NCBI GenBank assembly: GCA_963702405.1
Contig: CAVPCM010000011.1
Coordinates: 19,764-83,763, forward strand
Direction of reading: 5' to 3'
DNA: 64,000 nt
Source of the DNA: an uncultured Actinomycetota bacterium
GTDB taxonomy: Bacteria > Actinomycetota > UBA4738 > HRBIN12
Shown: one piece after another, positions 1-64,000 of the stretch
Position numbering within the stretch: position 1 is the first letter of the stretch
Layout of the letters: every line of letters begins with the position of its first letter
Program-made: the position numbers and the translations under genes
Notes under the pieces: generated by a model
Database searches by the model: none
What the model was told of the DNA's origin: nothing
What the model saw: the letters and a program-made list of their open reading frames with translations, nothing else

Positions 1-2
1 AC

Positions 3-422
3 GTGGGCGACGAGTACGTCACCACGTTCTCGGCCGACGGGGTGATCGTCGCGACCCCCACGGGCTCGACCGCGTACTCGTTCTCGGCTCGCGGGCCGAT
101 CGTCAGCCCCGGCGTCCCCTGCCTGGTGGTGACGCCGATCGCCGCGCACATGGTGTTCGATCGATCGTTCGTGCTCGGCGCCGGACAGGTCGTGGTCCTG
201 GAGGTGGTGGGGGACGAACCCGGCGTCCTGTCCGCCGACGGACGGGAGGGGATCGAGCTCCCGGTCGGATCGAGGATCCGGATCCTGGCCGCGCCGAGCC
301 CCGCGCGCCTCGTGTCGAAGGACGACGCTCCCGGCTTCCTCTCCCGGGTCCGGGACAAGTTCGACCTCCCGGGCGATCCGCCCGGAACGAGAAGGGCACC
401 CGATGTCGGGGGAGGCCGTTAG
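3..422 (+). CDS. nadK: NAD kinase, C-terminal fragment (runs off window start)
   Basis: GSTAYSFSA(R)GP motif. Conserved nadK-recN pairing as in mycobacteria. Confidence 0.85.
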   Translation: MGDEYVTTFSADGVIVATPTGSTAYSFSARGPIVSPGVPCLVVTPIAAHMVFDRSFVLGAGQVVVLEVVGDEPGVLSADGREGIELPVGSRIRILAAPSPARLVSKDDAPGFLSRVRDKFDLPGDPPGTRRAPDVGGGR

Positions 423-2109
423 CATCCCGGCCGTGCTGCGCGAGCTCCACATCAGCGGCCTCGGGGTGATCGCCGACCTCGAGCTCGAGCTCGCGCCGGG
501 ACTGAACGTCCTCACCGGGGAGACCGGGGCCGGCAAGACGATGGTGACGGTGGGGCTGCTGCTGGCCTTGGGCGAGCGAGGCTCGTCCGCACTCGTCCGG
601 GAGGATGCGCAGGCTGCCCGGGTCCAGGCGCGGTTCGACGCGATCGACGGTGCCGGCGACTGGGCGGAGGACGGTGAGGTGATCCTGGCGCGGTCGATCG
701 CCCGGGACGGCAGATCGACGGCCCGGATCGGAGGTCAGCTCGCGACGGCGTCGGCGCTCGCCGAGCTCGGCGCCGGGCTCGTCGAGCACCACGGGCAGGG
801 TCAGACGCAGCGCCTGCTGGCGCCGGCCGTCCAGACCGGCTTCCTGGATCGGTACGCGGGAGACGCGCACGTGGTGGCGCTCGGCACCTATCGCGAGGCG
901 TACGAGCGGTTGCGGAGCGTCGCCACCGAGCTCGGCGCCCTGCGTGAGGCGGCACGGGACCGTGAGCGAGAGCTCGATCTCCTCGCCTATCAGGTGCACG
1001 AGATCGAGACCGTCGGCCCACGGGACGGCGAGACCGAGGAGCTCACCGCCGAGGAAGGACGGCTGGCGCACGTCGAGCGCCTGATGGAACAAGCGTCCGC
1101 GGCGGAGCACGCTCTGACCGGTGAGGATGGGATCGCCGACGACGCCGCATCCCTCGCGTCGCTGTTGGCGAGCGCCGCGGAGGTCGACCCTTCGGCGCGC
1201 GAGGTGGCGGATCGGGCTCGGGGGATCGCCTCCGAGATCGCGGAGCTCGCCCGGGACGTCCGCGCGTACGGGGAAGTCCTCCTGCCCGACCCCGAGCGGT
1301 TGGAGGCCGTTCGGGATCGCGTCGCGGCGCTCAAGCAGCTGCAGCGCAAGTACGGCCCCACCGATGCGGACGTCGTCGCGTTCCTGGCCGAGTCCGCGGA
1401 GCAGCTGCGGACCCTCGCCGGCGCCGACGATCGGCTCGCGGAGCTGGAGCGGGAGATGGAGGTCGCGTCCGCGACCGCTCGGGATCGTGCGGCCATCGTG
1501 ACCGCGGGGCGCACCCGGGCCGCGCCCGCGCTCGCCGACGCGGTGCGCTCGGAGCTCGAGGAGCTCGGGATGCCGGGCGCCGTCTTCGAGGCCCGGCTCC
1601 TCCCGCTCGACGAACCCGGTCCCGGTGGGGCCGAACGCGCCGAGCTGTGGTTCTCGGCATCCCCGGGTCAACCCGCGCGCCCGCTCGCCAAGGCTGCGTC
1701 GGGCGGCGAGCTCTCCCGCGCGCTGCTGGCGTGCCGGAGCGTGCTCGCCGATCTCGACGAGGTCGGCACGCTGGTCTTCGACGAGGTCGACGCCGGGATC
1801 GGGGGGCAGGCCGGCCTCGCCGTCGGCCGTCGCCTAGCCCGTCTCGCCGCGGGTCGCCAGGTGCTGGTGGTGACCCACTTGCCGCAGATCGCGTGCTTCG
1901 CCGACCGTCACCTGCGTGTCACCAAGGAACAGGGCACAGCATCGGTCGAGATGCTGGACGGGCCGAGCCGGACCGAGGAGCTCTCGCGGATGCTCGCCGG
2001 TCTCGCGGGCAGCGAGAGCGCCGTGACCCACGCGGAGGAGCTCCTGGCCGAGGCCGAACGCCTCCGCGAGGGATCCGCGTCCCTCGGCAGGGCGGGCGCC
2101 GTCACCTGA
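403..2109 (+). CDS. recN: DNA repair protein RecN
   Basis: N-terminal Walker A LTGETGAGKT and SMC-like coiled coil. Start may instead be the GTG at 433 (MLRELHISG...). Confidence 0.9.
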   Translation: MSGEAVSIPAVLRELHISGLGVIADLELELAPGLNVLTGETGAGKTMVTVGLLLALGERGSSALVREDAQAARVQARFDAIDGAGDWAEDGEVILARSIARDGRSTARIGGQLATASALAELGAGLVEHHGQGQTQRLLAPAVQTGFLDRYAGDAHVVALGTYREAYERLRSVATELGALREAARDRERELDLLAYQVHEIETVGPRDGETEELTAEEGRLAHVERLMEQASAAEHALTGEDGIADDAASLASLLASAAEVDPSAREVADRARGIASEIAELARDVRAYGEVLLPDPERLEAVRDRVAALKQLQRKYGPTDADVVAFLAESAEQLRTLAGADDRLAELEREMEVASATARDRAAIVTAGRTRAAPALADAVRSELEELGMPGAVFEARLLPLDEPGPGGAERAELWFSASPGQPARPLAKAASGGELSRALLACRSVLADLDEVGTLVFDEVDAGIGGQAGLAVGRRLARLAAGRQVLVVTHLPQIACFADRHLRVTKEQGTASVEMLDGPSRTEELSRMLAGLAGSESAVTHAEELLAEAERLREGSASLGRAGAVT

Positions 2110-2295
2110 GGCTCGGTCTCGGCTACCCTCGAACCCATCCGAGGGACGGCCGGGGACGGTCCCGGGCCGGGGAAGGGACCACTGGCTTCCAAGCTGCTTC
2201 GGCGTCGTGCGGCCCGCACCCGTCACCCAGCGGGGGGAAGGGCGAGGATCGATCGTCGAACGAAGGAGCTCGTCACCCGGATCGAGCCCGGGGAC

Positions 2296-3372
2296 GTGGC
2301 CGTGATCGATCACGAGGACCTCGACCGGGTCGCGGCGGAGGCGCTCGTCCGGGTCGGGGTGGCCGCCGTGGTCAACGCCGCGCCCTCGATCAGCGGCCGG
2401 TATCCCAACCTCGGGCCGATGATCTTGGAGGACGCCGGCGTGCCTCTCGTCGATCGGGTCGGCACGCTGGTGCTCGAGAAGATCCGCGAGGGCGATCCGG
2501 TGCGCCTCGAACACGACCGTGTCTTCTCCGGGGATCGACTCGTCGGCGTCGGGATCAGACAGGACCGAGGGTCGATCCTGGAGGCGATGGAGTCGGCTCG
2601 GGAAGCTCTCGACGACCGGTTCGAGGGATTCGCGCGGAACACCCTGGAATACATGCGCGAGGAGCGCGACCTGCTGTTCGGTGGCGCCGGCCTCCCGGAG
2701 CTCAGCCACTCGCTCGCCGGGCGACACGTCCTCGTCGTGGTCCGGGGCACCAGCTACCGGGAGGACCTGGCCGCGCTGCGTTCCTACATCCGGGACGTCC
2801 GCCCCGTCCTCGTGGGCGTGGACGGTGGCGCCGATGCGCTGCTCGACGCGGGCCATGTGCCGGACATCGTGATCGGCGACATGGACAGCATCTCGGACCG
2901 AGGGCTCGATCTGATCCGCCGCTCGCGACGGGCTTCGACGGAGATCGTCCTGCATGCCTACCCCGACGGCCGTGCGCCCGGGCGAGCCCGCCTGGAGCGG
3001 CTCGGGATCCCGTACCTCGAGGTGCGCTCGGCGGGCACGAGCGAGGACGTCGCGTTCCTCCTCGCGCACGAGCAGCGGGCGGAGCTGATCGTTGCCGTGG
3101 GCACGCATGGGAACCTCCGGGAGTTCCTGGACAAGGGCCGCCGAGGGATGTCCTCGACGTTCCTCGTCCGGTTGCGTGTGGGAGAGATCCTGATGGACGC
3201 GAAAGGCGTGGCCCGCCTGTACCCGAGCCGTGCGCGGGTCCGGGACGTGGTGATCTTGGTCGGTGCCGTGCTCATCACGTTCGGCCTGATGCTCGTCGCC
3301 TCACGCGGTCTCCGTCTCTACGTGGATCAGACGCTGGACGACTTCGTGGACCTGCTGCAGGCGATCCTGTGA
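2296..3372 (+). CDS. steA: SteA-like putative cytokinetic ring protein (Rv1697 family)
   Basis: AAVVNAAPSISGRYPNLGP block and position right after recN. The conserved N-terminal ELVTRIEPGDVAVIDH lies upstream in frame with no ATG/GTG/TTG, so the true start is probably a non-canonical codon near 2182-2194. Confidence 0.75.
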   Translation: MAVIDHEDLDRVAAEALVRVGVAAVVNAAPSISGRYPNLGPMILEDAGVPLVDRVGTLVLEKIREGDPVRLEHDRVFSGDRLVGVGIRQDRGSILEAMESAREALDDRFEGFARNTLEYMREERDLLFGGAGLPELSHSLAGRHVLVVVRGTSYREDLAALRSYIRDVRPVLVGVDGGADALLDAGHVPDIVIGDMDSISDRGLDLIRRSRRASTEIVLHAYPDGRAPGRARLERLGIPYLEVRSAGTSEDVAFLLAHEQRAELIVAVGTHGNLREFLDKGRRGMSSTFLVRLRVGEILMDAKGVARLYPSRARVRDVVILVGAVLITFGLMLVASRGLRLYVDQTLDDFVDLLQAIL

Positions 3373-4310
3373 TCTCCTGGCGCTACCACGTGGTCTCGAT
3401 CGTGGCGGTGATCCTCGCGTTCGGGCTCGGGATCCTGGCGGGGACATCGGTCGTTGGCGATCGGTTCGCTCGCGACCTGCAGCTGAACTACGACGAGGCG
3501 ATCCGGGAGCGGGACGCTGCGCTGGATACGGTGGCGCTCCAACAGCGATTCGCCGATGGCCTGGGGTCGACCCTCCGCGACGGTGTGCTCACCGGCGAGG
3601 AAGGGGTGGTGGTCACGGTGGAGGGGGTCGATGGCCCGGCCCAGATCGCCGTCGACGAACTCACCGCGGCAGGGGTCGACGTCCTCGCCACGCTCACGCT
3701 GGATCGGCGGCTCACCGATGTGCCGGACGAGGACACGGTGTCGGCGATCGAGGGGATCCTCGGCGTCACCGGGACGGACCCCGACTCGCTCGAGGCCCGG
3801 ATCGCGGACGCGCTGGCCGTCCGGCTTGCCGTGGGACCGGACGGAGACACGGACGTGCTGGGCGCGCTCCTCGCCGCCGGGCTCATCACGGCCGATCGAG
3901 ACCTCGACGAGGACGCTCTTCCGGGTATCGGCGGTGCCGGACAACTCGTGGTGGTCGCCGCGGGCGGTCGCTCTCTGCCGGATCGCGACTCTCCTCAGAC
4001 GCTCCTCGTCCCATTCTTCGAACGCCTTGTCCAGCTGGGTGCCCCGACGTCGGGCGTCGGCCCGACCGACGACCCCTTCGGGCTGGTCTCGGCGATCCGG
4101 GAGGCACCTGGGATCCCCGATTGCGCGTCGGTCACGGTCGATGACCTGGATCTGGAGGGGATCGGCGGCATCACGATGGTCATGGGGATCGAGCAGCTCC
4201 TCGCCGACGACGATCCCGCGTTCCGGCCCGGCGGGGACTACGGGTTCGGGGGCGACGCGATGATGGTTGTTCCCGGCGCCGACGAGCCGCCGCCATCCTG
4301 TCGAGCCTGA
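3369..4310 (+). CDS. SteB/MctB-like membrane protein (Rv1698 family)
   Basis: GTG start overlapping the steA stop. N-terminal TM helix (VVSIVAVILAFGLGILAG). About 313 aa, matching MctB size and position. Confidence 0.7.
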   Translation: MISWRYHVVSIVAVILAFGLGILAGTSVVGDRFARDLQLNYDEAIRERDAALDTVALQQRFADGLGSTLRDGVLTGEEGVVVTVEGVDGPAQIAVDELTAAGVDVLATLTLDRRLTDVPDEDTVSAIEGILGVTGTDPDSLEARIADALAVRLAVGPDGDTDVLGALLAAGLITADRDLDEDALPGIGGAGQLVVVAAGGRSLPDRDSPQTLLVPFFERLVQLGAPTSGVGPTDDPFGLVSAIREAPGIPDCASVTVDDLDLEGIGGITMVMGIEQLLADDDPAFRPGGDYGFGGDAMMVVPGADEPPPSCRA

Positions 4311-5002
4311 TGGAGCGTCAGGTCGTGGCGCTCGTGGCCGCGCACGAGGAATCGGAGCGGGTCGCCAGCACCGTCTCCGCGCTCCACGCTCTGGTCGACG
4401 AGGTCATCGTGGTGGATGACGGCTCCACCGACGCGACGAGCTCGGCAGCGCTCCTCGCCGGCGCCACCGTCCTGCGGACGTCCCATCGACTCGGGAAGGG
4501 CCGTGCGATCGAGGAGGCCCTGGGTCGTCTCCCGGCGTCGGCCGTATGGCTGCTCGCCGACGCCGATCTCGCCGAGAGCGCGGCGCTCCTCGGTCCACTG
4601 CTCGGCGCGGTCAGAGAGGGCCGGGCCGATATCGCGATCGCCGTCTTCCCGAAGCTCGCCGGGGGAGGGTTCGGGATCGTGAAGCGATTCGCCGCCCGAT
4701 CGATCCGCGCCCTCTGCGGGTGGGAGACGCGAGCGCCGTTGTCGGGGCAGCGCGCGCTCACCGCCTACGCCCTGGCCGCCGTACGCCCGCTCGCTCCCGG
4801 GTTCGGCCTCGAGGTGGGGATGACGATCGACGCGGTTCGCTCCGGCCTGCGGGTGGTCGAGATCCCCCTGGAGGGATTGACCCATCGTCCGACAGGGCGC
4901 GGCCCCCGTGGGTTCGCGCACCGCGCGCGCCAAGGGGTGGACATCGCCGGAGCGGTCGTCTCGCGAGCCGTGCCGGGACTTCCTCGGCGTCGGAGGCCCT
5001 GA
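4310..5002 (+). CDS. family 2 glycosyltransferase
   Basis: VVDDGSTDAT motif typical of GT2 (DPM1-like). Confidence 0.7.
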   Translation: MERQVVALVAAHEESERVASTVSALHALVDEVIVVDDGSTDATSSAALLAGATVLRTSHRLGKGRAIEEALGRLPASAVWLLADADLAESAALLGPLLGAVREGRADIAIAVFPKLAGGGFGIVKRFAARSIRALCGWETRAPLSGQRALTAYALAAVRPLAPGFGLEVGMTIDAVRSGLRVVEIPLEGLTHRPTGRGPRGFAHRARQGVDIAGAVVSRAVPGLPRRRRP

Positions 5003-5016
5003 TCGAGCCGGCGGGG

Positions 5017-7513
<2,497 letters not shown>

Positions 7514-7516
7514 CGC

Positions 7517-8032
7517 GTGCTCGAGCCCGTCCGGTCGTCCGTCCTCTTCCGAGGACGATGGGTCCAGGTGGACGAGGAGGAATGGCCCGACGCGGGAACC
7601 TGGGAGGTGTTCAAACCCAAGGACGCGGCGGCGGTCCTCCCGATCACACCGGACGGGGACGTCCTGTTGATCCGTCAGTTCCGCGCCGGTGCTCGGAGTC
7701 TGATCGAGGAGATACCGGCCGGGCTTCTCGATGTGGAGGGCGAGGACGCGCCCAGTTGCGCCACCCGCGAGCTGTTCGAAGAGACCGGGTTCCGCCACAC
7801 GTCGCTCGAGCCGCTCGTGGCGTTGCACCTGTCCCCGGGATCCTCGAGCGAGCTGGTGCATCTGTTCGTGGCTCGGACGGGGGGCGATCCCGAACGCGCG
7901 CCGGAAGAGGGCATCGAGGTGATCCGGCGGTCGTTCGACGGAGCGGTGGACGACGCCCGCGCCGGTCGGATCGACGACGCGAAGACCGTGCTCGCGCTGC
8001 TCCTCGCCGACGCCCGGATGGCCGCGGGGTAG
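7517..8032 (+). CDS. NUDIX hydrolase (ADP-ribose pyrophosphatase-like, Rv1700 family)
   Basis: Nudix box G-x5-E-x7-REL.EETG (CATRELFEETG). Confidence 0.85.
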   Translation: MLEPVRSSVLFRGRWVQVDEEEWPDAGTWEVFKPKDAAAVLPITPDGDVLLIRQFRAGARSLIEEIPAGLLDVEGEDAPSCATRELFEETGFRHTSLEPLVALHLSPGSSSELVHLFVARTGGDPERAPEEGIEVIRRSFDGAVDDARAGRIDDAKTVLALLLADARMAAG

Positions 8033-8060
8033 GCTCTGACCGAGTCGGAAGGGGCAGGCG

Positions 8061-9185
8061 TTGATCGTCGGCATCCCCAAAGAGGTGAAGGACAACGAGT
8101 ACCGCATCGCGGCGACCCCCGAGGGAGTCCGCGAGCTGGTGGACGCCGGACAGACGGTCCTGATCGAGGAGGGAGCGGGGCTAGGCTCGAGCCTCTCCGA
8201 GGAGCGCTACAAGCGGTCGGGGGCGCAGTTCGTGTCCTCCGCCGAGGACGTGTGGCGAGGCGCCGACATGATCCTGAAGGTCAAGGAACCGATCGCCTCC
8301 GAGTTCGCGCTGATGCGGGAAGGGCAGATCCTCTTCACCTACCTCCACCTCGCCGCGAACCCCGAACTCACCCAGGAGCTGATCCGTCGGAAGGTGGATG
8401 CCGTCGCCTACGAGACGGTCCAGCTGGGCGACGGGCGCCTGCCGCTCCTCGCCCCGATGAGCGAGATCGCGGGGAGGATGGCGCCGCACGTGGCGGCTCG
8501 GTTCCTCGAGAAGGAGGCCGGCGGGCGCGGCGTCCTGATGGGCGGGGTGTCGGGGGTGCGGCCCGCCCGCGTGCTCGTTCTGGGTGCCGGGATGGCCGGC
8601 GCGAACGCCGCCGGGATCGCCGCGGGGATGGAGGCCGAGGTGATCGTGGTCGACAAGAACCTGGACAAGCTCCGGTTCGTCGACCAGATCTACCGCGGCA
8701 GGATCGTCACGCTGATGTCGGACCGGCTCACGCTCGAACAGCGGGTCCGTGAGGCCGACGCCGTGATCGGGAGCGTCCTGCTCCCGGGAGCGAAAGCGCC
8801 GGTGATCGTGTCGGAGGAGATGGTGGCCTCGATGCGGCCAGGGTCGGTGATCGTCGACATCGCGATCGACCAGGGGGGCTGCGTCGCCACGTCCCGCATG
8901 ACGACCCATTCCGATCCCACCTATGTCGTCGACGGCGTCGTGCACTACTGCGTCGGCAACATGCCCGGCGCGGTCCCCAACACGTCGACCTACGCGCTCA
9001 CGAACGTGACGCTGCCGTACGCGTTGGCGATCGCGGAGAAGGGTCTCGAGGAGGCGGTCCGATCGGACCCGGTCCTCGCGGGCGGCGTGAACGTCCTGGG
9101 GGGCTCGGTCACGAACGAAGGTGTCGCGGAAGCACACGCGGTGCCCTACGTTCCGCTCGGGAACCTGATCGAAGGGTCCGGGTGA
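8061..9185 (+). CDS. ald: alanine dehydrogenase
   Basis: MIVGIPKEVKDNEYRIAATP N-terminus, Rossmann GAGMAG motif. TTG start. Confidence 0.9.
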   Translation: MIVGIPKEVKDNEYRIAATPEGVRELVDAGQTVLIEEGAGLGSSLSEERYKRSGAQFVSSAEDVWRGADMILKVKEPIASEFALMREGQILFTYLHLAANPELTQELIRRKVDAVAYETVQLGDGRLPLLAPMSEIAGRMAPHVAARFLEKEAGGRGVLMGGVSGVRPARVLVLGAGMAGANAAGIAAGMEAEVIVVDKNLDKLRFVDQIYRGRIVTLMSDRLTLEQRVREADAVIGSVLLPGAKAPVIVSEEMVASMRPGSVIVDIAIDQGGCVATSRMTTHSDPTYVVDGVVHYCVGNMPGAVPNTSTYALTNVTLPYALAIAEKGLEEAVRSDPVLAGGVNVLGGSVTNEGVAEAHAVPYVPLGNLIEGSG

Positions 9186-9197
9186 GGGAGGACGGCC

Positions 9198-10136
9198 GTG
9201 GCGAGCGGGCTCGGGATGGAAGCGGAGCGCTACCTCGACCACCTCACGGTGGAGCGAGGGCTCTCCGAGAACACGCTGGAGGCGTACCGACGCGACCTGC
9301 GTCGGTACGTCCGCTTCCTCGAGCATCGCGACGTGCGCAGCCTCCGCGAAGTGGACGAGCGCACGATCAGGTCGTTCGTGGCGTCGCTCTCGGCGTCGAC
9401 GCATGGTCCGGAGGCCGCGCCCTACCGCGCAACCTCTGTCGCTCGGACGCTCTCCGCGGTTCGGTCCTTCCACCGGTTCCTGTTGCGGGAGGGCGTGACG
9501 GAGCGGGATCCCGCCGCGGGTGTCGCGCAGCCCCGTCTGCCTCGATCCCTGCCGCGCCCGCTCCCTGTGGACGACGTCCGGCGACTCCTCGAGGCGCCGG
9601 AGGAGAGCTCGCCCACCGGCGTCCGTGACCGGGCGATCCTCGAGTTGCTGTACGGCTCGGGATTGCGGATCTCCGAGCTGACGGGCATGGACGTCGACGA
9701 CCTCGACCTGGAAGAGGGGAGCCTGCGCGTGCTCGGCAAGGGGGGGAAGGAGCGCGAGGTGCCGCTCGGCTCGTTCGCGCACGAAGCCGTGGGCGCCTAC
9801 CTCACGCGCGGCCGCCCCGCGCTGGCGACCGGGGTCAGCCGAGGCGCGCTGTTCCTCAACGCGCGGGGCGGCCGCCTGTCGCGTCAGAGCTGTGCCCGCC
9901 TCCTCGGCCGGTACGTACGGGTCGCCGGGATCGATCGCCGGGTCACGCTGCACACCCTCCGACACTCCTTCGCGACCCACCTCCTCGAAGGTGGCGCGGA
10001 CGTCCGTGTGGTCCAGGAGCTCCTCGGCCACGCGAGCGTGGCGACGACGCAGATCTACACGCTCGTGACCGCCCGGCATCTCCGGGAGGTCTACGAGGAG
10101 TCCCATCCTCGCGCCCGCCGGCGCGTTCGGGCGTGA
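9198..10136 (+). CDS. xerD: site-specific tyrosine recombinase XerD
   Basis: LSENTLEAYRRDL core-binding domain and catalytic R..HxxR..Y region (LRHSFATHLLEGGADVRVVQELLGH). Conserved position after the NUDIX gene. Confidence 0.9.
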   Translation: MASGLGMEAERYLDHLTVERGLSENTLEAYRRDLRRYVRFLEHRDVRSLREVDERTIRSFVASLSASTHGPEAAPYRATSVARTLSAVRSFHRFLLREGVTERDPAAGVAQPRLPRSLPRPLPVDDVRRLLEAPEESSPTGVRDRAILELLYGSGLRISELTGMDVDDLDLEEGSLRVLGKGGKEREVPLGSFAHEAVGAYLTRGRPALATGVSRGALFLNARGGRLSRQSCARLLGRYVRVAGIDRRVTLHTLRHSFATHLLEGGADVRVVQELLGHASVATTQIYTLVTARHLREVYEESHPRARRRVRA

Positions 10137-10501
10137 TGGCGGACGACGCGCTCGACGAGGCGGCGCTGGCGCGTCTCCGAGAGGAGCTCGTGCGCCATCG
10201 AGCGTTCCTCCGAGCCGAGATGGAGTCCCAGGGTGCCGACCCGGACTCGGACGACGTCGCGTTCGTTGCCGACGCGGGCTTCGCCGACCGAGGGCACAGC
10301 ACCGGCGAGCGCTCGCAGGTGATCGCGGTCGTCCGCGCGCTACGGTCGAACCTGTCAGACGTGGAGCGAGCCCTGTCGAAGATGGAGGCCGGCACCTATG
10401 GGATCTGTGAGCGTTGTGGCCGGCCGATCGCACCGGAGCGGCTCGAGGCCCTGCCCTGGGCGGTGCTGGGGATCGATTGCAAGCAAGCGGAGGGCCGGTG
10501 A
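10133..10501 (+). CDS. DksA/TraR family C4-type zinc-finger protein
   Basis: C-terminal CxxC-x17-CxxC (CERCGRPIAPERLEALPWAVLGIDC). N-terminal coiled-coil region. Confidence 0.75.
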   Translation: MMADDALDEAALARLREELVRHRAFLRAEMESQGADPDSDDVAFVADAGFADRGHSTGERSQVIAVVRALRSNLSDVERALSKMEAGTYGICERCGRPIAPERLEALPWAVLGIDCKQAEGR

Positions 10502-11694
10502 CCGGCGCGCTCGTGCCACGCGTACTGGTCGTGGTGTGCGACTCGTGGGGCGTCGGCGACGCACCGGACGCGGCGGCCTACGGGGACGACGGGTCGGACA
10601 CGCTCGCGAACACCGCCGACGTGGTGGGCGGGATCCGTGCCCCGAACCTCGCATCGCTCGGACTCGGATCCCTGACGACGATCCGCGGCGTCGCCGCCGC
10701 CGCGGCGGCGCCCGGAACCGCTCACGGTCGCGCGACCGAGCGCTCCGCCGGCAAGGACACCACCACCGGCCACTGGGAGATGATGGGGATCCGGCTCGAC
10801 GAGCCGTTCCCGTTGTATCCGGACGGGTTCCCCCCGGATCTCATCGAGCCGTTCGAGCGGGAGATCGGCAGGACCGTGCTCGGGAACCGCGCCGCGTCGG
10901 GGACGGAGATCATCGCCGAGCTCGGGGAGGAACACCTCCGGACGGGCGGCCCGATCGTCTACACGTCGGGGGACTCCGTGTTCCAGATCGCGACGCACAA
11001 GTCGGTGGTCGATCTGCCGCTGCTCTACGAATGGTCACGAGCGGCGCGCCGCCTGCTCGTCGGACCGCACAACGTCGGACGGGTGATCGCGCGGCCGTTC
11101 GAGGGCCGCCCCGGCGCCTTCGTGCGGAGCCCCGAGCGACGCGACTTCTCCGTTCCGCCGCCCGGCCCGACGGTGCTCGACCGGCTGCAGGAGGCGGGGG
11201 TCGCCGTCCTCGGCGTGGGCAAGATCCAAGACATCTTCTCGGGCCAGGGGATCACGGAGGGGAGGTACTCGGACTCCAACGACCACGGGGTGGATCTCAC
11301 GCTCGAGTACCTTCGCAGGCCCGCGCCTGCGTTGGTCTTCACGAACCTCGTGGACTTCGACTCCAAGTACGGACACCGCAACGACGCGGACGGCTACGCG
11401 GCGTGCATCGAGGCGTTCGACAGGAGGATCCCGGAGCTGATCGCCGCCCTCGACGGGGGTGTGCTCTTGCTCACCGGGGACCACGGATGCGACCCCACCA
11501 CGCCGCCGACCGATCATTCGCGCGAGCGGACCCCCCTCCTGGCCGCCGGACTCCGGGGCGGACCGGTCGATCTCGGCACGAGGGATTCGTTCTCCGATCT
11601 TGGACAGACGGTGGCGGACCTGCTCGGGGCAGACGGTACGGGACTCGAGGGAGAGAGTTTCGTTGACCTCCTGGGGATCGAGGGGTCGAGCTGA
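10498..11694 (+). CDS. deoB: phosphopentomutase
   Basis: VCDSWGVGDAPDA and TGDHGCDPT metal-binding motifs. GTG start overlaps the dksA stop. Confidence 0.85.
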   Translation: MTGALVPRVLVVVCDSWGVGDAPDAAAYGDDGSDTLANTADVVGGIRAPNLASLGLGSLTTIRGVAAAAAAPGTAHGRATERSAGKDTTTGHWEMMGIRLDEPFPLYPDGFPPDLIEPFEREIGRTVLGNRAASGTEIIAELGEEHLRTGGPIVYTSGDSVFQIATHKSVVDLPLLYEWSRAARRLLVGPHNVGRVIARPFEGRPGAFVRSPERRDFSVPPPGPTVLDRLQEAGVAVLGVGKIQDIFSGQGITEGRYSDSNDHGVDLTLEYLRRPAPALVFTNLVDFDSKYGHRNDADGYAACIEAFDRRIPELIAALDGGVLLLTGDHGCDPTTPPTDHSRERTPLLAAGLRGGPVDLGTRDSFSDLGQTVADLLGADGTGLEGESFVDLLGIEGSS

Positions 11695-11815
11695 TGTCGA
11701 CATCCACGGTTCCCGCCATCGAGGGTTCCCATCAGTCGTCGAGCGTGACGCACCCTTCAGTCGAAGTCGATGCCGACTGGAAGCAGAGGTCGGCCTGGAT
11801 CGGTCGTCGACCGTG

Positions 11816-13129
11816 AACGATCCGCGCGACATCGTCGCTGCGAAGCGGGACGGCAGGTCGATCCCTCCCGCTGACGTCCGTGCCTTCATCGAGGGATACA
11901 CCGCGGGAGACGTATCCGACGCGCTGGCGGCAGCGTTCCTCATGGCGTGCGTGCTTCGCGGTCTCGATGACGAGGAGACCCTTGCGCTCACGACCGCGCT
12001 GGTGGACTCGGGCGAGACCCTTCGGTTCCCTGCCCCCTCCGGATCGGACCTTCCGACCGTGGACAAGCATTCCACCGGCGGGGTCGCCGACGGCGTCACA
12101 CTCGTGTTCGCCCCGCTGGCCGCGGCCTTGGGGCTCTGCGTGGCGAAGCTCTCGGGCCGGGGACTCGGACACACGGGCGGCACGCTCGACAAGCTCGAGT
12201 CGATCCCCGGTGTGCGGACGGATCTGTCGCCCGAGGACATCCGGCAGCAGGTGGAGGACGTGGGATGCGCGGTGGCCGCGCAGTCACCCACACTCGTGCC
12301 GGCCGACGGCGCTCTCTACGCGTTGCGCGACGCCACGGCGACGGTCCCGTCGATCCCGCTGATCGCTGCCAGCGTGATGTCCAAGAAGTTGGCGGTGGAG
12401 ACGGACCTGATCCTCCTGGACGTGAAGACCGGCTCGGGCGCCTTCATGAAGACCCTCGAGGACGCGCGGGCGCTCGCGGAGCGATGCCTCGCGCTCGCCG
12501 CCGGCTGGGGCCGAGCCGCGAGCGCCGCGGTGACGGACATGTCCCAGCCGCTCGGCGACGCGGTCGGGAACGCCCTGGACATCGCGGAGACCGTGGCCGT
12601 GCTCCGCGGGGACTCGGGGGGTCGTCTCCGCGAAGCGGCGCTGCTCTTCGCCGCCCGGGCCTTGGAGCACACGCGTGGTGGGATCGGCCATGAGGAGGCC
12701 CTCGCGCAGGCGGACGGTGCGATCGGCTCGGGCGACGCGCTCGAGCGGTTCCGTCGGATGATCGAAGCGCAGGGGGGAGATCCTCACGTCGTGGACGACC
12801 CGGCCGGCGTGCTCCCGGCCGCTCCCGTGCGCGAGCCGCTGCTCGCGGACCGTACCGGTGTCCTCGCGGCCGTCGACGCGGAGGCGATCGGGCTCGCGAG
12901 CGTCGGGCTGGGAGCCGGTCGGCGGCGCAAAGGTGACCGCATCGATCCCGCCGTCGGTATCGTGGTGCATCCGAAGATCGGCGACCGGCTGGAGGCCGGG
13001 ACGCCCATCGGGGAGGTGCACGCGCGAGATCGCGACGCCGCGGCGGAGGCCGGACGTCGTGTCCTCGCCGCGATAGACATCACCGATGGTGCCGTCGCGC
13101 CCCCGCCGCTCATCTACGTCTGGATGTGA
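11816..13129 (+). CDS. deoA: pyrimidine-nucleoside (thymidine) phosphorylase
   Basis: DKHSTGGVADGVTL and GHTGGTLDKLESIPG motifs. GTG start (VNDPRDIVAAKRDG). Confidence 0.85.
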   Translation, partial: NDPRDIVAAKRDGRSIPPADVRAFIEGYTAGDVSDALAAAFLMACVLRGLDDEETLALTTALVDSGETLRFPAPSGSDLPTVDKHSTGGVADGVTLVFAPLAAALGLCVAKLSGRGLGHTGGTLDKLESIPGVRTDLSPEDIRQQVEDVGCAVAAQSPTLVPADGALYALRDATATVPSIPLIAASVMSKKLAVETDLILLDVKTGSGAFMKTLEDARALAERCLALAAGWGRAASAAVTDMSQPLGDAVGNALDIAETVAVLRGDSGGRLREAALLFAARALEHTRGGIGHEEALAQADGAIGSGDALERFRRMIEAQGGDPHVVDDPAGVLPAAPVREPLLADRTGVLAAVDAEAIGLASVGLGAGRRRKGDRIDPAVGIVVHPKIGDRLEAGTPIGEVHARDRDAAAEAGRRVLAAIDITDGAVAPPPLIYVWM

Positions 13130-13132
13130 AGG

Positions 13133-13798
13133 ATGGGGAACTTCACGGCGCTCGGGCTCCGACTCGCAGCCTACATGCTCGTCTCCCTGTTCATCGGGAT
13201 GACGCTCCGCGAGTACGCGCGCGCCCGGGCGGCCGCGGCGCTCGGCGACCCCACCCCGCGGCTGTGGGGCCGGATCACGCTCCGACCGAAGCCGTGGTTC
13301 GACCCGTTCGGGAGCGGCTTCATCGGCGCGATGGTGGCGCTGCTCTGGACCGTGCAGGCGTTCATGATGCCGGCGGCGTACGCGAAACCGGCACCGATCG
13401 ACACGAACTACCTGAGGCGTCACCCCCGTGACGTCGTCCTCGTCTCGCTCGCGGGTCCGGTCGCGTCGCTCGCGCTGGCCGTGCTCGGGGGGATCGTGAT
13501 CCGTGCCGGCGTCGGGGGTCAGGTGGGGCTCGCCTTCCTGACGTTCGTGTTCACGAACGTCTCGCTCATGGTGTTCCATCTCCTGCCGATCCCTGGCCTC
13601 GACGGCGGCCGGCTGCTGGCGCTGCTGCTTCCCCCACACGCGCGCGAGGTGTTCCGGAACGCGGACCGGTACCTCGCGCTGATCGTCCTCGTGGTGTTGT
13701 TCCTGTTCACGTTCCTCCTCGGCGTCGCCAGGCTCCTTGCCGGCGCGGTATGCGACGCCCTCTCCGGCGTGGACTGCTCGGGCCTCTTCCGCTTCTGA
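13133..13798 (+). CDS. site-2 protease (M50)-like membrane protein with a degenerate zinc motif
   Basis: Multi-TM topology and M50-like architecture. The expected HExxH position reads REYAR. Confidence 0.55.
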   Translation: MGNFTALGLRLAAYMLVSLFIGMTLREYARARAAAALGDPTPRLWGRITLRPKPWFDPFGSGFIGAMVALLWTVQAFMMPAAYAKPAPIDTNYLRRHPRDVVLVSLAGPVASLALAVLGGIVIRAGVGGQVGLAFLTFVFTNVSLMVFHLLPIPGLDGGRLLALLLPPHAREVFRNADRYLALIVLVVLFLFTFLLGVARLLAGAVCDALSGVDCSGLFRF

Positions 13799-13848
13799 GT
13801 CGCGCGTTCCCGGCCGCGGGAGGCGGGACCGGTATCATCGGCCGCATC

Positions 13849-14892
13849 GTGACCTCTTCCTCCCCGTCCGACGATGCGCCCGGATCGGAGGGCGTGGAGC
13901 CCCACCGCGGCCGCGTCCTGACCGGCTTCCGCCCCACCGGCGATCTCCACGTCGGCCACTGGGCGGGCAACGTGGGGAACGCGGTTCGACTCCAAGACGA
14001 GGGATACGAGTGCTTCTACTTCGTCGCGAACTGGCACATGCTCACGACGCACTACGACCGCACCGCGGAGCTCGGGTCGCTGGTCGAAGCGATCGTGCTC
14101 GATCTGCTCGCGTGCGGCATCGATCCCGAGCGTTCGACGCTCTATCTGCAGTCGGACCTCCCCGAGGTCGCGGAGATGGCGCTGCTCCTCGGGATGATCG
14201 CGCCCCTCGGCTGGCTCGAACGCGTGCCCACCTACAAGGAGCGGTTGCGCGACATGGCCGAGCGCGACGTCGCGAACTTCGGGCTCCTCGGGTACCCGGT
14301 GCTCCAGACCGTGGACATCTCGATCGTGCGCGGCGAGCTGGTGCCGGTGGGGGAGGACCAGGTGTCCCACCTCGAGATCTCGCGGGAGATCGTGCGGCGA
14401 TTCAACCGGCTCTTCGGCGAGATCCTGGTCGAGCCCCAGCCGCTGTTGTCGGACTTCCCGCTCGTGCCGGGATCGGACGGCCGGAAGATGTCCAAGTCGC
14501 TCGACAACGCGATCGGCCTGGTCGACGACCCCGACACGATCAGAGCGAAGGTCCGGTCGTTCATCACCGACCCGCAGAAAGTACGCCTCGGCGACCCGGG
14601 CCGGCCGGAGATCTGCCCGATCTATGCCCTGCACACTCGGTTCTCACCCGACATCGTCGATTGGACGCGCGACCACTGCCGCTCCGGGGAGCTCGGCTGC
14701 GTGGACTGCAAGACGAATCTCGCCGATCGCCTGATCGAGGAGCTCCGGCCGATCCGGGAACGACGGCTCGAGCTGGCCTCGGAGCCGGGGTTGGTGTGGA
14801 AGGTCCTGGGCGAGGGGAGGGAGCGCGTCGGACCCGTGGTGCGGGAGACGATGGATGCCGTGCGCGACGCGATGGGGTTCTCACGACCGTGA
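13849..14892 (+). CDS. trpS: tryptophan--tRNA ligase
   Basis: TGFRPTGDLHVGHW (HIGH) and KMSKS. Start is GTG at 13849, or the ATG at 13750, which would overlap the upstream gene. Confidence 0.88.
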   Translation: MTSSSPSDDAPGSEGVEPHRGRVLTGFRPTGDLHVGHWAGNVGNAVRLQDEGYECFYFVANWHMLTTHYDRTAELGSLVEAIVLDLLACGIDPERSTLYLQSDLPEVAEMALLLGMIAPLGWLERVPTYKERLRDMAERDVANFGLLGYPVLQTVDISIVRGELVPVGEDQVSHLEISREIVRRFNRLFGEILVEPQPLLSDFPLVPGSDGRKMSKSLDNAIGLVDDPDTIRAKVRSFITDPQKVRLGDPGRPEICPIYALHTRFSPDIVDWTRDHCRSGELGCVDCKTNLADRLIEELRPIRERRLELASEPGLVWKVLGEGRERVGPVVRETMDAVRDAMGFSRP

Positions 14893-15626
14893 CGGAAGAG
14901 GGGGCCGGTGCGTTCGCGGTCGAACTGCCCGCGTTCACCGGGCCGTTCCGGCTGTTGGCCGAGCTGATCCTGGAACAGAAGGTCGATGTGTGCGACGTGT
15001 CGGTCGCGGCCGTGACCGACGGCTTCCTCGCCTACGCGAAAGACGCCGACCACTGGGACCTCGAGGAGGTCACGTGGTTCCTCGCGATGTGCGCCGTCCT
15101 CTTGGAGCTGAAGGTCGGCAGGCTGATGCCGAGGCACACCGACACGGACGAGGACGATCTCCTCGGCGCCTCCCCGGACCTCGCCTACGCCAGGTCGATG
15201 GAGCTGGCGGCGTTCCGGAAGGTAGCGGTCGAGCTCGCTCGCCGGCTCGAGGACGAAGCCAGCTTCTTCACCAGGGATGTCGGACCCGGTCCCGAGTTCT
15301 CGCACCTGTACCCGGATCCGATGACGAAGGTGGACACGCGATCCCTCGCCGGCCTCGCGGCGCAGCTGTTGCGGCCGCCCCCGACGCTCGATCTCAGCCA
15401 CGTGACGCCGATCCGCTACACGATGGCGGAGGCGATGACCGCCGTCGAGCGCCGGATCGAGGATCTCGGGCGCGCCGCCTCCTTCCGCGACCTCGTCGCC
15501 GACTGTGACGAACGGATCGAGGTCATCGTCCGGTTCCTGGCGCTCCTCGAGCTGTACCGTGACGGCCGGGTGGAGCTTGTACAGGGCGACACGTTCGGCG
15601 AGATCCGCGTCGAGTGGCAGGGATGA
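14889..15626 (+). CDS. scpA: segregation and condensation protein A
   Basis: GPFRLLAELILEQKVDVCDVSVAAVTDGFLAY N-terminus. GTG start overlapping the trpS stop. Confidence 0.85.
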   Translation: MTEEGAGAFAVELPAFTGPFRLLAELILEQKVDVCDVSVAAVTDGFLAYAKDADHWDLEEVTWFLAMCAVLLELKVGRLMPRHTDTDEDDLLGASPDLAYARSMELAAFRKVAVELARRLEDEASFFTRDVGPGPEFSHLYPDPMTKVDTRSLAGLAAQLLRPPPTLDLSHVTPIRYTMAEAMTAVERRIEDLGRAASFRDLVADCDERIEVIVRFLALLELYRDGRVELVQGDTFGEIRVEWQG

Positions 15627-16237
15627 CGATGCCGGAGCCGGAAGCGGAGGGCCTGACGACCACCTCGGACACACGAGCCCTCGAGGCGTTGCTGTTCGTC
15701 TCGGACGAACCGCTGGCCTCGTCGGTCCTGGCACAGGCGCTCGAGATCGAGCGAAGAACGGTCGAGGAGCTGTGCGACCGACTCGCGGCGGAGCTCGACG
15801 CACGTGGAGCCGGGGTCGTGCTCCGCAACGTGGCGGGTGGCTGGCGCCTGTTCACCCACCCGGACACCGCTACCGAGGTCGAGCGATTCGTGCTGTCGTC
15901 CCGTCAGGCCCGGCTGACGAAGGCGGCGCTCGAGACGCTCGCGATCGTCGCGTACAAGCAGCCGGTCACCCGGCACCAGATCACGTCGATCCGGGGTGTC
16001 AACTCCGACGGGGTCCTCCGGGCGCTCCAGGACAAGGGGCTCGTCGAGGAGGCGGGGCGGGAGGAAACGCCGGGCCGGCCGATCCTGTTCGCGACGACGC
16101 CGTCCTTCCTCGAGCGGCTGGGTCTGCCCTCGCTGGCCGCCCTGCCGTCGCTGGCGCCGCTCCTCGGGGTCGACGGGGAGGCTGAGGAGGCGGACACGGA
16201 GAGCCCTTCACCGGAGCCTCCCGAGCCCGGCGATTAG
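15614..16237 (+). CDS. scpB: segregation and condensation protein B
   Basis: ALEALLFVSDEPL and winged-helix repeats. Overlaps scpA. Confidence 0.85.
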   Translation: MAGMTMPEPEAEGLTTTSDTRALEALLFVSDEPLASSVLAQALEIERRTVEELCDRLAAELDARGAGVVLRNVAGGWRLFTHPDTATEVERFVLSSRQARLTKAALETLAIVAYKQPVTRHQITSIRGVNSDGVLRALQDKGLVEEAGREETPGRPILFATTPSFLERLGLPSLAALPSLAPLLGVDGEAEEADTESPSPEPPEPGD

Positions 16238-16240
16238 GCC

Positions 16241-16963
16241 GTGGCGGTCGAACGACTGCAGCGACTCCTCGCCCGCGCTGGCTACGGCTCTCGACGAGCG
16301 TGCGAGGAGCTGATCGTCGAGGGTCGCGTCACCCTCAACGGGAACGTGGCGACGCTCGGGGACCGGGGTGACCCTTCAAAGGATGAGGTTCGGGTCGACG
16401 GTCTCGAGGTCAACCTCGACCCGAACGTCAAGTACTTCGCCGTCCACAAGCCGGCCGGGGTGGTCACGACGATGGACGACCCGCAGGGGCGTCCCGACAT
16501 CCGCGCGTACCTCCCCACGGACGGTCCTCGCGTGTTCCCCGTCGGCCGGCTGGATCGGGACACGGAGGGGCTCCTCCTCCTGATGAACGATGGGGACCTC
16601 GCGAACGGACTCACGCATCCTCGGTTCGGCGTGGAGAAGGAGTATCTCGCCGAGGTGGAGGGCCTCCCGACGCCGAAGCACGTCGGGTTGCTGCGACGTG
16701 GCGTGGAGCTGGACGACGGCCCCGCGAGCGCGGCCAAGGCATGGGTTGCTGGTCGTTCCGGCGAACGCGGAGCCGTCCGCGTCGTGATGACGGAGGGGCG
16801 GAAACGCGAGGTCCGCCGGCTGCTCGCCGCCGTCGGGTTGCCGGTCGTCCGCCTGGTCCGCGTGCGGATCGGCCCCGTCCGCCTCGGCACCCTCGGCCCC
16901 GGGGAGCGACGCGAGCTCACGCTGGATGAGGTGGTCGCGCTCAGGCGGGTCGTCGACGGGTAG
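16241..16963 (+). CDS. rluB: rRNA pseudouridine synthase (RsuA/RluB family)
   Basis: S4 domain (RLQRLLARAGYGSRR) and catalytic GRLDRDTEGLLLL. Confidence 0.88.
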   Translation: MAVERLQRLLARAGYGSRRACEELIVEGRVTLNGNVATLGDRGDPSKDEVRVDGLEVNLDPNVKYFAVHKPAGVVTTMDDPQGRPDIRAYLPTDGPRVFPVGRLDRDTEGLLLLMNDGDLANGLTHPRFGVEKEYLAEVEGLPTPKHVGLLRRGVELDDGPASAAKAWVAGRSGERGAVRVVMTEGRKREVRRLLAAVGLPVVRLVRVRIGPVRLGTLGPGERRELTLDEVVALRRVVDG

Positions 16964-17012
16964 CCTTGGGAACCTCGGGGCGTCGCGCCCGGAGCCGGAA
17001 GAGCGATGAGGG

Positions 17013-17378
17013 GTGTCCATGAGGCTTCGTGCGGCGCGCGGCGCGATCCGCGTGCCATCGGACGACGGTGACGGGCTGCTCGGAGCGACCGAGCGGCTCC
17101 TCTCGGCCATCCTGGAGCGCAATGCGGTCGACCCCGATGACCTGGTGAGCATCCTGTTCACGGCGACCGAGGACCTGCGGTCCGCGTTCCCCGCGGAAGC
17201 CGCTCGTCGGATGGGGCTGGGCCGCGTTCCGCTGCTCTGCGCGCAGGAGATCCCGGTGGAGGGCTCGATGCGTTCGGTGATCCGTGTCCTCGTGCACTTC
17301 CACTCGGATCGGACGCTCGACGAGGTCGCGCATATGTACCTGGACGGCGCGGAGTCGCTCCGAGATGACGTCGGCTGA
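17013..17378 (+). CDS. aroH: monofunctional chorismate mutase, AroH class
   Basis: About 120 aa. RGIRGA...LFTATEDL...FPA pattern matching B. subtilis AroH. Confidence 0.75.
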   Translation: MSMRLRAARGAIRVPSDDGDGLLGATERLLSAILERNAVDPDDLVSILFTATEDLRSAFPAEAARRMGLGRVPLLCAQEIPVEGSMRSVIRVLVHFHSDRTLDEVAHMYLDGAESLRDDVG

Positions 17379-17391
17379 ACGGGTTCTCCCG

Positions 17392-18510
17392 ATGACGGAC
17401 GGCAGCGCCTTGGCTCCGAGGCCGATCGAGCGGGTCGCCGTCGTGGGGACCGGTCTGATGGGCACGTCGGTCGCGCTCGCCGCGGCGCGGGCCGGCGCCA
17501 CCGTGACCGGGTGGGACGTCGACCCCCTGACGACGGCTCGGGCTGCCGCGGTCGGCGGGTTCACGGGTGCCGCCACGCTCGAGGAGGCCGTGGAGGGCGC
17601 CGAGCTCGTCGTGGTCTGCACGCCGATCCCGATGATCGCGGACTCCGTCGCCGCCGCCCTGTCCACGACCGCCGACGCGATCGTCACCGAGGTGGGGAGC
17701 ATCATGGACTCCGTGGCCAGGGAGGTGGCCGAGCGAGCCGACCCGGCCCACTTGCGTCGCTTCGTCCCGGGGCACCCGATGGGGGGGAGCGAGCGCTCCG
17801 GTCCGGAGCACGCGTCCCCTTCCGTGCTCGACGGGATCGTGTGGGTGCTGTCGGCGACGGGGTCCACCGACCCCACAGCCGTCGTGGTCGTCGAGAGGTG
17901 GGTCTCTGGACTCGGCGCCCGACCCGTCCGGATGCCGGCCGATCGTCATGACCGCCTCGTCGCTTTCGTGAGCCATCTCCCGCAGGTCGCCTCCACGGCG
18001 CTGATGAGCCTCGCGGCGAGCGAGGAGGCCGACGAGCCGGAGATCCTCCTGCTGGCGGCCGGGGGGTTCCGCGACCTGACGCGCCTGGCGGCCTCGGATG
18101 CGAGCCTGTGGTCATCGATCCTCCTGGCGAATCGCGCCCAGATCGCCGAGGCGATCGACCTCTACGTGGACCGCCTGCGACTCCTGCGGGAGGACGTGGT
18201 CGAGAGCCGAGGCGAGGCCGTGCGATCCACGTTCGCCCAGGCGAAGGAGGCCCGCCTCCGGCTGGCGACCAAGCCACAGGTACGGTCCGGCGTTGCCGTG
18301 TTGCAGGTGGAAGCACCCGACCGCCCGGGCGCCCTCGCGGAGCTGACCGCGATCCTCGCGGAGGGAAGGGTGAACATCGAGGACCTCCAGATCGTCCACT
18401 CGCCGGAGGGTGGGCGCGGGACCGTGCACCTGACCGTCGCGGCTGCGACGGCGGACGATGCCACCGGGGTGCTGAGGGGCGCGGGCCTCGATCCGATCCG
18501 GCTCGCGTGA
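17392..18510 (+). CDS. tyrA: prephenate dehydrogenase with C-terminal ACT domain
   Basis: VAVVGTGLMGTSVALAA Rossmann motif. C-terminal ACT (VLQVEAPDRPGALAELT). Alternative start ATG at 17365. Confidence 0.85.
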   Translation: MTDGSALAPRPIERVAVVGTGLMGTSVALAAARAGATVTGWDVDPLTTARAAAVGGFTGAATLEEAVEGAELVVVCTPIPMIADSVAAALSTTADAIVTEVGSIMDSVAREVAERADPAHLRRFVPGHPMGGSERSGPEHASPSVLDGIVWVLSATGSTDPTAVVVVERWVSGLGARPVRMPADRHDRLVAFVSHLPQVASTALMSLAASEEADEPEILLLAAGGFRDLTRLAASDASLWSSILLANRAQIAEAIDLYVDRLRLLREDVVESRGEAVRSTFAQAKEARLRLATKPQVRSGVAVLQVEAPDRPGALAELTAILAEGRVNIEDLQIVHSPEGGRGTVHLTVAAATADDATGVLRGAGLDPIRLA

Positions 18511-18518
18511 GGACGTCG

Positions 18519-19892
18519 ATGAAGGTCCGGGTGAGGCCTGGAGGCTCCCTCCGAGGGCAGGCCACCGTCCCCGGCGACAAGTCGATCGCCCATCGGTGGC
18601 TGATCCTTGCGGTCACCGCGGCAGGGCGCAGCTCGCTCGAGGGTCTGCCGCACTCCCTCGATATCAGGTCCACCGCGTCCTGTCTCGCCGAGCTCGCTCC
18701 GACGGCTCGACCTGCACTCGAGGCTTGGGCCTCCAGCTCTGGGCCCTCCGATGAACGCCACGGTTCCACGTGGAACCAGGAGGACTCGACCCTCAACCTC
18801 CCGATGCTCGACCTTCACGGTGAAGGTCGTGGATCGCTCCGCGAACCCGATCGGGAGCTGGACTGTGGGAACTCCGGTACCTCCTTGCGGCTGCTCGCCG
18901 GGCTCGTGGCCCCCGGTCCATTCGTGACGGTCCTCGCCGGTGACCCTAGCTTGGCGACGAGACCGATGGAGCGAGTGGCCGCGCCGCTGCGGGCGATGGG
19001 GGCGGACGTGGCCACGCGCGACGGGCATCCGCCGGTGTCGATCCGCGGTGGGGAGCTGCACGGGATCCGGTTCGAGCCCGAGGTCCCGAGCGCGCAGGTG
19101 AAGGGCGCCGTCCTCCTGGCCGCACTCGAGGCCGACGGCGCCACGACGGTGGCGGAGTCCGTTCCCACGAGGGACCACACGGAGCGCGCCCTCGGCGCCC
19201 TCGGAGCTCCAGTGCGCGCGACGGAGGAGGGCATCGTGCTCGACGGGCGGTTCCAGCACGAGGGATTCCGCGGGTGGGTGCCCGGAGACCCGTCGTCGGC
19301 CGCGTTCGTGCTCGGTGCCGCCGCGCTCACCGGCGGCGAGGTCGCGCTCACGGGCGTCGGACTGAACCCGAGCCGGCTCGCGTTCCTCGAGGTGTTCGAA
19401 CGGATGGGTGTGGAGGTCGACGTCGAGGTCGAGGGGTCCGTTCTGGGAGAGCCGGTGGGGACGATGCACCTGGCCCCGGGGGGATCGGTCCGGCCGGTGC
19501 ACGTCGGCGCCGGAGAGGTCCCCCTGGTGATCGACGAGGTCCCGATCCTCGCTGCTCTGGCCGCCCACGCGGGCGGTCCCTCACGCTTCGTTGGGGCGTC
19601 CGAGCTCCGCGTGAAGGAGAGCGACCGACTCTCCGTGCTCGCCGACGGGATCCGGAGCCTTGGGGGACTGGCCGAGGAGGACGGAGACGATCTCGTGATC
19701 GGGGGCGGCGGGCTCCGGGGCGGCTCCGCTCGCTCCGCCGGCGATCACCGGATCGTGATGGCGCTCACCGCGTCGGCGACGGCAGCGGAGGCGTCCTCTG
19801 AGATCGACGGTGCCGAGTCGGCCGCCGTGTCCTTCCCGGGGTTCTTCGGGCTGCTGCGCTCGCTGGGTGCCGACGTCGAGGAGGCGCGATGA
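18519..19892 (+). CDS. aroA: 3-phosphoshikimate 1-carboxyvinyltransferase (EPSP synthase)
   Basis: VPGDKSIAHR, LDCGNSGTS and ESDRL motifs. Possible ~20-aa insertion before the CGNSGT loop. Confidence 0.88.
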   Translation: MKVRVRPGGSLRGQATVPGDKSIAHRWLILAVTAAGRSSLEGLPHSLDIRSTASCLAELAPTARPALEAWASSSGPSDERHGSTWNQEDSTLNLPMLDLHGEGRGSLREPDRELDCGNSGTSLRLLAGLVAPGPFVTVLAGDPSLATRPMERVAAPLRAMGADVATRDGHPPVSIRGGELHGIRFEPEVPSAQVKGAVLLAALEADGATTVAESVPTRDHTERALGALGAPVRATEEGIVLDGRFQHEGFRGWVPGDPSSAAFVLGAAALTGGEVALTGVGLNPSRLAFLEVFERMGVEVDVEVEGSVLGEPVGTMHLAPGGSVRPVHVGAGEVPLVIDEVPILAALAAHAGGPSRFVGASELRVKESDRLSVLADGIRSLGGLAEEDGDDLVIGGGGLRGGSARSAGDHRIVMALTASATAAEASSEIDGAESAAVSFPGFFGLLRSLGADVEEAR

Positions 19893-20575
19893 CGCTCCGG
19901 GTCGTGGCGATCGACGGCGCCGCCGGGAGCGGGAAGAGCACGCTCGCCCGGCTCCTGGCGAGGGAGCTCCGGCTGCCGTACGTCAACACGGGGTCGATGT
20001 ACCGCGCGCTCACCCTCGCGGCTCTTCGAGGGGCCGTCGACGTCGAGGACGGGATCGCGCTCGCCCAGCTGATGGGCACCCTCGAGTTCACGTTGAGCCC
20101 CGGAACCGGCGGAGAGCTCCTGATCGATGGCGCTCAGCCCTCCGACGACCTCGAGACGGCGGACGTCGAGGCCTCCGTCAGCACCGTCGCGAAGCACCCT
20201 CCGGTCCGCTCGGCGATGCGCGCCGCCCAGCGTGCTCTGGGTGTGGGCGGAGCCGTGATGGAGGGGCGCGACATCGGCACGGTCGTGTTCCCCGATGCCC
20301 CGCTGAAGCTCTTCCTCGTGGCCGCGCCCGACGAGCGTGCTGGCCGCCGGGTCGACGAACGGGGCGCGACCGATGTCGCCGAGGCACTCCACGCACGGGA
20401 CCGCCTCGATGCGAGGGTCAATCCCCACGTCCCGGCGGACGACGCCGTGGTGATCGATACGAGCGAACTCGGCGTCGAGGGGACGCTCCGTGCCGCGCTC
20501 GACGCGGTGGCCAGCCGGGCGCCGGGCCTCCTGATCCCCGAGGGACCTCGGGCCGACGAGGGATCACGGTCGTGA
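19889..20575 (+). CDS. cmk: cytidylate kinase
   Basis: IDGAAGSGKST P-loop and NTGSMYRA. Confidence 0.9.
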   Translation: MTLRVVAIDGAAGSGKSTLARLLARELRLPYVNTGSMYRALTLAALRGAVDVEDGIALAQLMGTLEFTLSPGTGGELLIDGAQPSDDLETADVEASVSTVAKHPPVRSAMRAAQRALGVGGAVMEGRDIGTVVFPDAPLKLFLVAAPDERAGRRVDERGATDVAEALHARDRLDARVNPHVPADDAVVIDTSELGVEGTLRAALDAVASRAPGLLIPEGPRADEGSRS

Positions 20576-21879
20576 CCGTTCCGCGGATCGCCGTCGTCGG
20601 CCGCCAGAACGTCGGGAAATCCACGTTGGTCAACAGGCTCTTCGGCAAGCGCGAGACGATCGCACACGACGACCCGGGGGTCACGCGGGACCGCGTGGAG
20701 ATCGAGGCGACGTGGAACGGGAAACGGTTCGGGCTCGTCGACACGGCCGGGTACCTCCACCGAGCCACCGGCGTCGACGCGCTCGCCGGCCTGCAGTCGC
20801 TCCGGGCGATCGACGAGGCCCAGCTCGTCGTCCTGGTGGTCGACGTCGCGTCAGGGATCACGGAGGAGGACGCCCAGCTCGCGCACCGTCTCCGACGGGC
20901 GGCGTCCCCGGTCCTCGCGGTCGTGAACAAGGTGGATGCGGCCGAGGACGAGGCCGAGGTGCCCGCCTTCCTCGCGTTGGGCCTCGGCGATCCGATCGCC
21001 GTGTCCTCGAAGCACGGTCGGGGAGTGGGTGAGCTCCTCGACCGCATCGTCGACCTGCTCCCGGACGCCCCGAGGGCCGGGAGTGACGACGGTGAGGACC
21101 GGGAGGAGCCGCGTTTCGCCATCGTCGGGCGGCCGAACGTGGGCAAGTCCAGCCTGTTCAACACGCTGGTGGGGGAGGAGCGGTCGGTGGTGTTCGAGGA
21201 GGCGGGGACGACCCGCGACAGCGTCGACGCCCTCGTGGACTGGCGGGACGCGGGGCGGATCCGCTTCGTCGACACGGCGGGGATGCGGCGCGCGATCCGG
21301 GTGAAGGGCGTGGAGTACTACAGCTTCGTTCGAGCGGGCGCGGCGATCGATCGAGCCGACGCGGCTGCGGTCGTCTTCGATGCGACCGAGGGGCTCACCG
21401 CCGAGGACCAGAAGATCGCGTTCCGCGTCTTGGAGGCCGGCAGAGCGCTGCTCCTCGTCGCGAACAAGTGGGATCTCGTGGAGGACAAGGATCGGCTCTT
21501 CAAGCGGCTGACCGAGGAGGCGACGCTGCTGGCCCGCGCCACCGTGATCCGGACCTCCGCGGTCCGCGGCCAGGGCGTCGAGAGGATCCCGGAGCTGCTC
21601 CTCGAGCTCCGGACCCGTTGGGCGAGCCGCGCGACGACCTCTCGGGTCAACCAGGTGCTCCAGGACCTCCAGGGCGCACAACCCCCGCCCCGGTCCTCCG
21701 GCACCCTCCACTACGCGGCGCAGGTCGCGAGCCGTCCCCCTTCGTTCGTCTTCTTCGGGGGCGGCCGCCCTCCGGTCCCTGGCTATCGCCGGTACGTGGA
21801 GAACAGGCTGCGCGAAGCCTTCCACCTGGACGGCATCCCGATCCGGATGCGATTCCGGCCGCGGACGCGGGGAGGCTGA
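20572..21879 (+). CDS. der: ribosome-biogenesis GTPase Der (EngA)
   Basis: Two tandem GTPase domains (GRQNVGKSTL and GRPNVGKSSL) plus a KH-like C-terminus. GTG start overlaps the cmk stop. Confidence 0.9.
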   Translation: MTVPRIAVVGRQNVGKSTLVNRLFGKRETIAHDDPGVTRDRVEIEATWNGKRFGLVDTAGYLHRATGVDALAGLQSLRAIDEAQLVVLVVDVASGITEEDAQLAHRLRRAASPVLAVVNKVDAAEDEAEVPAFLALGLGDPIAVSSKHGRGVGELLDRIVDLLPDAPRAGSDDGEDREEPRFAIVGRPNVGKSSLFNTLVGEERSVVFEEAGTTRDSVDALVDWRDAGRIRFVDTAGMRRAIRVKGVEYYSFVRAGAAIDRADAAAVVFDATEGLTAEDQKIAFRVLEAGRALLLVANKWDLVEDKDRLFKRLTEEATLLARATVIRTSAVRGQGVERIPELLLELRTRWASRATTSRVNQVLQDLQGAQPPPRSSGTLHYAAQVASRPPSFVFFGGGRPPVPGYRRYVENRLREAFHLDGIPIRMRFRPRTRGG

Positions 21880-21941
21880 GGTCCGGCGCGGTGCCGGGCG
21901 GGCCGTGGAGCCGCAACCCCGCACGGCTACACTGCAACGTA

Positions 21942-22016
21942 CGGGCCGTGGCGCAGCTTGGTTAGCGCGTCTGACTGGGGGTCAGAAGGTCGCCGGTTCG
22001 AATCCGGCCGGCCCGA
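21942..22016 (+). tRNA. tRNA-Pro (anticodon GGG)
   Basis: Cloverleaf folded by hand. 7-bp acceptor stem CGGGCCG/CGGCCCG, anticodon loop CTGGGGG with GGG at 34-36, T-loop GTTCGAAT. CCA is not encoded. Confidence 0.85.
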
Positions 22017-22040
22017 CGGATGAGAGGGACGACGGAGACG

Positions 22041-22619
22041 ATGCCGGCATCCTCCGCCATCGTCACCGTCCCCAACATCCTGTCGTTCGCCCGCATCGCC
22101 TCGATCCCTCTGTTCTGCTGGCTGGCGGCGAACGAGCGGACGAGGGTCTGGGGGATCCTGCTGTTCGCCGTGGTGGTCAGCACCGATTGGGTCGACGGGT
22201 ACATCGCGCGTCGGACGGGCCAGGTCACCGAGCTCGGACGCATCCTCGATCCGGTCGCCGACCGGCTCGCCATCGCGGCCGGCCTCCTGACGTTCGCGAT
22301 CGCGGGGATCTTCCCGTTCTGGGCGGCGCTGTTGATCCTGGTTCGCGACGTCGTCGTCGTGCTCGGCGGCGCGGTGCTGCTCTGGGGGAGGAACATCCGG
22401 GTGGAGGTTCGCGGGATCGGCAAGATCGCCACCTTCTCGTTGATGGCCGCCATCGCGTGGATCGCCTGGGGCAACGCCGGCGGTCCGCTCGGCGATGTCC
22501 TCCTCGTCGGGGGATGGCTCGCGTACGTGGTGGGGATCGTCGAGTACTACCTCGCGGCCGGCCTCTACGCGATCGACGTCCGCGACGCCCTCGCGGAGCG
22601 AGGCATGCTGGAGGAGTAA
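22041..22619 (+). CDS. CDP-alcohol phosphatidyltransferase (PgsA-like)
   Basis: DGYIAR-x8-G-x3-DPVADR motif and multi-TM topology. The ATG at 22020 is only 3 nt after the tRNA, so 22041 is preferred. Confidence 0.75.
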   Translation: MPASSAIVTVPNILSFARIASIPLFCWLAANERTRVWGILLFAVVVSTDWVDGYIARRTGQVTELGRILDPVADRLAIAAGLLTFAIAGIFPFWAALLILVRDVVVVLGGAVLLWGRNIRVEVRGIGKIATFSLMAAIAWIAWGNAGGPLGDVLLVGGWLAYVVGIVEYYLAAGLYAIDVRDALAERGMLEE

Positions 22620-22694
22620 GTTCACGCCGGGCCCGCGGTGGTTGGTCATCACCGACCCGGGCGTGCCACGGCGAACCGAGAACGGGAGGAACGA

Positions 22695-23078
22695 GTGAAG
22701 TACCCGGAAGACCTGAGGTATTCGCGAGAGCACGAGTGGGCGCGATCGGAGAACGGACGCGTCCGCGTGGGCATCACCGACTTCGCCCAGGACGCGCTGG
22801 GCGACGTCGTGTACGTCGACCTCCCCGAGCCGGGCACGCAGGTGACGAGCGGGCAGGCGTTCGGGGAGGTTGAATCGACGAAATCCGTCAGCGACGTGTT
22901 CGCACCGGTCTCCGGAACGATCGTGGAACGCAACGCCGCCCTCGAAGAGCATCCGGAGCTCGTGAACGAGCATCCCTACGGGGACGGCTGGCTGGTCGCG
23001 ATCGACCCGGCGGACCCGGCCGACGTCGACGCGTTGCTCGATGCTGCGGCGTACCAGGAGCACATCTCGAGCTCCTGA
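22695..23078 (+). CDS. gcvH: glycine cleavage system H protein
   Basis: Lipoyl-lysine motif EVESTKSVSD. GTG start with GGGAGG RBS. Confidence 0.9.
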   Translation: MKYPEDLRYSREHEWARSENGRVRVGITDFAQDALGDVVYVDLPEPGTQVTSGQAFGEVESTKSVSDVFAPVSGTIVERNAALEEHPELVNEHPYGDGWLVAIDPADPADVDALLDAAAYQEHISSS

Positions 23079-23115
23079 GCCGCGGACCCTCGACGCTCGA
23101 CTGATACTCCAGCGC

Positions 23116-23173
23116 AGGTCGAGGGTCACGGCCGAGCCAGGTCGAGGGTGACCGGAGGAGCGAGGTCGAGGGT
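23116..23173 (+). repeat. three direct repeats (C)AGGTCGAGGGT at 23-24 bp spacing upstream of the FHA (garA-like) gene
   Basis: Read directly at 23116-26, 23139-49 and 23163-73. Confidence 0.6.
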
Positions 23174-23188
23174 ACGGCGAAGGCTCGG

Positions 23189-23217
23189 TTGACCCTCCTC
23201 ACCTGCTGCGATAACGT
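23189..23217 (+). promoter_or_regulatory. candidate sigma-A-like promoter TTGACC-17-TAACGT for the FHA gene
   Basis: Read directly. The repeats lie immediately upstream of the -35. Confidence 0.4.
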
Positions 23218-23293
23218 CCCCGACGCGTCGAGGTCGACGGTTGCCCACAACATCGAACGTCGACACCAGGTGGGGGAAGAGGGGAAGCAGACG

Positions 23294-23752
23294 GTGTTCT
23301 GTACTCGTTGTGGACATCCGAACCGCGACGACGCGCGCTTCTGCGCGGAGTGCGGAGCTCCCCTTCAGGACGACTCGACGGTCACGCTCACCCCGGTCGA
23401 GCCCGAAGAAGAGGAGAACGTCGAGTTCCCCTTCCCCGAAGACGAGCTCGAACCCGGGCAGGCGCTCCTTCAGGTCAAGCGTGGTCCCAACGCAGGGTCG
23501 ACGTTCCTCCTCGACACAGACACGTCCACGATCGGGCGGAACACGGAGAGCACGGTGTTCCTCGACGACATCACCGTCTCCCGTGCGCACGCCACGTTCG
23601 AGCGCAAAGGTGCGGAGTGGTTCGTCCGCGATGCGGGGAGCCTCAACGGGACCTACGTGAACGGCGAACAGGTCGACGAGACGAAGTTGGCCACGGGCGA
23701 TCAGGTCCAGATCGGACGCTTCAGGCTGACGTTCTTCCAGGCAGGGGGATGA
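23294..23752 (+). CDS. FHA-domain protein with N-terminal zinc ribbon (GarA/OdhI positional homologue)
   Basis: CTRCGHPN...CAECG zinc ribbon. FHA core GR..ES.V.LDD..VSR.HA. Sits between gcvH and a MerR gene as garA does in mycobacteria. GTG start after a GGGGAAGAGGGGAAG RBS. Confidence 0.75.
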   Translation: MFCTRCGHPNRDDARFCAECGAPLQDDSTVTLTPVEPEEEENVEFPFPEDELEPGQALLQVKRGPNAGSTFLLDTDTSTIGRNTESTVFLDDITVSRAHATFERKGAEWFVRDAGSLNGTYVNGEQVDETKLATGDQVQIGRFRLTFFQAGG

Positions 23753-23753
23753 G

Positions 23754-24485
23754 GTGGAGATGGCCGGCACGCGCAACTACCAGTCGATCGGTGAGGTCCT
23801 CGTGTCCGTGAAGACGGAGTTCCCGGACATCACGATCTCGAAGATCCGGTTCCTCGAGGCCGAGGGCCTGATCGAGCCCGAGCGGACGCCGTCCGGCTAC
23901 CGCAAGTTCTACCGCCACGACGTCGACCGGCTGAAGTCGATCCTCCGGCTCCAGCGCGACGAGTACCTCCCCTTGAAGGTGATCAAGGAACGGCTGCTCC
24001 ATCAGGACGCGGGGGTCGACGACGTCGGGGCCGTAGCCGACGGAGAAGCCGCTGACGGCGACGACGTATCGGCGACCGACGAGATCGCGGAAGCGCCCAC
24101 CGGGCTGCAGATGTCGCTCGAGGAGATGTCCACCGCCACCGGGATCGATCGCGACCGGATCAAAGAGCTCGAAGCGTTCGGGATCATCTCCACGCATGGC
24201 CCCGAGGGAGCCCGCTATTACGACGGGGACGACTTCATCATCCTGTCGATCGTGAAGGACTTCTTCCGCTACGGGATCGAGGCTCGTCATCTCACGATGT
24301 ACAAGCACTTCGCGGACCGGGAGTCGTCCTTCTTCGATCAGATCGTGGCGCCGACCCTCCGGCAGAAGAACCCGGACGCTCGCCGCACCGCGGCCCAAAC
24401 CCTGGCGAACCTGTCGTCCACGTCGCGGAAGTTCAAGCAAGCGCTCCTGCGGACGAACCTGCGCGACAACCTTCGTAGCGCGTGA
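23754..24485 (+). CDS. MerR-family transcriptional regulator (Rv1828-like)
   Basis: N-terminal HTH (YQSIGEVLVSVKTEFPDITISKIRFLEAEGLIEPERTPSGYRKF). Confidence 0.8.
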   Translation: MEMAGTRNYQSIGEVLVSVKTEFPDITISKIRFLEAEGLIEPERTPSGYRKFYRHDVDRLKSILRLQRDEYLPLKVIKERLLHQDAGVDDVGAVADGEAADGDDVSATDEIAEAPTGLQMSLEEMSTATGIDRDRIKELEAFGIISTHGPEGARYYDGDDFIILSIVKDFFRYGIEARHLTMYKHFADRESSFFDQIVAPTLRQKNPDARRTAAQTLANLSSTSRKFKQALLRTNLRDNLRSA

Positions 24486-25753
24486 AGCGGAGGGCCGCCG
24501 CCGGCGCGGCCGCCTTCCTGCCACTCCTGCTCCTGATCGCCCAGGCGTCGTGGCTGCACGCGATCGGCGCCCCGGCCGCGCCACCCCCGACGCCGGTCCC
24601 GCCCAACGGATCGCCGTCCCCGTTCGTGTCGCGGCTCACTACGCCCGCCGACCCGGTCCCGGTCCCACGGATCGATGCCCCGGCCCTCGTCCTGATGGAT
24701 CTCGCCGCCGGGCAGGTCCTGTATCAGCGAGCCGCAGCGTCGGCGCGACCGGTCGCGAGCCTGACGAAGCTGATGACGGCGTTGCTCGTCCTCGAAGCCG
24801 AGGAGGGGCGTCTGGATCGAACCGTCCGTGTCGATCCCGACGCCGTCTTCGGCCGGGGGCAGTACGGGGCGGGGTCGTCGCTCGGCCTCCGGTCGGGCGA
24901 GCGGGTCTCGGTCCGGGGGTTGCTCGCCGGCCTGCTCCTCGGGTCCGCGAACGACGCCGCGGAGGCGCTCGCCATCGAGGAGTCGGGGAGCGTCGGCGCG
25001 TTCGTCACGGCGATGAACGCGCGAGCGCGTGCCCTCGGGATGGCGGAGACGACCTTCGCGTCCCCCCACGGCTTGGACGACCGAGGTCTGTCGTCGGCAT
25101 CCGACATGCTCACGTTGCTGCGCCAAGTTCGGAGGCACACGGCGTTCCGGCGGCTCGTGGCCAGCAGGCTCGTCGTCGTCCGCTCGGACTCGGCGCCGCC
25201 ACGGCGGATCCAGAATCGCAACGTGATGCTGTGGCTGTATCCGGGGGCCTCCGGGGTGAAGACCGGGTCCACGGCGGGCGCGGGGTACTGCCTCGTCGCG
25301 ACCGCCGAACGCGGCGGGCGAGAGCTCGCTGCCGTCGTCCTCGGCGGTCGTGACGAGGTGTTCTCCGAGGCGGCCGCGCTCCTGAACCACGGGTTCGCGG
25401 CGTACCAGGTGCGGACCTTGGTCTCCGAAGGAGCGCCGCTCGGGAGCGTTCGGGTGCGTGGCGGCACCGTGCCCGTCGTGGCGGGGGAGGAGCTGGAGGC
25501 GCTCGTGCGCGTGCAGGACACCGGGGGGGTCGATCGGATCGTCACGGCAGCGAGGTCGGTCGCGTACCCTCCCGCGAGCGGCTCCGAAGTGGGGACCCTC
25601 CGCGTGACCTCGGGCGGAGCCGTTCTCGGGCAGGTGCCCGTCCTGGTTGCGGACCTCCCTCCGCCGGAGGAGCCACGCGGCTCCTGGTGGGGCCGGGCGG
25701 TCGGCGCCGTCTCGTCCGCGCTGGGCGGCGTGATCGCCGATCTCATGGACTGA
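24482..25753 (+). CDS. dacB: D-alanyl-D-alanine carboxypeptidase (S11 PBP)
   Basis: SLTK (SxxK), SAND (SxN) and KTGST (KTG) motifs. Signal peptide. Confidence 0.85.
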   Translation: MKRRAAAGAAAFLPLLLLIAQASWLHAIGAPAAPPPTPVPPNGSPSPFVSRLTTPADPVPVPRIDAPALVLMDLAAGQVLYQRAAASARPVASLTKLMTALLVLEAEEGRLDRTVRVDPDAVFGRGQYGAGSSLGLRSGERVSVRGLLAGLLLGSANDAAEALAIEESGSVGAFVTAMNARARALGMAETTFASPHGLDDRGLSSASDMLTLLRQVRRHTAFRRLVASRLVVVRSDSAPPRRIQNRNVMLWLYPGASGVKTGSTAGAGYCLVATAERGGRELAAVVLGGRDEVFSEAAALLNHGFAAYQVRTLVSEGAPLGSVRVRGGTVPVVAGEELEALVRVQDTGGVDRIVTAARSVAYPPASGSEVGTLRVTSGGAVLGQVPVLVADLPPPEEPRGSWWGRAVGAVSSALGGVIADLMD

Positions 25754-25827
25754 GCGACGCGGGTTCACCGCCGACCCTGGCCGGGCTCCACCAGCTCCGG
25801 CCGAACGGATGCTAGGCTCCGAACCCG

Positions 25828-26406
25828 ATGACGGAGCTCGCTCGCGTGCTGTACGGGCGCGAGGACATCCACCGCCGCGTGGACGAGCTCGGCCGCACGA
25901 TCACCGGGGACTACGTGGGGCGTGAGCCCGTCCTCATCTCGGTGCTCAAGGGCGGCACGGTGTTCCTCGCGGATCTGATGCGCCAGATCCCGTTGCCGCT
26001 GGAGACCCACCTGATGGCGATCAGCCCTTACGGCGGCCACGAGGTGTCGCTGGGACGGGTGCGGATCCTCCTCGACGTCGAGATCGACCTGACGGACCGC
26101 GATGTCGTGCTCGTCGAAGACATCGTCGACACCGGGCTCACGCTCTCCTATCTCTTGTCGATCCTGCGGTCCCGCAACCCCGCTTCGCTCGAGGTGTGCA
26201 CGCTCCTCGACCGATCGATCCGACGGATCGTCCCTCTCACCCCCCGATATGTGGGGTTCGATTGCCCGGACAGCTTCGTCGTCGGGTACGGCCTCGACTT
26301 CGAGCAGCGGTACCGGAACCTCGCCGACATCCTGGAGATCTCCGATACCGCGGCGCTCAAGGCCGATCCCGACGCCCTGCTCCCGCATCTCGCCGTCCCG
26401 GCCTGA
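25828..26406 (+). CDS. hpt: hypoxanthine phosphoribosyltransferase
   Basis: PRPP-binding VLLVEDIVDTGLTL. Confidence 0.88.
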   Translation: MTELARVLYGREDIHRRVDELGRTITGDYVGREPVLISVLKGGTVFLADLMRQIPLPLETHLMAISPYGGHEVSLGRVRILLDVEIDLTDRDVVLVEDIVDTGLTLSYLLSILRSRNPASLEVCTLLDRSIRRIVPLTPRYVGFDCPDSFVVGYGLDFEQRYRNLADILEISDTAALKADPDALLPHLAVPA

Positions 26407-26450
26407 GGGAGGTTGCGCTCGGTCGCAAGCCCCTCGTACAGTGCCAACAC

Positions 26451-26939
26451 ATGATCGAGATGCAGCTGGAAGGCGTTCGCGTGGAGCTTCCGACCAACCA
26501 GCCGATCGTGTTGCTGCGGGAGCGAGACGGGGAGCGGTACCTCCCGATCTGGATCGGGGCCTCCGAGGCGGCCGCGATCGCGCTCTCATTGCAAGGGGTT
26601 CAGACCCCCAGGCCGATGACCCATGACCTGATGAAGAACATCCTCGAGGATCTCTCCGTCGCCGTGCAGAAGATCGTCGTGACCGAACTCCGAGACTCGA
26701 CGTTCTACGCGACGATCGAGCTCCAGCGGAACGGGGATCACTACGAGGTGAGCTCGCGACCCTCGGATGCGATCGCTTTGGCCGTGCGGCTCGCCGTCCC
26801 GATCTTCGCCAGCGAGGACGTGCTCGACGAGGCGTCGATCCTGATCCCCGGCGAGGAAGACGAAGAGGTCGAGAAGTTCAGGGAGTTCCTCGACCAGGTC
26901 ACGCCCGAGGACTTCAAGCCCGAAGGCCCGCCAGACTGA
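26451..26939 (+). CDS. bifunctional nuclease family protein (BFN/DUF151, Rv1829-like)
   Basis: N-terminus PIVLLRERDGERYLPIWIGASEAAAIA typical of DUF151. Confidence 0.75.
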   Translation: MIEMQLEGVRVELPTNQPIVLLRERDGERYLPIWIGASEAAAIALSLQGVQTPRPMTHDLMKNILEDLSVAVQKIVVTELRDSTFYATIELQRNGDHYEVSSRPSDAIALAVRLAVPIFASEDVLDEASILIPGEEDEEVEKFREFLDQVTPEDFKPEGPPD

Positions 26940-26954
26940 GTCCGAGGTCGAGGA

Positions 26955-27440
26955 TCAGCCGTAGAAGAAGACGGTCACCCAGAGCAGGCCGTCGTCGTCC
27001 CGGTAGGTGCCGAGCGCGACGCGCCGGAAGCGCTCGTTGATGATGTTGGCGCGGTGGGGGGAGGACTTCATGAACGCTTCCTGCAGATCCGCGACCGACC
27101 CACCGGTGACGCCGACGTTCTCGCCCCACGTCGACCAGCTGACGCCCTTGAGGTAGTAGCTGGCGGGATCATGGGTGTGGAAGAGCTTGCCGAACCCTCC
27201 GGTGCCATCCGGCGTGGTCGCCATCTTGAGGCTGTGCTTCCGAGCGAGTCTCGAGATCTGCCAGTGGATGCCCACGCGTCGGATGTCATGGTGCACCCGA
27301 CTGTTGTTGGTGGCTCGGTACATCCGGGCCCTGGGCGAGAGCGTCGCGGCGCCCGCCGAAGGGGGAGCGAGCGCGGTCAGGCCCGTCATGAGAGCCGACA
27401 CGAGGGCGATCCTCGTGAGTGCGGTTCGGGTTCGTGTCAT
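26955..27440 (-). CDS. secreted CAP/SCP (PR-1-like) domain protein, paralog 1
   Basis: Signal peptide. GENVG...EAFMKSSPHRANI...FRRVALG...LWVTVFFYG. Confidence 0.75.
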   Translation of the reverse strand: MTRTRTALTRIALVSALMTGLTALAPPSAGAATLSPRARMYRATNNSRVHHDIRRVGIHWQISRLARKHSLKMATTPDGTGGFGKLFHTHDPASYYLKGVSWSTWGENVGVTGGSVADLQEAFMKSSPHRANIINERFRRVALGTYRDDDGLLWVTVFFYG

Positions 27441-27550
27441 CGGGGGGTGTCCCTCGTCGGGCGGTCCCTAGTTCCGGGTAGTGCAGGTATTCCATCGACG
27501 TCGGGCGCTGAGAACTTGAGCCGCGGCCGCCGGGTGATCGCCCCCTTCCA

Positions 27551-27579
27551 TTGACACGTATTTCCCACGGGCATACGCT
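27551..27579 (+). promoter_or_regulatory. sigma-A-like promoter for MerR gene 27625 (TTGACA-17-TACGCT), followed by palindrome ACGACACCGTCGT
   Basis: Read directly. -35 TTGACA at 27551-56, -10 TACGCT at 27574-79. 13-bp palindrome at about 27584-27596. Confidence 0.45.
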
Positions 27580-27624
27580 GCAACGACACCGTCGTAATTA
27601 CCGAGCTGTGATGAGCGGGGAGCG

Positions 27625-28059
27625 ATGACGAGCGAAGAAGGGTTCCGGGTACCGGACGTCTGTCGCATCGTCGGCATCAGCTATCGGCAGCTCGACTATT
27701 GGGCCAGGACGGAGCTCGTGACGCCCTCGATCCGCGATGCGCGAGGATCGGGGACGCAGCGGTTGTACTCCTTCCAGGACCTCGTCTCGTTGAAGGTCAT
27801 CAAGAAGCTCCTGGACACGGGGGTGTCCCTCCAGCGGGTCCGCAAGGCCGTCGAGCACCTGCATTCGATGAAGCGACCCACGCACCGCGTCACCTTGATG
27901 TCGGACGGCCGTGGGGTCTACGAGGCCCACTCGGCGGAGGCCGTGATCGACCTCCTCCAGAAGGGACAGGGCGTCTTCGCCATCGCGCTCGACCAGGTCT
28001 GGAGCGACCTGGAGGGGACCCTCTCGAAACGCAGACGGGCGGCCGCAGGAGGGTCGTGA
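27625..28059 (+). CDS. MerR-family transcriptional regulator (Rv1830-like)
   Basis: HTH (FRVPDVCRIVGISYRQLDYWARTELV). GGGGAG RBS. Confidence 0.8.
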   Translation: MTSEEGFRVPDVCRIVGISYRQLDYWARTELVTPSIRDARGSGTQRLYSFQDLVSLKVIKKLLDTGVSLQRVRKAVEHLHSMKRPTHRVTLMSDGRGVYEAHSAEAVIDLLQKGQGVFAIALDQVWSDLEGTLSKRRRAAAGGS

Positions 28060-28442
28060 GCGCCCGAGCCGTGACCCCGGTCGCACCCACGTTGGAGTCC
28101 CTCCCCAAGAGCGAAACGGTCCGTTTCGCCCACGCTTCCGAGCGCCAGTTCGCGCAGCTGCTCGACTTCTACGGCATCGTCTGGGACTACGAGCCGACAT
28201 CGTTCGACATCGAGTGGGACCGTGAGGGCAACGTCGTACGCCGCTTCACCCCGGACTTCTTCCTCCCGGAGTTCGACCTGTACATCGAGATCACCACGCT
28301 GAACCAGAAGCTCGTCACCAGGAAGAACCGGAAGGTCCGTCAGCTGCGCGAGCGCTATCCGGAGATCCGGTGCAAGGTCTTCTATCAGCGCGACTACCTC
28401 TCGCTCGTCACGAAGTACGGGCTCGAGGACCGCTCCGGCTGA
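28056..28442 (+). CDS. conserved hypothetical protein with possible PD-(D/E)xK-like motif
   Basis: GTG start overlapping the MerR stop (GTGA). FTPDFFLPEFDLYIEITTLNQK resembles a D...E.K nuclease core. Confidence 0.5.
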   Translation: MSARAVTPVAPTLESLPKSETVRFAHASERQFAQLLDFYGIVWDYEPTSFDIEWDREGNVVRRFTPDFFLPEFDLYIEITTLNQKLVTRKNRKVRQLRERYPEIRCKVFYQRDYLSLVTKYGLEDRSG

Positions 28443-28470
28443 GCGGCGGCCTGCCCGTACACTGCTCGCC

Positions 28471-29793
28471 GTGAAGTTCGCCCCGCATACCGATGCCGAG
28501 ATCGGCGAGATGCTCTCGGCGATCGGCATCGATTCCCTCGACGCGCTGTTCGAGCAGATCCCCCCTTCGGTCCGTCTCCAGGGGTCGCTCGGGCTGCCGG
28601 ACGGCGTCTCGGAGCTCGAGATCGTCGAGGATCTCCGGGCGCTCGCCGCGCGCGATCGGCACCTGGACGAGCTGGTGTGCTTCGCCGGCGCGGGCGCCTA
28701 CGACCACTTCATCCCCGCCGTGGTGTGGGCGCTCGCCGCCCGATCGGAGTTCTCGACCTCGTACACGCCGTATCAGCCGGAGCTCTCGCAAGGCGTGCTC
28801 CAGGTCCTCTTCGAGTTCCAATCGATGGTGTGCGAGCTCACCGGGATGGACGTGTCGAACGCCTCCCTCTACGACGGTGCGACGGCGCTCGTGGAGGCCG
28901 TGCACATGGCCAGGGGGGGCGAGCGGACCCGGGTCCTCGTCTCGGAGGGGGTGGACCCGAGGCTGGTCGAGACCCTGCGGACGTACGGGAAGGGATCCGG
29001 GTACGAGCCGGAGATCTTCGCATCCGAGGATGGCCGGGGAGGTGCGCCGGCCGTCGGAGACGACGTCGCGGCCGTCGTCGTTCAGCACCCCAATGTGCTC
29101 GGGATCCTCGAGCCGGCCTCCGAGCTCTTCTCCGCGGCGAGGGAGGGCGGCGCCAGGGCGATCCAGGTCTTCGACCCGCTCTCCCTGGGGGTGCTGGCTC
29201 CGCCGGGGGAGCTCGGTGCAGACATCGCCGTCGCCGAGGGCCAGTCCCTCGGGAACCATCTCGCCTTCGGCGGCCCGTACCTGGGGCTCATCGCCGCCAG
29301 GATGTCGGACGTGCGCCGGATGCCCGGCAGGATCGTGGGGGAGACGGTCGACGTCGACGGCACACCCGGGTACGTGCTCACCCTGCAGGCGCGAGAGCAG
29401 CACATCCGTCGTGAGAAGGCCAACTCGAACATCTGCACGAACCAGACCCTGATGGCGGTGGCGACCACGATCTACCTCGGGTGGCTCGGTCCGGAGGGCC
29501 TCGCCGAGATCGGGCGCCGATGCGCCGCGAAGGCCGCCTACGCCGCGGACCGGCTCACCGAGATCGAGGGTGTCTCACTCCTGCATCCCTCCGCGCGGTT
29601 CTTCAAGGAGTTCGCGCTCCGGGTCCCCGTCGCTGCGGACCGCGTCGTCGCCGCTCTCGTGGAGCGCGGATTCCTCGCGGGCGTCCCGCTGCCGCGGGAA
29701 GGAGACGACGTCCTGCTCGTGGCCGTCACGGAGCGGCGGAGCAAGGAGCAGATCGACGCCTTCGCCGAGGCGATGGGGGAGGCGCTCGCGTGA
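28471..29793 (+). CDS. gcvPA: glycine dehydrogenase (decarboxylating) subunit 1
   Basis: N-terminal half of the P-protein (MKFAPHTDAEIGEMLSAIG...). Confidence 0.9.
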   Translation: MKFAPHTDAEIGEMLSAIGIDSLDALFEQIPPSVRLQGSLGLPDGVSELEIVEDLRALAARDRHLDELVCFAGAGAYDHFIPAVVWALAARSEFSTSYTPYQPELSQGVLQVLFEFQSMVCELTGMDVSNASLYDGATALVEAVHMARGGERTRVLVSEGVDPRLVETLRTYGKGSGYEPEIFASEDGRGGAPAVGDDVAAVVVQHPNVLGILEPASELFSAAREGGARAIQVFDPLSLGVLAPPGELGADIAVAEGQSLGNHLAFGGPYLGLIAARMSDVRRMPGRIVGETVDVDGTPGYVLTLQAREQHIRREKANSNICTNQTLMAVATTIYLGWLGPEGLAEIGRRCAAKAAYAADRLTEIEGVSLLHPSARFFKEFALRVPVAADRVVAALVERGFLAGVPLPREGDDVLLVAVTERRSKEQIDAFAEAMGEALA

Positions 29794-31265
29794 ACGCGGT
29801 GGGGGCGCCGATCCGCCGGCAGGGCCCGGGAGGCCACGGCACGATCTTGGACCGCTCCGTTCCCGGCCGCCGCGCTTGGAGCTTGCCGCCCCTGGACGTT
29901 CCCGAGGCGCCCGTGCCGGAGGAGCACGCCCGCGGACGTCGTCCCGGGCTGCCCGAGGTCGGGGAGGTGGACCTCGTCCGCCACTACACGGGCCTGGCGC
30001 AGATGAACTACGGCCTCGATACGGGGATGTACCCCCTCGGCTCGTGCACGATGAAGTACAACCCGAAGGTCGCCGAGGCGGTCGCCGCCCTCCCGGGTTT
30101 CCAGCGCCTCCACCCCCTCCAGCCGGACAGCACCACGCAAGGCGTGCTGGAGCTCCTGTGGCGCCTGGAGCGCGCTCTGTGCGAGATCACGGGGATGGAC
30201 GAGGCGACGCTGCAGCCGCCGGCCGGCGCGTGCGGCGAGATGACCGGTCTCCTCCTGATGCGCGCGTTCCACGAGGATCGCGGCGACGCGAGGCGTCGCG
30301 TGATCATCCCGGATTCCGCCCATGGCACCAACCCCGCCAGCGTGCGGCTTGCCGGGTTCGAGGCAGTGCCGGTCCGCTCCGACGCCCGAGGTCTGGTCGA
30401 CGCCGGGGCGCTGGCGAAGCTCGTGGACGACTCCGTGGCCGGTCTGATGCTCACGAACCCGAACACGCTCGGTCTGTTCGAGGAGGAGATCGAGGAGATC
30501 GCGGCGACGATCCACGGTGTCGGCGGGCTCCTCTACTACGACGGGGCGAACCTGAACGCGATCCTCGGGCGGTGTCGTCCCGGCGACATGGGTTTCGACA
30601 TCGTCCATATCAACACCCACAAGACGTTCGCGACACCGCACGGAGGAGGTGGCCCGGGGGCGGGACCCGTGGGGGTGAAGGACGAGCTGGTCCCCTTCCT
30701 GCCCGCACCGACCGTCCGGAGGAACGCGGATGGCGGATTCTCACTCGACCCCGGCGGGGAGCGCTCGATCGGTCGGATGCACGGGTTCCACGGGAACGTC
30801 GGGATCCTGCTCCGGGCCTACGCCTACGTGTTCCTGCACGGTGCCGACGGACTCAGGGAGGTCAGCGAGCTGGCGGCGCTGAACGCGAACTACCTCGCTC
30901 ACCTCGTGGGGGAGGAGTTCCCGCTCGCGCATCCGGGCATGCGGCCGATGCACGAGTTCGTGGCCACCGCGAAGCAGATCCGAAACGCGACCGGGATCAA
31001 GGCCATGGATGTCGCGAAACGCATGATCGACCTGGGGTTCCACCCGTCGACGGTGTACTTCCCCCTCGTCGTGGAGGAGGCTCTGATGGTGGAGCCGACG
31101 GAGACGGAGTCGAAGGCGACCCTCGAGGCCTTCGGCGAGGCGCTCCGCCGGACGGCGGAGGAGGCTCGCGAGCGACCCGACCTCCTCCGGGAGGCGCCCG
31201 TGACCACGCCCGTGCGTCGCCTCGACGAAGCTCGCGCGGCCAGAGCGCTGAAGCTCCGCTGGTAG
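29790..31265 (+). CDS. gcvPB: glycine dehydrogenase (decarboxylating) subunit 2
   Basis: PLP-binding half (GSCTMKYNPK...HINTHKTFATPHGGGGPG). GTG start overlapping the gcvPA stop. Confidence 0.9.
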   Translation: MNAVGAPIRRQGPGGHGTILDRSVPGRRAWSLPPLDVPEAPVPEEHARGRRPGLPEVGEVDLVRHYTGLAQMNYGLDTGMYPLGSCTMKYNPKVAEAVAALPGFQRLHPLQPDSTTQGVLELLWRLERALCEITGMDEATLQPPAGACGEMTGLLLMRAFHEDRGDARRRVIIPDSAHGTNPASVRLAGFEAVPVRSDARGLVDAGALAKLVDDSVAGLMLTNPNTLGLFEEEIEEIAATIHGVGGLLYYDGANLNAILGRCRPGDMGFDIVHINTHKTFATPHGGGGPGAGPVGVKDELVPFLPAPTVRRNADGGFSLDPGGERSIGRMHGFHGNVGILLRAYAYVFLHGADGLREVSELAALNANYLAHLVGEEFPLAHPGMRPMHEFVATAKQIRNATGIKAMDVAKRMIDLGFHPSTVYFPLVVEEALMVEPTETESKATLEAFGEALRRTAEEARERPDLLREAPVTTPVRRLDEARAARALKLRW

Positions 31266-31400
31266 CTGGTGCCAGTACCTCATCCCGAGTAGCACCTCCT
31301 GGTCATCTTCAGGCAGACGCCTCTCAAGACTGGCCGCCCGGTGCCGATGTCGGTCCCCAAGGGGCGGCCGCCGGGGTTGCCCGCTGGCAAGGAGGCGAAC

Positions 31401-31855
31401 CGATGAGACGGGGTCTGGTCGGGGCCGTCAAGGTCCTGGGACTCACGCTCGCCCTCACCGTCGTGTTCGGCGCGCTCGCGCCAAGTGCACGAGCCGCCTG
31501 GACCCCTCGCCGCGACATGCTCGGCTGGATGAACACCGCGCGGAGCGATCACGGGCAGGTCGTCTTGGACCGTGGCTGGCGGCTCCGGGCGGTGGCGGAC
31601 GAGCACAGCCGACAGATGGCATCTGCCGGAAGGATCTTCCACACCGCTTCACTCGGGTCCACGCTCACGTCCGTGTCGTGGAACGTGGCGGGGGAGAACG
31701 TGGGAGCGGGCGGCAGCATGCGGGCGCTGTACGAGGCGTTCATGAAGAGCGACCCTCACCGGGACAACATCCTCGGAAGGGGATTCCGTCGCGTCGGCGT
31801 CGGGGTGTACGCGCACGGCGGGTTCCTCTGGGTGACGCTGATCTTCGTCGGCTGA
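31401..31855 (+). CDS. secreted CAP/SCP (PR-1-like) domain protein, paralog 2
   Basis: AAGGAGG RBS and signal peptide. GENVG...EAFMKSDPHRDNI...FRRVGVG...LWVTLIFVG, paralogous to 26955-27440. Confidence 0.75.
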
Positions 31856-31867
31856 GGCCGGAGACGC

Positions 31868-31907
31868 AGGAAGGGGCGGGGTCCCGATGGGACCCCGCCC
31901 CGTTCCT
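31868..31907. terminator. bidirectional intrinsic-terminator-like hairpin between convergent genes
   Basis: AGGAAGGGGCGGGGTCCC-GAT-GGGACCCCGCCCCGTTCCT. About 17-bp GC stem with one bulge. Confidence 0.55.
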
Positions 31908-31924
31908 TCCGTACCGCTCGACGG

Positions 31925-34699
31925 TTACGCGGCCTCGCGCTCCGGCCGGCGCTTCCGGGTGGTCGCGACCACGGTCACGCCGATCCCGAAGAGCACCATC
32001 GAGATGATCCCCAGCCGTCCGGCGTCCGATCCCGTGAACGGGGTCGGCGGGTTCGGCGGGGTCGCACCGGCGATCGGGGTCACGATGGCGTCGTCGTCGG
32101 AGCTCACCGACCGGCCGAGGATGTCCTCGCCGGTCGCCGTGCCGACGTTGGTGACGGGAACGTCACCCACCACGAAGTCCTTCGTCAGCGTGGCGGACTC
32201 CCCGGGCTCGAGGACCGCGATGTCCCCGACGTGTCCCAGGATGTCGTCGTCGACGCTGATGTCGTACAGCGTGGTGTCGCCCGTGTTCGTGACGACGTAG
32301 GTGTAGGTCACGGTCGTGCCGATCGGCACCGTGTCCTCGTCCACCGTCTTCACGATCTCGATCGCGGGGTGGATCAGGTCCGTGACGCAGTTGGCCAGGG
32401 CCTCCACCGCCGCGCGGCTGCCGACGCCCGAGCCCTTCGCCGTGACTTCGTTGACGACGGGGTCCGGATCGCTGTTCAGCACCACGTAGTCGAAGTCGTG
32501 CGACTCGGACGCACCCACCGCGAGCTCGTCCGCGAAGGATGCGGACAGGTCGCCGAGGATCGTGTCCATGACGGTCACGCCGTCGAGATCCTCATCACCC
32601 GTGTTCGTCACGGTGATCGTGTAGGTCACCGTGTCGCCCGCGTGCGCCAGCTCGGTGCAGCTCTTGGTCACGCCGATCGACGGGTTGAGGATGTCGGTCT
32701 CGCAGGACGCCTCGTCCGAGGCCTCCACTCCCGAGTCCGCGCCGTCGCCCGTCGCGGTCACCGTGTTGGTGATCGGGTCGGGGTCACCGGCCTGCGGCGA
32801 GTAGGTGACGACCGCTGTAGCCGTCGCACCCACCGGGAACGGGTTCGAGAAGTCGAAGTCGAAGTCGTCCGTGATATCACCCAGGAGGGTGTCGTTCACG
32901 GTGACGCCGACCAGCGCCTCGTCGCCCGTGTTCTCGACGGTGACCGTGTACTCGATGTCCTCACCGAACGGCACCTCGAGCGGGCACGTCTTCTCGACGT
33001 CGATGTCCGGCTCGTGGGTGACGTCGGTCTCGCACTCGTCGGTGTCGGTGTCGGTGACACCGGAGTCCACCCCGTCACCGGAAGCGGTGACCGAGTTCTC
33101 GACCGGGTCCTCGTTGGCGCCCGGCGTGTAGACGAAGTCGTGCGAGTACACGGTGTTGCCGACCGGCAGCGGGTCCGGCAGGTTGAACGCCGCCGTGATG
33201 TCGCCGCCCAGCAGGGCGTCGGTCACGGAGACGTTCTCGAGCGGCTCGTTGCCGGTGTTCTTCACCGTGATCGTGAAGGTCACGTCGTCACCGAACGGCA
33301 CCGACCGCGGGCACGTCTTCTCGACGTCGATCCCGGGCACGTGCGTGATGTCGGTGTCACACGTGTCGGTGTCGGTGACCTGGGTGCTCGAGAATACGCC
33401 GTCCGCCGTGACGGTCACCGTGTTCGGGAGTGGGTCCGGGTCGTTCGCATCCGGCGTGTAGACGTACTGTGCCGAGTCCGATGCGCCGGCCGCCAGCGTG
33501 TCGGCGAAGAGGTTCGAGATGTCGTCGGGAGCGTTCCCGTTCACCGTGTCGGTGACGACGATGTTCTCGAGATCCTCGTTGCCGTTGTTCGTGATCGTGA
33601 TGTCGTAAGTGACGTTGCCACCGAGGGCCGCCGCCGCCGGGCAGGTCTTCACGATGTCGATCGCGGGCTCCGCGACGAACCCGGTGGACTTCATCGGAAC
33701 CGTCTGCTGCCCGACCGGGATCGTGTCGTCGCCGTTGCTCGACACCCGGCCGGACTCGATCGCGTTGAGGATGTTCCCGGTGGGGGTCTCACCCTGCATG
33801 CAAGTGAGTTCCGCGATCAGCCGGAGGATCACGACGTCGCCGGCATCGAGCCCCTCGATCTCGACCGTGCCGGTCACCTGGTCGTAGCCCGAGGAATCGA
33901 ACCCCTCGGCGATCAGGGTCGCCGACTCGTCGCCGTCGAGGTTCTTGTTCCCGTCATCCGGCGTGTTGATGTCGACGCTGATGATGTCGTCGAAGCCGAG
34001 TCCGGGCTGGCCGGTCGTCTCGGCGCCGAACGTGTAGTCCAGCTCGATCGTGCCACCTGCCGCGGCGCCGGAGTCCACCGTGATCTCCGTGAAGAAGGTC
34101 ACGTAGTCCCCGCACTCGAAGTCGCCGGCCTCCAGCGATTCCACGACGCCGTTGGACTTGCTGATGGTCCGGTTGTCGTACCCGAACTGCGGGTGCGTGC
34201 CGAGACCGGTGGCGTGGTCGTACGTGAACGGCCCGGCCGCGACGTAGTCGAGGTCGATGTCGCCACCGTCGAGTTCCGACGCGGGCGGTGCCGCCGGAGC
34301 CGCGATCGCGGTGGTCCGGTTGACACGAGCGACGTTGATCTGGCCCTTCCGGGCTTCGCCCGCCCCCGTTGCCGCCGCTCCGGTGCCCGAGGTGTCCCCG
34401 TCGGCCTCAGCCGTGGGAGCCTCTTCTGCCGGAACCTCGGCGGGAGCCTCCTCAGCCGGAGCCTCCTCGACGGGAGCCTCCTCAGCCGGAGCCTCCTCTA
34501 CAGGAACCGTGCCTTCCCCCGTGCTGCCGTCCGAGAGGGCTTCCTCGGCGGCGACGGGATCGGTGCCGGCGTCGTCTGCCAGCGCGCTCAGCGAGCTCTG
34601 TCCGAGTGCGAACGCGAACAGGAGCACGAACGAGACGAACGAGGCAAGCCCGCGCTTGGTTCGGCGCCGGCTTTGCCGAGAGTTCGTTCTGGTACCCAT
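31925..34699 (-). CDS. large secreted surface protein with tandem DUF11 repeats and C-terminal PFTG sorting signal
   Basis: Signal peptide and AEEAP repeats. At least 5 DUF11-like modules (I..KTCP...V.Y.ITV.NTG.E.L..V.V.D.). C-terminus TPFTGSD + TM + RKRR. GGTGGAGG RBS. Confidence 0.8.
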   Translation of the reverse strand: MGTRTNSRQSRRRTKRGLASFVSFVLLFAFALGQSSLSALADDAGTDPVAAEEALSDGSTGEGTVPVEEAPAEEAPVEEAPAEEAPAEVPAEEAPTAEADGDTSGTGAAATGAGEARKGQINVARVNRTTAIAAPAAPPASELDGGDIDLDYVAAGPFTYDHATGLGTHPQFGYDNRTISKSNGVVESLEAGDFECGDYVTFFTEITVDSGAAAGGTIELDYTFGAETTGQPGLGFDDIISVDINTPDDGNKNLDGDESATLIAEGFDSSGYDQVTGTVEIEGLDAGDVVILRLIAELTCMQGETPTGNILNAIESGRVSSNGDDTIPVGQQTVPMKSTGFVAEPAIDIVKTCPAAAALGGNVTYDITITNNGNEDLENIVVTDTVNGNAPDDISNLFADTLAAGASDSAQYVYTPDANDPDPLPNTVTVTADGVFSSTQVTDTDTCDTDITHVPGIDVEKTCPRSVPFGDDVTFTITVKNTGNEPLENVSVTDALLGGDITAAFNLPDPLPVGNTVYSHDFVYTPGANEDPVENSVTASGDGVDSGVTDTDTDECETDVTHEPDIDVEKTCPLEVPFGEDIEYTVTVENTGDEALVGVTVNDTLLGDITDDFDFDFSNPFPVGATATAVVTYSPQAGDPDPITNTVTATGDGADSGVEASDEASCETDILNPSIGVTKSCTELAHAGDTVTYTITVTNTGDEDLDGVTVMDTILGDLSASFADELAVGASESHDFDYVVLNSDPDPVVNEVTAKGSGVGSRAAVEALANCVTDLIHPAIEIVKTVDEDTVPIGTTVTYTYVVTNTGDTTLYDISVDDDILGHVGDIAVLEPGESATLTKDFVVGDVPVTNVGTATGEDILGRSVSSDDDAIVTPIAGATPPNPPTPFTGSDAGRLGIISMVLFGIGVTVVATTRKRRPEREAA

Positions 34700-34989
34700 C
34701 CTCCACCCCCCAACTGGTGTCTGTGCTACTTCGTTGCCCTATGGACCCGGTCGACGCCCTACGGCGTACACCGTGGTCCTCTTGCCCAGAAAGGTAACCC
34801 CTCCATCCGGGGGACACATCGGGCGAACGGCCTCGCCGCTCCTGGCAGACGGAGTAGTCCGTTCGGAGGAGCGAGAGCGTGCAGGAAGCTCACTGTTGCG
34901 CGAGGCAGAAACATCGAGCACGTGCGGAAGGATCGGGGAGGAGCCAGATCGACCGGGCCCGACGACTGGTTCCCGGCTCTCGGGTTGCT

Positions 34990-37053
34990 CTAGCTGTCGG
35001 CCTCGCGACGCCTGCGGGAGGCTGCGAGCAGCAGGAGCGATCCCACCACGGCGATCGCCGCGGCCCAGCCCGAGAGGGTGCCCGTGGCGGAGCCCGTGAA
35101 GGGGTTCCCACCCGCCGCCCCGTCTCCGCCGTCTCCACCCGCCCCGCCTGCGACCGCTGACACGGTCACCTCGTCGACATCGCTCACCGATGCCCCGAGC
35201 ACGTCGGAGCCCGTCGCGGTGGCGACGTTGGTGATGGGGGAGGAGCCGAGGGTGATCTCGAACGTCAGCTCGCTACTCTGACCCGCTGCGAGAGAAGCGA
35301 TGTCGCCGACGTGCCCGACGACGTCGTCGTCGACCGAGATGCCGAAGAGGGTCGTGTCGCCCGTGTTCATGACGGCGTAGGTGTAGACGATGATGGTCCC
35401 GGCCGGACCCGATGTCGGACTCGCCGACTTCTCGATGTCGATGTCGGGGTGGATCAGGTCGATGTCGTGCGTATCGGTGTCGGAGACGGTTCCTCCATCG
35501 TGAACCCCGGTCACGGTGGCCTGATTGTGGACGGGGTCGCCGTCGGCCGCCACGATCGTATGGTCACACGCGAACGCCCAGCTCTCGTCCACGGCGAGGA
35601 CGGCGTCGCCGTTGCCGTCGTCCGTACGATCCGGTGTGGTGTCGCAGCGCGCGTCCGTCAGGTCGATGTCCGTCAGGTCGACGCCTCCCGTGTTGGTCAC
35701 GGAGAAGGTGTAGGCGACGGTGTCGCCGACGTGCGCGAGCGCCGGGCCGCCCTTCCGGAGCCTGATCCGCGGCGCGCACGCGATCTCATCCGAAGCCTCG
35801 GCATGGTTGTCGGGACCGATGTTCACGGTGGGCTCGTTGGTGCCCTCGACATCCACGACGTTCGTGATCGCACCGCACTCCTTGCCCGTCACGGAGACCC
35901 TGAACGCGACCGAAGCGGAATCGCCCGGTCCGAGCGTGATGGGGCCGCAGTTGACCGTCGCCTGGGCGATACCGCCCGGTGGGATGGAACTGGCGATGAC
36001 ACACGGGTGCCCGTCGAACATCGGGAAGGGCGAGACCGAGATGCTCATCGCATCCCCCGGCGGGAGCGCGTCGATGAGTTCGACGCCCGTGGCCTGCACG
36101 TCGCCGATGTTCGTGACCATGATCGTGTAGAGGAAGGAGTCTCCTTCGTGGAGGATCCCACCGGCGTCCGATGTCTTCGTGACCTGGAGATCCGGCGGGC
36201 CGGGCTCCTCGCACTCGACCGAGTTGCTCGCCTCGTTCGAATCGTTGCTCCCGGCGGCCTGCTCCGTCTCGTTCGCCGCCGAGACGTGCGCATCGTTCAC
36301 GATCGGACCGCAGAACCCGTCGTCGACCGTGACCGCGATGTCGAGCGAGACGTTCGCACCGGCGCCGATGTCACCGAGCGCGCAGGTGACCAGGCCGGCC
36401 ACTTCGTCGCAGCCCGCGGTGGCATCGGCGAACGTGACGCCCGCCGGCAGCTGATCGGCGACGTGCACGTCGCTCGCGGTGGCGGTGCCGTCGTTGGACA
36501 CCGACAGGGTGTAGGTGATCGAGTCGCCGTTCTGGACGATGCCGCCCGGATCGTTCACCTTCACGACGGACACGTCGGGTTCGGGCGGCGCGTCGTTCCA
36601 GCAGATGGCGAGGTGGCTCACCGAGTAGTAGCCGCCATCCGGCTTCTGCGGGCTGTGGAGGTCGTGGTCGCCGGTATCGCCCGCCGGATAGGCGAACAGC
36701 TCGCCGCCGCTCGGTCCGCCCTTCACGTAGACGCCGTGCACCGGAAGGGGCGAGGACCAGTCCGCGAACCCTGTCGGGCTGTTGTAGCCGGTGGCGGTGA
36801 CCGTCATGGCGCCGCTGGACGCCTGGCCGTTGCTCGCGATCGAGATCCCGTGATCGAAGCCCAGCTGGCCGCAGTCGTCGTTCGAGGACTGGGTGTCGGC
36901 GATGACGGGGATGACGCCATCGGCGGAAGGCGGGCCGGGGGAGTCCACGGGCGGTGCCGCTTCGGCCGTCAGGATCCCCGCTTGACCGGCGAGGAGCGCC
37001 AACGCCACGATCGGTCCCAGGAGTCCCCGGCGCCGATGCTTCCGTCCCTCCAT
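34990..37053 (-). CDS. large secreted surface protein with DUF11 repeats and C-terminal NPFTG sorting signal (paralog)
   Basis: Start chosen at MEGRKHRRRGLLGPIVALALLAG (AGGAGG RBS 7 nt upstream). The last DUF11 module is clearly paralogous to the upstream gene. C-terminus NPFTGS + TM + RRRR. Confidence 0.75.
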   Translation of the reverse strand: MEGRKHRRRGLLGPIVALALLAGQAGILTAEAAPPVDSPGPPSADGVIPVIADTQSSNDDCGQLGFDHGISIASNGQASSGAMTVTATGYNSPTGFADWSSPLPVHGVYVKGGPSGGELFAYPAGDTGDHDLHSPQKPDGGYYSVSHLAICWNDAPPEPDVSVVKVNDPGGIVQNGDSITYTLSVSNDGTATASDVHVADQLPAGVTFADATAGCDEVAGLVTCALGDIGAGANVSLDIAVTVDDGFCGPIVNDAHVSAANETEQAAGSNDSNEASNSVECEEPGPPDLQVTKTSDAGGILHEGDSFLYTIMVTNIGDVQATGVELIDALPPGDAMSISVSPFPMFDGHPCVIASSIPPGGIAQATVNCGPITLGPGDSASVAFRVSVTGKECGAITNVVDVEGTNEPTVNIGPDNHAEASDEIACAPRIRLRKGGPALAHVGDTVAYTFSVTNTGGVDLTDIDLTDARCDTTPDRTDDGNGDAVLAVDESWAFACDHTIVAADGDPVHNQATVTGVHDGGTVSDTDTHDIDLIHPDIDIEKSASPTSGPAGTIIVYTYAVMNTGDTTLFGISVDDDVVGHVGDIASLAAGQSSELTFEITLGSSPITNVATATGSDVLGASVSDVDEVTVSAVAGGAGGDGGDGAAGGNPFTGSATGTLSGWAAAIAVVGSLLLLAASRRRREADS

Positions 37054-37371
37054 CTTTCCTCCTGGTCCGTTTCGCGCCATGTCGGGGCACAGAACCCTCT
37101 GTCGGCCGGTCGACCCACACCCTACGGGGGGAGGGGGGACGGGGACATCGGCCGGAAGACGCGGACCATCAGCCCGATGCTTGGGCCAGATACCGGACGG
37201 AGCTTCGCATCCACCTGGGGCGGAAGCAAGAACGACGATCAGCCCCCGATGTGTCGGGTGGATCGCTCGGACGCCCATCGGCCGGGGGAGGGAGAGGCCA
37301 CAGGGGTCGTTCCCAGGGAAGTTACATAATGAGCGTTATCGGGGTAGCGGACGCGAGGGCCGCTCGACATC

Positions 37372-39699
37372 TCATGCGGCGGACGGCCCTCCTCGGTACG
37401 GCCTCCCGGTCGCTCTGAGCGCGATGCCCCAGCGGGTGACGAGCCAGAGCGCCTCAACGACGATCCGCCGCGAGAGCTTCGAATGACCGTGTTCCCGTTC
37501 GCGGAACGTGATCGGCACCTCGCCGATCGACCAACCCCGGAGCCAGGAGCGCATCACGAGCTCGACCTGGAAGCCATACCCGTCGGCGTGGAACGGCTCG
37601 GCGACGAGGTCCGATAGCAGCTCGCGACGATATACACGGTAGCCGCTCGTGGCATCGTGCACCGGCACGCCGAGCATAAGCCGCGCGTAGGCGTTGCCCA
37701 CCCTCGAGAGCGCCAGGCGCAACCGGCTCCAGTTGGTCACGGAGCCTCCGGGTACGTACCGGCTCCCCACCACGAGGTGAAAGCGGTCGCGGGCGCCGGC
37801 CAGGAGGGCATCGAGCTGCACAGGATCGTGGGAGAGGTCGGAGTCCATCTCCACGATCAGGTCGTACCGCTCCTCGAGCGCCCTTCGGAAGCCCTCCTGG
37901 TAGGCGCTCGCGAGCCCAGACCTCGCGGGTCGTTCGACGAGGCGGAGCCGTGGCTCCCCCGCCATCAGCTCCCGGACGATCCGTGCGGTGCCGTCGGGTG
38001 AGGAGTCGTCGACGACGAGCGCGTCCACGCCCGGATGCTCGAGCACGCCGGCCACGACGTCACGGATCGTGGCCGCCTCGTCGTAGGTGGGCAGGATCAC
38101 GAGCGAGCGAGCGCCCTCGGCGAGCGGCTCGGGGTCGGGCCACTCGCGACGGCGACCCCGCGGCACCACGGCGAGACCCGCCACGATCACCAACGAGAGG
38201 ATGGGCAGCCAGTCCCCCAGTCGCACCGACCACGTCTGCTCCGACGAGGCCCGGATCGTGTGCCGGATCAGCGCCGGCTCGAACAGCTCGGTCTCATCGT
38301 GGACGCGGCCCGTCGGGTCGATGAACGCGCTGATACCCGAGACGGCCGCGTGCACGATCCACCTGCCGTCCTCGATCGCACGGAGCCGCGACATCTGCAG
38401 ATGCTGGGCGGATGCGGCCGTGCGGTCGTAGGACGCGTTGTTCGTGAGGACCACGAGGAACTCCGCGCCCTGACGGACGAGCTCGCGATCGAGCGCCGGG
38501 AAGCTGTTCTCGAAGCAGATCGGCGCTCCGAACTCAGGGAGCCCCGGTGCAGTCAAGGTGTGGAGTCGCTCCCCTGGCGTGAGCTCGTAGGCGATCTGCT
38601 CGAGCGCGGAGATCCACCCGACGACGGGCTTCCAGGGGATGTACTCCCCGTACGGGACGAGGTGGGTCTTCCTGTACACGTCGACCACCGCTCCCCCGCC
38701 ATCGAAGACGACCGCCTGATTGAACAGCGCATCGCCTCCCTTCCCCGATCGGATGTCCTCCGAGGTGGCCCCGGTGAGGACCGGCGTCCCGACGTCCGCG
38801 ATCGAGCTCCGCACCTCGTCGAGGATCGAGAGCGAGCCCGGATCGAGGGCGCTCTCTCCCCAGACGGCCAGATCGGGAGGATCGCCGCTCAGCGTCGCAT
38901 GGAGCTCGAGGTTGAGCCTCGTGACCGCGACGTCTCCTTCCTCCCTCGACCGTCCTGTGACCCCTTCGAGGAAGTCGACCTGGATCGCGGCCACGTCGAT
39001 CTCCCGCCCGGAAGCCTCCGCGAAGGGGATCGCCGCCGGTCCCAGCGTGGCGATCGCCGCCAGGCCGATGGCGGTGAGCCGCGTCGGCGCCCCCTCCGCG
39101 CCGGCGGCCTCCACGACGAGCGCGGCCGCGAACGCCACCGCGAACGTGACCCCGAACACCCCGGCGAGGACGGCGAGGCGAACCGTGACCGGGTTGGCCA
39201 CCTGCGAGGCGCCGAGGGAGCCCCACGTGAAGCCCCCGAGCGGCCAGAGTCCCCGGAGCCAGTCGATCGACGTCCACAACGCCGCCGCCCCGAGCGCGTT
39301 CAGCATCGGATGGCCCGACCGACGTACCAACGGCAAGCAGGCACCGAACAACGCCACGGACGCCGCCGTGAGCACCGTCAAGGCGCTCCAGGCGAGGGTG
39401 CCGAAGAGCTGGAGCCACGAGAGCGTGAGTCCGAAGCCGACGAGTCCGTAGACGAGCCCGAGGGCGAAGCCCCGGGCCGGTGTGGCGTTCCGGAGTCCGA
39501 TCAGGAGCAACGCGGGAGCGACGAAGGCGAGCGGCCAGGCGGCAACGGGCGGGAACGCGAGCGAGGACAGCACGCCCCCGACGAGGGAGAGGGTGAGCGC
39601 GACCGGCAGCCTGGGATCGATCAGGCGCAGTCGCGGCAGAACATCCGCCGTTTGTCCGCGAGCTGGCTGCGATGTTTCACCAGGTAGCAGTTCTTGCAT
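37372..39699 (-). CDS. ppm1: bifunctional apolipoprotein N-acyltransferase-like / polyprenol-monophosphomannose synthase (Lnt-Ppm1 fusion as in M. tuberculosis Rv2051c)
   Basis: N-terminal multi-TM plus CN-hydrolase (Lnt) domain. C-terminal GT2 DPM1-like domain (LPTYDEAATI...VVDDSSPDGT...EMDSDLSHDP). Annotated ATG start overlaps the upstream gene by 79 nt, so the true start is uncertain. Confidence 0.8.
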   Translation of the reverse strand: MQELLPGETSQPARGQTADVLPRLRLIDPRLPVALTLSLVGGVLSSLAFPPVAAWPLAFVAPALLLIGLRNATPARGFALGLVYGLVGFGLTLSWLQLFGTLAWSALTVLTAASVALFGACLPLVRRSGHPMLNALGAAALWTSIDWLRGLWPLGGFTWGSLGASQVANPVTVRLAVLAGVFGVTFAVAFAAALVVEAAGAEGAPTRLTAIGLAAIATLGPAAIPFAEASGREIDVAAIQVDFLEGVTGRSREEGDVAVTRLNLELHATLSGDPPDLAVWGESALDPGSLSILDEVRSSIADVGTPVLTGATSEDIRSGKGGDALFNQAVVFDGGGAVVDVYRKTHLVPYGEYIPWKPVVGWISALEQIAYELTPGERLHTLTAPGLPEFGAPICFENSFPALDRELVRQGAEFLVVLTNNASYDRTAASAQHLQMSRLRAIEDGRWIVHAAVSGISAFIDPTGRVHDETELFEPALIRHTIRASSEQTWSVRLGDWLPILSLVIVAGLAVVPRGRRREWPDPEPLAEGARSLVILPTYDEAATIRDVVAGVLEHPGVDALVVDDSSPDGTARIVRELMAGEPRLRLVERPARSGLASAYQEGFRRALEERYDLIVEMDSDLSHDPVQLDALLAGARDRFHLVVGSRYVPGGSVTNWSRLRLALSRVGNAYARLMLGVPVHDATSGYRVYRRELLSDLVAEPFHADGYGFQVELVMRSWLRGWSIGEVPITFREREHGHSKLSRRIVVEALWLVTRWGIALRATGRPYRGGPSAA

Positions 39700-39977
39700 A
39701 CGAACTCGGTCGCCTGGATGGGGACGACACGGGCCTCGACCGGCTCGAGACGGTCATCCGCCTTCGTCGTCGAGATCGGGACGACGGGCTCCTCCTCGTC
39801 GGCCTCGTCCTCGTCGTCACGGGCCTCCTGCTTCTCGAGGACCTCGTGGATCGATTCGACGTCGGCAGCCGCCGGTGTGGCGGCTTCGTCCAGGTCCTCC
39901 TCGGTCGGCTCGAGCTCGTCGAGCTCCTGGTCCGTTCCGGCGTCGTCGTCTTCGCGCTCTTCCGTGCGCTCGGCCAC
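39621..39977 (-). CDS. acidic zinc-ribbon protein, DUF4193-like
   Basis: Acidic N-terminus. C-terminal FVCKNCYLVKHRSQL...FCRDCA (C4). GTG start with GGAGGAA RBS. Confidence 0.65.
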   Translation of the reverse strand: MAERTEEREDDDAGTDQELDELEPTEEDLDEAATPAAADVESIHEVLEKQEARDDEDEADEEEPVVPISTTKADDRLEPVEARVVPIQATEFVCKNCYLVKHRSQLADKRRMFCRDCA

Positions 39978-40291
39978 CTGGTTCCTCCGGGTTCGGGTCC
40001 TCGATCCGGCCGCGGATTCTAGCGCTCACTCCCCCGCGTGCCTCGTGCGACTCGGTCGCAGGGGAAGGACGCCTCGCAGGCTCAGGATGTTCCCCGAGCG
40101 CGGAGCCCGGAAACGCGGAAGCCCGAGAGACCTTTGGGGCCGCGACGCCGGGGCGCCGCGTTCTCTACTCAGCCTCTCGGGCTCCGCTGCGCGTCTCCGC
40201 CGGGGCGGCGACGCAGGCAGGACGTTACCGACGGCCGGGCGGGAGAGCAACCCGACACCGAGAGAAACAGTGACAAGACCAGCCCCGGCGA
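39978..40291 (-). ncRNA. long GC-rich structured non-coding region (5' leader of the DUF4193 gene / possible ncRNA)
   Basis: Several long imperfect helices found by hand (e.g. GCGGAGCCCGAGAG / CTCTCGGGCTTCCGC; CGCGGCGCC/GGCGTCGCG). Class and function unknown. Confidence 0.3.
40222..40250 (-). promoter_or_regulatory. sigma-A-like promoter (TTGCTC-17-TAACGT on minus strand) inside the structured intergenic region
   Basis: Read directly. Same -10 hexamer TAACGT as the candidate promoter upstream of the FHA gene. Confidence 0.35.
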
Positions 40292-41791
40292 TCAGGCGCG
40301 GAACACTTCGCGGCCGAGGGAGACCGTCAGGACCGGGCGGAGCCCCTCCACGGTGGACGCATCGAGGGGGTCGGCGTCGTAGGCGGCGAAGTCCGCGTGC
40401 CACCCGGGCTCGAGGGCCCCCTTCTTGCCGTCCTGGCGCCCGAGACGGGCGCTCCCCACCCGGTGGAGCTTGAGCCCCTCGAGCCGCGTCAGTCGCTGGG
40501 TCGGCTCGTGGTGCTCCTCGAGCGCGGCGATCGCGAGCATCGGGTCGAGGGGTGCGACAGGTGCGTCGGAGCCGACGCCGACCTCGATCCCGCGTTCGAG
40601 CATCGTGCGGATCGGGTGCGCGGCCATGGCCCGGGCGGGGCCGAGGCGCTCCTCGTACATCCCGCCTCCCTGGCCCCAGAGTCGATCGAACGCAGGTTGC
40701 ACGGATACGGCGAGACCCAGCATCGCGGTCCGCTCGATCTGATCCGCCGAGGGCAGGACGAAGTGTTCGATCCGATGGCGACGCGCGCGGAAGTGCCGTC
40801 GTTCACGGGAATCCAGCGCCAGGTAGACGCGCTCCCACGTGGCGAGGACCTGTTCGATCGCGCGGTCTCCGATCGCGTGCACGCCCACCTGGAGTCCCGC
40901 GTTGTGGGCCGCGTGGAAGAACTCCGCCATCGCGTCGTCGTCGTGGTACAGCTCGCCCGTGTCCGCGACGTCGTCGTAGGCGTGGGACAGCGCCGCGGTC
41001 CGGGCGCCGATCGAGCCGTCGACCGGGAGGTCCCCGCCGATCGCGGTGAGCCGCCGTTCCATCGCCTCGGGGAGCGACATCGACGCGAGGATCGGTGCGA
41101 CGTCGACCGGCAGCCGGGAACGATGTCCGAGGAGCACCTCCAGGTCCGCGGCGTCGAGGGACATCTCGTGCACCGCCGTCACACCCCGTGACGCGGCGAG
41201 CCCGGCGGCTTGCAGCTGGAACCCCTCGATCGCCCGCGTGTCGTAGGAGGCCTCCGCCCACGCGACGGCCCGTCGGTTGGCCTCCTTCGTGAGGCGGCCG
41301 GTCGGATGTCGTTCCGCGTCGAGTTCGATCCCGTCCGCATCGGCGAGGTCGATCGCGGCGAGTGTCGACGAGCTCACGACGGAGATGTGCCCGTCCGCCC
41401 TCGTCGCCACCACGGGCGTCGGCGTGATCGCGTCGAGGTCCTGTGCGGTCGGGAGCTCGTGCGAGTCCCACCGGGTCTCGTCGAACCCCTCGACGTGCAC
41501 GACAGCGACGCCCTCCGTGGCGCGCCGGCGGACCAGGGCGAGGAAGTCCTGCTTGGAGCGGGACTCCCGCACGTCGGCGTTCGCGAGGGAGCGACCCGTC
41601 GCCGTCAGGTGGACGTGGCTATCGATGAAGCCCGGGACGATCGTCGTCCCGGGGAGATCGATCGTGAGCTCCGCATCGGGGGGCTCTCCGGTGCCGACGC
41701 GTTGGACGTGGCGATCGTCCACGAGGATCCACTCCCCCAACGTGGGATGCGAAAGCGTCACGACCCGCGACGCGCGGTAGAGGGTCCTCAC
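40292..41791 (-). CDS. amidohydrolase-superfamily metal-dependent hydrolase (amidohydrolase 3/YtcJ-like)
   Basis: IVPGFIDSHVHL metal-binding HxH and TIM-barrel hydrolase features. GTG start overlapping the stop of the upstream RT gene (GTGA). Confidence 0.8.
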   Translation of the reverse strand: MRTLYRASRVVTLSHPTLGEWILVDDRHVQRVGTGEPPDAELTIDLPGTTIVPGFIDSHVHLTATGRSLANADVRESRSKQDFLALVRRRATEGVAVVHVEGFDETRWDSHELPTAQDLDAITPTPVVATRADGHISVVSSSTLAAIDLADADGIELDAERHPTGRLTKEANRRAVAWAEASYDTRAIEGFQLQAAGLAASRGVTAVHEMSLDAADLEVLLGHRSRLPVDVAPILASMSLPEAMERRLTAIGGDLPVDGSIGARTAALSHAYDDVADTGELYHDDDAMAEFFHAAHNAGLQVGVHAIGDRAIEQVLATWERVYLALDSRERRHFRARRHRIEHFVLPSADQIERTAMLGLAVSVQPAFDRLWGQGGGMYEERLGPARAMAAHPIRTMLERGIEVGVGSDAPVAPLDPMLAIAALEEHHEPTQRLTRLEGLKLHRVGSARLGRQDGKKGALEPGWHADFAAYDADPLDASTVEGLRPVLTVSLGREVFRA

Positions 41792-42504
41792 GGCGCCGCG
41801 ATGATAGAGGAGTCCCGCTCACCGAGCAGCACCACGGCCGCTTCTTCGCGATCCTCGAAGACCCTCGTCTTGTCCCGATGGAGCTCGAGGCCGATCGCCT
41901 CCCCGGCCGTGCGCATCGCGGCCATCGCGGCCCTGACCTCGTCGGCAGGCCCCCACAGGACGACGTCATCGACCCAACGGAGGTGCCGGGCGCCGGCGCT
42001 CCGGATCGCACGATCCAGGCGGGACAAGGCCGCGTTCGCGAGGACGGCGGATGGCTCCGGGCCCACGGGGAGCCCGCGCACGCCTGCCTCGTGGAACCGG
42101 CGGAGGAGGGCAACCGCCTGCGCGCTCTCCGGACCCAGCAGCACTCCGATCGTCTCGAGCGAGATCGAGGCGTAGCAGTCGCGCACGTCGGCGACCGCGA
42201 ACGTCGCCCCCGGAGCGTCGAGGATCGCCCGCCGGATGCTGCTGCGCCACGTGGCACGTGCCGCTCTCCATGGCGCGAGCGTCCATCCGGCATCGTCTCG
42301 CCTCGCGCGCACGGCCACCACTTCGGGCCCCAGGGAACGCTCGATCCGGCCCAGGAGCGGGCCGACCGACGCTCGGTACGCCGCGTCATCCGCGGGACCG
42401 AGCACGGTCAGCCAGCGGGTTCCGCCGCCGGGCTTGGAGATGGGGATCGATCGCGGGCAGGGGCTGTCATCCCTGCCCGTGGGCCGCGTGGGACGCCGCC
42501 GCAT
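41788..42504 (-). CDS. compact reverse transcriptase (RT motifs 1-7, no thumb/X domain), about 238 aa
   Basis: Motif 1-2 IPISKPGGGTRWLTVLGPADDAAYRA. Motif 3 AVADVRDCYASI. Motif 4 GLPVGPEPSAVLANAAL. Motif 5 RWVDDVVLW. Motif 6 GLELHRDKTRVF. Motif 7 VVLLGE. GGAGGAG RBS 9 nt upstream of ATG 42504. The 116-aa extension in the ORF track is antisense to lrp and judged non-coding. Confidence 0.75.
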   Translation of the reverse strand: MRRRPTRPTGRDDSPCPRSIPISKPGGGTRWLTVLGPADDAAYRASVGPLLGRIERSLGPEVVAVRARRDDAGWTLAPWRAARATWRSSIRRAILDAPGATFAVADVRDCYASISLETIGVLLGPESAQAVALLRRFHEAGVRGLPVGPEPSAVLANAALSRLDRAIRSAGARHLRWVDDVVLWGPADEVRAAMAAMRTAGEAIGLELHRDKTRVFEDREEAAVVLLGERDSSIIAAP

Positions 42505-42545
42505 CGCGTTCGCTCCTCCGGGGGAGACCGGGAGGAGGAGACGCC
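42505..42545 (-). promoter_or_regulatory. hairpin in the RT 5' leader that pairs the Shine-Dalgarno (GGAGGAG) with an upstream CTCCTCC
   Basis: Minus-strand CTCCTCCTCCCGGTCTCCCCCGGAGGAG read directly. Confidence 0.3.
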
Positions 42546-42606
42546 GACCGTAGTACCGGGACCCGGGCGCGAGCAATCGGCCGTCGCGGGGATTCCTCGG
42601 TCCCCC

Positions 42607-43068
42607 GTGTGGGACCATGCCGCCGTGCTGGATGAGCGGGATCTCGCGATCCTCACGGCCCTGCAGGCGGATGGCCGCGCCACGTACGCGGACGTCGGCG
42701 CGACGGTGGGGCTCTCGGCGAGCGCCGTGCACGAGCGTGTCCGGAAGCTCGAGCAGCAAGGGGTGATCCGTGGATACAGGGCCGTCGTGGATCCCGAGGC
42801 CGTCGGTCTGTACGTGACGGCGCTGATCGCCGCGATCCCGCTCGATCCGCATCAGCCCGACGACCTGCCGGCGAGGGTGCGGGAATTCCCGGAGGTCGAG
42901 GACTGCTACTCGGTCGCCGGTGAGGCGAACTACGTGCTGAAGGTCCGGACGAAGACGACGGGTGACCTGGAGGATCTGATCCGGCGACTCCGCGAGAAGG
43001 CGGCGGTGACCACGAACACCACGATCGCGCTCTCGATCCCGTTCGAGGGCCGCGCTCTGCGTCCGTGA
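42607..43068 (+). CDS. Lrp/AsnC family transcriptional regulator
   Basis: LDERDLAILTALQADGRATYADVGATVGLSASAVHERVRKLEQQGVIRGY plus a C-terminal RAM domain. Start is GTG 42607 or GTG 42625. Confidence 0.8.
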   Translation: MWDHAAVLDERDLAILTALQADGRATYADVGATVGLSASAVHERVRKLEQQGVIRGYRAVVDPEAVGLYVTALIAAIPLDPHQPDDLPARVREFPEVEDCYSVAGEANYVLKVRTKTTGDLEDLIRRLREKAAVTTNTTIALSIPFEGRALRP

Positions 43069-43088
43069 CCCGTCGGTAGGATTGGCCC

Positions 43089-44480
43089 GTGCGCCTGTAC
43101 AACACCCTTTCGCGTGCCGTCGAGGAGATCGTTCCCGTCGACGGCCGGTTGGTGCGGATCTACTCGTGCGGTCCCACGGTCTACCGGTACATCCACATCG
43201 GGAACATGCGCTCGTTCATGCTGGGGGATCTGATCCGCCGCGCCCTCCGCTTCGAGGGGCTCGACGTCCGGTGGATCATGAACATCACCGATGTCGGTCA
43301 CATGACCGACGAGGTGAGCGACACGGGCAGAGACAAGATGGAGCTGGCCGAGTCCGATGAAGGGCTCTCGGCAGCCGAGATCGCCGAGAAGTACACCCAG
43401 GCCTTCCTCGAGGACGCCGACCTGGTCGGCATCGAGCGGGCCGACCTGTATCCGCGGGCGACGGACCACATCCCGGAGATGATCTCGATGATCGAGACGC
43501 TGATCGAGAAGGGCCACGCCTACGAGGTCGACGGGACCGTCTACTTCGAGACCACGACCTTCCCGGGGTACGGGAAGCTCTCGGGGAACACGCTCGATCA
43601 ATTGCGAGCGGGGCATCGAACGGAGCTGGCGACGGATCCGGGCAAGCGGCACCCCGAGGACTTCGCGCTGTGGAAGAAGGCCGGCGCGAACCGTCTGTTG
43701 CGATGGCCGAGTCCGTGGGGCGACGGATATCCGGGGTGGCATATCGAGTGCTCCGCGATGTCGATCAAGCATCTGGGCGATCGCTTCGACGTGCACACCG
43801 GGGGCAACGACAACAAGTTCCCGCACCACGAGGACGAGATCGCGCAGTCGGAAGGCGCCGTCGGTCATCCCGTCGTGTCGATCTGGGCACACGGCGGGTT
43901 CCTGCAGATGGGCGGCCAGAAGATGGCGAAATCCGCGAAGAACATCAAGCGGGTGACCGATCTGGCCGAGCAGGGTATCGACCCCCTCGCTTTCCGGTGG
44001 TTCACGTTCCAGACCCGGTATCGATCCGAGATGGACTTCACGTGGGAGGCACTGGAGACGGCCGATCATCGCGTGAAGCAGCTGCGGAGGCACGTCGCCG
44101 AGTGGGGCGAGCCGGTCGACGACCTCGACCCGGCCGCGAAGGAGTTCGATTCACGGTTCCGCGAGGCCGTCGCGAACGACCTCGACATGCCGGCGGCCGT
44201 CCGTGTGGTGAACGACCTCGATCACTCGCCCGACGTCTCGACCGGCGAGAAGAGGAGGCTCCTGGCGACCTGGGATCGCGTCCTCGGACTCGATCTCGAA
44301 CGGGAAGCGCGAGCGGCGTGGGAGCCCACGGTGGAGGTCCGAAAGCTGATAGCAGAACGCGACACCGCTCGAGCGTCGAAGGACTACGCGCGCTCGGACG
44401 AGCTCCGGGACGAGCTCCAGGCGATGGACCTCGAGGTCATGGACACTCCCGAGGGGACGAGGGTCCGCCCGCGAGACTGA
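43089..44480 (+). CDS. cysS: cysteine--tRNA ligase
   Basis: CGPTVYRYIHIGNMRS (HIGH), KMAKS, zinc-binding WHIECS, and a C-terminal anticodon-binding domain. MshC would lack the C-terminal domain. Confidence 0.85.
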   Translation: MRLYNTLSRAVEEIVPVDGRLVRIYSCGPTVYRYIHIGNMRSFMLGDLIRRALRFEGLDVRWIMNITDVGHMTDEVSDTGRDKMELAESDEGLSAAEIAEKYTQAFLEDADLVGIERADLYPRATDHIPEMISMIETLIEKGHAYEVDGTVYFETTTFPGYGKLSGNTLDQLRAGHRTELATDPGKRHPEDFALWKKAGANRLLRWPSPWGDGYPGWHIECSAMSIKHLGDRFDVHTGGNDNKFPHHEDEIAQSEGAVGHPVVSIWAHGGFLQMGGQKMAKSAKNIKRVTDLAEQGIDPLAFRWFTFQTRYRSEMDFTWEALETADHRVKQLRRHVAEWGEPVDDLDPAAKEFDSRFREAVANDLDMPAAVRVVNDLDHSPDVSTGEKRRLLATWDRVLGLDLEREARAAWEPTVEVRKLIAERDTARASKDYARSDELRDELQAMDLEVMDTPEGTRVRPRD

Positions 44481-44484
44481 TCGC

Positions 44485-45372
44485 TCAGTCCATCCCGAGC
44501 GGTCGGCCGAGCCGGGTCGCCGCTCCCTCCAATGCGTCCGTGAGGAAGCGGCTGCCCTCCAAGCCCGGAAGCTCCCCGAGCGTCGCTTCCATCTCCTTGA
44601 CGGCGACCATCCCGTCCGCATCGCCGAAGAGAGAGTGGATCACGAAGTCGGTCTCCGACTGCGGCCGGACACCGGTCCCCACGGGGGCCCAGAGATGTTC
44701 GAGCGCCCACCGGGTGATCGTCCGCGCCTGCCGCGATCGCGCCAGGCGCATCCTGGCCTGCGCCCGGTAGAAGGCGAAGTGTCGTCGTTCGTCCTTGATC
44801 ACGGCCTGGAGGAGCTGGATCAGGACGGGGTGCCCGGTCTTGGCGATGATGCGGTGGTACCCGGTCAGCGTGCCGAGTTCGTTGACGGCGCCCCAGGTCA
44901 TGTGCACGGCGACGAAATCGCGGAACAGCGCGGATCCGAGCAGCGTGCCGATGTGGGAGACGTATCCTTTCGTCCCGAACTTCTGCCGGACCCATTGGTT
45001 CCGGTCGACGCGGGTGGGGAACGGGTCGTCTCCCGACACGTCCTCGAAGGTCGGGGCCACCCGGTACCCGGCCTCGCCGAGGAAGCGGCTGAACGCCTCA
45101 CCGTGCCAGAGCTCCTCGTAGACCCAACACGACAGGAACGCGGTGACCTCGGGATCGAACGAGGCGCGGGTCGCGAGGAGGTCCCGGAGGAACACCACCG
45201 TGTGGGTCTCGATGTCCATCATGTAGGTGAGGCAGCGCGCTTCGGCGGTCGTGACAGCATGCTCTCGGATCCGCGCCCACTCCACGGTGGACAGGTCGAC
45301 CCGCTTCGAGGCACGCAGGTACTTGTCCAGATCGAATTCCGAGGTGTCCATCGTCATGATCCGGTCCTTCAT
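44485..45372 (-). CDS. ferritin-like diiron-carboxylate protein (soluble acyl-ACP desaturase-like)
   Basis: Two ExxH motifs (EELWHGEAF and DERRHFAFY). Confidence 0.55.
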   Translation of the reverse strand: MKDRIMTMDTSEFDLDKYLRASKRVDLSTVEWARIREHAVTTAEARCLTYMMDIETHTVVFLRDLLATRASFDPEVTAFLSCWVYEELWHGEAFSRFLGEAGYRVAPTFEDVSGDDPFPTRVDRNQWVRQKFGTKGYVSHIGTLLGSALFRDFVAVHMTWGAVNELGTLTGYHRIIAKTGHPVLIQLLQAVIKDERRHFAFYRAQARMRLARSRQARTITRWALEHLWAPVGTGVRPQSETDFVIHSLFGDADGMVAVKEMEATLGELPGLEGSRFLTDALEGAATRLGRPLGMD

Positions 45373-45455
45373 GCAGCCGACCTCCCGCTCGCGAACGCTC
45401 TGGGACGTGTTCGCATCCCTCGGGGGTGAGGATTACCCGAGACCCCGGCGGCCGG

Positions 45456-46553
45456 TCAAGCGACGACCTGCAGGTCCCTCGTGCTCCGGTTCAATCGCTC
45501 GACCCCGTCCTCGGTCACGGCCACGATGTCCTCGATCCGGATCCCGAAGCGTCCCTCCAGGTAAACGCCGGGCTCAACGGAGAACGTCATCCCCGGTTCG
45601 AGGACGGTTCTGTCCCCTTCCACCATGTAGGGGCGCTCGTGCAGCTCGAGGCCGATCCCGTGGCCGGTGCGGTGGTTGAACCGCTCGCCGTACCCGGCGG
45701 CCTCGATCACGGCCCTGGCGGCCCGATCGATCTCCTCCGCTCGGATCCCCGGCCGGACGGCATCCACGGCCGCGGCCTGGGCCTCCAGGACGGCCGCGTA
45801 CGCCTGGTCGAATCCCTCGGGGGCCTCCCCGACCACGACGGTCCGCGTGGTGTCGCTGAGGTAGCCCCCCAGCTCTCCCCCGAAGTCCATCACCACCGCG
45901 TCGCGGGGCAGGATCGTCCGGCCCCCGGGCTCGTGGTGGGGGGAAGCGGCGTGCGGGCCGCTGGCGACGATCGTGAACTCCGCCCTGGCGTGACCGTGGC
46001 GGACGAGGAGCTCCGCGAGGTCGTGCGCGACGGCCTCCTCGCTCCTGCCCGCGAAGGACGTCGCCAGGATCTCCCGGAACGTCACGTCCGCCGCCCGGGC
46101 GGCGCGGCGCAGGGCCTCGAGCTCGGAGGCGTCCTTCACGCTCCGGAGCCGACCGAGAACCTCGGACGCCGGGGAGAACGAGGCCCCCGGCATCGCCTCC
46201 TGAAGGCCGATCAGGTGGGAGGCCCAGAGGCGATCGGCCACGGCGACCCGGGCCGCCCCGTCCAGCAGTCTCGCGGCGGCCTCGTACGGGTCGGCGCCGT
46301 CCAGCCAGGGCACCAGCTCGAGGTGCTCCCCCATCGGCGAGGCCGCCGCGAGCGGCCGCTCGAGCTCCGGGACCAGGAGCGCCGGGTCGCGTTCCGGCCG
46401 GAGCACGAGCAGCGTGGGGCGCTCCAGGGGCATCGGGTCGTAGCCCGTGAGGTACGCCAGGTCCGGCGAGGGGGAGACCACGAGGGCATCCAGGCCGCGA
46501 CGCGACGCCTCCTCGTTCGCGCGGCGGATCCGGTCGAGGTGCGGCGCGCTCAT
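45456..46553 (-). CDS. M24 family Xaa-Pro peptidase (PepP/PepQ-like)
   Basis: Creatinase-like N-domain. Metal ligands in VVMDFGG...HRTGHGIGLELHE...IEDIV. Start ATG 46553 overlaps the stop of the upstream gene (ATGA). Confidence 0.85.
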   Translation of the reverse strand: MSAPHLDRIRRANEEASRRGLDALVVSPSPDLAYLTGYDPMPLERPTLLVLRPERDPALLVPELERPLAAASPMGEHLELVPWLDGADPYEAAARLLDGAARVAVADRLWASHLIGLQEAMPGASFSPASEVLGRLRSVKDASELEALRRAARAADVTFREILATSFAGRSEEAVAHDLAELLVRHGHARAEFTIVASGPHAASPHHEPGGRTILPRDAVVMDFGGELGGYLSDTTRTVVVGEAPEGFDQAYAAVLEAQAAAVDAVRPGIRAEEIDRAARAVIEAAGYGERFNHRTGHGIGLELHERPYMVEGDRTVLEPGMTFSVEPGVYLEGRFGIRIEDIVAVTEDGVERLNRSTRDLQVVA

Positions 46554-47467
46554 AGCTTGAAGAGGATCGACCGAGGCATGATCTGGAACGTGACCGGCGT
46601 CGTGCCGAGTGCGACACCGTCGGCGATGACGGGCAGCGGCCGCTCGGATCGGATCTCGAAGCGGATCTTCGCCTTCAGCTCCTGGATGTGCGGGTCGGGG
46701 ACGTGATCGCCGTGGCGGAAGAGCCGCGGGAGCTGCGTGTAGGCGCCCGAACGGGGGCCGGTGAACACGAGGGCGTCCAGGACGCCGTCCCCCGGGAACG
46801 ATCGAGGCGACAAACGGAGGCCGCCTCCGGTGAACTGCGCGTTCGCGACGACGACGTTCCACGCCCGGCCCTCCCAGGTCCGCCGGTCGTGCTCCACCGT
46901 CACCCGGGACGCCTTCGTTTTGAGGTAGCCGCACCAGAAGCCGTAGAACCGCCGCGAGCCGCCCAGCCAGGCCGGAGCCTTCGCCGCACACGCGACCTGT
47001 TGCGCACCCATCCCCACCTGCGCGAGGTTGTGCCCGTACCTCGTGTGGCGCTCCCCCGCGGCGCCGGTGGCCGTGATCTTCATGAGGTCGAGACCGTAGG
47101 TGTTGTCCCCCAGGAGGTGGGTGGCCGCCGACTCCGTGTCGCCCGGGATGCCGAAGCTCCGAACGAGATCGCACCCGCTCCCGGCTCCGATAACGCCGAG
47201 CACTGGCTCCTCCCCGATCGTGCGGCCCTCTCGGAACATCCCGTTCACGACGTCCTGGATGGTCGCGTCGTTCCCCATCGCGACGAGGAACCGGTACCCG
47301 TCGTCGAGGGCCGAGGCCGCGAGCGCGGAGGGATCCGACCCGTTCGCCACCAAGGTCCGGTGCTCCAAGCCACGCTCGTCGAGCGCGCGCTCCAGCAACG
47401 GGAGCTGGGAGAGGATGCCCGCCCGGGGGTCGACGATCACGGCGATCGTGCCGAAGGGGCTGGTCAT
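46550..47467 (-). CDS. diacylglycerol-kinase-catalytic-domain lipid kinase (variant GNDAT motif)
   Basis: DAGK_cat-like fold with GNDAT in place of GGDGT. Confidence 0.65.
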   Translation of the reverse strand: MTSPFGTIAVIVDPRAGILSQLPLLERALDERGLEHRTLVANGSDPSALAASALDDGYRFLVAMGNDATIQDVVNGMFREGRTIGEEPVLGVIGAGSGCDLVRSFGIPGDTESAATHLLGDNTYGLDLMKITATGAAGERHTRYGHNLAQVGMGAQQVACAAKAPAWLGGSRRFYGFWCGYLKTKASRVTVEHDRRTWEGRAWNVVVANAQFTGGGLRLSPRSFPGDGVLDALVFTGPRSGAYTQLPRLFRHGDHVPDPHIQELKAKIRFEIRSERPLPVIADGVALGTTPVTFQIMPRSILFKL

Positions 47468-47494
47468 GACCGAGGTCCCATGGGCGAAGCGTAG

Positions 47495-50151
47495 CTATAC
47501 ACCCGTGTAGGCGACGACGCCGCGGAGGATCGCGGCGCGCCCGGCCCGGACCTGCGCCGCCGTGCCGGGCGGAGCGACGTCCTCGATCTGCCGGAGCAGA
47601 TCGACCAGCTGCTTGCAGTTCCGGATGAAGTCCCCGGGAGCCATGTCCGTCTCCGCGAGGATGTCGTCGAGGGCCTCGCCCTCGGCCCACTGGTGGATCG
47701 GCCTGGCGAATCCCGCTTCGAGCTCGCGGCAGAGCTGCACCTGGTGCTCGTCCTCGGTGCGCCGGACCTTCCGCCACAAACGCTGAAGTCGCTCGTAGCG
47801 CTCCTTCGTCTCCGCCGTCGGCATCTCGCCCGAGAGGGGATCCGCTCCCGTCCCTCGTAGATCACCGCCGACAACAGGGCGACGACCTCGGAGGGCCCGA
47901 GGTCGTCCAGGAGGCCCGACGCGAGCGCCTCCCCCACCAGCAGGTCGCCCTCGCCGTAGATGCGGGTGAGCGTCTGCCCCTTCACGGTGAGCTCCCAGTC
48001 GTCCACGTAGCCCAGCGCCCGCAGGACCGACAGGACCCGGTCGAACTGTCGCGCGAGCGTCTCGGTGCGGACCCTGATCCGCCGCTCGACGCCGCCGAGC
48101 CGTCGCTGGAGCTCCGTCGCCCGGCTCGCCCAGCGCTCGTGCTTCCCGCGCTCAGGGCATCGCCGACACGGATGTGCCGCGGCGAGCTCCTCCAGCCGGG
48201 CAGCCTCGCGTTCGACCTTGGGGTTCGTCTGGGCGCGCCGCGTGCCTCCCCCGGTCTTCACGTCGAGCGCGACGAGGCGAGCCGCGACGTCCCGGCGGAA
48301 CCGCGGGTTGCGCACGCTCCCGGACCGGGGCAACGGGATCTTCGTCAGGACCTGCGGCGGGTCCTCGAAATCCCGCGGCGTCAACCGGAAGAACTGGCGG
48401 TCCTGGGCGAGGACGGTCGGCTTCCCGTCTCGCGAGGACACGACCACCGCGATGCCGCGTCGCCGGGCGCGCGGCACCCACACGACATCGCCCGGACGGA
48501 GCCCCGCGACGCCGGAGCGGACGTCGTCACGACGTCCCTGATCACGTGCACGCCGATCCTCGTCGCGCAGCCGTCGCGCCTTCTCCAGATAGCCCCAGTA
48601 CTCCTCGAAATCACCGAGGTGGCAGGTCATGTTCTTCCGGTAGCCCTCGAGCGTCGCGAGGTCCTGCTGCCGGGATCGCTCGAGCACCACCACGCCCCGG
48701 TCGGCGAGGAACTGCGCGAACGAGGAGTTCAACAGATGATGCGCCTGCTCGGGCGTGTAGTTGCGGACGAGGTTCACCGCCATGTTGTAGGAGGGTCGGA
48801 ACGACGACGCGAGGTCGTAGGTCCGCGTGGCCGCGAGCCCCGCGACCCGCTCGAACGGCACCTGGCGCTGGTAGACGACGACCGCGTGTCCGAGCGCGTC
48901 GATCCCGCGCCGGCCCGCGCGTCCCGTGAGCTGCGTGTACTCACCGGGCGTGACCAGCTCGTGGCGTTCGCCCTGGAACTTCCAGAGGTCCTCGATCACG
49001 ACGCTCTTGGCGGGCATGTTGATCCCCAGCGAGAGGGTCTCCGTCGCGAAGACCACCTTCACGAGCCCTTCCTGGAACAACTCCTCGACCGTCTCCTTGA
49101 ACATGGGGAGCATGCCGGCGTGGTGGGCGGCGACGCCGGTGGTCAGGGACTCGAGGAACTCCGCGAATCCGAGGCTCGTGAGGTCGTCCTCGTCCACCCA
49201 CGCGGCCCGGGTCTCCGCCCGATCCCGGATCGTGGCGGCCTCCTCCCGGGTCGTGAGGCGGACCCCCGCGTCCCGGAGCCAGCCCACGCTCTTCTCGCAG
49301 CCGGACCGGCTGAACACGAAGTAGATCGCCGGCAGCATCCCTTCTTGCGCGAGCACGTCGACCACCTCCTCGCGGCGGGGGACGTAGACGCGGCGGTAGC
49401 CCTCCCGGGGTCGGGAGATCCGCTGGTGCTGCGGCAGCCCCGACCCGCGCCGGTAGTACGTCTTCGTCTTCAGCTCGTGCTGGTCCAGGGAGACGACGTA
49501 GGGGTTCGGCATCAGGATCCCGTCCTGCTCGATGTGCATCGGATGCAGCCGGGGCCCCACGAGGTAGTGATGCTCGAGCGGTACCGGGCGGCGCTCCTCG
49601 ATCACGACGCGGGTGTCGCCACGGAGGGTCGTGATCCACTCGCCGAACTCCTCCGCGTTCGAGATCGTCGCGGAGAGCGCGATCACGCTCACGGAGGGCG
49701 GGAGGTGGATCAGGACCTCCTCCCACACGGCGCCACGGTAGGGGTCCTGCAGGTAGTGCACCTCGTCCATGACGACGGCGTGCAAGCCCGAGAGTGTGGA
49801 CGATCGCTCGTACAACATGTTGCGGAGGACCTCGGTGGTCATGACGACGACGGCCGCCTCCGGATTGATCGCGTTGTCGCCCGTGAGGAGACCGACCGTC
49901 CCCGCGCCGTGTTTCGCGACGAGATCGCCGAACTTCTGGTTCGACAGGGCCTTCAGCGGGGTCGTGTAGAAGGCCTTGGCGCCGCGGTCGAGCGCGCGCT
50001 CGATGGCGAACTCCGCGACGACGGTCTTCCCCGAGCCGGTCGGCGCGGCCACGAGGGTCGACATCCCGCGATGGACGGCATCGATCGCCTCGTGTTGGAA
50101 CGCGTCGAGCGCGAAGGGGAACTGCCGCGCGAAGTCCTCGGGCGTGGTCAC
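47495..50151 (-). CDS. helY: Ski2-like DEAD/DEAH-box helicase HelY, interrupted by an apparent 1-nt frameshift near 47835-47838
   Basis: AAPTGSGKT, DEVH and helicase-C motifs in ORF 47464..50151. The genuine C-terminal DSHCT-like segment (ETKERYERLQRLW...IHQWAEGEALDDIL) is in a different frame (ORF 47495..47824). The junction maps to a C4/G4 run. Confidence 0.8.
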
Positions 50152-50217
50152 GGTGGGGCCAGTCTACGGGCGGTCCTCCGTTGCCCCGGTTGGGATGCCC
50201 GCGGGGCGTGGGGCTAG

Positions 50218-50945
50218 AGACCGAGCCCCGTCAGCACGCCGGCGAGCGCGGTGTCGAAGGCCTCCGGCGCCTCGAGGTTGGACAGGTGGCCGGCGCCCTC
50301 GATCCGGAGCAGTTCCGCCCCGCCGACGCCGTCGGCGATGCCCGCCGTGACGTCGGGGGGATCAGGCGATCCTCCGAACCGGTGATCACCAGCGTGGGCA
50401 CGTCGATCGTCGCGAGGTCCTGCACCGAGTCAGGCCGCTCGGCCATCCCGAGCGAGGCCGCCGCGATCGCGTTCGGGGTCTGCTCCGCCGATCCATCCCC
50501 GCACGCGCTCGCGGAGCTCCGCCGGAGCATCCTCCCGGAGCAGGGGCGGGGGTTCGTCGACCAGGAACCCGTGGCCCTCGGTCCGCAGCCGCTCGGCCAG
50601 CTCCCGGCGCTTCGCGGCGGCCTCGGGCTGGTCGGCCTCGGCCTTCGTGTTCGCCAGCACCAGAGCGGCGACACGCGGCCGCGCAGCCCTCCACAGCTCG
50701 AACGCCACGTACCCACCCATCGACAGGCCGCACACGACCGCGGTGTCGACGCCGGCCTCGTCGAGCGCTCCGAGGCACCGGTCCGCCGCGGCGGCCATCG
50801 TGAGGACATCCGGGCCCTCGGTGGAACCGAAGCCGGGAAGGTGCGGGGCGACCAGCGGGAGCCGGGCGCCCAACGAGCCGAGCTGCGGTTCCCACAGCCG
50901 CGCGTCGAGAGGGAAGGCATGGATCAGCAGGAGGCCCGTCGTCAT
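50218..50945 (-). pseudogene. alpha/beta hydrolase (proline-iminopeptidase-like) with two apparent frameshifts
   Basis: N-terminus LLLIHAFPLDARLWEPQL..GLSMGGYVA (nucleophile elbow) in one frame, middle in a second frame, C-terminus VPTLVITGSEDRLIPP / DVTAGIADGVGGAELLRIEGAGHLSNLEAPEAF in a third. Shifts lie at G6 (50355-50360) and C4 (50497-50500) runs. Confidence 0.6.
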
Positions 50946-50949
50946 GGGG

Positions 50950-51864
50950 TCACCGTACGGCCTTGGCGTCCGGACCGACCACCACGGCGAGCGCGCCGGG
51001 CCGGATCTCGAAGATCGCGGGCAACGGTCCGATCGGCTCCCCGTCCGCGTAGACCAGCACACGCCGGTTCGCTTCCACCTCCACCTTCGTCCCGGTGCGC
51101 ATCGTGACCTTGGGGTGCGTGGTGTGCGACCCGATGAAGACGCGGGGGAACGCTCGGAGGAACGCGGCCTTGGAGAGCGCCTGCACGATGCAGACGTCCA
51201 GGAGTCCGTCGTTCATGAGGGCGTCCGGAAGGACCCGCATGCCCCCACCGGTCCAGCGGCCGCTCCCGACCTCGACGAGCATCGCGTCACTCTCGATCCG
51301 CTCATCGTCGACCGTCACGACGAACGCGGCCGGGGAGAACCTGGAGAGCGTCTTGACCAGGGCGGCGACGTACGTGCCCGTCGCACCCAGCTTGATCGTC
51401 ATCCCGTTCGCGGTCTCGTTCACCTCGGAGTCGAACCCGGCGCCGGCGATGTTGAGGAAGCTCCTCGTGACGACGCCCGCGGTGACCTCGATCACGTCGA
51501 GGTCCGCGGTCTTCGGGTCGGCGAGCAGTTCGATCGCGGTCCGGAGCTTCCCCGCGCCGATCGCCTTCGCGAAGTCGTCGCCGGTGCCGGCCGGCAGGGC
51601 CGCCAGGGCCGTTCCCGTCCCGAGGATCCCGTTCGCGGCGAGCGAGGCCGTCCCATCGCCTCCGAGCGCCGCCACGATCCTCGCCCCGTCCTCCGAGGCG
51701 GCCCGAGCCAGACGCTCCACGTCGGGGCCCGACTCGGAGACGCGGATCTCGTGCGCCACGCCGAGCCGGCGCAGTGCGGTCGTGACCGAGCCGATCAGCT
51801 TCCCCGCTTTCCCGTGGCCGGCCGCGGGGTTCGCGACCACCACCAGGTCCGGTGCGCCGGCCAT
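50950..51864 (-). CDS. diacylglycerol-kinase-catalytic-domain lipid kinase (canonical GGDGT)
   Basis: LVVVANPAAGHGKAG...AALGGDGTAS. Confidence 0.75.
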   Translation of the reverse strand: MAGAPDLVVVANPAAGHGKAGKLIGSVTTALRRLGVAHEIRVSESGPDVERLARAASEDGARIVAALGGDGTASLAANGILGTGTALAALPAGTGDDFAKAIGAGKLRTAIELLADPKTADLDVIEVTAGVVTRSFLNIAGAGFDSEVNETANGMTIKLGATGTYVAALVKTLSRFSPAAFVVTVDDERIESDAMLVEVGSGRWTGGGMRVLPDALMNDGLLDVCIVQALSKAAFLRAFPRVFIGSHTTHPKVTMRTGTKVEVEANRRVLVYADGEPIGPLPAIFEIRPGALAVVVGPDAKAVR

Positions 51865-51870
51865 GCGCTG

Positions 51871-52596
51871 CTACGAGCCCGGCAGACCCGGGAGGGCCGG
51901 CTGCTGCGGGTTGATCCCGGCGCCGCTGAGCGCCTCGACGTGGTGGGTCTGGAAGCGGGCCATCGCGGCGTCCGACTCGGCGAGCAACGACTGCGCGCGG
52001 TCGAGCACGCCGGCCCGGTCGGCGACGTCGAGACGCGCGGCGGTCACGCCGAGGAGTGCGGCTTCGCGGATCAACGTGAGCGACGTGAGCAGCTCGTCCC
52101 TCGCCGAGAGGAATCGGAGCACCTGACCCTTGTCGAAGCCCTTGCCCGTGAGCGAGCTCGAGAGGTCGTAGGACTCGATCGCACCCGAAACCTCCTTCGC
52201 GCCCGCGGCCGCGCCCTGCAGGGCTCCGACGGCATCCGCAGGGGTGCGCTCCTCCAGCTCGGTGAGGGTGGTCCGCACCTCCGGGAGGACGACGGGAGGC
52301 GAGCCTTCCTGCACCGTCCCGATCGTTCCCACCTCGGTCTCGATCAAGGACTTCCAGGAGGCGCCGGCGCGCCGGCGGAGGAGGTCTTGCTCCTCCGCCC
52401 GCGTGGTCCGGTCCTGGGCGCGGAGCCCGTTCGTGAGCCAGACGCCGCCCCAGAAGACCAGCAGGCCGGCCAGGAACGCGGCCAGAGCCTGGACCCCTCG
52501 CCGCCGCAGGAACGGCACCGGGACCGGGACAGGGCCGCGCCGAGGCGCGCGCACCGGTTGCCTCGTCTTCGTCCGTCCCTTGCCCTTGATCGCCAT
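51871..52596 (-). CDS. hypothetical membrane-anchored protein
   Basis: Single N-terminal TM helix (ALAAFLAGLLVFWGGVWL). No recognisable domain. Confidence 0.45.
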   Translation of the reverse strand: MAIKGKGRTKTRQPVRAPRRGPVPVPVPFLRRRGVQALAAFLAGLLVFWGGVWLTNGLRAQDRTTRAEEQDLLRRRAGASWKSLIETEVGTIGTVQEGSPPVVLPEVRTTLTELEERTPADAVGALQGAAAGAKEVSGAIESYDLSSSLTGKGFDKGQVLRFLSARDELLTSLTLIREAALLGVTAARLDVADRAGVLDRAQSLLAESDAAMARFQTHHVEALSGAGINPQQPALPGLPGS

Positions 52597-52606
52597 CGTC
52601 TCGTCC

Positions 52607-53389
52607 TTATCGCTTCAGCAAACGGCTGACGATGATAGCGCCCTCGTAGAAGAGGTAGAGCGGGATCAACAGCGCGAGCATCGAGATCGGGTCGGGACTC
52701 GGCGTGATCACCGCGGCGAAGATCGCGAGGGCGAGGATGACCTGGCGCCGGTACTTGCGCATCGTCTCGCTGGTGAGGACCCCGGCCGCGGAGAGCGAGA
52801 TGAGCAGGACCGGGAACTCGAACCCGAGCCCGAACGCGAGGATCGTGAAGATCACGAAGCCGATGTACTTGTCGACGGTCAGCAACGGGCTGACGAAGTC
52901 GCCCCCCACGCCGAGGAGGAAGTACAGGGCCTTCGGGAGCGTCAGGAACGCGGCCAGGGCTCCGAGGAGGAACAGCACGACGGAGAGCGCCACGAACGGT
53001 ATCGCCCACTTGCGCTCCCGCGCCGTGAGGCCGGGGACGATGAAGGCCCAGAGCTGATACAAGATCACCGGCAAGGCCACCAGGAGCGCCAGGAATATGA
53101 CCACCTTCACGGTGATCAGGAAGCCGTCGATCGCCCCGAGGAAGATGAGCGAACATCCCTGTTGCTCGAACGGAGCCTTGTCGGGATTCTCTCGGAGGAA
53201 GTCGCAGTAGGGGCTCTTGATGAGCTCCATCACCGGGTTGTAGAGGAAGATTCCGACGATCGACCCCCCGATCAACGCCCACAGGACCACGATCAATCGA
53301 TGACGGAGCTCCCTGAGGTGGTCCATCAACGACATCGAGCCCTCGCGCTGCTCGGGGGTCTTCCGGCGCCACCTCGGGAGGGTCCTCAT
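52607..53389 (-). CDS. tatC: twin-arginine translocase subunit TatC
   Basis: Six-TM TatC pattern (LMDHLRELRHRL...). Start overlaps the tatA stop (ATGA). Alternative start at 53335. Confidence 0.88.
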   Translation of the reverse strand: MRTLPRWRRKTPEQREGSMSLMDHLRELRHRLIVVLWALIGGSIVGIFLYNPVMELIKSPYCDFLRENPDKAPFEQQGCSLIFLGAIDGFLITVKVVIFLALLVALPVILYQLWAFIVPGLTARERKWAIPFVALSVVLFLLGALAAFLTLPKALYFLLGVGGDFVSPLLTVDKYIGFVIFTILAFGLGFEFPVLLISLSAAGVLTSETMRKYRRQVILALAIFAAVITPSPDPISMLALLIPLYLFYEGAIIVSRLLKR

Positions 53390-53880
53390 GGGTCCGGTGT
53401 CGACTCGGGGTCGGGTGGTGTGTCCTCGGAGGTGTGGGTGTCACCGGAGGCGTCGCCGGACGCGGGGGTGGTCCCGCCGTCCTCCACGAGCCGGTCGGCG
53501 GGTGGTCCCGCCGCTTCGGTTGGCTCGGCCGGAGTCGCGGCCGGGGTCGAGGAACGACCGACAGGCTTCGAGCGTGGGGCGTGGGGCGTACGGAGCGCGG
53601 CGGTCTCGTCCCGGATCGTCCGTTCGGCCCGGCGGACGGCGCCTTTCACGTCGGTCGCCCGCTTGATGCCGCCGGTGGCCTGACGGAACTCATCCGCCGC
53701 TTGCCGCATGTCGTCGTCGACCCCCGACGACACCATGTCGCGGACCTCGTCTTGGACCTCCCGGAACTGGCGGAGCACGCGGCCGACCGAACGGGCGAGC
53801 TCGGGCAGGCGTTCCGGCCCCACCACGATCAGTGCTACGGCGAGGACGACGAGGAGCTCGAGGGGTCCTACGTTGAGCAT
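53386..53880 (-). CDS. tatA: twin-arginine translocase protein TatA/TatB with long acidic tail
   Basis: MLNVGPLELLVVLAVALIVVGPERLPELARSVGRVLRQFR. Confidence 0.8.
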   Translation of the reverse strand: MLNVGPLELLVVLAVALIVVGPERLPELARSVGRVLRQFREVQDEVRDMVSSGVDDDMRQAADEFRQATGGIKRATDVKGAVRRAERTIRDETAALRTPHAPRSKPVGRSSTPAATPAEPTEAAGPPADRLVEDGGTTPASGDASGDTHTSEDTPPDPESTPDP

Positions 53881-53908
53881 CGGTCTCGGGACGTGCCCGG
53901 CAGCGAGT

Positions 53909-54157
53909 CTATCGGGGACCCCTGCGGCGGGCGGACGCCCCGTGAGGGGACGCGCGCTCCGAGAGGCGGGATGCCGTGTCGGCGGCCCGCGCCGAGGCGG
54001 CGGCCACCTCATCGGCGATCGGCTGGAGCTCCTCCTGCATCCGCCCGGCGGTCCGCCCGAGCAGGATCACGTGGCGAACGAGGAACCCCAGCATCACGAG
54101 CAGGGCGACGGTGGTCACGAGACCGACCACGAGCCAGACGACGAGCCAGGCTTCCAC
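53909..54157 (-). CDS. putative small membrane protein
   Basis: GTG start. One TM helix. Coding-like GC3 usage. No RBS seen. Confidence 0.3.
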   Translation of the reverse strand: MEAWLVVWLVVGLVTTVALLVMLGFLVRHVILLGRTAGRMQEELQPIADEVAAASARAADTASRLSERASPHGASARRRGPR

Positions 54158-54211
54158 GTCAGGGATGCTACCGGGCGAACGCGGGAGGATGCGGTCCCGA
54201 CGAGGCGGGAA

Positions 54212-54589
54212 CTACGACTCTTCCGAGCCGGCCAGGAACTCCTTGAGGTAGTGCTCGTCCTCGAGGAGGAAGTGGAACTCGATCACGTCGTCGATCGAGA
54301 ACGCGGGACCGTCCATCGCGTGTTCGAGCGGCTCGACGGCCTCCATGGGCTCCTGATCGAAGAGGCTCTCGCTCATCTCCGCGCTCCCTCTCGGTTCGAG
54401 ATCCACGCCGGCGGACACGAGCAGGGCCACGATCTTGCGATCGGCCCGCTTCTCGACGGCGTCGTCACAGCGAGGGCACGTGAAGCGGTAGCTCCCCTCC
54501 CGGCCGCTGGAACGGACCGAGAGCGAGATCGCTTCGGGGCCCATGTCGACCTCTCCGCAGCGGGGGCATGTCGTCCGGATGGTGGTCAT
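54212..54589 (-). CDS. small zinc-ribbon protein (CPRC...CPRC), acidic C-terminus
   Basis: MTTIRTTCPRCGEV...RFTCPRCDD. Confidence 0.45.
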   Translation of the reverse strand: MTTIRTTCPRCGEVDMGPEAISLSVRSSGREGSYRFTCPRCDDAVEKRADRKIVALLVSAGVDLEPRGSAEMSESLFDQEPMEAVEPLEHAMDGPAFSIDDVIEFHFLLEDEHYLKEFLAGSEES

Positions 54590-54662
54590 CTCACGACAGC
54601 TATCGGCCCTCCGACGACGCGGCTTGAGGCTCGCGAGCGTTGTCGGGGCTAGACCCGTCTGA

Positions 54663-55643
54663 CTAGGTCTTGTGGCCGTAGCCCGCGAGGGTCTCGCGGG
54701 CGAGCCGCCGCACCTCGTCCCGGAGCTCGGCGGGCTCGACGACCTCGGCATCGTCCCCGACGCGGACCAGCAGCCGCGCGACCCAGCCGAGCTGACGTGC
54801 CGGAAGCGTCGCCTCGACTCCCCCGTCGTCCCGTTCCTCGAGCTCGGTCGTGGCGTAGTACTCCGCGATCCAGCGCGCCGCCGGTCGCAGTCGCAGGCGC
54901 ACGGATACGTCCTCCCCGGTCGGCGAATACAGGTCTCGTCCCGCTCCCCGCAAGCCGCGCGGCACGAACGTCTCGCCGGTCGGCGCTGCGCTCCGGACCC
55001 GATCCGCGCGGAAGAGACGCTCGGCGTCCGCGTCCACGTCCCAGGCGGCCACGTACCAATGCCCCATCCCCGAGAAGACCTCCTCGGGATCGATCTCGCG
55101 ATGGCTCCACTCCCCCGTCGACGCCGCGAAGTAGTCGATCGACAGTCGTTCGTGTTCGCGCGCGGCCGCTCGCAGGAGCTCCAGGTGCTCCGGCGCTCGT
55201 CCCCGTCGCGCGATCTCGATGCGTCCCTCCGCCTCCCGCAGCGCGTCCGCGCCCAGGGAGCGCTGCAGCTTCTCCAACGCCTTCGCGAGGGCAGGGGCGT
55301 CGGGCATCCCCGGCAGGGCGAGGAGCTCCGTCCCGCGGAGGTAGACGGCGAGCGCCTCGATCCTCGTCAGCTGAAGGGGTCGAGAGAAGTGGTCGGCCAT
55401 CGAGATCCAGATGTGGCCGTCCTCGTCCACGTCGACGTCGATCAGGTCACCCGGGCCGTACGGAGGGAGGCCCGACATGAACAGGAGGTCGAGATCGCGC
55501 CGCAGCTGGCCGGGCGCCACGCCGAACGCCGTCGCGACGTCGTCCAGCGCGGAGCCGGGGTGCTGCACGAGGTACGGCACGATCGCGAGCATCCTCCCGA
55601 GCCGGTCCGACGTCTTGGGAACGCTCCGTTTGCGTTCAGCCAA
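54663..55643 (-). CDS. pafC: proteasome accessory factor PafC (HTH-WYL)
   Basis: HTH N-terminus and WYL-type middle domain. Position after pafB. Confidence 0.8.
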   Translation of the reverse strand: MAERKRSVPKTSDRLGRMLAIVPYLVQHPGSALDDVATAFGVAPGQLRRDLDLLFMSGLPPYGPGDLIDVDVDEDGHIWISMADHFSRPLQLTRIEALAVYLRGTELLALPGMPDAPALAKALEKLQRSLGADALREAEGRIEIARRGRAPEHLELLRAAAREHERLSIDYFAASTGEWSHREIDPEEVFSGMGHWYVAAWDVDADAERLFRADRVRSAAPTGETFVPRGLRGAGRDLYSPTGEDVSVRLRLRPAARWIAEYYATTELEERDDGGVEATLPARQLGWVARLLVRVGDDAEVVEPAELRDEVRRLARETLAGYGHKT

Positions 55644-56598
55644 GGAGCGCCTCCAGCCGGGCGATGACGGTGTCCCGCAGCGAGGCCGGGGATCGGACGA
55701 CGGCGTCGGGGCCGTACTCCAGCAGCATCGCGGCGAACGCCTCTTCGTCGGCCATCGGGATCTCCATCACGACCCGGCCGTCCCCGTCGACACCGACGTC
55801 CGTGGCCCCAGGGAACTGGGACGCCGCGAACCAGGCGCGGTCCGGCGAGAAGAGGATCACCGCTCGATCGTCCCCCGACGCGACCCACGGACCGGCATCC
55901 ACGTGGTCCGCGGCTCGGAAGTCCGTGGGCGGCGCGGATCCGTCGCCGGCGTCGGTCACCTCTCCCACGATCCGGGAGAGTCGGAAGGCGCGGACGTCGT
56001 CCCGCTCCCGGTCGTGGCCGACCAGGTACCAATGGCCCGCGCGGAACACCATCGCCCAGGCGTCGACGTCGCGGTCGCCCGTCCTCCCCTGCGACGTGCG
56101 GTACGTGAAGGAGATCCGGCGGAGCGCCTGGGTCGCCTCGGCCACCGCGTGGACCAGGTTGCTCCGCGCGTCGGACCCGGAGGCGAGCGGTCCCCCGCCC
56201 AGGCCGGCCAGCACGCCTCCGTCGGCCCCGTACAGGAGCTTGCGGGCTCCGCTCTCCGCTGCCTCGTCCTGGCCCCCGCTCTGCGCGGCCACGAGCAACG
56301 CGACCAGCTCACCCGGCTCGAACTCGATCTCGGGGAGGTAGTACTTCTCCTTCGGGATCACGTAGCCCTGCTCCGTCCCCCAGACGTCGACGTCCACGAG
56401 CTCGAGGGGCACGCCGTACTCGCGGAGCACGTCCTTGTCGCGCTCGAACATCCGCTTCGCGCTGTCCGGGTTGGCCTGTCCGTACGGCTCCAGGACCTGC
56501 CGGATCTGCTCGAACGTGAGGGGCCGCGGGGTCTCGAGGAGGAGGCCGACGAGGTTCAGCAGGCGCTCGAGTGGCTCCGCGCGGTCGCCCTCCCCCAT
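55636..56598 (-). CDS. pafB: proteasome accessory factor PafB (HTH-WYL)
   Basis: LERLLNLVGLLLETPRPLTFEQI HTH and WYL domain. Start chosen at MGEGDRAEP. Overlaps pafC by 8 nt. Confidence 0.8.
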   Translation of the reverse strand: MGEGDRAEPLERLLNLVGLLLETPRPLTFEQIRQVLEPYGQANPDSAKRMFERDKDVLREYGVPLELVDVDVWGTEQGYVIPKEKYYLPEIEFEPGELVALLVAAQSGGQDEAAESGARKLLYGADGGVLAGLGGGPLASGSDARSNLVHAVAEATQALRRISFTYRTSQGRTGDRDVDAWAMVFRAGHWYLVGHDRERDDVRAFRLSRIVGEVTDAGDGSAPPTDFRAADHVDAGPWVASGDDRAVILFSPDRAWFAASQFPGATDVGVDGDGRVVMEIPMADEEAFAAMLLEYGPDAVVRSPASLRDTVIARLEALLG

Positions 56599-56644
56599 CG
56601 TTGCGGCATCATATCGACGCCATGCTCTCCGACCGGAACGACCC

Positions 56645-57739
56645 GTGATCCACATCCGCCGAGGGGTCGTCCTCGACGTCACGGCGACCCGGCAAGGAGC
56701 CCAGGAGCTCCGGGTCGAGATCGGAGGCGAGGTGGCGCCCGCGGTGGCGTACCCCGCGATGAGCGGCGACGTGGTGCCGGGGGACGCCGTGATCCTCAAC
56801 ACGACGGCGGTGGATCTCGGGCTGGGGACGGGCGGCGTGCATCTGGTCATCGCGGTCGAAGGGCGGGAGGCCGCCGCGGAGACGCCGCCCGGCCAGGTGA
56901 TGAAGGCCAGGTACACGCCACTCCAGACGGCGGTCGCGAGCGTCGAGGAGTCGCACTCGACGCTCCTGGAGGCGTCGCAGGGTCTCGCCCAGACGCCGGT
57001 GGTCTGTGCGCCGCTGCACTCGATGATCGCGCCGATCGCGGCAGGCGCGAAGCGCGCGTCGGACGCACGGGTCGTCTACCTGATGACGGATGGCGCGGCC
57101 CTCCCCGGCGGGTTCTCCCGGCTCGTGGACGAGCTCCGCGCCGTCGGTCTGCTCGATGGCTGGATCACGTGCGGGCAGGCCTTCGGGGGCGAGCTCGAGG
57201 CGGTCACGGTGTGGTCCGGGTTGCTCGCGGCGAAGGAGCTGCTCGAGGCCGAGGTGATCGTGGTCGCCGACGGTCCGGGGAACCTGGGAACCGATACGAC
57301 CTGGGGTGTGAGCGCGCTCGCGAGCGGCCACGCGCTGATGGCCGCCGCGACCTTGGGCGGGCGGCCGATCCCCGCGCTCCGCGTGAGCTTCGCCGACGAA
57401 CGCGAGCGCCACCGGGCCGTCTCCCATCATTCGCTGACGATCCTGGCCGACGTCTGCAAGGTCGACGTCAACGTGCCGGTGCCCGTCCTGGAGGACGAGG
57501 CGCAACGGGCCGCGATCCGGGGGTCGCTCCGCTCGCGGAAGCTGGAGGAGACCCATCAGCTCGTCGAGGTCGATGGACAGCCGGCGCTGGAGGAGCTCCG
57601 CGCCCGCGACCTCGATGTGCGCACGATGGGACGCGGGATCGACGACGATCCCGCGTTCTTCCTCGCGGCGGGGGCGGCCGGTGTCCTCGCCGGCCGGCTG
57701 GCCGCCGAGAACCGCCGATGGCATCGGCCGGTCGACTGA
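56645..57739 (+). CDS. conserved hypothetical protein (DUF3866-like)
   Basis: About 364 aa. GTG start. No catalytic motif recognised. Opposite strand, inserted between pafA and pafBC. Confidence 0.5.
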   Translation: MIHIRRGVVLDVTATRQGAQELRVEIGGEVAPAVAYPAMSGDVVPGDAVILNTTAVDLGLGTGGVHLVIAVEGREAAAETPPGQVMKARYTPLQTAVASVEESHSTLLEASQGLAQTPVVCAPLHSMIAPIAAGAKRASDARVVYLMTDGAALPGGFSRLVDELRAVGLLDGWITCGQAFGGELEAVTVWSGLLAAKELLEAEVIVVADGPGNLGTDTTWGVSALASGHALMAAATLGGRPIPALRVSFADERERHRAVSHHSLTILADVCKVDVNVPVPVLEDEAQRAAIRGSLRSRKLEETHQLVEVDGQPALEELRARDLDVRTMGRGIDDDPAFFLAAGAAGVLAGRLAAENRRWHRPVD

Positions 57740-57770
57740 TCCGCCGCCGTCCGCTCCCGAGCGGCGTCCC

Positions 57771-59129
57771 TCACATGTGCGCGATCAGCTGCTCCACGCG
57801 TTCGTCGACCGACTTGAACGGATCCTTGCAGAGCACCGTCCGCTGCGCCTGATCGTTCAGCTTCAGGTGCACCCAGTCGACGGTGTAGTCGCGACGCTTC
57901 GCCTTGGCCTGCCGGATGAAGTCACCTCGCAGCTTCGCCCTCGTCGTCTGTGGTGGCTCGCGCATCGCCTTCGAGATATCGCTCTCCGCCGCGACGCGAT
58001 CCACCTTGCCCGCCTTCTCCAGGAGGTAGTACAGGCCTCTGCCCCGGTTCACGTCGTGATACGTGAGGTCGAGCAGGGCCACCCTCGGCGAGGCGAGGGA
58101 GAGGTCGTGCTTCTCCATGTAGCGCTCGATCACCATCCGCTTGGTGACCCAGTCGACCTTGCGTACCAACCGTTCCGGGGCGCCCTCCGCCAGCGCCTCG
58201 AGAGCCTCGCCCCACTCGTAGAGGAGCTTCTTCGATGCGTCGTCGGTTCCCCGCCGCTCGAGGAAACGCGAGGTCTTCTCGAAGTACTCCTGCTGCATCT
58301 CGATCGCGGACAACTCCCTGCCGTTCGCGAGCTTCACCTTCCGCGTGCCGGTGGTGTCGTGGCTGATCTCCCGGATCGCGCGGATCGGGTTCTCGAGGGT
58401 GAGATCCCGCATCACCGTGTTGCCCTCGACCATCCTGAGGACGAGGTCGGTGATGCCGACCTTGAGGTAGCTGGTCCATTCGCTCATGTTCGAATCACCG
58501 ACGATCACGTGGAGACGGCGGAACCGCTCGGCGTCCGCGTGCGGCTCGTCGCGCGTGTTGATGATCGGCCTCGACCGGGTCGTCGCCGAGGAGACGCCCT
58601 CCCAGATGTGTTCCGCCCTCTGGGAGATGCAGTACTGAGCACCCCTCGGCCCATGCAGCACTTTCCCTGCGCCACACCAGATCTGGCGGGTCACGAAGTA
58701 CGGGATCAGGACATCGGCCATCCGAGCGAACTCCCCGTGCCGGGCCACCAGGTAGTTCTCGTGGCAACCGTAGGAGTTGCCCGCCGAGTCGGTGTTGTTC
58801 TTGAAGAGGTAGACCTGGCCGGAGATGCCCTCCTCGTGGAGCCGGAGCTCGGCGGCGCCGAGGAGCGCCTCGAGGATCCGCTCCCCCGCCTTGTCGTGGG
58901 CCACGAGCTCCTCGACGTCGTCGCATTCGGGCGTCGCGTACTCCGGATGCGACCCGACATCGAGGTACAGCCGCGCGCCGTTCTCGAGGAACACGTTCGA
59001 CGAGCGGCCCCAGTGCACCACCCGGCGGAAGAGATAGCGCGCCACCTCATCCGGCGAGAGCCGGCGCTGCCCGCGGAACGTGCAGGTCACGCCGTACTCG
59101 TTCTCGAGGCCGAAGATCCTGCGCTCCAT
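57771..59129 (-). CDS. pafA: Pup--protein ligase PafA
   Basis: [10 protein letters not shown]...[16 protein letters not shown]...[19 protein letters not shown]. Confidence 0.92.
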
Positions 59130-59138
59130 GGAACGAGT

Positions 59139-59897
59139 CTAGGCCAGCCCGTGATCCCGCAGTGAAGATCCGAGGTGCGTCCGGCTTCGGCGAGGCCGAA
59201 GGGCCCTGCTCAGCCGGCGAGGAAGCCGGCGATCTCGTCGTCCGTCGAGCCTGCGGAACTTGCGACGTCGGCTCTGACTGCGCTCGAGCACGCCCGATTC
59301 GATGTGGTCGTGCTCGATCGTGCGCTGGTCGGGAGCGCCCAACACCTGCACGGCGGCCTTCACCGCCGTGGCGAGGTCCCATCCGGCGTTGTACCGCTCC
59401 TTCAGCTCCTCGGTGAGGTCGTCCGCGTGACCCCCGATCGCGACGAACCCGTGCTCGTCGGTCACGCTCCCGTCGAACAGGACGTGATAGATCGACGTGC
59501 CGTCGACCTCGCCGTTCACCTCACCCACGAGGATCTCCACCTCGTAGGGCTTCATCTGTTGCGTGAAGATCGTCGACAGCGCCTGCGAGTACGCGTTCGC
59601 GAGGTCCCGCGCCTTCACGTCCTCCCGACCGTAGGAGTACCCGCGGAGGTCCGCCAGCCGGATGCCGGCGATCCGCAGGTCCTCGAACTCGCTGTACTTC
59701 CCGACACCCGCGAACGCGATCCGATCGTAGATCTCGCTGATCTTGTGCAGGGTGGCGCTCGGGTTCTCGGCGATGAACAAGAGGCCGTCGGCGAACTCGA
59801 GGCCGATCACGGAGCGCCCCCGCGCGATCCCCTTGTGGGCGTACTCCGACCGATCCTTCATCAGCTGATCGGGCGAGACGTAGGGCATGAACGACAT
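59139..59897 (-). CDS. prcA: 20S proteasome alpha subunit
   Basis: MSFMPYVSPDQLMKDRSEYA...GVGKYSEFE. Confidence 0.9.
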   Translation of the reverse strand: MSFMPYVSPDQLMKDRSEYAHKGIARGRSVIGLEFADGLLFIAENPSATLHKISEIYDRIAFAGVGKYSEFEDLRIAGIRLADLRGYSYGREDVKARDLANAYSQALSTIFTQQMKPYEVEILVGEVNGEVDGTSIYHVLFDGSVTDEHGFVAIGGHADDLTEELKERYNAGWDLATAVKAAVQVLGAPDQRTIEHDHIESGVLERSQSRRRKFRRLDGRRDRRLPRRLSRALRPRRSRTHLGSSLRDHGLA

Positions 59898-60692
59898 CTA
59901 GGCCCTCGCCTCCAGCACGGCTCGGACGGCGTTCGCGACGTCCTCGTCGGTGGACTCCGCCGCGCCCAGGGCCGTCACCGTGACGACCACCGGGAAGATG
60001 CCTCTCGCGAGGTCGGGGCCGCCCGTCGCCACATCGTCCTCGGCCGCATCGATCAGCGCCTCGGCCGCAACGCGGAGCGCCTCCTCGTGGGTCAGCCCGG
60101 GTCTCCACCGCTTCTTCAGGGAGTTCTTCGCGGGCTGCGCCCCCGAGCCGGTCGCCTGATAGTCCTCTTCCTCCCAGCGTCCCCCGGTGGCGTCGTAGTA
60201 GAAGAGCCGGCCCTCGCTCCTCGCGACGTCGTAGCCGCCGAAGAGCGGGACCACCACGAGCCCCTGCATCGCGAGCGGGAAGTTGGCGCGGATCATCTGC
60301 GCGAGCCGGTTCGCCTTGCCTTCCAGTGACAGGCGATCCCCGGTGAGCTTCTCGTAGTGCTCGAGCTCGAGCTGGAACAGCCGGACGGTCTCGACGGCCT
60401 GGCCGGCCGCACCGGCGATCGCGATCGCGGAGAAGTCGTCGGCGGCGAACACCTTCTTCATCTTCGCGTCCGCGATCGTGTAGCCGGCCGTCGCTCGACG
60501 GTCTCCGGCCATGACGATGCCGTCCGCGAACCGCAATCCCAGGACGGTCGTGCCCTGGGCGACCTCCAAGGGCCCGCTCATCTGGAGCGACGACGGGAGC
60601 GCCTCGGGATGCTGACGACGAAGGAGCTCGACGAAGCTGGGGTCGGCGCCGAACGAAGCTCCCGACAGCGGGAGCTCGACCCGATCGGTCAC
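59898..60692 (-). CDS. prcB: 20S proteasome beta subunit (with propeptide)
   Basis: Propeptide then catalytic TTVLGLRFADGIVMAGDRRAT. Confidence 0.9.
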   Translation of the reverse strand: MTDRVELPLSGASFGADPSFVELLRRQHPEALPSSLQMSGPLEVAQGTTVLGLRFADGIVMAGDRRATAGYTIADAKMKKVFAADDFSAIAIAGAAGQAVETVRLFQLELEHYEKLTGDRLSLEGKANRLAQMIRANFPLAMQGLVVVPLFGGYDVARSEGRLFYYDATGGRWEEEDYQATGSGAQPAKNSLKKRWRPGLTHEEALRVAAEALIDAAEDDVATGGPDLARGIFPVVVTVTALGAAESTDEDVANAVRAVLEARA

Positions 60693-60889
60693 TCGCCGCC
60701 CTTCTGCACGTAGGACTTCACGAATTCCTCGGCGTTCTCTTCGAGGACCGAATCGATCTCGTCGAGGATGTCGTCCATCTCCTCCTTGAGCTCGGCGGCC
60801 TTCGAGGTCGCGGAGACCTGGCCGGCGTCGGCGTCGCTCTCGTCGCCACCACCGCCCTTCTTGACCTGCTTGCGCTCTTGTTCAGGCAT
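60689..60889 (-). CDS. pup: prokaryotic ubiquitin-like protein Pup (C-terminal GGE)
   Basis: 64-aa acidic protein ending ...FVKSYVQKGGE. Overlaps the prcB start. Confidence 0.9.
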   Translation of the reverse strand: MPEQERKQVKKGGGGDESDADAGQVSATSKAAELKEEMDDILDEIDSVLEENAEEFVKSYVQKGGE

Positions 60890-60940
60890 GGTTCCTCCTC
60901 CGTGGCGATTGTAGCCGCCGCACCGCGAGACCCTCCCGAT

Positions 60941-62426
60941 CTACCCCTGGAGCGCCGCGACGAGGGAGGCGGCGTCATGGGAAGCCTCGAGCAAGGCGTC
61001 GACATGTGTCTTCGTTCCGCGCAAGGGCTCCCGCATCGGGACGCGCTGGAGCGCCTCCGCGCCGGTGTCGATGATGAGGGAGTCCCACGACGCGGCCGCG
61101 ATCGCATCCGGGTACTTGCCGATGCATCTCCCTCGGAAGTAGGCCCGCGTGTCCTCCGGAGGCTCCATCACGGCGCGTTCGACGTCCGCCTCGTCGACCA
61201 GGCGATCGACCTTGTCCGAGCGTTCGAGCCGGTAGTAGAGACCCTTCTCGCGGCGGACATCGTGGTACTGGAGATCGATCGCGTGCAGCTTCGGGTCGCC
61301 CCGGTCCAATCCGCCTCGTTCCCGATAGGCCTCGAGGAGACGGAACTTCGCGACCCAATCAAGCTCGCGATGGAGCGAGAGAGGCTCGCTCTCGAGCGAG
61401 GTCAGGATCCGCTTCCCAGCGCTCGAGGACCTCGCGCTGGTCCGGGGTGTCGTCCTCGCGCTCGACGTACTTCTTCGCGTGCTCGAAGTACTCCCACTGG
61501 AGCTGCACCGCGTTCAATCGCCTGCCGTCGGCGAGTGGGACCTCGACCGTGCATGTCAGATCCCGAGAGATCTCGTGCAACGCTCGTACGGGCCCTTCGA
61601 GAGAGAGGTCCGGCAGGAAGCGGTCCTCGATCATCTTGAGCACGATCGCCGTCGTGCCGACCTTGAGGAACTGGGCGACCTCGCACATGTTGGCGTCGCC
61701 GATGATCACGTGCAGGCGGCGATACTTCTCGGGGTCCGCGTGCGGTTCGTCGCGCGTGTTGATGATCGGCCGCTTCAGCGTGGTCTCCAGGCCCACCTCC
61801 GTCTCGAAGAAGTCGGCGCGCTGCGTGAGCTGGTAGATCGGTCGGCCCCGCTCGTCCCACGGAGCCTCGGAGCCCAGCTTCCCGGCCCCGCAGAACACCT
61901 GGCGGGACACGAAGAACGGCGTCAGGTCCCGCACGATGTCGGCGAACGCGGTCTGCCGATCGACGAGGTAGTTCTCGTGGGTCCCGTAGGAGTTGCCCTT
62001 GCCGTCCGAGTTGTTCTTGTAGATCAGCAGCGCCGGTGAGTCCGGCAACTGCGTGGCGACTTCGCCAAGCGATCGCTCGAGGATGCGCTCCCCCGCCTTG
62101 TCGTGGATCACCAGGTCGCGCGACGTGAGGCACTCCGGTGTGGAGTACTCCGGGTGCGCGTGATCGACGTAGTACCTGGCCCCGTTGGGGAGGATCACGT
62201 TCGCAAGCCCCAGGTCCTCGTCGGAGACCTCGCGTGACGGGATCGGTTCGAAGCCTCTCGCGTCGCGGAGCGGCGACTCCTGTTCGTAGTCCCAACGGAT
62301 CCGCCGGAGCGAGCCCGCGAACGTCGAGATCAGCAGGGACGACGCGAGCACGGGATTGAAGTCCGGCACACCGACCGCGGCGATGCCGTACTCCGTCTCG
62401 GTGCCCAGGACCTTCGCGATGGCCAC
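60941..62426 (-). CDS. dop: Pup deamidase/depupylase Dop, interrupted by an apparent 1-nt frameshift near 61405-61411
   Basis: N-terminal ORF 61359..62426 (LGTETEYGIAAV...GARYYVDHAHPEYSTPEC) and C-terminal ORF 60941..61309 are contiguous apart from one extra base around GCGGATCC. Confidence 0.8.
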
Positions 62427-62435
62427 CCGGCGACC

Positions 62436-64000
62436 CTACAGATATTGACCGGGACTCACGCGCTCGACCTGGCGACCGTCACCCTCGTCACCGAGCAGGG
62501 TGCGGACGTAAACGATCCGCTCGCCCTTCTTGCCCGAGATCCTCGCCCAGTCGTCGGGGTTGGTGGTGTTCGGAAGGTCTTCGTTCTCCTTGAACTCGTC
62601 CCGGATCGCCGTCAGGAGGTCCTCGGTCTTGATGCCTTTCTCGCCCTTGGACAGGAATCGCTTGATGGCGTCTTTCTTCGCGCGTCGGACGATGTTCTCG
62701 ATCATCGCCCCCGAGTTGAAGTCCTTGAAGTAGAGGATCTCCTTGTCGCCGGACGCGTACGTGACCTCGAGGAACCGGTTGCGCTCCGAGGGCTCGTACA
62801 TCTGCTCGACGGTTCGCTCGATCATCCGGGCGACGGCCACCTGGACATCGCCCGAGTGCCGGTCGACCTCGTCCGGATGGATCGGCACCACGGGATGCAG
62901 ATACTTCGACATGACGTCCTTGGCCTGCTCGGCGGTCGGTCGCTCGATCTTGATCTTCACGTCGAGGCGCCCGGGTCGCAGGATCGCGGGGTCGATCAGG
63001 TCCTCACGGTTGGACGCGCCGATCACGATCACGTTCTTGAGGGTCTCGACGCCGTCCAGCTCGGAGAGCAGCTGCGGCACGATCGTCGACTCCACGTCCG
63101 AGCTGATGCCGGTCCCTCGCGTACGGAAGATCGAATCCATCTCGTCGAAGAACACGATCACGGGGAGCCCCTCCTCGCTCCGCTCCTTGGCGCGTTGGAA
63201 GATCTCCCGGATCTGCCGCTCGGTCTCGCCGACGTACTTGTTGAGAAGCTCCGGGCCCTTCACGTTCAGGAAGTAGCTTCGGGCGTCCTCCCGGCCGGTC
63301 CGCTCGCGCACCTTGTCCGCCAGCGATTTGGCGACGGCCTTGGCGATCAGCGTCTTCCCGCAGCCCGGCGGTCCGTAGAGCAGCACGCCCTTCGGGGCCT
63401 CGAGCTGGTGCTCCTGGAAGAGCTCCGCGTAGAGGAAGGGAAGCTCGACGGCGTCGCGGATCGCCTCGATCTGGCCCTCGAGCCCTCCGATGTCCTCGTA
63501 GGTGATGTCGGGGATCTCCTCCAGGACGAGCTCCTCGACCTCTTCCCTGGGGAGGAGCTCCGTGGCCACGCCGGAGCGCGCGTCGTACAGGACCGGGTCG
63601 CCGGCGCGCACGACGGTCCCGAGGAGGGACCCTGCCAGATACGCCACGTGCTCTTCGTCACCCCGGCTCACGACCACCGCTCGGTCGCTGCCGAGCTTGT
63701 CCTTCACCTTGACCACCTGGCCGGTGCCGTCGGGGTCGAGCACCTCCACCACGTTGAGGGCGTCGTTCAGGATGACCTGTGCCCCGGACACCAGCTTGTC
63801 GGCCTCGAGGTCCGGGGCCGGCATCACGCGCAACTTCCGACCGGCGGTCACGACGTCGACGGATCCGTCGTCGTTGTTCCCGATGAACACGCCGAAGGTG
63901 GCGGGTGGCTGGGAGAGCTTCTCGACCTCCTCGGCGAGGGCCTCGATGCGCTGCTTCTCGTCGCGCAGGGCGTCGGCGAGCTTCTCGTTCTGGCCGGTAG
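62436..64000 (-). CDS. mpa: proteasome-associated AAA ATPase Mpa/ARC, C-terminal part (runs off window end)
   Basis: Walker A GPPGCGKT, Walker [10 protein letters not shown]-terminal GQYL docking motif. N-terminus continues beyond 64000. Confidence 0.92.

Follow-up and report, generated by a model that had tools for sequence, protein, structure and literature searches.

FtsR is a conserved actinobacterial activator of the cell-division gene ftsZ, and its gene always follows odhI/garA; in the founding study a functional link between odhI/garA and ftsR was deemed possible, without evidence for one (PMC6683498). The FtsR box of Corynebacterium glutamicum, defined by ChAP-seq and EMSA, is the 25-bp element AACCCTAAAGTAAAGGTTGAGGGTA, and the corresponding site at the Mycobacterium tuberculosis ftsZ gene reads AACtCTAAgcctAtGGTTGAGGtTt (PMC6683498). 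In the same ChAP-seq analysis, the C. glutamicum odhI/ftsR promoter is outside the nine strongest FtsR peaks (PMC6683498). DAP-seq places the Streptomyces orthologue (SCO1383) upstream of ftsZ in 16 out of 17 actinomycetes (bioRxiv 10.64898/2026.06.06.730586). At the ftsZ promoters bound by C. glutamicum Cg1631, M. tuberculosis Rv1828 and Streptomyces coelicolor SCO1383, the box is one imperfect palindrome with ACCCT/AGGGT arms, and in C. glutamicum it lies at -61 to -85, with FtsR activating ftsZ from position -73. FtsR is a dimer and has been described on an inverted repeat.

The genes of MerR-family regulators are often autoregulated, and the canonical operators of the family (MerR, CueR, SoxR) carry a dyad inside an over-long promoter spacer of 19-20 bp. 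A different arrangement is offered by Streptomyces BldC, a small MerR-like protein that reportedly binds direct repeats head to tail. BldC binds variable numbers of repeats cooperatively, which makes it a precedent for a MerR-type winged-helix protein on direct repeats; it is devoid of the C-terminal domain of FtsR, and its motif is AT-rich with a shorter period than that of the array described here. Direct repeats located upstream of, or abutting, the -35 element are also the common trait of the OmpR/PhoB-type boxes (pho boxes, GlnR and MtrA sites), in which half-sites of 6-7 bp are repeated every ~10-11 bp.

The locus described here lies in a 64-kb stretch of DNA (64,000 nucleotides, referred to as the window) from an uncultured Actinomycetota bacterium, and appears to present sites resembling the FtsR box, in an arrangement and at a target that are both new. 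The gcvH gene, which codes for the glycine cleavage H protein (22695..23078, stop codon 23076-23078; Pfam GCV_H, E 1e-43), is separated by a spacer of 215 bp, which houses the repeat array and the promoter, from a gene that codes for a 152-aa protein (GTG 23294..23752) with a zinc ribbon at the N-terminus and an FHA domain at the C-terminus (Pfam Zn_Ribbon_1 and FHA). The MerR-family gene ftsR, an FtsR/Rv1828 orthologue (23754..24485), starts 1 nt past the FHA stop, and these three genes are all on the plus strand. The ftsR stop is overlapped by a peptidase S11 ORF (24482-25753), whose product is probably a D-Ala-D-Ala carboxypeptidase (dacB-like) encoded in the same operon as the FHA gene and ftsR; further downstream lie hpt, a BFN-domain gene and a second MerR gene (27625-28059; Rv1830/McdR-like). 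The gene order gcvH-FHA-MerR is kept in relatives and in M. tuberculosis, and an M. tuberculosis contig confirms the gcvH-garA/odhI-Rv1828-Rv1829-Rv1830 neighbourhood, the core of whose order is shared by the window in the form gcvH-FHA-ftsR-...-BFN-MerR2. No ftsZ gene was found in the 64-kb window with the tubulin signature.

The initial annotation presented the FHA gene as garA-like, and this identity stands for the FHA domain and the synteny but not for the whole protein. The NCBIfam OdhI model reaches 144 bits, short of its cutoff of 200, and aligns with residues 45-149 only, and the zinc ribbon occupies the N-terminal place of the phospho-threonine (ETTS) segment of GarA/OdhI. The gene is GarA/OdhI-like in these two respects only. 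The gene most plausibly starts at GTG 23294, 7 nt after a Shine-Dalgarno-like element GAGGGGAA (23279-23286, plus strand) that is conserved in relatives. FHA ORFs of 171-197 aa are common in database annotations; since the distance from the -35 element to the start takes values of 105, 106 and 107 nt among relatives, these longer forms are predicted not to be real, and the 187-aa ORF from TTG 23189 was rejected as the FHA start on the same basis.

Within the gcvH-FHA spacer, AGGTCGAGGGT occurs in three exact copies (23116-23126, 23139-23149 and 23163-23173) with start-to-start distances of 23 and 24 bp, 121-178 bp upstream of the FHA GTG. The chance expectation for AGGTCGAGGGT in the window is 0.10 copies, none of 100 dinucleotide-preserving shuffles reaches three, and Tandem Repeats Finder independently finds the array at 23111-23177 (2.9 copies, 80% matches). 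A position weight matrix (PWM) trained solely on relatives with FHA identity below 94% and run on both strands of the window (128 kb) ranks the three repeats first, second and third: the distal repeat 1 (GGTCGAGGGTCA, 23117..23128) has the top score in the window with 19.2 bits, followed by repeat 2 (GGTCGAGGGTGA, 23140..23151) with 18.5 bits and the promoter-proximal repeat 3 (GGTCGAGGGTAC, 23164..23175) with 15.9 bits, all on the plus strand. Repeats 2 and 3 also show some likeness in their spacers (86% over 21 nt). The other near-matches in the window (16315, 18789, 19426, 29561, 41763 and others) are within coding regions and unrepeated, and the sole intergenic one outside the array is at 26945-26958.

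The array is flanked by additional, less regular copies of the motif, given here in plus-strand coordinates. Upstream of repeat 1, two overlapping inverted copies span 23085..23101: GACCCTCGAC (23085-23094) is perfect and pairs over its 10 nt with 23118-23127, and ACGCTCGAC (23093-23101) has one mismatch. Downstream of repeat 3, whose core stops 15 bp short of the -35 hexamer, TGACCCTC (23190-23197) is complementary to GAGGGTCA of repeat 1 and forms a partial inverted copy that overlaps the -35 element. Lastly, a direct near-copy with one mismatch (92%) at 23229-23241, which contains GGTCGACGGT at 23232-23241, falls in a conserved block (23226..23245) located just past the predicted transcription start, in an operator-like position.

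The promoter itself consists of the -35 hexamer TTGACC (23189..23194), which is at least 90% conserved in relatives, and of the -10 hexamer TAACGT (23212..23217), 17 bp after it, both on the plus strand; the combination TTGACC-N17-TAACGT (23189-23217) occurs only once in the window. The actinobacterial -10 pattern is TANNNT, into which TAACGT fits, and the element also has the TTGACN -35 and a spacer within the 16-18 bp of sigma-A-type actinobacterial promoters. Among close relatives, GCGATAACGT at the -10 is invariant, and the spacer between the two hexamers is 17 bp in all 54 sequences with FHA identity of at least 78%, becoming 18 bp in two more distant loci (L066 and L067). Three other more distant loci (L022, L023 and L064) have TTGAAC-17-TAGGCT at the same place, and such a replacement is the pattern expected of a real -35/-10 pair that evolves. 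An E. coli-style promoter scan did not call the promoter because TAACGT matches three of the six positions of TATAAT, and this outcome is not counted against the promoter given the E. coli-centred thresholds of the scan. On this sequence evidence TTGACC-17-TAACGT is regarded as a real sigma-A-type promoter, conserved among relatives. The transcription start is predicted from the promoter geometry alone at 23222..23225 (plus strand), 5-8 nt past the -10 element, and from it the cores of the three repeats are predicted to be centred at ~-55, -79 and -102 and the near-copy at ~+9 to +17. The triplication of AGGTCGAGGGT with a 23-24 bp period, the promoter directly downstream of it and the distance of ~120-180 bp from the FHA start are therefore all borne out as initially annotated. 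The search for the 11-mer beyond the locus, which had been proposed to define a regulon, found no further exact copy on either strand of the whole 64-kb window.

The conservation of the array was followed in relatives of the locus. The homologues of the FHA protein are counted in the thousands, and uncultured soil Actinomycetota are the source of every close one (78-98% identity); the gcvH-FHA spacers of 53 distinct relatives were extracted with the -35 hexamer as the anchor, giving 54 sequences (FHA identity 78-100%) with the window included. In these sequences, the core GTCGAGGGT keeps to three fixed places relative to the -35 element, namely -24, -47 and -70. All relatives with FHA identity of at least 78% have a core at -47 and nearly all have one at -24, while a core at -70 is present in 33 of the 54 sequences, which therefore have three copies, the other 21 having two. 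The period is exactly 23 bp in the relatives, compared with 23/24 bp in the window, which carries one extra base and has its cores at -24, -48 and -71; its repeat 1 corresponds to the position -70 of the three-copy relatives. The copy number changes by whole 23-bp units, even among close relatives, as in the locus L004, which has one unit fewer than the window although its FHA protein is 95% identical. The core columns have a mean pairwise identity of 0.82, versus 0.35-0.38 in the inter-core spacers, and the cores are ~82-95% identical at fixed positions across lineages in which the spacers fall to ~35%, indicating that selection keeps the cores and the lengths of the spacers, but not the spacer sequences.

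The accessory copies take part in this conservation. The downstream block, just past the -10 element, has the consensus CGCATCGAGGTCSACGGTT in the relatives and becomes a perfect GTCGAGGGT in L022, L023, L064, L066 and L067, while the inverted-copy region reads CTCGACCCTCGACC in most relatives, and the start of the inverted copy always precedes the most distal direct copy by 25 nt. The motif recurs in the gcvH-FHA spacer only (55 loci, 264 kb scanned). As for the conservation upstream of orthologous garA genes, which the initial annotation had raised, it holds within the clade of the 53 relatives and not beyond: the array is absent from the Acidimicrobiia and Coriobacteriia loci, the gcvH-FHA gap of Acidimicrobiales is only ~30-40 bp, and in M. 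tuberculosis the 239 bp between gcvH and garA contain neither an array nor an FtsR box, just a single GGTCGCGGGT. The array thus appears as a clade-specific arrangement.

The fixed register of the cores with the promoter marks the array as a set of protein-binding-type sites that would function at the DNA level. With moderate confidence, the repeats can be read as sites for a DNA-binding protein placed around a sigma-A-type operon promoter, with FtsR as the most likely binder, which would make the array autoregulatory. The FtsR assignment is inferred from sequence similarity, adjacency and recognition-helix identity. Specifically, the ftsR product scores 229.8 bits against the NCBIfam TF_FtsR_Actino equivalog (NF050798; cutoff 150), and its C-terminal domain matches Rv1828 (PDB 5YDC) with E 5e-8. 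The protein has the same recognition helix, TISKIRFLEAEGL, as Rv1828, whose N-terminus was taken for this comparison from the M. tuberculosis contig; as both proteins have FPD(V/I)TISKIRFLEAEGL as their helix-turn-helix segment and SGYR.F as their wing, they are expected to have the same DNA specificity. On the DNA side, the motif unit is GGTCGAGGGT(C/G)A in two or three copies, and GGTCGAGGGT agrees with 9 of the 10 bases of GGTTGAGGGT, the right arm of the FtsR box, which is found in its exact form in the relative L003. Matches that good, at any offset and on either strand, are found in 23 of the 63,990 10-mers of the window (0.036%), and 7 of these 23 are in the array. Moreover, the palindromic core of the FtsR box (8+7+8) is 23 bp long, the same length as the repeat period, and the distal site of L019, CCCCTCGA-N7-TCGAGGGT, has the 8+7+8 geometry of the box, which is also found in L062 with an imperfect left arm (6/8).

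The likeness to the FtsR box at ftsZ extends to the location of the sites upstream of the -35 element, while several features set the array apart. The known target of the box is ftsZ, and here it is the regulator's own operon; the box is one imperfect palindrome, and here there are two or three direct half-sites with a 23-bp period; and additional copies are located over the -35 element and in the start region. A full two-arm FtsR-type pattern would read ACCCTNNA-N7-TNNAGGGT. The imperfect 25-bp inverted repeat of an FtsR site is not found at the window repeats, which are direct half-sites, and ACCCT-N13-AGGGT, the FtsR geometry, has one weak match in the window, in coding sequence at 41763. 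The left-arm columns are unconserved (~35% identical) with the exception of an A located two bases past the core, and the inverted pair is spaced by N18 (N7 plus 11) in most relatives versus the N7 of the FtsR box. Direct half-sites without a conserved left arm, for a protein known as a dimer on an inverted repeat, count against FtsR. In addition, since 23 bp correspond to 2.2 helical turns, successive sites would not be exactly on the same face of the DNA.

These features leave room for a second reading, possible though distinctly less probable, in which the array is a cluster of transcription-factor sites for a binder other than FtsR (for example a response regulator, another winged-helix protein or a nucleoid-associated protein) and the FtsR-box likeness is coincidental. 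The evidence from conservation and register does not tell one binder from another, direct repeats that lack a left arm are at odds with the published palindromic box, and in C. glutamicum odhI is not among the reported FtsR peaks. A coincidence is however made less credible by the rarity of a 9/10 match to the FtsR arm (~3e-4 of the window 10-mers), by the comparison of only two a-priori candidates, the neighbouring MerRs, by the identity of the recognition helix between FtsR and Rv1828, and by the FtsR-box geometry in L019 and, less exactly, in L062. The second of these candidates, the Rv1830/McdR-like MerR, was rejected as the binder, the published McdR motif AATnACAnnnnTGTnATT being unrelated to the repeat.

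Among the regulator types named by the initial annotation, the OmpR/PhoB type does not fit, as the array has a 10-12-bp core every 23 bp against the 10-11-bp repeats of such sites, and its sequence resembles no motif of this type known to us. The MerR type fares better in part: the adjacent MerR, the FtsR orthologue, with its 9/10 box-arm match, is the best of the named candidates, but not through a canonical MerR operator, since the promoter has an optimal 17-bp spacer with no dyad inside and the sites are outside of the spacer. Likewise, the proposal of an activator site is retained for conserved sites locked in register with a real promoter, while activation would be one of two possible outcomes, with copies of the motif overlapping the -35 element and lying downstream of the -10. 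Since the box from which C. glutamicum FtsR activates ftsZ covers -61 to -85, the upstream units of the array could activate the promoter; the copies over the -35 element and just past the start sit in repressor positions, so that a role as activator or as repressor may apply.

A third reading, which we consider unlikely, assigns the function of the element to RNA: the hairpin made by the inverted copy and repeat 1 would be a terminator or 3'-end stabiliser of gcvH, and the extra copies would provide alternative 3' arms or a leader, thereby modulating read-through into the FHA gene. It draws on a strong hairpin (23085..23127, plus strand) which begins 7 nt past the gcvH stop and in which repeat 1 doubles as the 3' arm. 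The RNA of 23079-23130 folds with -27.3 kcal/mol (z -4.0) and the equivalent hairpin of L052 with -33.3 kcal/mol (z -7.3), and L019 and L062 retain the inverted copy, and with it the hairpin, despite a far shorter loop. Read-through from gcvH would place the repeats on RNA. The pattern of variation speaks for this reading to a slight extent at most. The outer 10 pairs of the stem are nearly invariant and therefore yield no covariation evidence, and the inner pairs are mostly unpaired or weakly covarying, with a covariation score of 0.089 versus 0.057 in shuffled alignments; in the loop, T21 and A24 are invariant. The A.C mismatches (49) outnumber the G.U pairs (25) in the hairpin comparison, hence no signal for selection on a plus-strand RNA.

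Other RNA analyses point in the same direction. RNAalifold found no consensus structure beyond column-shuffled controls in the region -50..+60 and in the 5' UTR on both strands, which leaves repeats 2 and 3, the promoter block and the 5' UTR without one, and the 5' UTR fold is no stabler than shuffles (z +0.34). The Rfam scan of 22000-24500, with E up to 10, returned chance CRISPR and miRNA matches only. No T-tract follows the hairpin, which consequently lacks one of the two components of an intrinsic terminator (hairpin and U-tract), and the terminator scan gave 0 terminator-like sites. A tail-less terminator or an insulator for gcvH is nevertheless a plausible role for the hairpin, which resembles the tail-less (I-shaped) GC-rich actinobacterial terminators, found a few nt past the stop and without a U-tract, and differs from them in having a 3' arm that belongs to a phased repeat family reaching the next promoter. 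The RNA reading may thus hold for the hairpin alone, which may perhaps give the distal unit a further role, and leave the array unexplained, whereas every copy stands at a set distance from the conserved -35/-10 pair, as a function at the DNA level predicts. Weak RNA signals and a fixed register to the -35 element together argue for an array that functions on DNA through protein binding. Lastly, it is very improbable that the repeats are a functionless product of neutral tandem duplication, by slippage of a terminator arm, as two versus three copies among relatives and the spacer similarity of units 2 and 3 could suggest, since such a product would decay uniformly and not as cores and spacers do here, and the relatives, with FHA identities from 78% to 98% and different spacers, are not assembly duplicates.

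Returning to FtsR as the candidate binder, the simplest model would be a feedback of FtsR on the operon of the odhI-like gene, ftsR and the dacB-like gene. Each unit would correspond to the 23-bp core (8+7+8) of the FtsR box with only its right arm present, and two or three FtsR dimers could be packed side by side on these strong half-sites. The occupation of the upstream sites would recruit the RNA polymerase, as FtsR does at the C. glutamicum ftsZ promoter, and at high FtsR levels the weaker copies at the -35 element and downstream of it would be filled and the promoter shut, giving a feedback loop. A further probable role of the inverted copy and the distal repeat would be to form the 3' hairpin of gcvH, which separates the two transcription units. 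The fully specified version of the model is more speculative and, as a whole, rather improbable: FtsR would bind head to tail on direct half-sites with a 23-bp period and autoregulate an operon that joins an OdhI-like 2-oxoglutarate-switch protein to a cell-wall carboxypeptidase, the gain and loss of whole units would act as a dial of expression, and the distal unit would double as an arm of the gcvH terminator.

If an FtsR-type array drives both genes, it would supply the functional link between odhI/garA and ftsR and, if true, this would point for the first time to an autoregulation of FtsR, would suggest a non-palindromic mode of binding and would wire the control of cell division directly to a switch of the central metabolism. 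The array would also offer a natural substrate, with three strong candidate sites, for the biochemistry of FtsR. Should the binder be a protein other than FtsR, the locus would still represent an unusually clean array of promoter-registered, copy-number-varying sites in an uncultured soil lineage.

In two more distant relatives (L066 and L067, FHA 70% identical), the promoter is retained with an 18-nt spacer and no array is found upstream of it, yet two overlapping perfect copies of the motif (GTCGAGGGTTGAGGGTCA) lie directly downstream of the -10 element. From this sequence comparison, the operator-like copy downstream of the -10 element may be the older element. A different organization is present in a Nitriliruptorales MAG, in which the unit GTGGCCCAGG(GT) recurs in tandem every 10-12 bp, in about 10.7 copies, at positions 2733-2851 of locus L027, inside the orthologous gcvH-FHA spacer (~320 bp). 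These repeats differ from the window array, several of the units contain CAGGGT, and they may represent an independent repeat array that occupies the same promoter position in another taxonomic class. In Mycobacterium tuberculosis, the gcvH-garA spacer (L098:2047-2285; 239 bp) is similar in length to that of the window and carries a single GGTCGCGGGT 35 nt past the gcvH stop codon; a search of this spacer found neither an array nor a match to the FtsR box, the known FtsR site. Rv1828, the ftsR orthologue, is split into two separate gene calls in each of the two Logan assemblies retrieved, L098 and L099.

Within the window, the hairpin that follows gcvH has a loop (23104-23107; columns 21-24 of alignment A1) in which T21 and A24 are invariant, and C20 and C26 are near-invariant in the loop region (GCTNCAGC). 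This conservation exceeds what a loop requires, and the conserved loop could represent either the centre of a palindrome or a motif arm that has become degenerate. The matrix of the repeat motif (PWM), trained on relatives with FHA identity below 94%, also places AGGTCGAGGATCAG (26945-26958) fourth in the window with 15.4 bits, in the 15-bp gap between the stop of a BFN-domain gene (26939) and the end of the convergent CAP-domain gene on the minus strand (26955-27440).

The product of the garA-like gene (23294-23752) begins with a CxxC...CxxC zinc ribbon (Pfam PF13240), followed by a short Thr-rich stretch (STVTLTP), whereas GarA and OdhI carry a phospho-threonine regulatory segment at the N-terminus; its NCBIfam OdhI score is 144, below the cutoff of 200. 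Many public gene calls for the FHA orthologues (P0001-P0045) are 171-197 aa long and thus start inside the promoter or the 5' UTR (window 23189-23293). These N-terminal extensions are rejected as annotation artefacts, since the distance from the -35 element to the start is not constant among relatives (105, 106 or 107 nt).

On the gcvH side, gcvH is preceded by an ORF (22020-22619) for a pgsA-like CDP-alcohol phosphatidyltransferase, and 2 nt separate the start of this ORF from the end of a tRNA-Pro(GGG) gene (21942-22017). On the opposite side, the ftsR stop codon is overlapped (GTGA) by a D-Ala-D-Ala carboxypeptidase ORF (24482-25753; Peptidase_S11 and PBP5_C), and therefore this cell-wall enzyme and the cell-division regulator appear to share a transcript.

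Follow-up and report, generated by a model that had tools for sequence, protein, structure and literature searches.

A lineage-specific (T/S)PFTG variant of the sortase-type sorting signal predicted on paired CLIPPER-repeat surface proteins of uncultured soil Actinomycetota

Two adjacent genes for repeat-containing surface proteins

The window analysed here, a stretch of 64,000 nucleotides from an uncultured Actinomycetota bacterium, carries two adjacent minus-strand genes, A and B, which code for secreted proteins made up largely of tandem Ig-like modules. An earlier note on this DNA had described both genes; re-reading of the ORFs returned the same coordinates and frames, with products of 924 and 687 aa, which makes the proteins mid-sized rather than "giant", as they had been called. 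The features are as follows (coordinates within the window):

31403..31855, plus strand: secreted CAP/SCP-domain protein (Pfam PF00188), downstream neighbour
31925..34699, minus strand: gene A, secreted CLIPPER_2-repeat surface protein, 924 aa (ORF plus Pfam/NCBIfam matches)
34577..34699, minus strand: gene A signal peptide, aa 1-41, ending ...SLSALA before DD (read by eye)
33668..34294, minus strand: gene A head domain, aa about 136-344, a conserved beta-sandwich
32060..33667, minus strand: gene A stalk of five CLIPPER_2 (DUF7507) modules (five stretches each for PF24346 and PF01345)
32030..32044, minus strand: gene A pentapeptide TPFTG, aa 886-890
31946..32014, minus strand: gene A hydrophobic helix LGIISMVLFGIGVTVVATT (aa 896-914) and basic RKRR (aa 915-918)
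34990..37053, minus strand: gene B, secreted CLIPPER/CLIPPER_2 surface protein, 687 aa (ORF plus Pfam/NCBIfam matches)
35092..35106, minus strand: gene B pentapeptide NPFTG, aa 650-654
35005..35076, minus strand: gene B hydrophobic helix LSGWAAAIAVVGSLLLLAAS (aa 660-679) and RRRR (aa 680-683)
37372..39573, minus strand: apolipoprotein N-acyltransferase (Lnt) fused to a Ppm1-type GT2 (Pfam LNT_N, CN_hydrolase, Glycos_transf_2), upstream neighbour

Both proteins, like their orthologues, start with a basic n-region, a hydrophobic h-region and an Ala-x-Ala-like site, which bears out by eye the signal peptides that had been claimed. In gene A the signal peptide is followed by an acidic linker, the head domain, the five modules, a Pro-rich spacer and the predicted TPFTG sorting signal, and the C-terminal tail reads ...PPNPPTPFTGSDAGRLGIISMVLFGIGVTVVATTRKRRPEREAA. 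The acidic AEEAP-type linker reported previously was located in this gene as VEEAP/AEEAP, and the gene A N-terminus is kept in two related loci (L001 and L002). The head domain matches no Pfam family over aa about 136-344; its fold is that of sortase-anchored Gram-positive pilins and adhesins. The best 120 homologues of gene A that were listed show 44-98 % identity.

The gene B ORF extends over 34990..37278 on the minus strand, but its likely start is at 37053, a choice that agrees with the 686-692 aa genes called in relatives; these orthologues lie directly upstream of the gene A orthologues. Here the signal peptide precedes a small Cys-containing N-terminal domain, four modules, a Gly-rich spacer and the predicted NPFTG sorting signal, the tail being ...AAGGNPFTGSATGTLSGWAAAIAVVGSLLLLAASRRRREADS.

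That the two proteins contain multiple modules of the DUF11 type (five in A, four in B) is borne out by Pfam and NCBIfam. E-values on the two proteins are 4e-48 and 1.6e-41 for DUF7507/CLIPPER_2, 1.7e-32 and 4e-35 for DUF11/CLIPPER, and 2.9e-38 and 3.6e-30 for TIGR01451; PF01345 and PF24346 score 112.6-162.2 bits, against cut-offs of 24.6 and 27, over 3-5 stretches per protein. The family assignment of the earlier note is therefore right, while the name is outdated, DUF11 now being known as CLIPPER, a CnaA-like isopeptide domain (PMC12617251). Each gene A module (aa 345-454, 455-563, 564-672, 673-777 and 778-about 880) has a Lys in I-x-V-x-K, an Asp in V-x-V-x-D and an Asn in N-x-V-T. Residues at such positions are the expected isopeptide triad of CLIPPER domains (PMC12617251), and in gene A they would probably form an intramolecular isopeptide bond in each module. 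Over 148 aa that comprise the last module and the tail, A and B share 45 % identity (E = 7e-37) and are thus paralogous there, as had been proposed for the final modules.

Genomic setting and distribution

The clade is small, with 24 loci among 185,579 GTDB species, all of them from uncultured soil Actinomycetota. In nearly all related loci the array is bounded by the Lnt-Ppm1 gene and by the CAP gene, followed by gcvP, and these surroundings represent a conserved housekeeping neighbourhood, not an island. Both neighbours, the Lnt-Ppm1 gene in nearly all related loci and the CAP/SCP gene likewise recurrent, serve as synteny context only, and no mechanistic role is proposed for the Lnt-Ppm1 protein. 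The window looks terminus-proximal; an actinobacterial dif consensus had no match in it.

Conservation of the pentapeptide

As previously described, both tails consist of PFTG, one hydrophobic helix and an R/K-rich end (RKRR in A, RRRR in B). The 19-20 residues of the hydrophobic segment together with the basic cluster fit a sorting signal. The motif starts 39 aa (A) or 38 aa (B) from the C-terminus with the Thr-Gly pair at its positions 4-5, the range used to define a sorting signal being 17-45 residues from the C-terminus for this pair.

Among 108 distinct A-type tails of homologues, the first position is Thr in 107 and Val in one, the second Pro in 104 and Ala, as in class E, in the other four, the third Phe in all 108, the fourth Thr in 107 and the fifth Gly in all 108. 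All paralogues at about 40 related loci terminate in [T/S][P/A]FTG. Most gene B orthologues have SPFTG, less often TPFTG or SAFTG, and Asn at the first position is unique to gene B of this window. Of the (N/T)PFTG motif originally put forward, the T variant is conserved and the N variant is a singleton. More distant relatives occupying the same syntenic slot read TAFTG or VAFTG. Enzymes of classes A, C, D and E all but require Leu as the first residue of the motif. This residue, found there in the signals of classes A, C, D, E and F, never occurs in the present clade, where A-type tails have Thr (107) or Val (one) and B-type tails Ser, Thr or Asn. The Leu-Ala signature of class E is also absent, Ala occupying the second position only in a minority (the TAFTG/VAFTG outgroup orthologues).

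The departure from canonical LPxTG and LAxTG is thus kept in orthologues, in 108 tails and about 40 loci. Absence of the tail from orthologues had been named beforehand as an outcome that would speak against a sorting signal; the PFTG tail is in fact retained. Judging from these alignments, the motif is not of chance origin. Its consensus can be written [T/S]-[P/A]-F-T-G, in which the Leu of P4 (the first position) would be replaced by Thr, Ser or rarely Asn and P2 appears fixed as Phe. The upstream spacer, Pro-rich in A-type proteins, is variable and the pentapeptide is fixed. A-type and B-type tails have the motif and the general architecture in common and differ in helix sequence, as predicted for a sortase signal. 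A special intramembrane recognition, suggested by the strongly conserved A-type helix, was considered and dropped, since the adjacent module is as conserved as the tail (80 % for the last module, 82 % for the A-type tail) and the B-type helices differ.

Relation to known sorting signals

When a profile of the tail was searched against 1.84 billion protein representatives, the 57 matches formed a graded series that leads from TPFTGSDAGRLG through TAFTGSD to LAFTGSDGGRL, LPFTGSDAGRLG and LPVTGSDAGRLG, and from there to LPQTG, LAVTG and LPLTG. In other words, TPFTGSD passes via TAFTGSD into ordinary actinobacterial signals. Matches with Thr or Ser at the first position are almost all CLIPPER proteins. 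Since the profile grades into canonical tails, the A/B tails are best read as sortase-type signals with Thr or Ser at P4, which is normally Leu; on sequence grounds, the motif is probably a conserved, lineage-specific variant of the ordinary sortase signal. Curated models for such signals come close only for gene B, whose tail falls just short of both TIGR01167 (13.9 bits where 15.9 are required) and PF00746 (15.1 where 20 are required), with the sub-threshold matches extending over the hydrophobic helix and RRRR. The gene A tail did not match curated sorting-signal models even at E = 10.

The earlier note rightly saw a departure from LPXTG/LAXTG but overstated its novelty, because NPXTG, SPXTG and PPXTG are already on the accepted list of sortase pentapeptides (PMC13251363). 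A literature search for "PFTG" together with sortase returned only LPFTG-type instances. Only TPFTG, and its occurrence in Actinomycetota, are new.

The closest relatives are the LPXTG/LAXTG signals read by class E sortases in the same phylum, for example those of the long chaplins of Streptomyces coelicolor (SrtE1/SrtE2); an Ala as second motif residue is what characterises signals of this class (PMC5148588). They share with the A/B tails the scissile T-G, a second position filled by Pro or Ala, a "GSDAGRLG"-type post-cleavage segment and one helix with an Arg-rich terminus after it, and their enzyme is likewise unlinked to the substrate genes. In comparison, the first position of the A/B tails is taken by Thr, Ser or Asn where class E signals have Leu, the third, free in class E signals, is a fixed Phe, and the tails stay below the cut-offs of the curated anchor HMMs. 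Class B signals, namely NPQTN/NPKTG and the (S/P)PXTG of Clostridium difficile SrtB, resemble the A/B tails in their polar or small first residue, the Pro that follows and the T-G pair. NPXTG and SPXTG are known class B motifs (PMC4155245, PMC5118464), which the NPFTG of gene B and the SPFTG of its orthologues fit, unlike TPFTG of the A-type and the TAFTG variants. Class B systems are found in Bacillota, and TPFTG does not figure among the motifs listed. The fixed Phe, together with a downstream segment of actinobacterial type, suggests that the A/B tails derive from LAXTG/LPXTG tails and not from class B substrates.

Search for the processing enzyme

The statement that the window holds no sortase, exosortase or rhombosortase agrees with a six-frame TLxTC scan, phmmer searches, and Pfam searches of its ambiguous and membrane ORFs, all of which were negative. 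The phmmer queries, S. aureus SrtA, SrtE1 (5cuw) and SavSrtE (5go5), gave nothing below E = 0.1 in the window, and the TLxTC scan picked up only a non-coding leader and a shadow ORF. The TLLTC match was rejected as a sortase active site, as it lies in a conserved leader upstream of a garA-like FHA gene and not in a protein. Pfam assigned the ambiguous or membrane ORFs, both in the window and at one non-syntenic locus (L024), to MctB, GT4, M50 peptidase, Lnt-Ppm1, CAP and others, so that these too were discarded as sorting enzymes.

A TLxTC-type regular expression and phmmer found no sortase in about 48 related loci (about 0.67 Mb). These comprised 26 loci from related genomes or assemblies (0.52 Mb), read as slices of about 20 kb per genome, and 23 further loci (0.16 Mb), 18 of them on JGI metagenome contigs and five reached through contig look-ups. 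No substrate-linked sortase was seen at four loci with variant tails either: P0037 (VAFTG), P0140 (TAFTG), P0148 (LAFTG) and P0159 (LPQTG). P0148 is a SpaA/VWA pilus-like locus in another organism.

The reported lack of a sortase nearby thus holds, for the window as for the related loci, but it carries little weight as evidence because housekeeping sortases are normally unlinked to their substrates. Class E sortase genes usually lie near the replication origin, in the crgA-pknB region. In Actinoplanes missouriensis, five sortase genes are found at separate loci (PMC13251363).

A probable wall-anchoring pathway and its alternatives

We consider it probable that A and B are Sec-exported, stalk-like surface adhesins whose wall-sorting signals are of the sortase type with a variant P4, the sortase being encoded elsewhere. 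Their CLIPPER/CLIPPER_2 Ig-like modules, which Lys-Asn isopeptide bonds probably lock, would form a rod that carries the N-terminal head at a distance from the cell. After export, the helix and the Arg cluster would retain the precursor in the membrane, where a sortase from elsewhere in the genome would cut between Thr and Gly; the resulting thioacyl intermediate would then be transferred to the lipid II peptide, leaving the protein covalently attached to peptidoglycan. We infer that the putative cognate enzyme is most likely of class E or class F type, and that the pocket in which it takes up the first residue of the motif is more polar. Points against this reading are the negative sortase searches in the window and about 48 loci, the Leu that most sortase classes demand in first place, the lack of a match between the gene A tail and curated models, and the near-confinement of tails with Thr or Ser in that place to CLIPPER proteins, so that the signal may not be portable between protein families. 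The proteins resemble CLIPPER (DUF11)/CLIPPER_2 (DUF7507) fibrillar adhesins (PMC12617251; PDB 9IFR) in their tandem CnaA-like Ig modules with Lys/Asp/Asn positions and in having a stalk that joins an N-terminal head to a C-terminal anchor; they differ in that the anchor is a predicted variant sortase signal and the head belongs to no Pfam family. A stronger proposal, which we hold to be possible but rather doubtful, is that a sortase of the clade has been re-specified for a small polar first residue with a preference for Phe at the third. It would represent a new specificity type (class E or F-like), maybe dedicated to this one family of CLIPPER adhesins and orthogonal to LPXTG/LAXTG enzymes.

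The tail might instead stay uncleaved, the C-terminal helix anchoring the protein in the membrane and PFTGSD acting as a juxtamembrane element for folding, glycosylation or docking. The negative sortase searches in the window and about 48 loci and the restriction of the motif to one protein family agree with this, and since the last module is as conserved as the A-type tail, conservation of the tail by itself demands no enzyme. Nevertheless, the invariant T-G, the spacer of 5-10 residues, the helix and the Arg cluster have the exact geometry of a sortase signal, the pentapeptide is common to A- and B-type proteins while their helices diverge completely, and the motif grades into canonical LPXTG/LAXTG tails, so that an uncleaved tail seems unlikely.

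We assign a slightly lower probability still to a sortase-assembled pilus, with A-type proteins as shaft or tip and B-type proteins as base, in which the Thr of [T/S]PFTG would be joined to a Lys of the next subunit instead of, or before, attachment to the wall. Pilus loci almost always carry a class C sortase, yet none turned up over some 10 kb around the genes, be it in the window or at the roughly 48 related loci. Unlike the Gram-positive pilins SpaA, BcpA, RrgB and CppA, A and B also show no YPKN pilin motif (neither YPK nor PKN occurs, only an invariant VPxK) and no E-box in their module sequences, and the conserved housekeeping setting is not that of an island. Processing by an exosortase/archaeosortase-like, rhombosortase-like or undescribed enzyme appears very improbable. 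Although the order of motif, helix and Arg cluster is common to PEP-CTERM, GlyGly-CTERM and PGF-CTERM tags and the curated sortase-anchor models remain below threshold, no CTERM model matched (best VPEID-CTERM, E = 0.55), exosortase and rhomboid genes are absent from the window and from the Pfam-annotated neighbours, and profile similarity leads to LPXTG/LAXTG tails, not to other types of tag.

Significance

With sortase-dependent anchoring as the preferred reading, A and B follow known types in architecture and domains as well as in their probable mechanism and do not amount to a new kind of biology. If a [T/S]PFTG-specific sortase does exist, it would show how first-position specificity evolves within Actinomycetota, and it would provide a natural orthogonal pair of enzyme and tag for protein ligation ("sortagging"). 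These tails escape TIGR01167, PF00746 and the lineage-specific NCBIfam anchor models, so that the main predicted wall-anchored adhesins of the clade carry no annotation beyond "DUF11/TIGR01451 repeat protein". A small HMM built for [T/S]PFTG tails would mend this annotation gap.

Two repeat-protein genes and their anatomy

In the window, where the G+C content is about 70%, the two neighbouring minus-strand repeat-protein genes described in the earlier note correspond to the following open reading frames:

31925-34699, minus, gene A, 924-aa ORF
34990-37278 (likely start 37053), minus, gene B, 687-aa ORF

At 924 and 687 aa, to call the proteins "giant", as was done there, is an exaggeration. Relatives carry called genes of 686-692 aa at the gene B position. 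Both proteins match DUF7507/CLIPPER_2 (4e-48 for gene A, 1.6e-41 for gene B), DUF11/CLIPPER (1.7e-32 and 4e-35) and TIGR01451. CLIPPER has been the name of DUF11 since 2025, and its crystal structure (PDB 9IFR) is that of an Ig domain resembling CnaA in which an isopeptide bond links Lys and Asn (PMC12617251). The parts of the two proteins are:

Gene A, signal peptide: aa 1-41
Gene A, acidic linker: VEEAP/AEEAP
Gene A, head domain: 200 aa, without Pfam match
Gene A, stalk: five CLIPPER_2 modules of ~108 aa each
Gene A, Pro-rich spacer: between stalk modules and tail
Gene A, tail: TPFTG-SDAGR-LGIISMVLFGIGVTVVATT-RKRR-PEREAA
Gene B, layout: signal peptide, small Cys-containing N-terminal domain, four modules, Gly-rich spacer
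Gene B, tail: NPFTG-SATGT-LSGWAAAIAVVGSLLLLAAS-RRRR-EADS

Every CLIPPER_2 module of gene A has Lys, Asp and Asn where they are expected, as well as a Cys pair. The final modules of A and B are indeed paralogous, being 45% identical when compared together with the tail (E = 7e-37).

Conservation of the PFTG tail

The PFTG tail is non-random and conserved. Searching a collection of 5.8 billion proteins with gene A returned at least 120 homologues, 44-98% identical among the matches listed, which stem throughout from uncultured "Actinomycetota bacterium" MAGs or soil metagenomes. The same ending was present in 113 listed homologues with a complete C-terminus (of 120 listed); orthologues thus keep the tail, whose absence from them the earlier note had named as evidence against its proposal. 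Among 108 distinct tails, the pentapeptide has T in 107, P in 104 (A in 4), F in 108, T in 107 and G in 108, and is followed by S in 105 and D in 100, while the Pro/Asn-rich spacer immediately upstream varies.

A scan of GTDB (185,579 species) with the pattern P[PTG]TPFTGSD gave 32 stretches representing 24 loci, all but one of the matches coming from uncultured soil Actinomycetota MAGs; the exception, a Candidatus Sabulitectum MAG, is weak (E = 3e-4). A JGI metagenome scan supplied 18 more loci. Throughout these loci every CLIPPER gene of the array closes with [T/S][P/A]FTG followed by a helix and a cluster of Arg residues, and each genome has 2-5 such genes. Orthologues of gene A (A-type) read TPFTGSD and those of gene B (B-type) SPFTG in the majority, otherwise TPFTG or SAFTG; among the loci examined, NPFTG was seen in the window only. 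Both types share the pentapeptide and general layout and differ in helix sequence. The A-type helix is 82% conserved versus 80% for the neighbouring module, and since the two are about equally conserved nothing is concluded from this value.

Relation to known sorting signals

Against curated models, tail A gave no match even at E = 10 and tail B fell just below the thresholds of TIGR01167 (13.9 bits versus 15.9), PF00746 (15.1 bits versus 20) and NF058582 "Microco_LAVTG". An HMMER search of 1.84 billion representative proteins with a profile built from 20 tails (alignment A1) yielded 57 matches in a graded series. It leads from the clade itself (TPFTGSDAGRLG) through TAFTGSDA(A/L)RLG to canonical actinobacterial signals, e.g., RLAFTGSDGGRLALFG, GLPFTGSDAGRLGAIAA, SLPVTGSDAGRLGAVG and LPFTGADLARLG, and at its far end to LPQTG, LPHTG, LAVTG, LAATG and LPLTG tails. 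In more distant relatives, the same syntenic slot is taken by the TAFTG/VAFTG proteins. Judged by sequence, the tails of A and B are a sortase-type signal, and the simplest reading would derive them from an ordinary LPXTG/LAXTG signal, with Leu changed to Thr/Ser at the first position and Phe fixed at the third. Almost all scanned matches with Thr/Ser at the first position are CLIPPER_2 proteins, and so far the variant is tied to this family alone.

A polar first residue has a precedent. NPXTG, SPXTG and PPXTG are already listed in the field as sortase pentapeptides (PMC13251363), and SaSrtB recognises the Asn of NPQTN via Thr177, the corresponding pocket of SrtE1 being non-polar (PMC5148588). 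The signal that was earlier called unusual is real and conserved, but SPFTG and NPFTG conform to class B sortase patterns and only TPFTG is new. Novelty is limited to the lineage-specific first-position change, the fixed Phe and the occurrence in Actinomycetota.

Sorting enzyme and possible fate of the proteins

No sortase was found in the window or the other 49 loci examined (~0.67 Mb in all), nor in Pfam-annotated neighbour gene lists or the non-syntenic locus L024. That none lies nearby, as previously stated, is accurate, but its absence at these loci is uninformative. The TLxTC regular expression picks up a stretch upstream of a garA-like zinc-ribbon/FHA gene (~23105-23250, plus) that translates to an identical "ARLTLLTCCDNVPDASRSTV" string in several species and occurs at the same place in L001, L003, L005, L009, L012 and L016. 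It only mimics the sortase motif and probably represents a conserved regulatory element or 5' leader sequence; at gathering thresholds, Rfam reported nothing in this stretch. The window's only intramembrane protease lies 18 kb from the CLIPPER locus, to which no evidence of a connection was found:

13133-13798, plus, 221-aa multi-pass membrane protein, Peptidase_M50 (site-2 protease) match 3.2e-9

The precursors would probably be exported via Sec, kept in the membrane by the helix and Arg cluster, cleaved at Thr|Gly by an unlinked sortase encoded elsewhere and transferred to lipid II, yielding an adhesin covalently bound to the wall and stiffened by isopeptide bonds. Anatomy, conservation and continuity with canonical signals are direct observations; cleavage, wall linkage and the enzyme we infer. 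A sortase with re-specified first-residue recognition, dedicated to the CLIPPER adhesin family, is a tentative and rather doubtful extension.

The gene A head domain shares its fold with the pilins/adhesins SpaP, BcpA, RrgB and SpaA, which fits a wall-anchored adhesin. The same fold could speak for pilus subunits, but the A/B sequences contain no YPKN motif or E-box and the loci examined no class C sortase, and this reading is improbable. It is unlikely that the tail acts as an uncleaved C-terminal membrane anchor. That a non-sortase tag system reads it is very improbable: the sole CTERM-type match is meaningless (E = 0.55), and Pfam detected no exosortase or rhomboid-type gene among the window ORFs or the annotated neighbour genes of relatives.

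At the junction of head and first module, T-V-P-x-K (gene A aa ~337-341, nt ~33680-33690) is invariant in 23/23 aligned homologues (alignment A2, positions 198-202). It faintly resembles the YPK motif of sortase pilins; alternatively, its Lys could be part of an intramolecular isopeptide bond.

Genomic neighbourhood

The array lies in a housekeeping neighbourhood conserved across the clade, in the order DUF4193, Lnt-Ppm1 fusion, CLIPPER genes, CAP-domain gene, gcvPB, gcvPA, MerR, CAP, BFN, hpt, dacB, MerR, garA and gcvH. It includes:

26955-27440, minus, small secreted CAP/SCP (PR-1-like) protein
31403-31855, plus, small secreted CAP/SCP (PR-1-like) protein
37372-39573, minus, fusion of an apolipoprotein N-acyltransferase (LNT_N and CN_hydrolase) with a GT2 polyprenol-phosphate-mannose-synthase-like domain

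The fusion, of the kind found in mycobacterial Ppm1, is the immediate upstream neighbour of the array in nearly every relative. The two CAP/SCP genes flank the gcvP genes, and that at 31403-31855 is always tail-to-tail with the last CLIPPER gene, distant relatives included. In several long-read MAG contigs (L011, L014, L031) the CLIPPER genes are split into 2-5 ORFs, and in L014 the array occupies both strands. Homopolymer/indel assembly errors in repetitive high-GC genes are the likely cause of the broken ORFs, which may also reflect genuine pseudogenisation or rearrangement.

Since predicted genes converge at ~31.9 kb (all plus strand to the left, all minus to the right) and the cumulative GC skew reaches its maximum near 44 kb, the sequence suggests that the array adjoins the replication terminus; the window has no match to an actinobacterial dif consensus. 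By eye, the predicted translations at 50.9-64 kb (minus) form a putative, complete Pup-proteasome neighbourhood of actinobacterial type (partial Mpa/ARC, Dop, Pup, PrcB, PrcA, PafA, PafB/C), with TatA/TatC and a large helicase next in order.

Follow-up and report, generated by a model that had tools for sequence, protein, structure and literature searches.

A conserved structured RNA upstream of DUF4193 in uncultured Actinomycetota, probably a stand-alone small RNA

A structured RNA in the spacer between amidohydrolase and DUF4193

The spacer in front of a DUF4193 gene in an uncultured actinomycetotal bacterium appears to hold a separate gene for a structured, stand-alone small RNA of ~106 nt, which is probably protein-binding and functionally linked to DUF4193. 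We hold this reading with moderate confidence, based on the finding of a promoter of its own, a 5′ hairpin, a stable hairpin with a U-rich tail, and two independent promoters for DUF4193 that follow; from these sequences we infer where the transcript begins and ends, that it acts in trans, and what its partner would be.

The window, by which we mean the whole 64,000-nt stretch of DNA analyzed, carries this spacer on the minus strand between the amidohydrolase stop and the DUF4193 start, and the length of 314 nt given in the initial annotation was borne out by the amidohydrolase ending at 40292 and the DUF4193 GTG at 39977 (Table 1). The genes around it, encoding a reverse transcriptase (RT), the amidohydrolase, DUF4193 and a fused Lnt-Ppm1 protein, all lie on the minus strand, and on this strand the spacer contains a promoter, the ~106-nt RNA and then two more promoters for DUF4193. 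At the syntenic locus L003, the gaps between called genes were roughly 8–130 nt (one pair overlapping) as compared to 362 nt for the RNA-bearing spacer. The RT resembles UG/DRT-type RTs (Drt8, UG33 and UG36; E about 1e-18), and its homologues (n = 963) are nearly all 238–240 aa in length and come from uncultured Actinomycetota. A longer ORF had been listed for the RT of the window, but its N-terminal extension is spurious. Another ORF at 42930-44093 (minus strand, 387 aa, no Pfam match) was rejected as a gene, being an antisense shadow of cysS.

Table 1. Positions of the features in and around the spacer.
Feature	Sequence	Position	Strand	Remarks
Reverse transcriptase		41788-42504	minus	238 aa; 100% identity to database protein P0001
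Amidohydro_3 protein		40292-41791	minus	start overlaps RT stop
Spacer		39978-40291	minus	314 nt
Conserved upstream motif	CTTGTCAC-TGTTTCT	40263-40277	minus	about 56 nt upstream of predicted RNA start
RNA promoter, -35 element	TTGCTC	40245-40250	minus	TTGACA or TTGACC in most relatives
RNA promoter, -10 element	TAACGT	40222-40227	minus	actinobacterial TAnnnT type; 17 nt after -35
Small RNA		40109-40214	minus	about 106 nt; P1, 3-nt linker, P2 with internal loop, P3, tail; ends predicted
P1, 5′ hairpin	GCGUC-G-CCGC-CCCG-GCGG-A-GACGC	40191-40214	minus	5 bp, 1x1 loop, 4 bp, tetraloop
P2, 5′ arm	GCGGAGCCCGAGAGGCU	40171-40187	minus	long bulged helix
Internal loop, 5′ strand	GAGUAGAGAA	40161-40170	minus	nearly invariant; candidate recognition site
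P3, hairpin	CGCGGCGC-CCCG-GCGUCGCG	40141-40160	minus	8 bp, GC; enclosed by P2
Internal loop, 3′ strand	GCCCCAAA	40133-40140	minus	nearly invariant
P2, 3′ arm	GGUCUCUCGGGCUUCCGC	40115-40132	minus	one bulged U; pairing GCGGAGCCCGAGAGGCU / GGUCUCUCGGGCU(U)CCGC
U/pyrimidine-rich tail	GUUUCC	40109-40114	minus	terminator-like 3′ end
ECF-type promoter-like site	GGGGAAC-N17-CGTC	40068-40095	minus	between RNA and DUF4193
Proximal sigma-A-type DUF4193 promoter	-35 GAGGCA, N17, -10 TAGAAT	40016-40044	minus	read from alignment
DUF4193 ribosome-binding site (RBS)	GGAGGA	39988-39983	minus	precedes GTG
DUF4193		39621-39977	minus	118 aa; GTG start at 39977; Pfam PF13834, E 5.9e-14
Lnt-Ppm1, fused gene		37372-39699	minus	

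All of the long imperfect helices described in the initial annotation were present on the minus strand. Folding of the whole 314-nt spacer gave z-scores of -1.62 for the minus strand and +0.42 for the plus strand, which is unconvincing by energy alone. The 106-nt RNA (40214-40109) gave a minimum free energy (MFE) of -66.4 kcal/mol (z -4.45), equaled by none of 200 shuffles, and its MFE fold was exactly the structure obtained by comparison. Alignments of relatives showed a linker of 2–5 nt, a P2 helix of 16–17 bp and an internal loop of 10/8 nt, and the P1 tetraloop, CCCG in the window, is UUCG or CUCG in relatives.

Conservation and covariation of the helices, a check already named in the initial annotation, were determined on 42 diverse homologues that were mutually <91.5% identical, and the outcome was clear. 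With the full P1-P2-P3 structure placed on these sequences, 96.1% of cells were paired and 23 of 33 pairs carried compensatory changes on both sides; the covariation score was 0.300 as against 0.149 for shuffles, a level reached by 0 of 500 shuffles, and slid controls gave covariation of 0.05–0.09 with 42–50% paired. RNAalifold on the same 42 sequences recovered P2 and P3, with compensatory changes in 16 of its 29 pairs. Helix by helix, all nine pairs of P1 had changed on both sides (90.6% of cells paired), 10 of the 16 P2 pairs had compensatory changes, e.g., AU:23/GC:12/CG:7 and AU:24/GC:12/CG:5 (97.6% paired), and P3 had compensatory changes in 4 pairs (99.4% paired). The comparative evidence for a structured RNA is decisive.

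The RNA core was also conserved far better than the flanking proteins: among three syntenic contigs whose RTs are 61–70% identical, the core of the spacer was about 100% identical over roughly 180 nt. The columns of the 5′ strand of the internal loop were invariant or at least 90% conserved, and the sole variant seen in GAGUAGAGAA was GAGUAGACAA (loci L040 and L193). On the opposite strand, GCCCCAAA varied only to GCUCC, GCACC, GACCC or GUUCC, and the CCCG loop of P3 was replaced by UUCG in L063.

Other identities of the stretch were tried and rejected. A protein-coding reading of the ORFs that overlap the RNA, such as two on the minus strand (40026-40403, 125 aa; 40169-40276, 35 aa), was excluded because indels of 1–5 nt occur in the linker and P2, and UGA and UAG stops in the invariant loop. 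No repeat family covers the spacer, and covariance model R1 gave a single match in the 64 kb (40221-40102, minus strand, 107.3 bits, E 1.4e-21), so that a repeat or mobile element (REP/MITE) was dismissed. The Rfam covariance-model scan that the initial annotation had looked to turned up no family matching the RNA: with Rfam 15, the whole window at the gathering threshold yielded only one tRNA (21942-22016), and with the cut-off relaxed to E 10, 39800-40500 gave nothing beyond a chance match of 15 nt to Cyano-2. The sequence GAGUAGAGAAC is reminiscent of a 5S rRNA loop-E strand or of the AGUA motif in the sarcin-ricin loop, and this likeness was discarded since the opposite strand is mismatched and Rfam 5S gave no match. 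A full-text literature search for the loop sequences returned unrelated primer matches only, and a literature search for an RNA linked to DUF4193 found no paper.

Distribution of the RNA and its linkage to DUF4193

Uncultured Actinomycetota, mostly from soil, yielded about 190 loci with the RNA, and its range was sampled via RT-, loop-pattern- and DUF4193-seeded searches of uncultured genomes. GTDB species genomes scanned with an RT alignment gave 64 loci, among which RT identity ranged between 35% and 89%; synteny was kept in every RT-seeded locus that extended far enough, and single-sequence nhmmer detected the RNA in all 60 complete RT-seeded loci, down to 35% RT identity. The three long contigs mentioned above shared the order AsnC-HTH (divergent), RT, amidohydrolase, a gap of ~350 nt, DUF4193 and Lnt-Ppm1. 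Scanning metagenomes with the loop pattern yielded at least 120 loci, and no occurrence of the RNA pattern was found in the viral contigs scanned.

In the loci found, the RNA was always co-oriented upstream of DUF4193 and Lnt-Ppm1: a co-oriented DUF4193 gene followed in 61 of 61 genome loci with enough sequence and in 99 of 99 such metagenome loci among the matches listed. The upstream neighbor, on the other hand, was of three kinds, namely RT-amidohydrolase, divergent NurA-HerA-Mre11-Rad50, or SbcDC. Among the matches listed for the RNA-seeded search, 8 of 97 loci had no tblastn match to an adjacent amidohydrolase, and 3 of the 49 with at least 2.4 kb upstream had none to RT, one of these (L083) being perhaps an assembly artefact. 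L094, counted as lacking the amidohydrolase, retains amidohydrolase C-terminal codons, which leaves about seven loci clearly without it. In L125 and L175, divergent NurA and HerA genes lie upstream, with a Mre11-like gene also in L175. A second search, seeded on the DUF4193 protein of this NurA-linked lineage, gave five loci, with Rad50-Mre11-HerA-NurA upstream in four and SbcD-SbcC in one, and none of the five had an RT or amidohydrolase within 6–8 kb. All five contained the RNA (100–106 bits) at the same place and in the same orientation, with the same near-invariant loops, and the RNA promoter, the ECF-like site and a TACAAT element were recognizable. The RNA thus belongs to an RNA-DUF4193-Lnt module and travels with DUF4193 rather than with the RT. 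Given that it is kept with DUF4193 across three upstream contexts, we consider its function to be linked to DUF4193 or transcription, not to the RT.

This distribution bears directly on one of the three readings offered in the initial annotation. Two of these, a stand-alone RNA and a DUF4193 leader, are both compatible with our results; the third, that the RNA is the cognate template or ncRNA of the RT, is not supported. According to it, the RNA would serve as template, primer or scaffold for the 238-aa RT and the amidohydrolase, as in retrons or DRT systems. The RT does resemble UG/DRT-type RTs, some of which use structured ncRNAs; the order RT, amidohydrolase, RNA was kept in 62 of 62 RT-seeded genome loci with enough upstream sequence, and, as we noticed no terminator on the way from the amidohydrolase stop to the RNA, operon read-through could include the RNA. 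However, the RNA occurs in lineages of two other contexts with no RT or amidohydrolase nearby, and in L043 and L088, where an insertion of ~3.6 kb parts the RT from the amidohydrolase, it remains beside DUF4193. Because synteny with cysS, AsnC and Lnt is equally kept in every one of the 64 RT loci, the co-occurrence of RT and RNA represents vertical synteny and not a functional module.

The comparison with known RT-associated RNAs pointed the same way. Like retron msr-msd and the DRT2, DRT9 and DRT3 ncRNAs, the RNA is structured and, in the lineage of the window, lies near a UG/retron-like RT. Retron msr-msd, in contrast, is found directly upstream of its RT and co-transcribed with it, whereas the RNA comes after the amidohydrolase, ~1.5 kb downstream from the RT, and has a promoter signature of its own; the ncRNAs of DRT2 and DRT9 likewise differ in placement. 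The flanking inverted repeats (a1/a2) that join the two ends of a retron ncRNA are also lacking: the MFE and consensus folds of the RNA contain local hairpins only, with the 5′ end taken up in P1 and no pairing between it and the 3′ end. The strict co-occurrence and adjacency with an RT that characterize the retron, DRT2, DRT3 and DRT9 ncRNAs are not seen for it. The cognate-RNA reading is thus very improbable, and largely refuted by the distribution. Removing this tempting but wrong link matters when the RT-amidohydrolase pair is defined as a defence or retroelement system.

Promoters, 3′ end and the transcription of DUF4193

The sigma-A-like promoter TTGCTC-17-TAACGT of the initial annotation was located at 40250-40245 and 40227-40222 and is widely conserved: as a sequence signature, TTGNNN-N16-19-TANNNT before P1 was present in 169 of 169 distinct homologues versus 1.4% of shuffles. 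These homologues have 146 different spacers with the hexamers conserved, the signature ends 39–51 nt before the anchor, and the -35 element was TTGACA 72 times and TTGACC 46 times. P1 starts 7–8 nt after the -10 element, and the RNA is predicted to start at about 40215-40214. The hexamers of the window are weak versus the E. coli consensus, and a strict scan of 39900-40400 with E. coli-type promoter and terminator consensus returned no sites; that consensus is the one of E. coli, and the promoter and terminator signals here are, as judged from the alignments, of actinobacterial type (TAnnnT, imperfect U-tracts) and visible by comparison only.

Upstream of this promoter, the nearer half of the loci share the conserved CTTGTCAC motif, which follows immediately on the stop of the amidohydrolase, and in the sister lineages a related GTGACAAG / GTCACAAG abuts the -35 element. 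It is possibly a transcription-factor site. A CRP site was considered by analogy with that of Rv2699c, the M. tuberculosis DUF4193 gene, and rejected since the motif does not fit TGTGA-N6-TCACA.

Two further promoter signatures were found in the stretch that leads from the RNA to the DUF4193 coding sequence and is otherwise variable and indel-rich. The distal one is an ECF-type site: GGAAY-N15-19-CGTY occurred there in 92 of 159 homologues versus 2.3% of shuffles, with a spacing of 17 in 77 of them, and the alignments gave the signature GGGAAY-N17-CGTT. By its consensus, we take this site to be SigH/SigR/SigE-like. The proximal one is a sigma-A-type promoter, which in relatives has TTGCA or TTGCC as its -35 (TTGCA-N17-TA(G/C)AAT) and is followed by a short 5′ UTR and an RBS; a TAnnAT -10 element before DUF4193 was present in 159 of 159 homologues versus 17% of shuffles.

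At the other end of the RNA, just after P2, T accounted for 48–69% of the bases at +58, +60, +61 and +62 relative to the anchor and for 26% at +59. At least four T in 8 nt were found in 137 of 162 homologues (85%) versus about 13% of background segments, although the U-tract of this terminator-like end is imperfect. The NurA-linked lineage has a short tail (e.g., UUCGC…), and the ECF -35 element comes within about 11–13 nt of it, so that read-through into DUF4193 is likely there.

A hairpin with such a tail might have no RNA function at all and simply be a strong terminator of the upstream operon, set next to promoters for DUF4193. Terminators of high-GC Actinobacteria do look like GC-rich hairpins followed by pyrimidine-rich tracts. 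A terminator, however, needs neither an invariant 10/8-nt loop nor sequence-invariant paired positions, yet both are kept where the proteins are about 50% identical, and it would not account for the promoter conserved directly before P1 in 169 of 169 homologues. In the NurA lineage, moreover, the upstream gene is divergent and there is nothing to terminate. We regard this explanation as most unlikely.

A stronger alternative to a stand-alone RNA, possible but in our view the less probable, is that the element is a cis-acting 5′ leader of DUF4193, i.e., a riboswitch-like aptamer or an autoregulatory protein site, for example for DUF4193 itself. P2/P3 would then be part of the transcripts that start at the distal promoter, a bound ligand or protein would stabilize P2, and P2 with the U-rich tail would attenuate transcription before DUF4193, while the two internal promoters would bypass attenuation under stress or basal conditions. 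Small aptamers are typically built as a hairpin whose internal loop is invariant, and the order of helix, conserved internal loop and second helix is shared with THF-II, the NMT1/xanthine motif and ribosomal-protein leaders. Like riboswitches and protein-binding leaders, the element is co-oriented upstream of one specific gene and has a terminator-like tail, P2 and the U-tail resembling a terminator-type expression platform. The immediate upstream, co-oriented position held in 160 of 160 informative loci (the metagenome part among the matches listed) and in 5 of 5 DUF4193-seeded loci, independent of what is further upstream; a cis-acting leader would be expected to show such strict co-orientation too, and this counts against a stand-alone RNA, as does the imperfect U-tract. 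The NurA lineage, with about 66–100 nt from P2 to the start codon, a weak tail and likely read-through, also suits a leader. In contrast to known leaders, though, the element has its own promoter, no Rfam match, and two independent promoter signatures between it and the gene, the proximal one in 159 of 159 homologues, so that most DUF4193 mRNA need not carry it. No conserved anti-terminator or other alternative pairing and no RBS sequestering were noticed in the alignments, and the spacer between element and coding sequence is poorly conserved, with a length between about 66 nt (L125) and about 500 nt. In M. tuberculosis, the mapped start site of Rv2699c is of the Shine-Dalgarno (leadered) class (PMC3898074), and no comparable element is reported there.

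A proposed stand-alone small RNA and its relation to known RNAs

In the stand-alone reading, which we favor, transcription from TTGCTC-N17-TAACGT would start at about 40214, and the transcript would fold into P1 as a protective or stabilizing 5′ hairpin and the long helix P2, capped by P3. P2 would bear the internal loop GAGUAGAGAA / GCCCCAAA, asymmetric and almost invariant, and the GC-rich P2-P3 hairpin with its U/pyrimidine-rich tail would most likely end most transcripts at about 40109, while DUF4193 would be expressed from its own ECF-type and sigma-A-type promoters downstream. The invariant sequence of the loop and of the top of P2 suggests that a conserved partner, most likely a protein, recognizes the RNA, and these parts could be its docking site.

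DUF4193 (Rv2699c/ML1026), a small zinc-ribbon protein, occurs across Actinobacteria. It is essential in M. tuberculosis, is placed by an AlphaFold3 prediction on RNA polymerase (RNAP) β/β′ near the downstream DNA channel and, once depleted, leaves cells more sensitive to rifampicin (bioRxiv 10.64898/2026.07.15.738315). Starvation induces Rv2699c about 10-fold in M. tuberculosis (PMC3898074), and the CRP site of the gene is a top-ranked one (PMC4117774, PMC2724278). An RNA locked to DUF4193 in three unrelated contexts is a concrete new handle on the function of this protein. A more specific and speculative version, to which we give a low probability, is that the RNA is a partner or decoy of DUF4193 or RNAP, i.e., a ‘mini-6S’-like regulator or a DUF4193 titrating or autoregulatory RNA; the 16-17-bp helix, the 10/8-nt bubble and the 8-bp helix would then form a miniature nucleic-acid mimic. 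If true, this would add an RNA component to a clade-specific layer of actinobacterial transcription control.

The RNA constitutes a new, previously undescribed family that is absent from Rfam and comes from uncultured soil Actinomycetota, a group both large and abundant. In its presumed mode of action it resembles actinobacterial housekeeping-type sRNAs or small protein-binding RNAs. 6S and Ms1 RNAs relate to RNA polymerase, and the RNA may do so as well, its constant neighbor DUF4193 being predicted to bind RNAP β/β′. Like 6C RNA (B11) and the Ms1/6S-like RNAs, it is short, GC-rich and stably folded with its own sigma-A promoter, and it is conserved across a large actinobacterial group in a fixed gene neighborhood, with C-rich hairpin loops. 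It gave no 6S or 6C match in Rfam at E up to 10, RF01066 included, and its DUF4193-Lnt neighborhood differs from that of 6C/Ms1, which we take to be Rv3660c-Rv3662c. 6C RNA has two hairpins, each with at least six C in its loop, whereas the loops here are tetraloops, CCCG varying to UUCG or CUCG. Compared to 6S RNA, a rod of about 180 nt in which the large central bubble mimics an open promoter, and to Ms1 (about 300 nt), the RNA is far shorter at about 106 nt, and its conserved part is the 10/8-nt internal loop.

The RT-amidohydrolase pair and its neighbourhood

The results showed that the pair formed by the reverse transcriptase (RT) and the amidohydrolase is chromosomal and vertically inherited in at least 64 species-level MAGs, with cysS, an AsnC-type regulator and Lnt-Ppm1 (the fused gene downstream of DUF4193) as housekeeping neighbours. 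The amidohydrolase start overlaps the RT stop (GTGA). The 238-aa RT retains the catalytic motifs ADVRDCY, GLPxGPxPSAxLAN, RWVDD and KT and is devoid of a thumb and of a C-terminal domain, and its match to Drt8, UG33 and UG36 is confined to the RT core (E about 1e-18). Overall, the arrangement resembles a domesticated mini-RT more than it does a mobile defence island. Called genes at loci L001 and L188 place the AsnC-type HTH gene between the RT and cysS, divergent from the RT; a 387-aa minus-strand ORF (42930-44093) was rejected as a gene, being an antisense shadow of cysS with no Pfam hit.

The pair is absent from the DUF4193-seeded sister loci L189-L193 and from L125 and L175, where double-strand-break repair operons fill the slot before the RNA-DUF4193-Lnt module, either a divergent NurA-HerA-Mre11-Rad50 operon or a co-directional SbcD-SbcC operon.

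Coordinates of the features (window numbering unless a locus is named)
Feature	Position	Strand	Remark
ECF-type promoter signature GGGAAY-N17-CGTT, SigH/SigR/SigE-like	40068-40095	minus	also at homologous positions
Upstream motif CTTGTCAC-T(G/C)TTTCT	40263-40277	minus	about 56 nt upstream of RNA start
RT-amidohydrolase pair	40292-42504	minus	also loci L001-L067
cysS	43089-44480	plus	463 aa
Two large repeat-protein genes	31925-37278	minus	DUF11/CLIPPER and DUF7507 domains
tRNA gene	21942-22016	plus	Rfam, 65.7 bits
Most divergent RNA copy found	L193:5765-5882

Sequence elements flanking and within the RNA

The conserved motif upstream of the structured RNA, noted in the window and in L105, L175 and L193:5715-5735, may be a transcription-factor site; in sister lineages, GTGACAAG or GTCACAAG abuts the -35 element. 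A CRP site was rejected, since the motif departs from the known CRP consensus ahead of Rv2699c, the M. tuberculosis DUF4193 gene. In the most divergent RNA copy, the near-invariant 10/8-nt internal loop of helix P2 carries the variants GAGUAGACAA and GUUCCAAA, thus revealing the change-tolerant positions, namely one purine (G to C) and the two C that open the C-run.

The ECF-type signature precedes DUF4193 in 58% of homologues. In Streptomyces, SigR likewise controls RbpA, an RNAP-binding protein; this hints at stress induction of DUF4193.

Other features of the window

An Rfam search of the 64-kb window at the gathering threshold returned nothing besides the tRNA gene. Most repeat families found in the window are internal direct repeats of the two large repeat-protein genes.

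Follow-up and report, generated by a model that had tools for sequence, protein, structure and literature searches.

Single-base frameshifts in the Pup-proteasome, helY and hydrolase genes of an uncultured actinobacterium are probably consensus errors of long-read metagenome assembly

The window, which is the whole analysed stretch of 64,000 nucleotides and appears to be a long-read metagenome contig of an uncultured 70% G+C actinobacterium, carries a Pup-proteasome locus and, at lower coordinates, the genes for an alpha/beta-fold hydrolase and the helicase HelY. On the minus strand, pafA (57771..59129; TIGR03686, 722 bits) and pup (60689..60889; C-terminus GGE) are intact, and PrcB and Arc are also unbroken, consistent with the initial annotation as far as Pup, PafA and PrcB are concerned. 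A protein identical to the PafA of the window was found on seven other contigs. Next to pafA comes a divergently oriented DUF3866 gene, followed by pafB/pafC. Pup with a GGE terminus (PupE), which is found in many non-mycobacterial actinobacteria, requires no deamidation, and with such a Pup, pupylation would remain possible if Dop were lost. Four genes on the minus strand, dop, prcA, helY and the hydrolase gene, have their reading frames broken by five single-base indels in the window as assembled.

We compared the window with 15 loci (labelled within L001-L016) from eight ENA metagenome assemblies, one NCBI MAG and one JGI contig, using the PafA protein as the anchor for fetching the sister assemblies. 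These loci are 97.4-99.5% identical to the window and represent the same population. The contigs of the eight ENA assemblies have Flye-style contig_N names. The frameshift positions were confirmed by three-frame translation of the window. A GC3 frame-plot scan for more frameshifts was too noisy when used alone, and direct comparison with the sister assemblies was used instead. In contig_50075 of assembly ERZ25039591, dop (494 aa), prcA (228 aa), the hydrolase gene (243 aa) and helY (885 aa) are all unbroken; the window is closest to this assembly except in the region from 54 to 61 kb, where it is mosaic or ERZ25039536-like.

The dop gene (depupylase/deamidase; 60941..62426) is assembled as two ORFs, 61359-62426 and 60941-61309, and three-frame translation agrees with the initial annotation on this split. 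Comparison with the sister assemblies places one extra base at 61409..61410, inside GCGGATCC. The window reads GC[G]GATC at this site (the extra base is bracketed), L002 reads GC[C]GATC, L007 reads GCCATC and the others read GCGATC, so that the site is in frame in five of six other assemblies; GCG and GCC constitute a synonymous Ala SNP. The JGI contig is unbroken at the dop site and at the prcA site; the NCBI contig ends short of the dop site and is unbroken at the prcA site. Removal of one base gives a Dop of 494 aa with no internal stops, identical to the ERZ25039591 product at all 494 residues, which matches TIGR03688 with 642 bits (cutoff 492) and the PafA model with 413, under the cutoff of that model.

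The initial annotation had described the other large genes as intact and the proteasome as kept. This holds for PrcB, but the tail of prcA (20S proteasome alpha subunit; 59210..59897; TIGR03691, 310 bits) is broken by an extra C at 59246..59247 (CT[C][G]ACG), a fifth frameshift that had escaped notice. The last 11 residues are swapped for a 35-residue out-of-frame tail, giving 252 aa as compared with 228 aa after repair. The population has two synonymous alleles here, CTG (L001 and L005) and CTC (L003, L004, L006 and L007), and in the window and L002 they are run together as CTCG. The repaired PrcA has no internal stops and is identical to the ERZ25039591 product at 228 of 228 residues, although 13 nucleotides differ.

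The hydrolase gene (50214..50945; 243 aa after both repairs) contains two indels, and its reading frames run from 0 to 1 and back to 0. One extra base lies at 50488..50489 (minus strand, GATC[G]GCGG), at a site which is in frame in all five other assemblies and is neither a known SNP nor a homopolymer; the relatives thus place this break about 9 nucleotides away from the C4 run at 50497-50500 to which it had been assigned. One base is missing at 50355..50360, the G6 run named in the initial annotation, where the minus strand has C6 in the window and C7 in L001 and L004. This codon is a synonymous Pro codon with three alleles (CCT, CCG or CCC), and the deletion is private to the window. An unbroken 243-aa hydrolase was called in four of five sister ENA assemblies and is split in L002. 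The repaired protein has no internal stops and is identical to the ERZ25039591 product at 242 of 243 residues; NCBIfam matched it to alpha/beta hydrolase families, PcaD among them, below threshold only.

The helY gene (Ski2-like DEAD/DSHCT helicase; 47495..50151; 885 aa after adding one base) lacks one base in a G4 run at 47836..47839, where the frame switches. The break and the missing base had been recognized before, with the run placed one base off, at 47835-47838. The window reads GATCCCC directly followed by TCTC, L001 and L005 read GATCCCTCTCTC, and in L003 and L004 a different base is deleted at this CT-rich spot (GATCCT-CTCTC). From this sequence comparison we regard the spot as an error hotspot with no shared allele. 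The unrepaired ORF (47464-50151, 895 aa) matched DEAD and Helicase_C, and DSHCT only at profile positions 3-55 of 172, while the 885-aa HelY orthologue in L014 bears both DSHCT and SH3_HelY. The repaired HelY has no internal stops and is identical to the ERZ25039591 product at 884 of 885 residues.

Comparison with closely related genomes, which had been proposed as a check, showed that two or more other assemblies have the in-frame length at each of the five sites. Between the four repaired genes and those of ERZ25039591 there are 32 nucleotide differences and at most 2 amino-acid differences, and downstream of the breaks there are six nucleotide differences, a small sample, with no amino-acid change in the original frame. 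In related species, dop, prcA and helY (71-83% amino-acid identity) and the hydrolase gene (about 60%) are each kept as one ORF, and their order is the same. Other long-read MAGs of Microflora Danica (MFD) are split elsewhere, in dop and the hydrolase gene in L020, and with a dop match that ends at residue 455 in L021.

The five coding indels of the window all lie within 13.6 kb (p about 0.008 by a range statistic with five points over 64 kb), and comparison of about 1-64 kb with intact relatives revealed no further clear frame-breaking coding indel, the G-run at 37133-37138 being a doubtful case. The clustering pointed out in the initial annotation is thus real but modest. A haplotype switch was considered as its cause and is partial at best, since the 54-61 kb region covers prcA and ends near dop, whereas helY and the hydrolase gene lie outside it. 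Strain mixture or low coverage in the source sample may have made the region from 47.8 to 61.4 kb locally worse. The homopolymer context that had also been proposed applies to the G6 run of the hydrolase gene and possibly to helY, but the events in dop, prcA and the first hydrolase site are insertions outside homopolymers. Three of the five indels (prcA, dop and the second hydrolase site) fall on synonymous strain polymorphisms, and with the CT-rich C run of helY four of the five have an error-prone context, either a homopolymer or a polymorphic site.

The sister assemblies contain many indels of their own. In the seven ENA assemblies scored, private indels of 1-2 nucleotides (non-3n) occur at 0.11-1.18 per kb; the JGI contig is free of them, and two are present over 8 kb of the NCBI contig. 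Such indels split conserved genes, among them der, aroA, gcvP, tatC, arc and a PBP gene, with a different set in each assembly. Over all assemblies taken together, private 1-nucleotide insertions abut a SNP of other haplotypes in 33 of 92 cases, as compared with 9% expected (p = 1.5e-12), and in 24 of these 33 the inserted base matches a SNP allele. Among the private single-base or same-base insertions, 76 of 97 add a base unlike its neighbour, and some private deletions sit in runs of 3-6 bases.

Absence of the frameshifts from independent assemblies, their coincidence with SNPs, the high indel rate of the sister assemblies and the restoration of the proteins by one-base repairs together suggest that the five indels are very probably single-base consensus-calling errors of long-read metagenome assembly and not mutations in the organism. 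This agrees with the assembly or sequencing error suspected in the initial annotation, each gene being unbroken in at least one independent assembly. At least three of the five indels would have been born at synonymous third-codon positions where the reads come from co-occurring strains with different alleles. The consensus may write both alleles in series, as CTC/CTG to CTCG in prcA and GCG/GCC to GCGG or GCCG in dop, or it may mis-size a homopolymer made by one allele, as in the CCC allele of the hydrolase gene with C7 called C6. Judging from the sister assemblies, the platform was probably Nanopore, with Flye and Medaka used for assembly and polishing as in Microflora Danica. An indirect tie to that project is that the nearest GTDB relatives are MFD MAGs whose contig_N naming is like that of the ENA assemblies; a full-text literature search gave no link between the ERZ250394xx-395xx accessions and the Microflora Danica long-read project. 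The MFD pipeline consists of Flye and one round of Medaka (PMC12313526), and truncation by frameshifts counts among the known errors of long-read metagenome assembly, being commoner in soil ONT data (PMC13087279).

It could instead be supposed that real null alleles are segregating, with a strain that has no Dop, an altered PrcA tail, a HelY truncated in DSHCT and a broken hydrolase, made tolerable by PupE. We consider this very unlikely. The dop and prcA sites are indeed frameshifted in two assemblies (the window and L002) and the helY site in three, and with the GGE terminus of Pup a loss of Dop would leave pupylation possible. However, the recurrent events are unlike one another (at dop the window and L002 have gained G and C, respectively, and the helY deletion is a different one in L003 and L004), and they occur on divergent backgrounds, with 12 SNPs per 500 nucleotides (2.4% local divergence) between the window and L002 around dop and prcA. 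Because of this divergence and these differing bases, sharing of the dop, prcA and helY frameshifts with L002, L003 and L004 by descent was rejected, and the apparently shared frameshifts are taken as recurrent. The original frames are also fully kept downstream, with no more than 2 amino-acid differences over the four genes, each sister long-read assembly has its own breaks in housekeeping genes at up to about 1 per kb, and the JGI and NCBI contigs are unbroken where they cover dop and prcA. Note that the dop and prcA sites each have an insertion in the window and again in L002, a counterpoint which recurrent error fits only if the hotspots are strong or the same strain mixture was present in both samples. 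A very small probability is given to the view that at least one recurrent frameshift, most plausibly the one seen in dop or prcA in the window and in L002, represents a true allele segregating in the soil population; if true, it would mean natural Dop-null strains with PupE, PafA and the 20S proteasome, and thus pupylation without depupylation. We found no support for an organism that is null for both Dop and HelY and keeps PupE, as had been suggested in case the frameshifts were genuine.

Errors of a less specific kind were also weighed. Plain homopolymer-length miscalls or random read noise, independent of strain variation and thus the form of error that the initial annotation had in view, would suit the G6 run of the hydrolase gene (C7 in two relatives), the C4 context of helY and those sister deletions that sit in short runs, but are very improbable as the general cause: three of the five window events are insertions outside homopolymers, most sister insertions differ from the neighbouring base and are strongly enriched beside SNPs, and noise of a random kind would not be expected to hit the same sites again in other assemblies. 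A systematic basecalling error tied to methylation of the motif GATC was suggested by the position of all four sites of the initial annotation at 0-3 nucleotides from GATC (GC[G]GATC in dop, GATC[G]G at the first hydrolase site, and GATCCC[-] at the second hydrolase site and in helY). The motif has, however, 799 copies in the window, about one per 80 nucleotides, the prcA site does not adjoin any copy, and 7.7% of 155 private sister indels lie within 2 nucleotides of GATC as compared with a background of 9.8%, which is no enrichment; a Dam-type methylation cause was rejected on the copy number and this lack of enrichment, and its likelihood is extremely low. Slippery or homopolymeric tracts may also give rise to programmed frameshifting or phase variation, and the C6/C7 tract of the hydrolase gene, whose length varies among the assemblies, speaks for this, but that tract is confined to CCC-allele strains, others having CCT or CCG, the frameshifted state is conserved at none of the sites in relatives or related species, and no shared slippery motif was found among the sites. 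The probability of this explanation is close to nil.

With the frameshifts read as consensus errors, HelY, the hydrolase and a quite ordinary Pup-proteasome locus are most likely all intact in the organism. The biological significance of the breaks is small, and calling the genes pseudogenes, or inferring the loss of Dop in a PupE organism, would spread an artefact. There is a minor point of method, namely that many 1-nucleotide insertions in these long-read assemblies fall exactly at strain SNPs, so that a frameshift on a synonymous polymorphic site can be flagged as a probable error by comparison of assemblies, even without reads.

The broken ORFs in several neighbouring genes resemble pseudogene decay of the Mycobacterium leprae type, as produced by reductive evolution. 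In contrast to such decay, however, the genes of the window show neither secondary lesions nor relaxed selection downstream of the breaks, unbroken copies exist in 99%-identical genomes, and the breaks do not travel with the haplotype around them. The closer counterpart is the consensus indel error of long-read assemblies as measured by IDEEL-type tests and described for ONT soil metagenomes, with which the window shares isolated 1-nucleotide indels that truncate conserved genes; such errors are likewise private to one assembly, absent from independent ones and frequent in sister assemblies (PMC13087279, PMC9262707). Most events here are not homopolymer-length errors but insertions tied to strain SNPs, in which the consensus spells out the two alleles, a signature of which the long-read error literature cited here (PMC13087279, PMC9262707) contains no explicit description. 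The gene order and family assignments in the window match the canonical actinobacterial Pup-proteasome locus (arc/mpa-dop-pup-prcB-prcA-pafA), and once dop and prcA are freed of their single-base errors, no biological difference from that locus is left.

Three-frame translation showed that the four frame breaks reported in the initial annotation, one each in helY and dop and two in an alpha/beta hydrolase gene, are all present in these minus-strand genes. One base is missing from the G4 run at 47836-47839 in helY and one extra base lies inside GCGGATCC in dop, each changing the frame, while the hydrolase reading frame passes from 0 to 1 and back to 0. The positions first assigned to the helY, dop and hydrolase G6-run events were accurate to within one base, whereas the alignment placed the first hydrolase indel at the CC of 50488-50489 and not at the C4 run 50497-50500. 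In prcA (59210-59897, minus strand), an additional C at 59246-59247 had been overlooked. This fifth coding frameshift replaces the last 11 residues of PrcA with a 35-residue out-of-frame C-terminal tail (252 aa vs 228 aa), which extends into the pafA start region.

Related contigs were gathered by exact-protein look-up; the PafA query returned seven contigs, and look-ups with GcvP, the DAGK-like protein and alanine dehydrogenase widened the comparison until it spanned the window from about 1 to 64 kb. The same-population relatives were eight ENA metagenome assemblies (ERZ25039494 to ERZ25039591; contigs of 83-370 kb with Flye-style contig_N names), one NCBI MAG and one JGI contig, with 97.4-99.5% identity to the window, and none of them is the window itself. 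In the closest relative, ERZ25039591 contig_50075, the gene calls are all intact (dop, 494 aa; prcA, 228 aa; hydrolase, 243 aa; helY, 885 aa). After a one-base repair at each site, the residues identical to those of contig_50075 were 494/494 for Dop, 228/228 for PrcA, 884/885 for HelY and 242/243 for the hydrolase. The two sequences differ at 32 nucleotides across the four genes and the repaired proteins are nearly identical; therefore, almost all of the differences, the six downstream of the breaks among them, leave the amino acid unchanged in the original frame. No secondary lesions were found in the four repaired genes when compared with contig_50075.

Intact copies were also found in related species. 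Among the GTDB species representatives, twelve loci were examined out of eighty fetched; the nearest (PafA identity, 83-90%) were mostly from long-read MAGs of Microflora Danica (MFD), whose contigs likewise bear contig_N names. The relatives examined have the four genes in the same order, each as one uninterrupted full-length ORF, at 71-83% amino-acid identity for dop, prcA and helY and about 60% for the hydrolase. Splits of their own, at positions different from those of the window, were seen in some other MFD MAGs that represent related species: MFD02159.bin.1.80 has dop broken at residue 423 and the hydrolase gene at residue 70, and in MFD07691.bin.2.43 the dop match ends at residue 455 (breaks around 6700-8200 and 18000-18800 of those loci), suggesting that the same error class also occurs in public reference MAGs. 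Frameshift truncation is recognised as a standard type of error when metagenomes are assembled from long reads, and is reported to be commoner in ONT soil data (PMC13087279); the MFD pipeline uses Flye and one Medaka round, the polishing being meant to lower indel errors (PMC12313526). We did not find a direct tie of the ERZ accessions to the Microflora Danica project, and the sequencing platform is therefore one that we infer.

The indel sites themselves carry a technical signature, and some of the events recur at or near the same place in other assemblies. At the prcA site the population has the synonymous alleles CTG and CTC, and both the window and the same-population locus L002 read CTCG, that is, both alleles in tandem; at the dop site, with alleles GCG and GCC, L002 reads GCCG and the window GCGG. 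The second hydrolase indel, in the G6 run, lies at a Pro codon that is CCT, CCG or CCC, the CCC allele giving a C7 run in two other loci (L001 and L004) where the window has C6. At the helY site, a deletion is likewise present in L003 and L004, where it removes another base of the same CT-rich stretch. One inherited allele was ruled out as the source of the recurrent frameshifts, since the window and L002 differ by about 12 SNPs per 500 nt around dop and prcA, where L002 is not the locally closest haplotype to the window; it is very improbable that even one of the recurrent events (dop, prcA) represents an allele truly segregating in the population. Private indels (present in one assembly only) of a length not a multiple of three occurred at 0.11-1.18 per kb in seven ENA assemblies, with none in the JGI contig and two in 8 kb of the NCBI contig. 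They split conserved genes, among them der, aroA, gcvP, a PBP, tatC, arc, DUF3866 and WYL genes, in sets differing from assembly to assembly. Such a load, about one frameshift per kb in housekeeping genes, is not plausible for a natural population.

The initial annotation had attributed the breaks to assembly or sequencing error in a homopolymer context. The attribution to error holds, and homopolymer miscalls are not the majority; the greater part of the events are artefacts of the consensus linked to SNPs between strains. In the sister assemblies, 33/92 private 1-nt insertions adjoin a position at which the other haplotypes differ by a SNP (9% expected; binomial p=1.5e-12), the inserted base being one of the two SNP alleles in 24 of these 33. 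The inserted base is unlike its neighbour in 76/97 private single-base or same-base insertions, so those are not homopolymer errors. Methylation-linked basecalling errors were also considered, as the four sites first reported all touch GATC and two have GATCCC in common. This candidate was rejected: GATC occurs 799 times in the window and sister-assembly private indels are not enriched there (7.7% within 2 nt of GATC vs 9.8% background), and we treated the adjacency as coincidence. Repair of the proteins, the sister-assembly indel background, the signature at the SNP sites, the dataset-wide SNP coupling and the separate origins of the recurrent frameshifts all support error, and the frameshifts are almost certainly not a real biological feature.

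All five coding indels lie within 47836-61410, a range this small having p ~0.008 for five uniform points in 64 kb. Comparison with intact relatives revealed no further clear frame-breaking coding indels at about 1-47.7 kb, where other indel differences are intergenic (21902, 22641, 23153, 34981 and 37349) or fall in the N-terminus of a DUF11/CLIPPER protein (34990-37278, minus strand). In the latter, the sister assemblies are divided on the length of the G run at 37133-37138, and the extra G at 37023 seems to occur only in contig_50075; relative to ERZ25039591 the two form a -1/+1 pair with 115 nt between them, in a G-rich run. The stretch 31925-37278 (minus strand) encodes, in tandem, two large surface-type proteins of 924 and 762 aa composed of repeated DUF11/DUF7507 (CLIPPER) domains; across the sister assemblies, their genes have the most indels and the least consistent gene calls. 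Over most of the window the haplotype is like that of ERZ25039591; at 54-61 kb it is a fine-scale mosaic or resembles ERZ25039536, and at about 61.1 kb it returns to the ERZ25039591-like state. This stretch brackets the prcA and dop sites, with the helY and hydrolase sites outside it. Its position is consistent with a consensus that mixes two co-occurring strains there; the switch itself could be either natural recombination or a chimeric consensus of two such strains. For the clustering we infer either a drop in coverage or a mixture of strains, in either case local.

A 354-aa ORF with a reverse-transcriptase domain is located at 41788-42852 (minus strand) between an AsnC-type regulator and an amidohydrolase, and is kept in the closest sister assembly (L014, 14964-15680). 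Its best PADLOC matches are the defence-associated Drt8, UG33, UG36 and UG23 (E 1e-18 to 1e-16), covering only about positions 54-270 of profiles about 490 positions long, and it scores just over the gathering threshold of Pfam RVT_1.

The window has a G+C content of about 70%. Its 47.4-64 kb stretch contains, in minus-strand order, arc/mpa (cut by the window end), dop, pup, prcB, prcA, pafA, DUF3866 (on the plus strand, unlike its neighbours), pafB/pafC-like WYL genes, tatA/B/C, the DAGK-like kinase gene, the hydrolase gene and helY. Repaired Dop matched TIGR03688 (642 bits) and PafA matched TIGR03686 (722 bits), and Pup, PrcB, PrcA and Arc each scored above their own family cutoffs. The C-terminus of Pup is GGE, and it is established that such a Pup requires no deamidation by Dop. 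The initial annotation rightly noted this in arguing that a loss of Dop would be meaningful; the argument loses its relevance here, since the organism in all likelihood has an intact dop. Once the indels are repaired, the locus is the same as the canonical actinobacterial Pup-proteasome locus.
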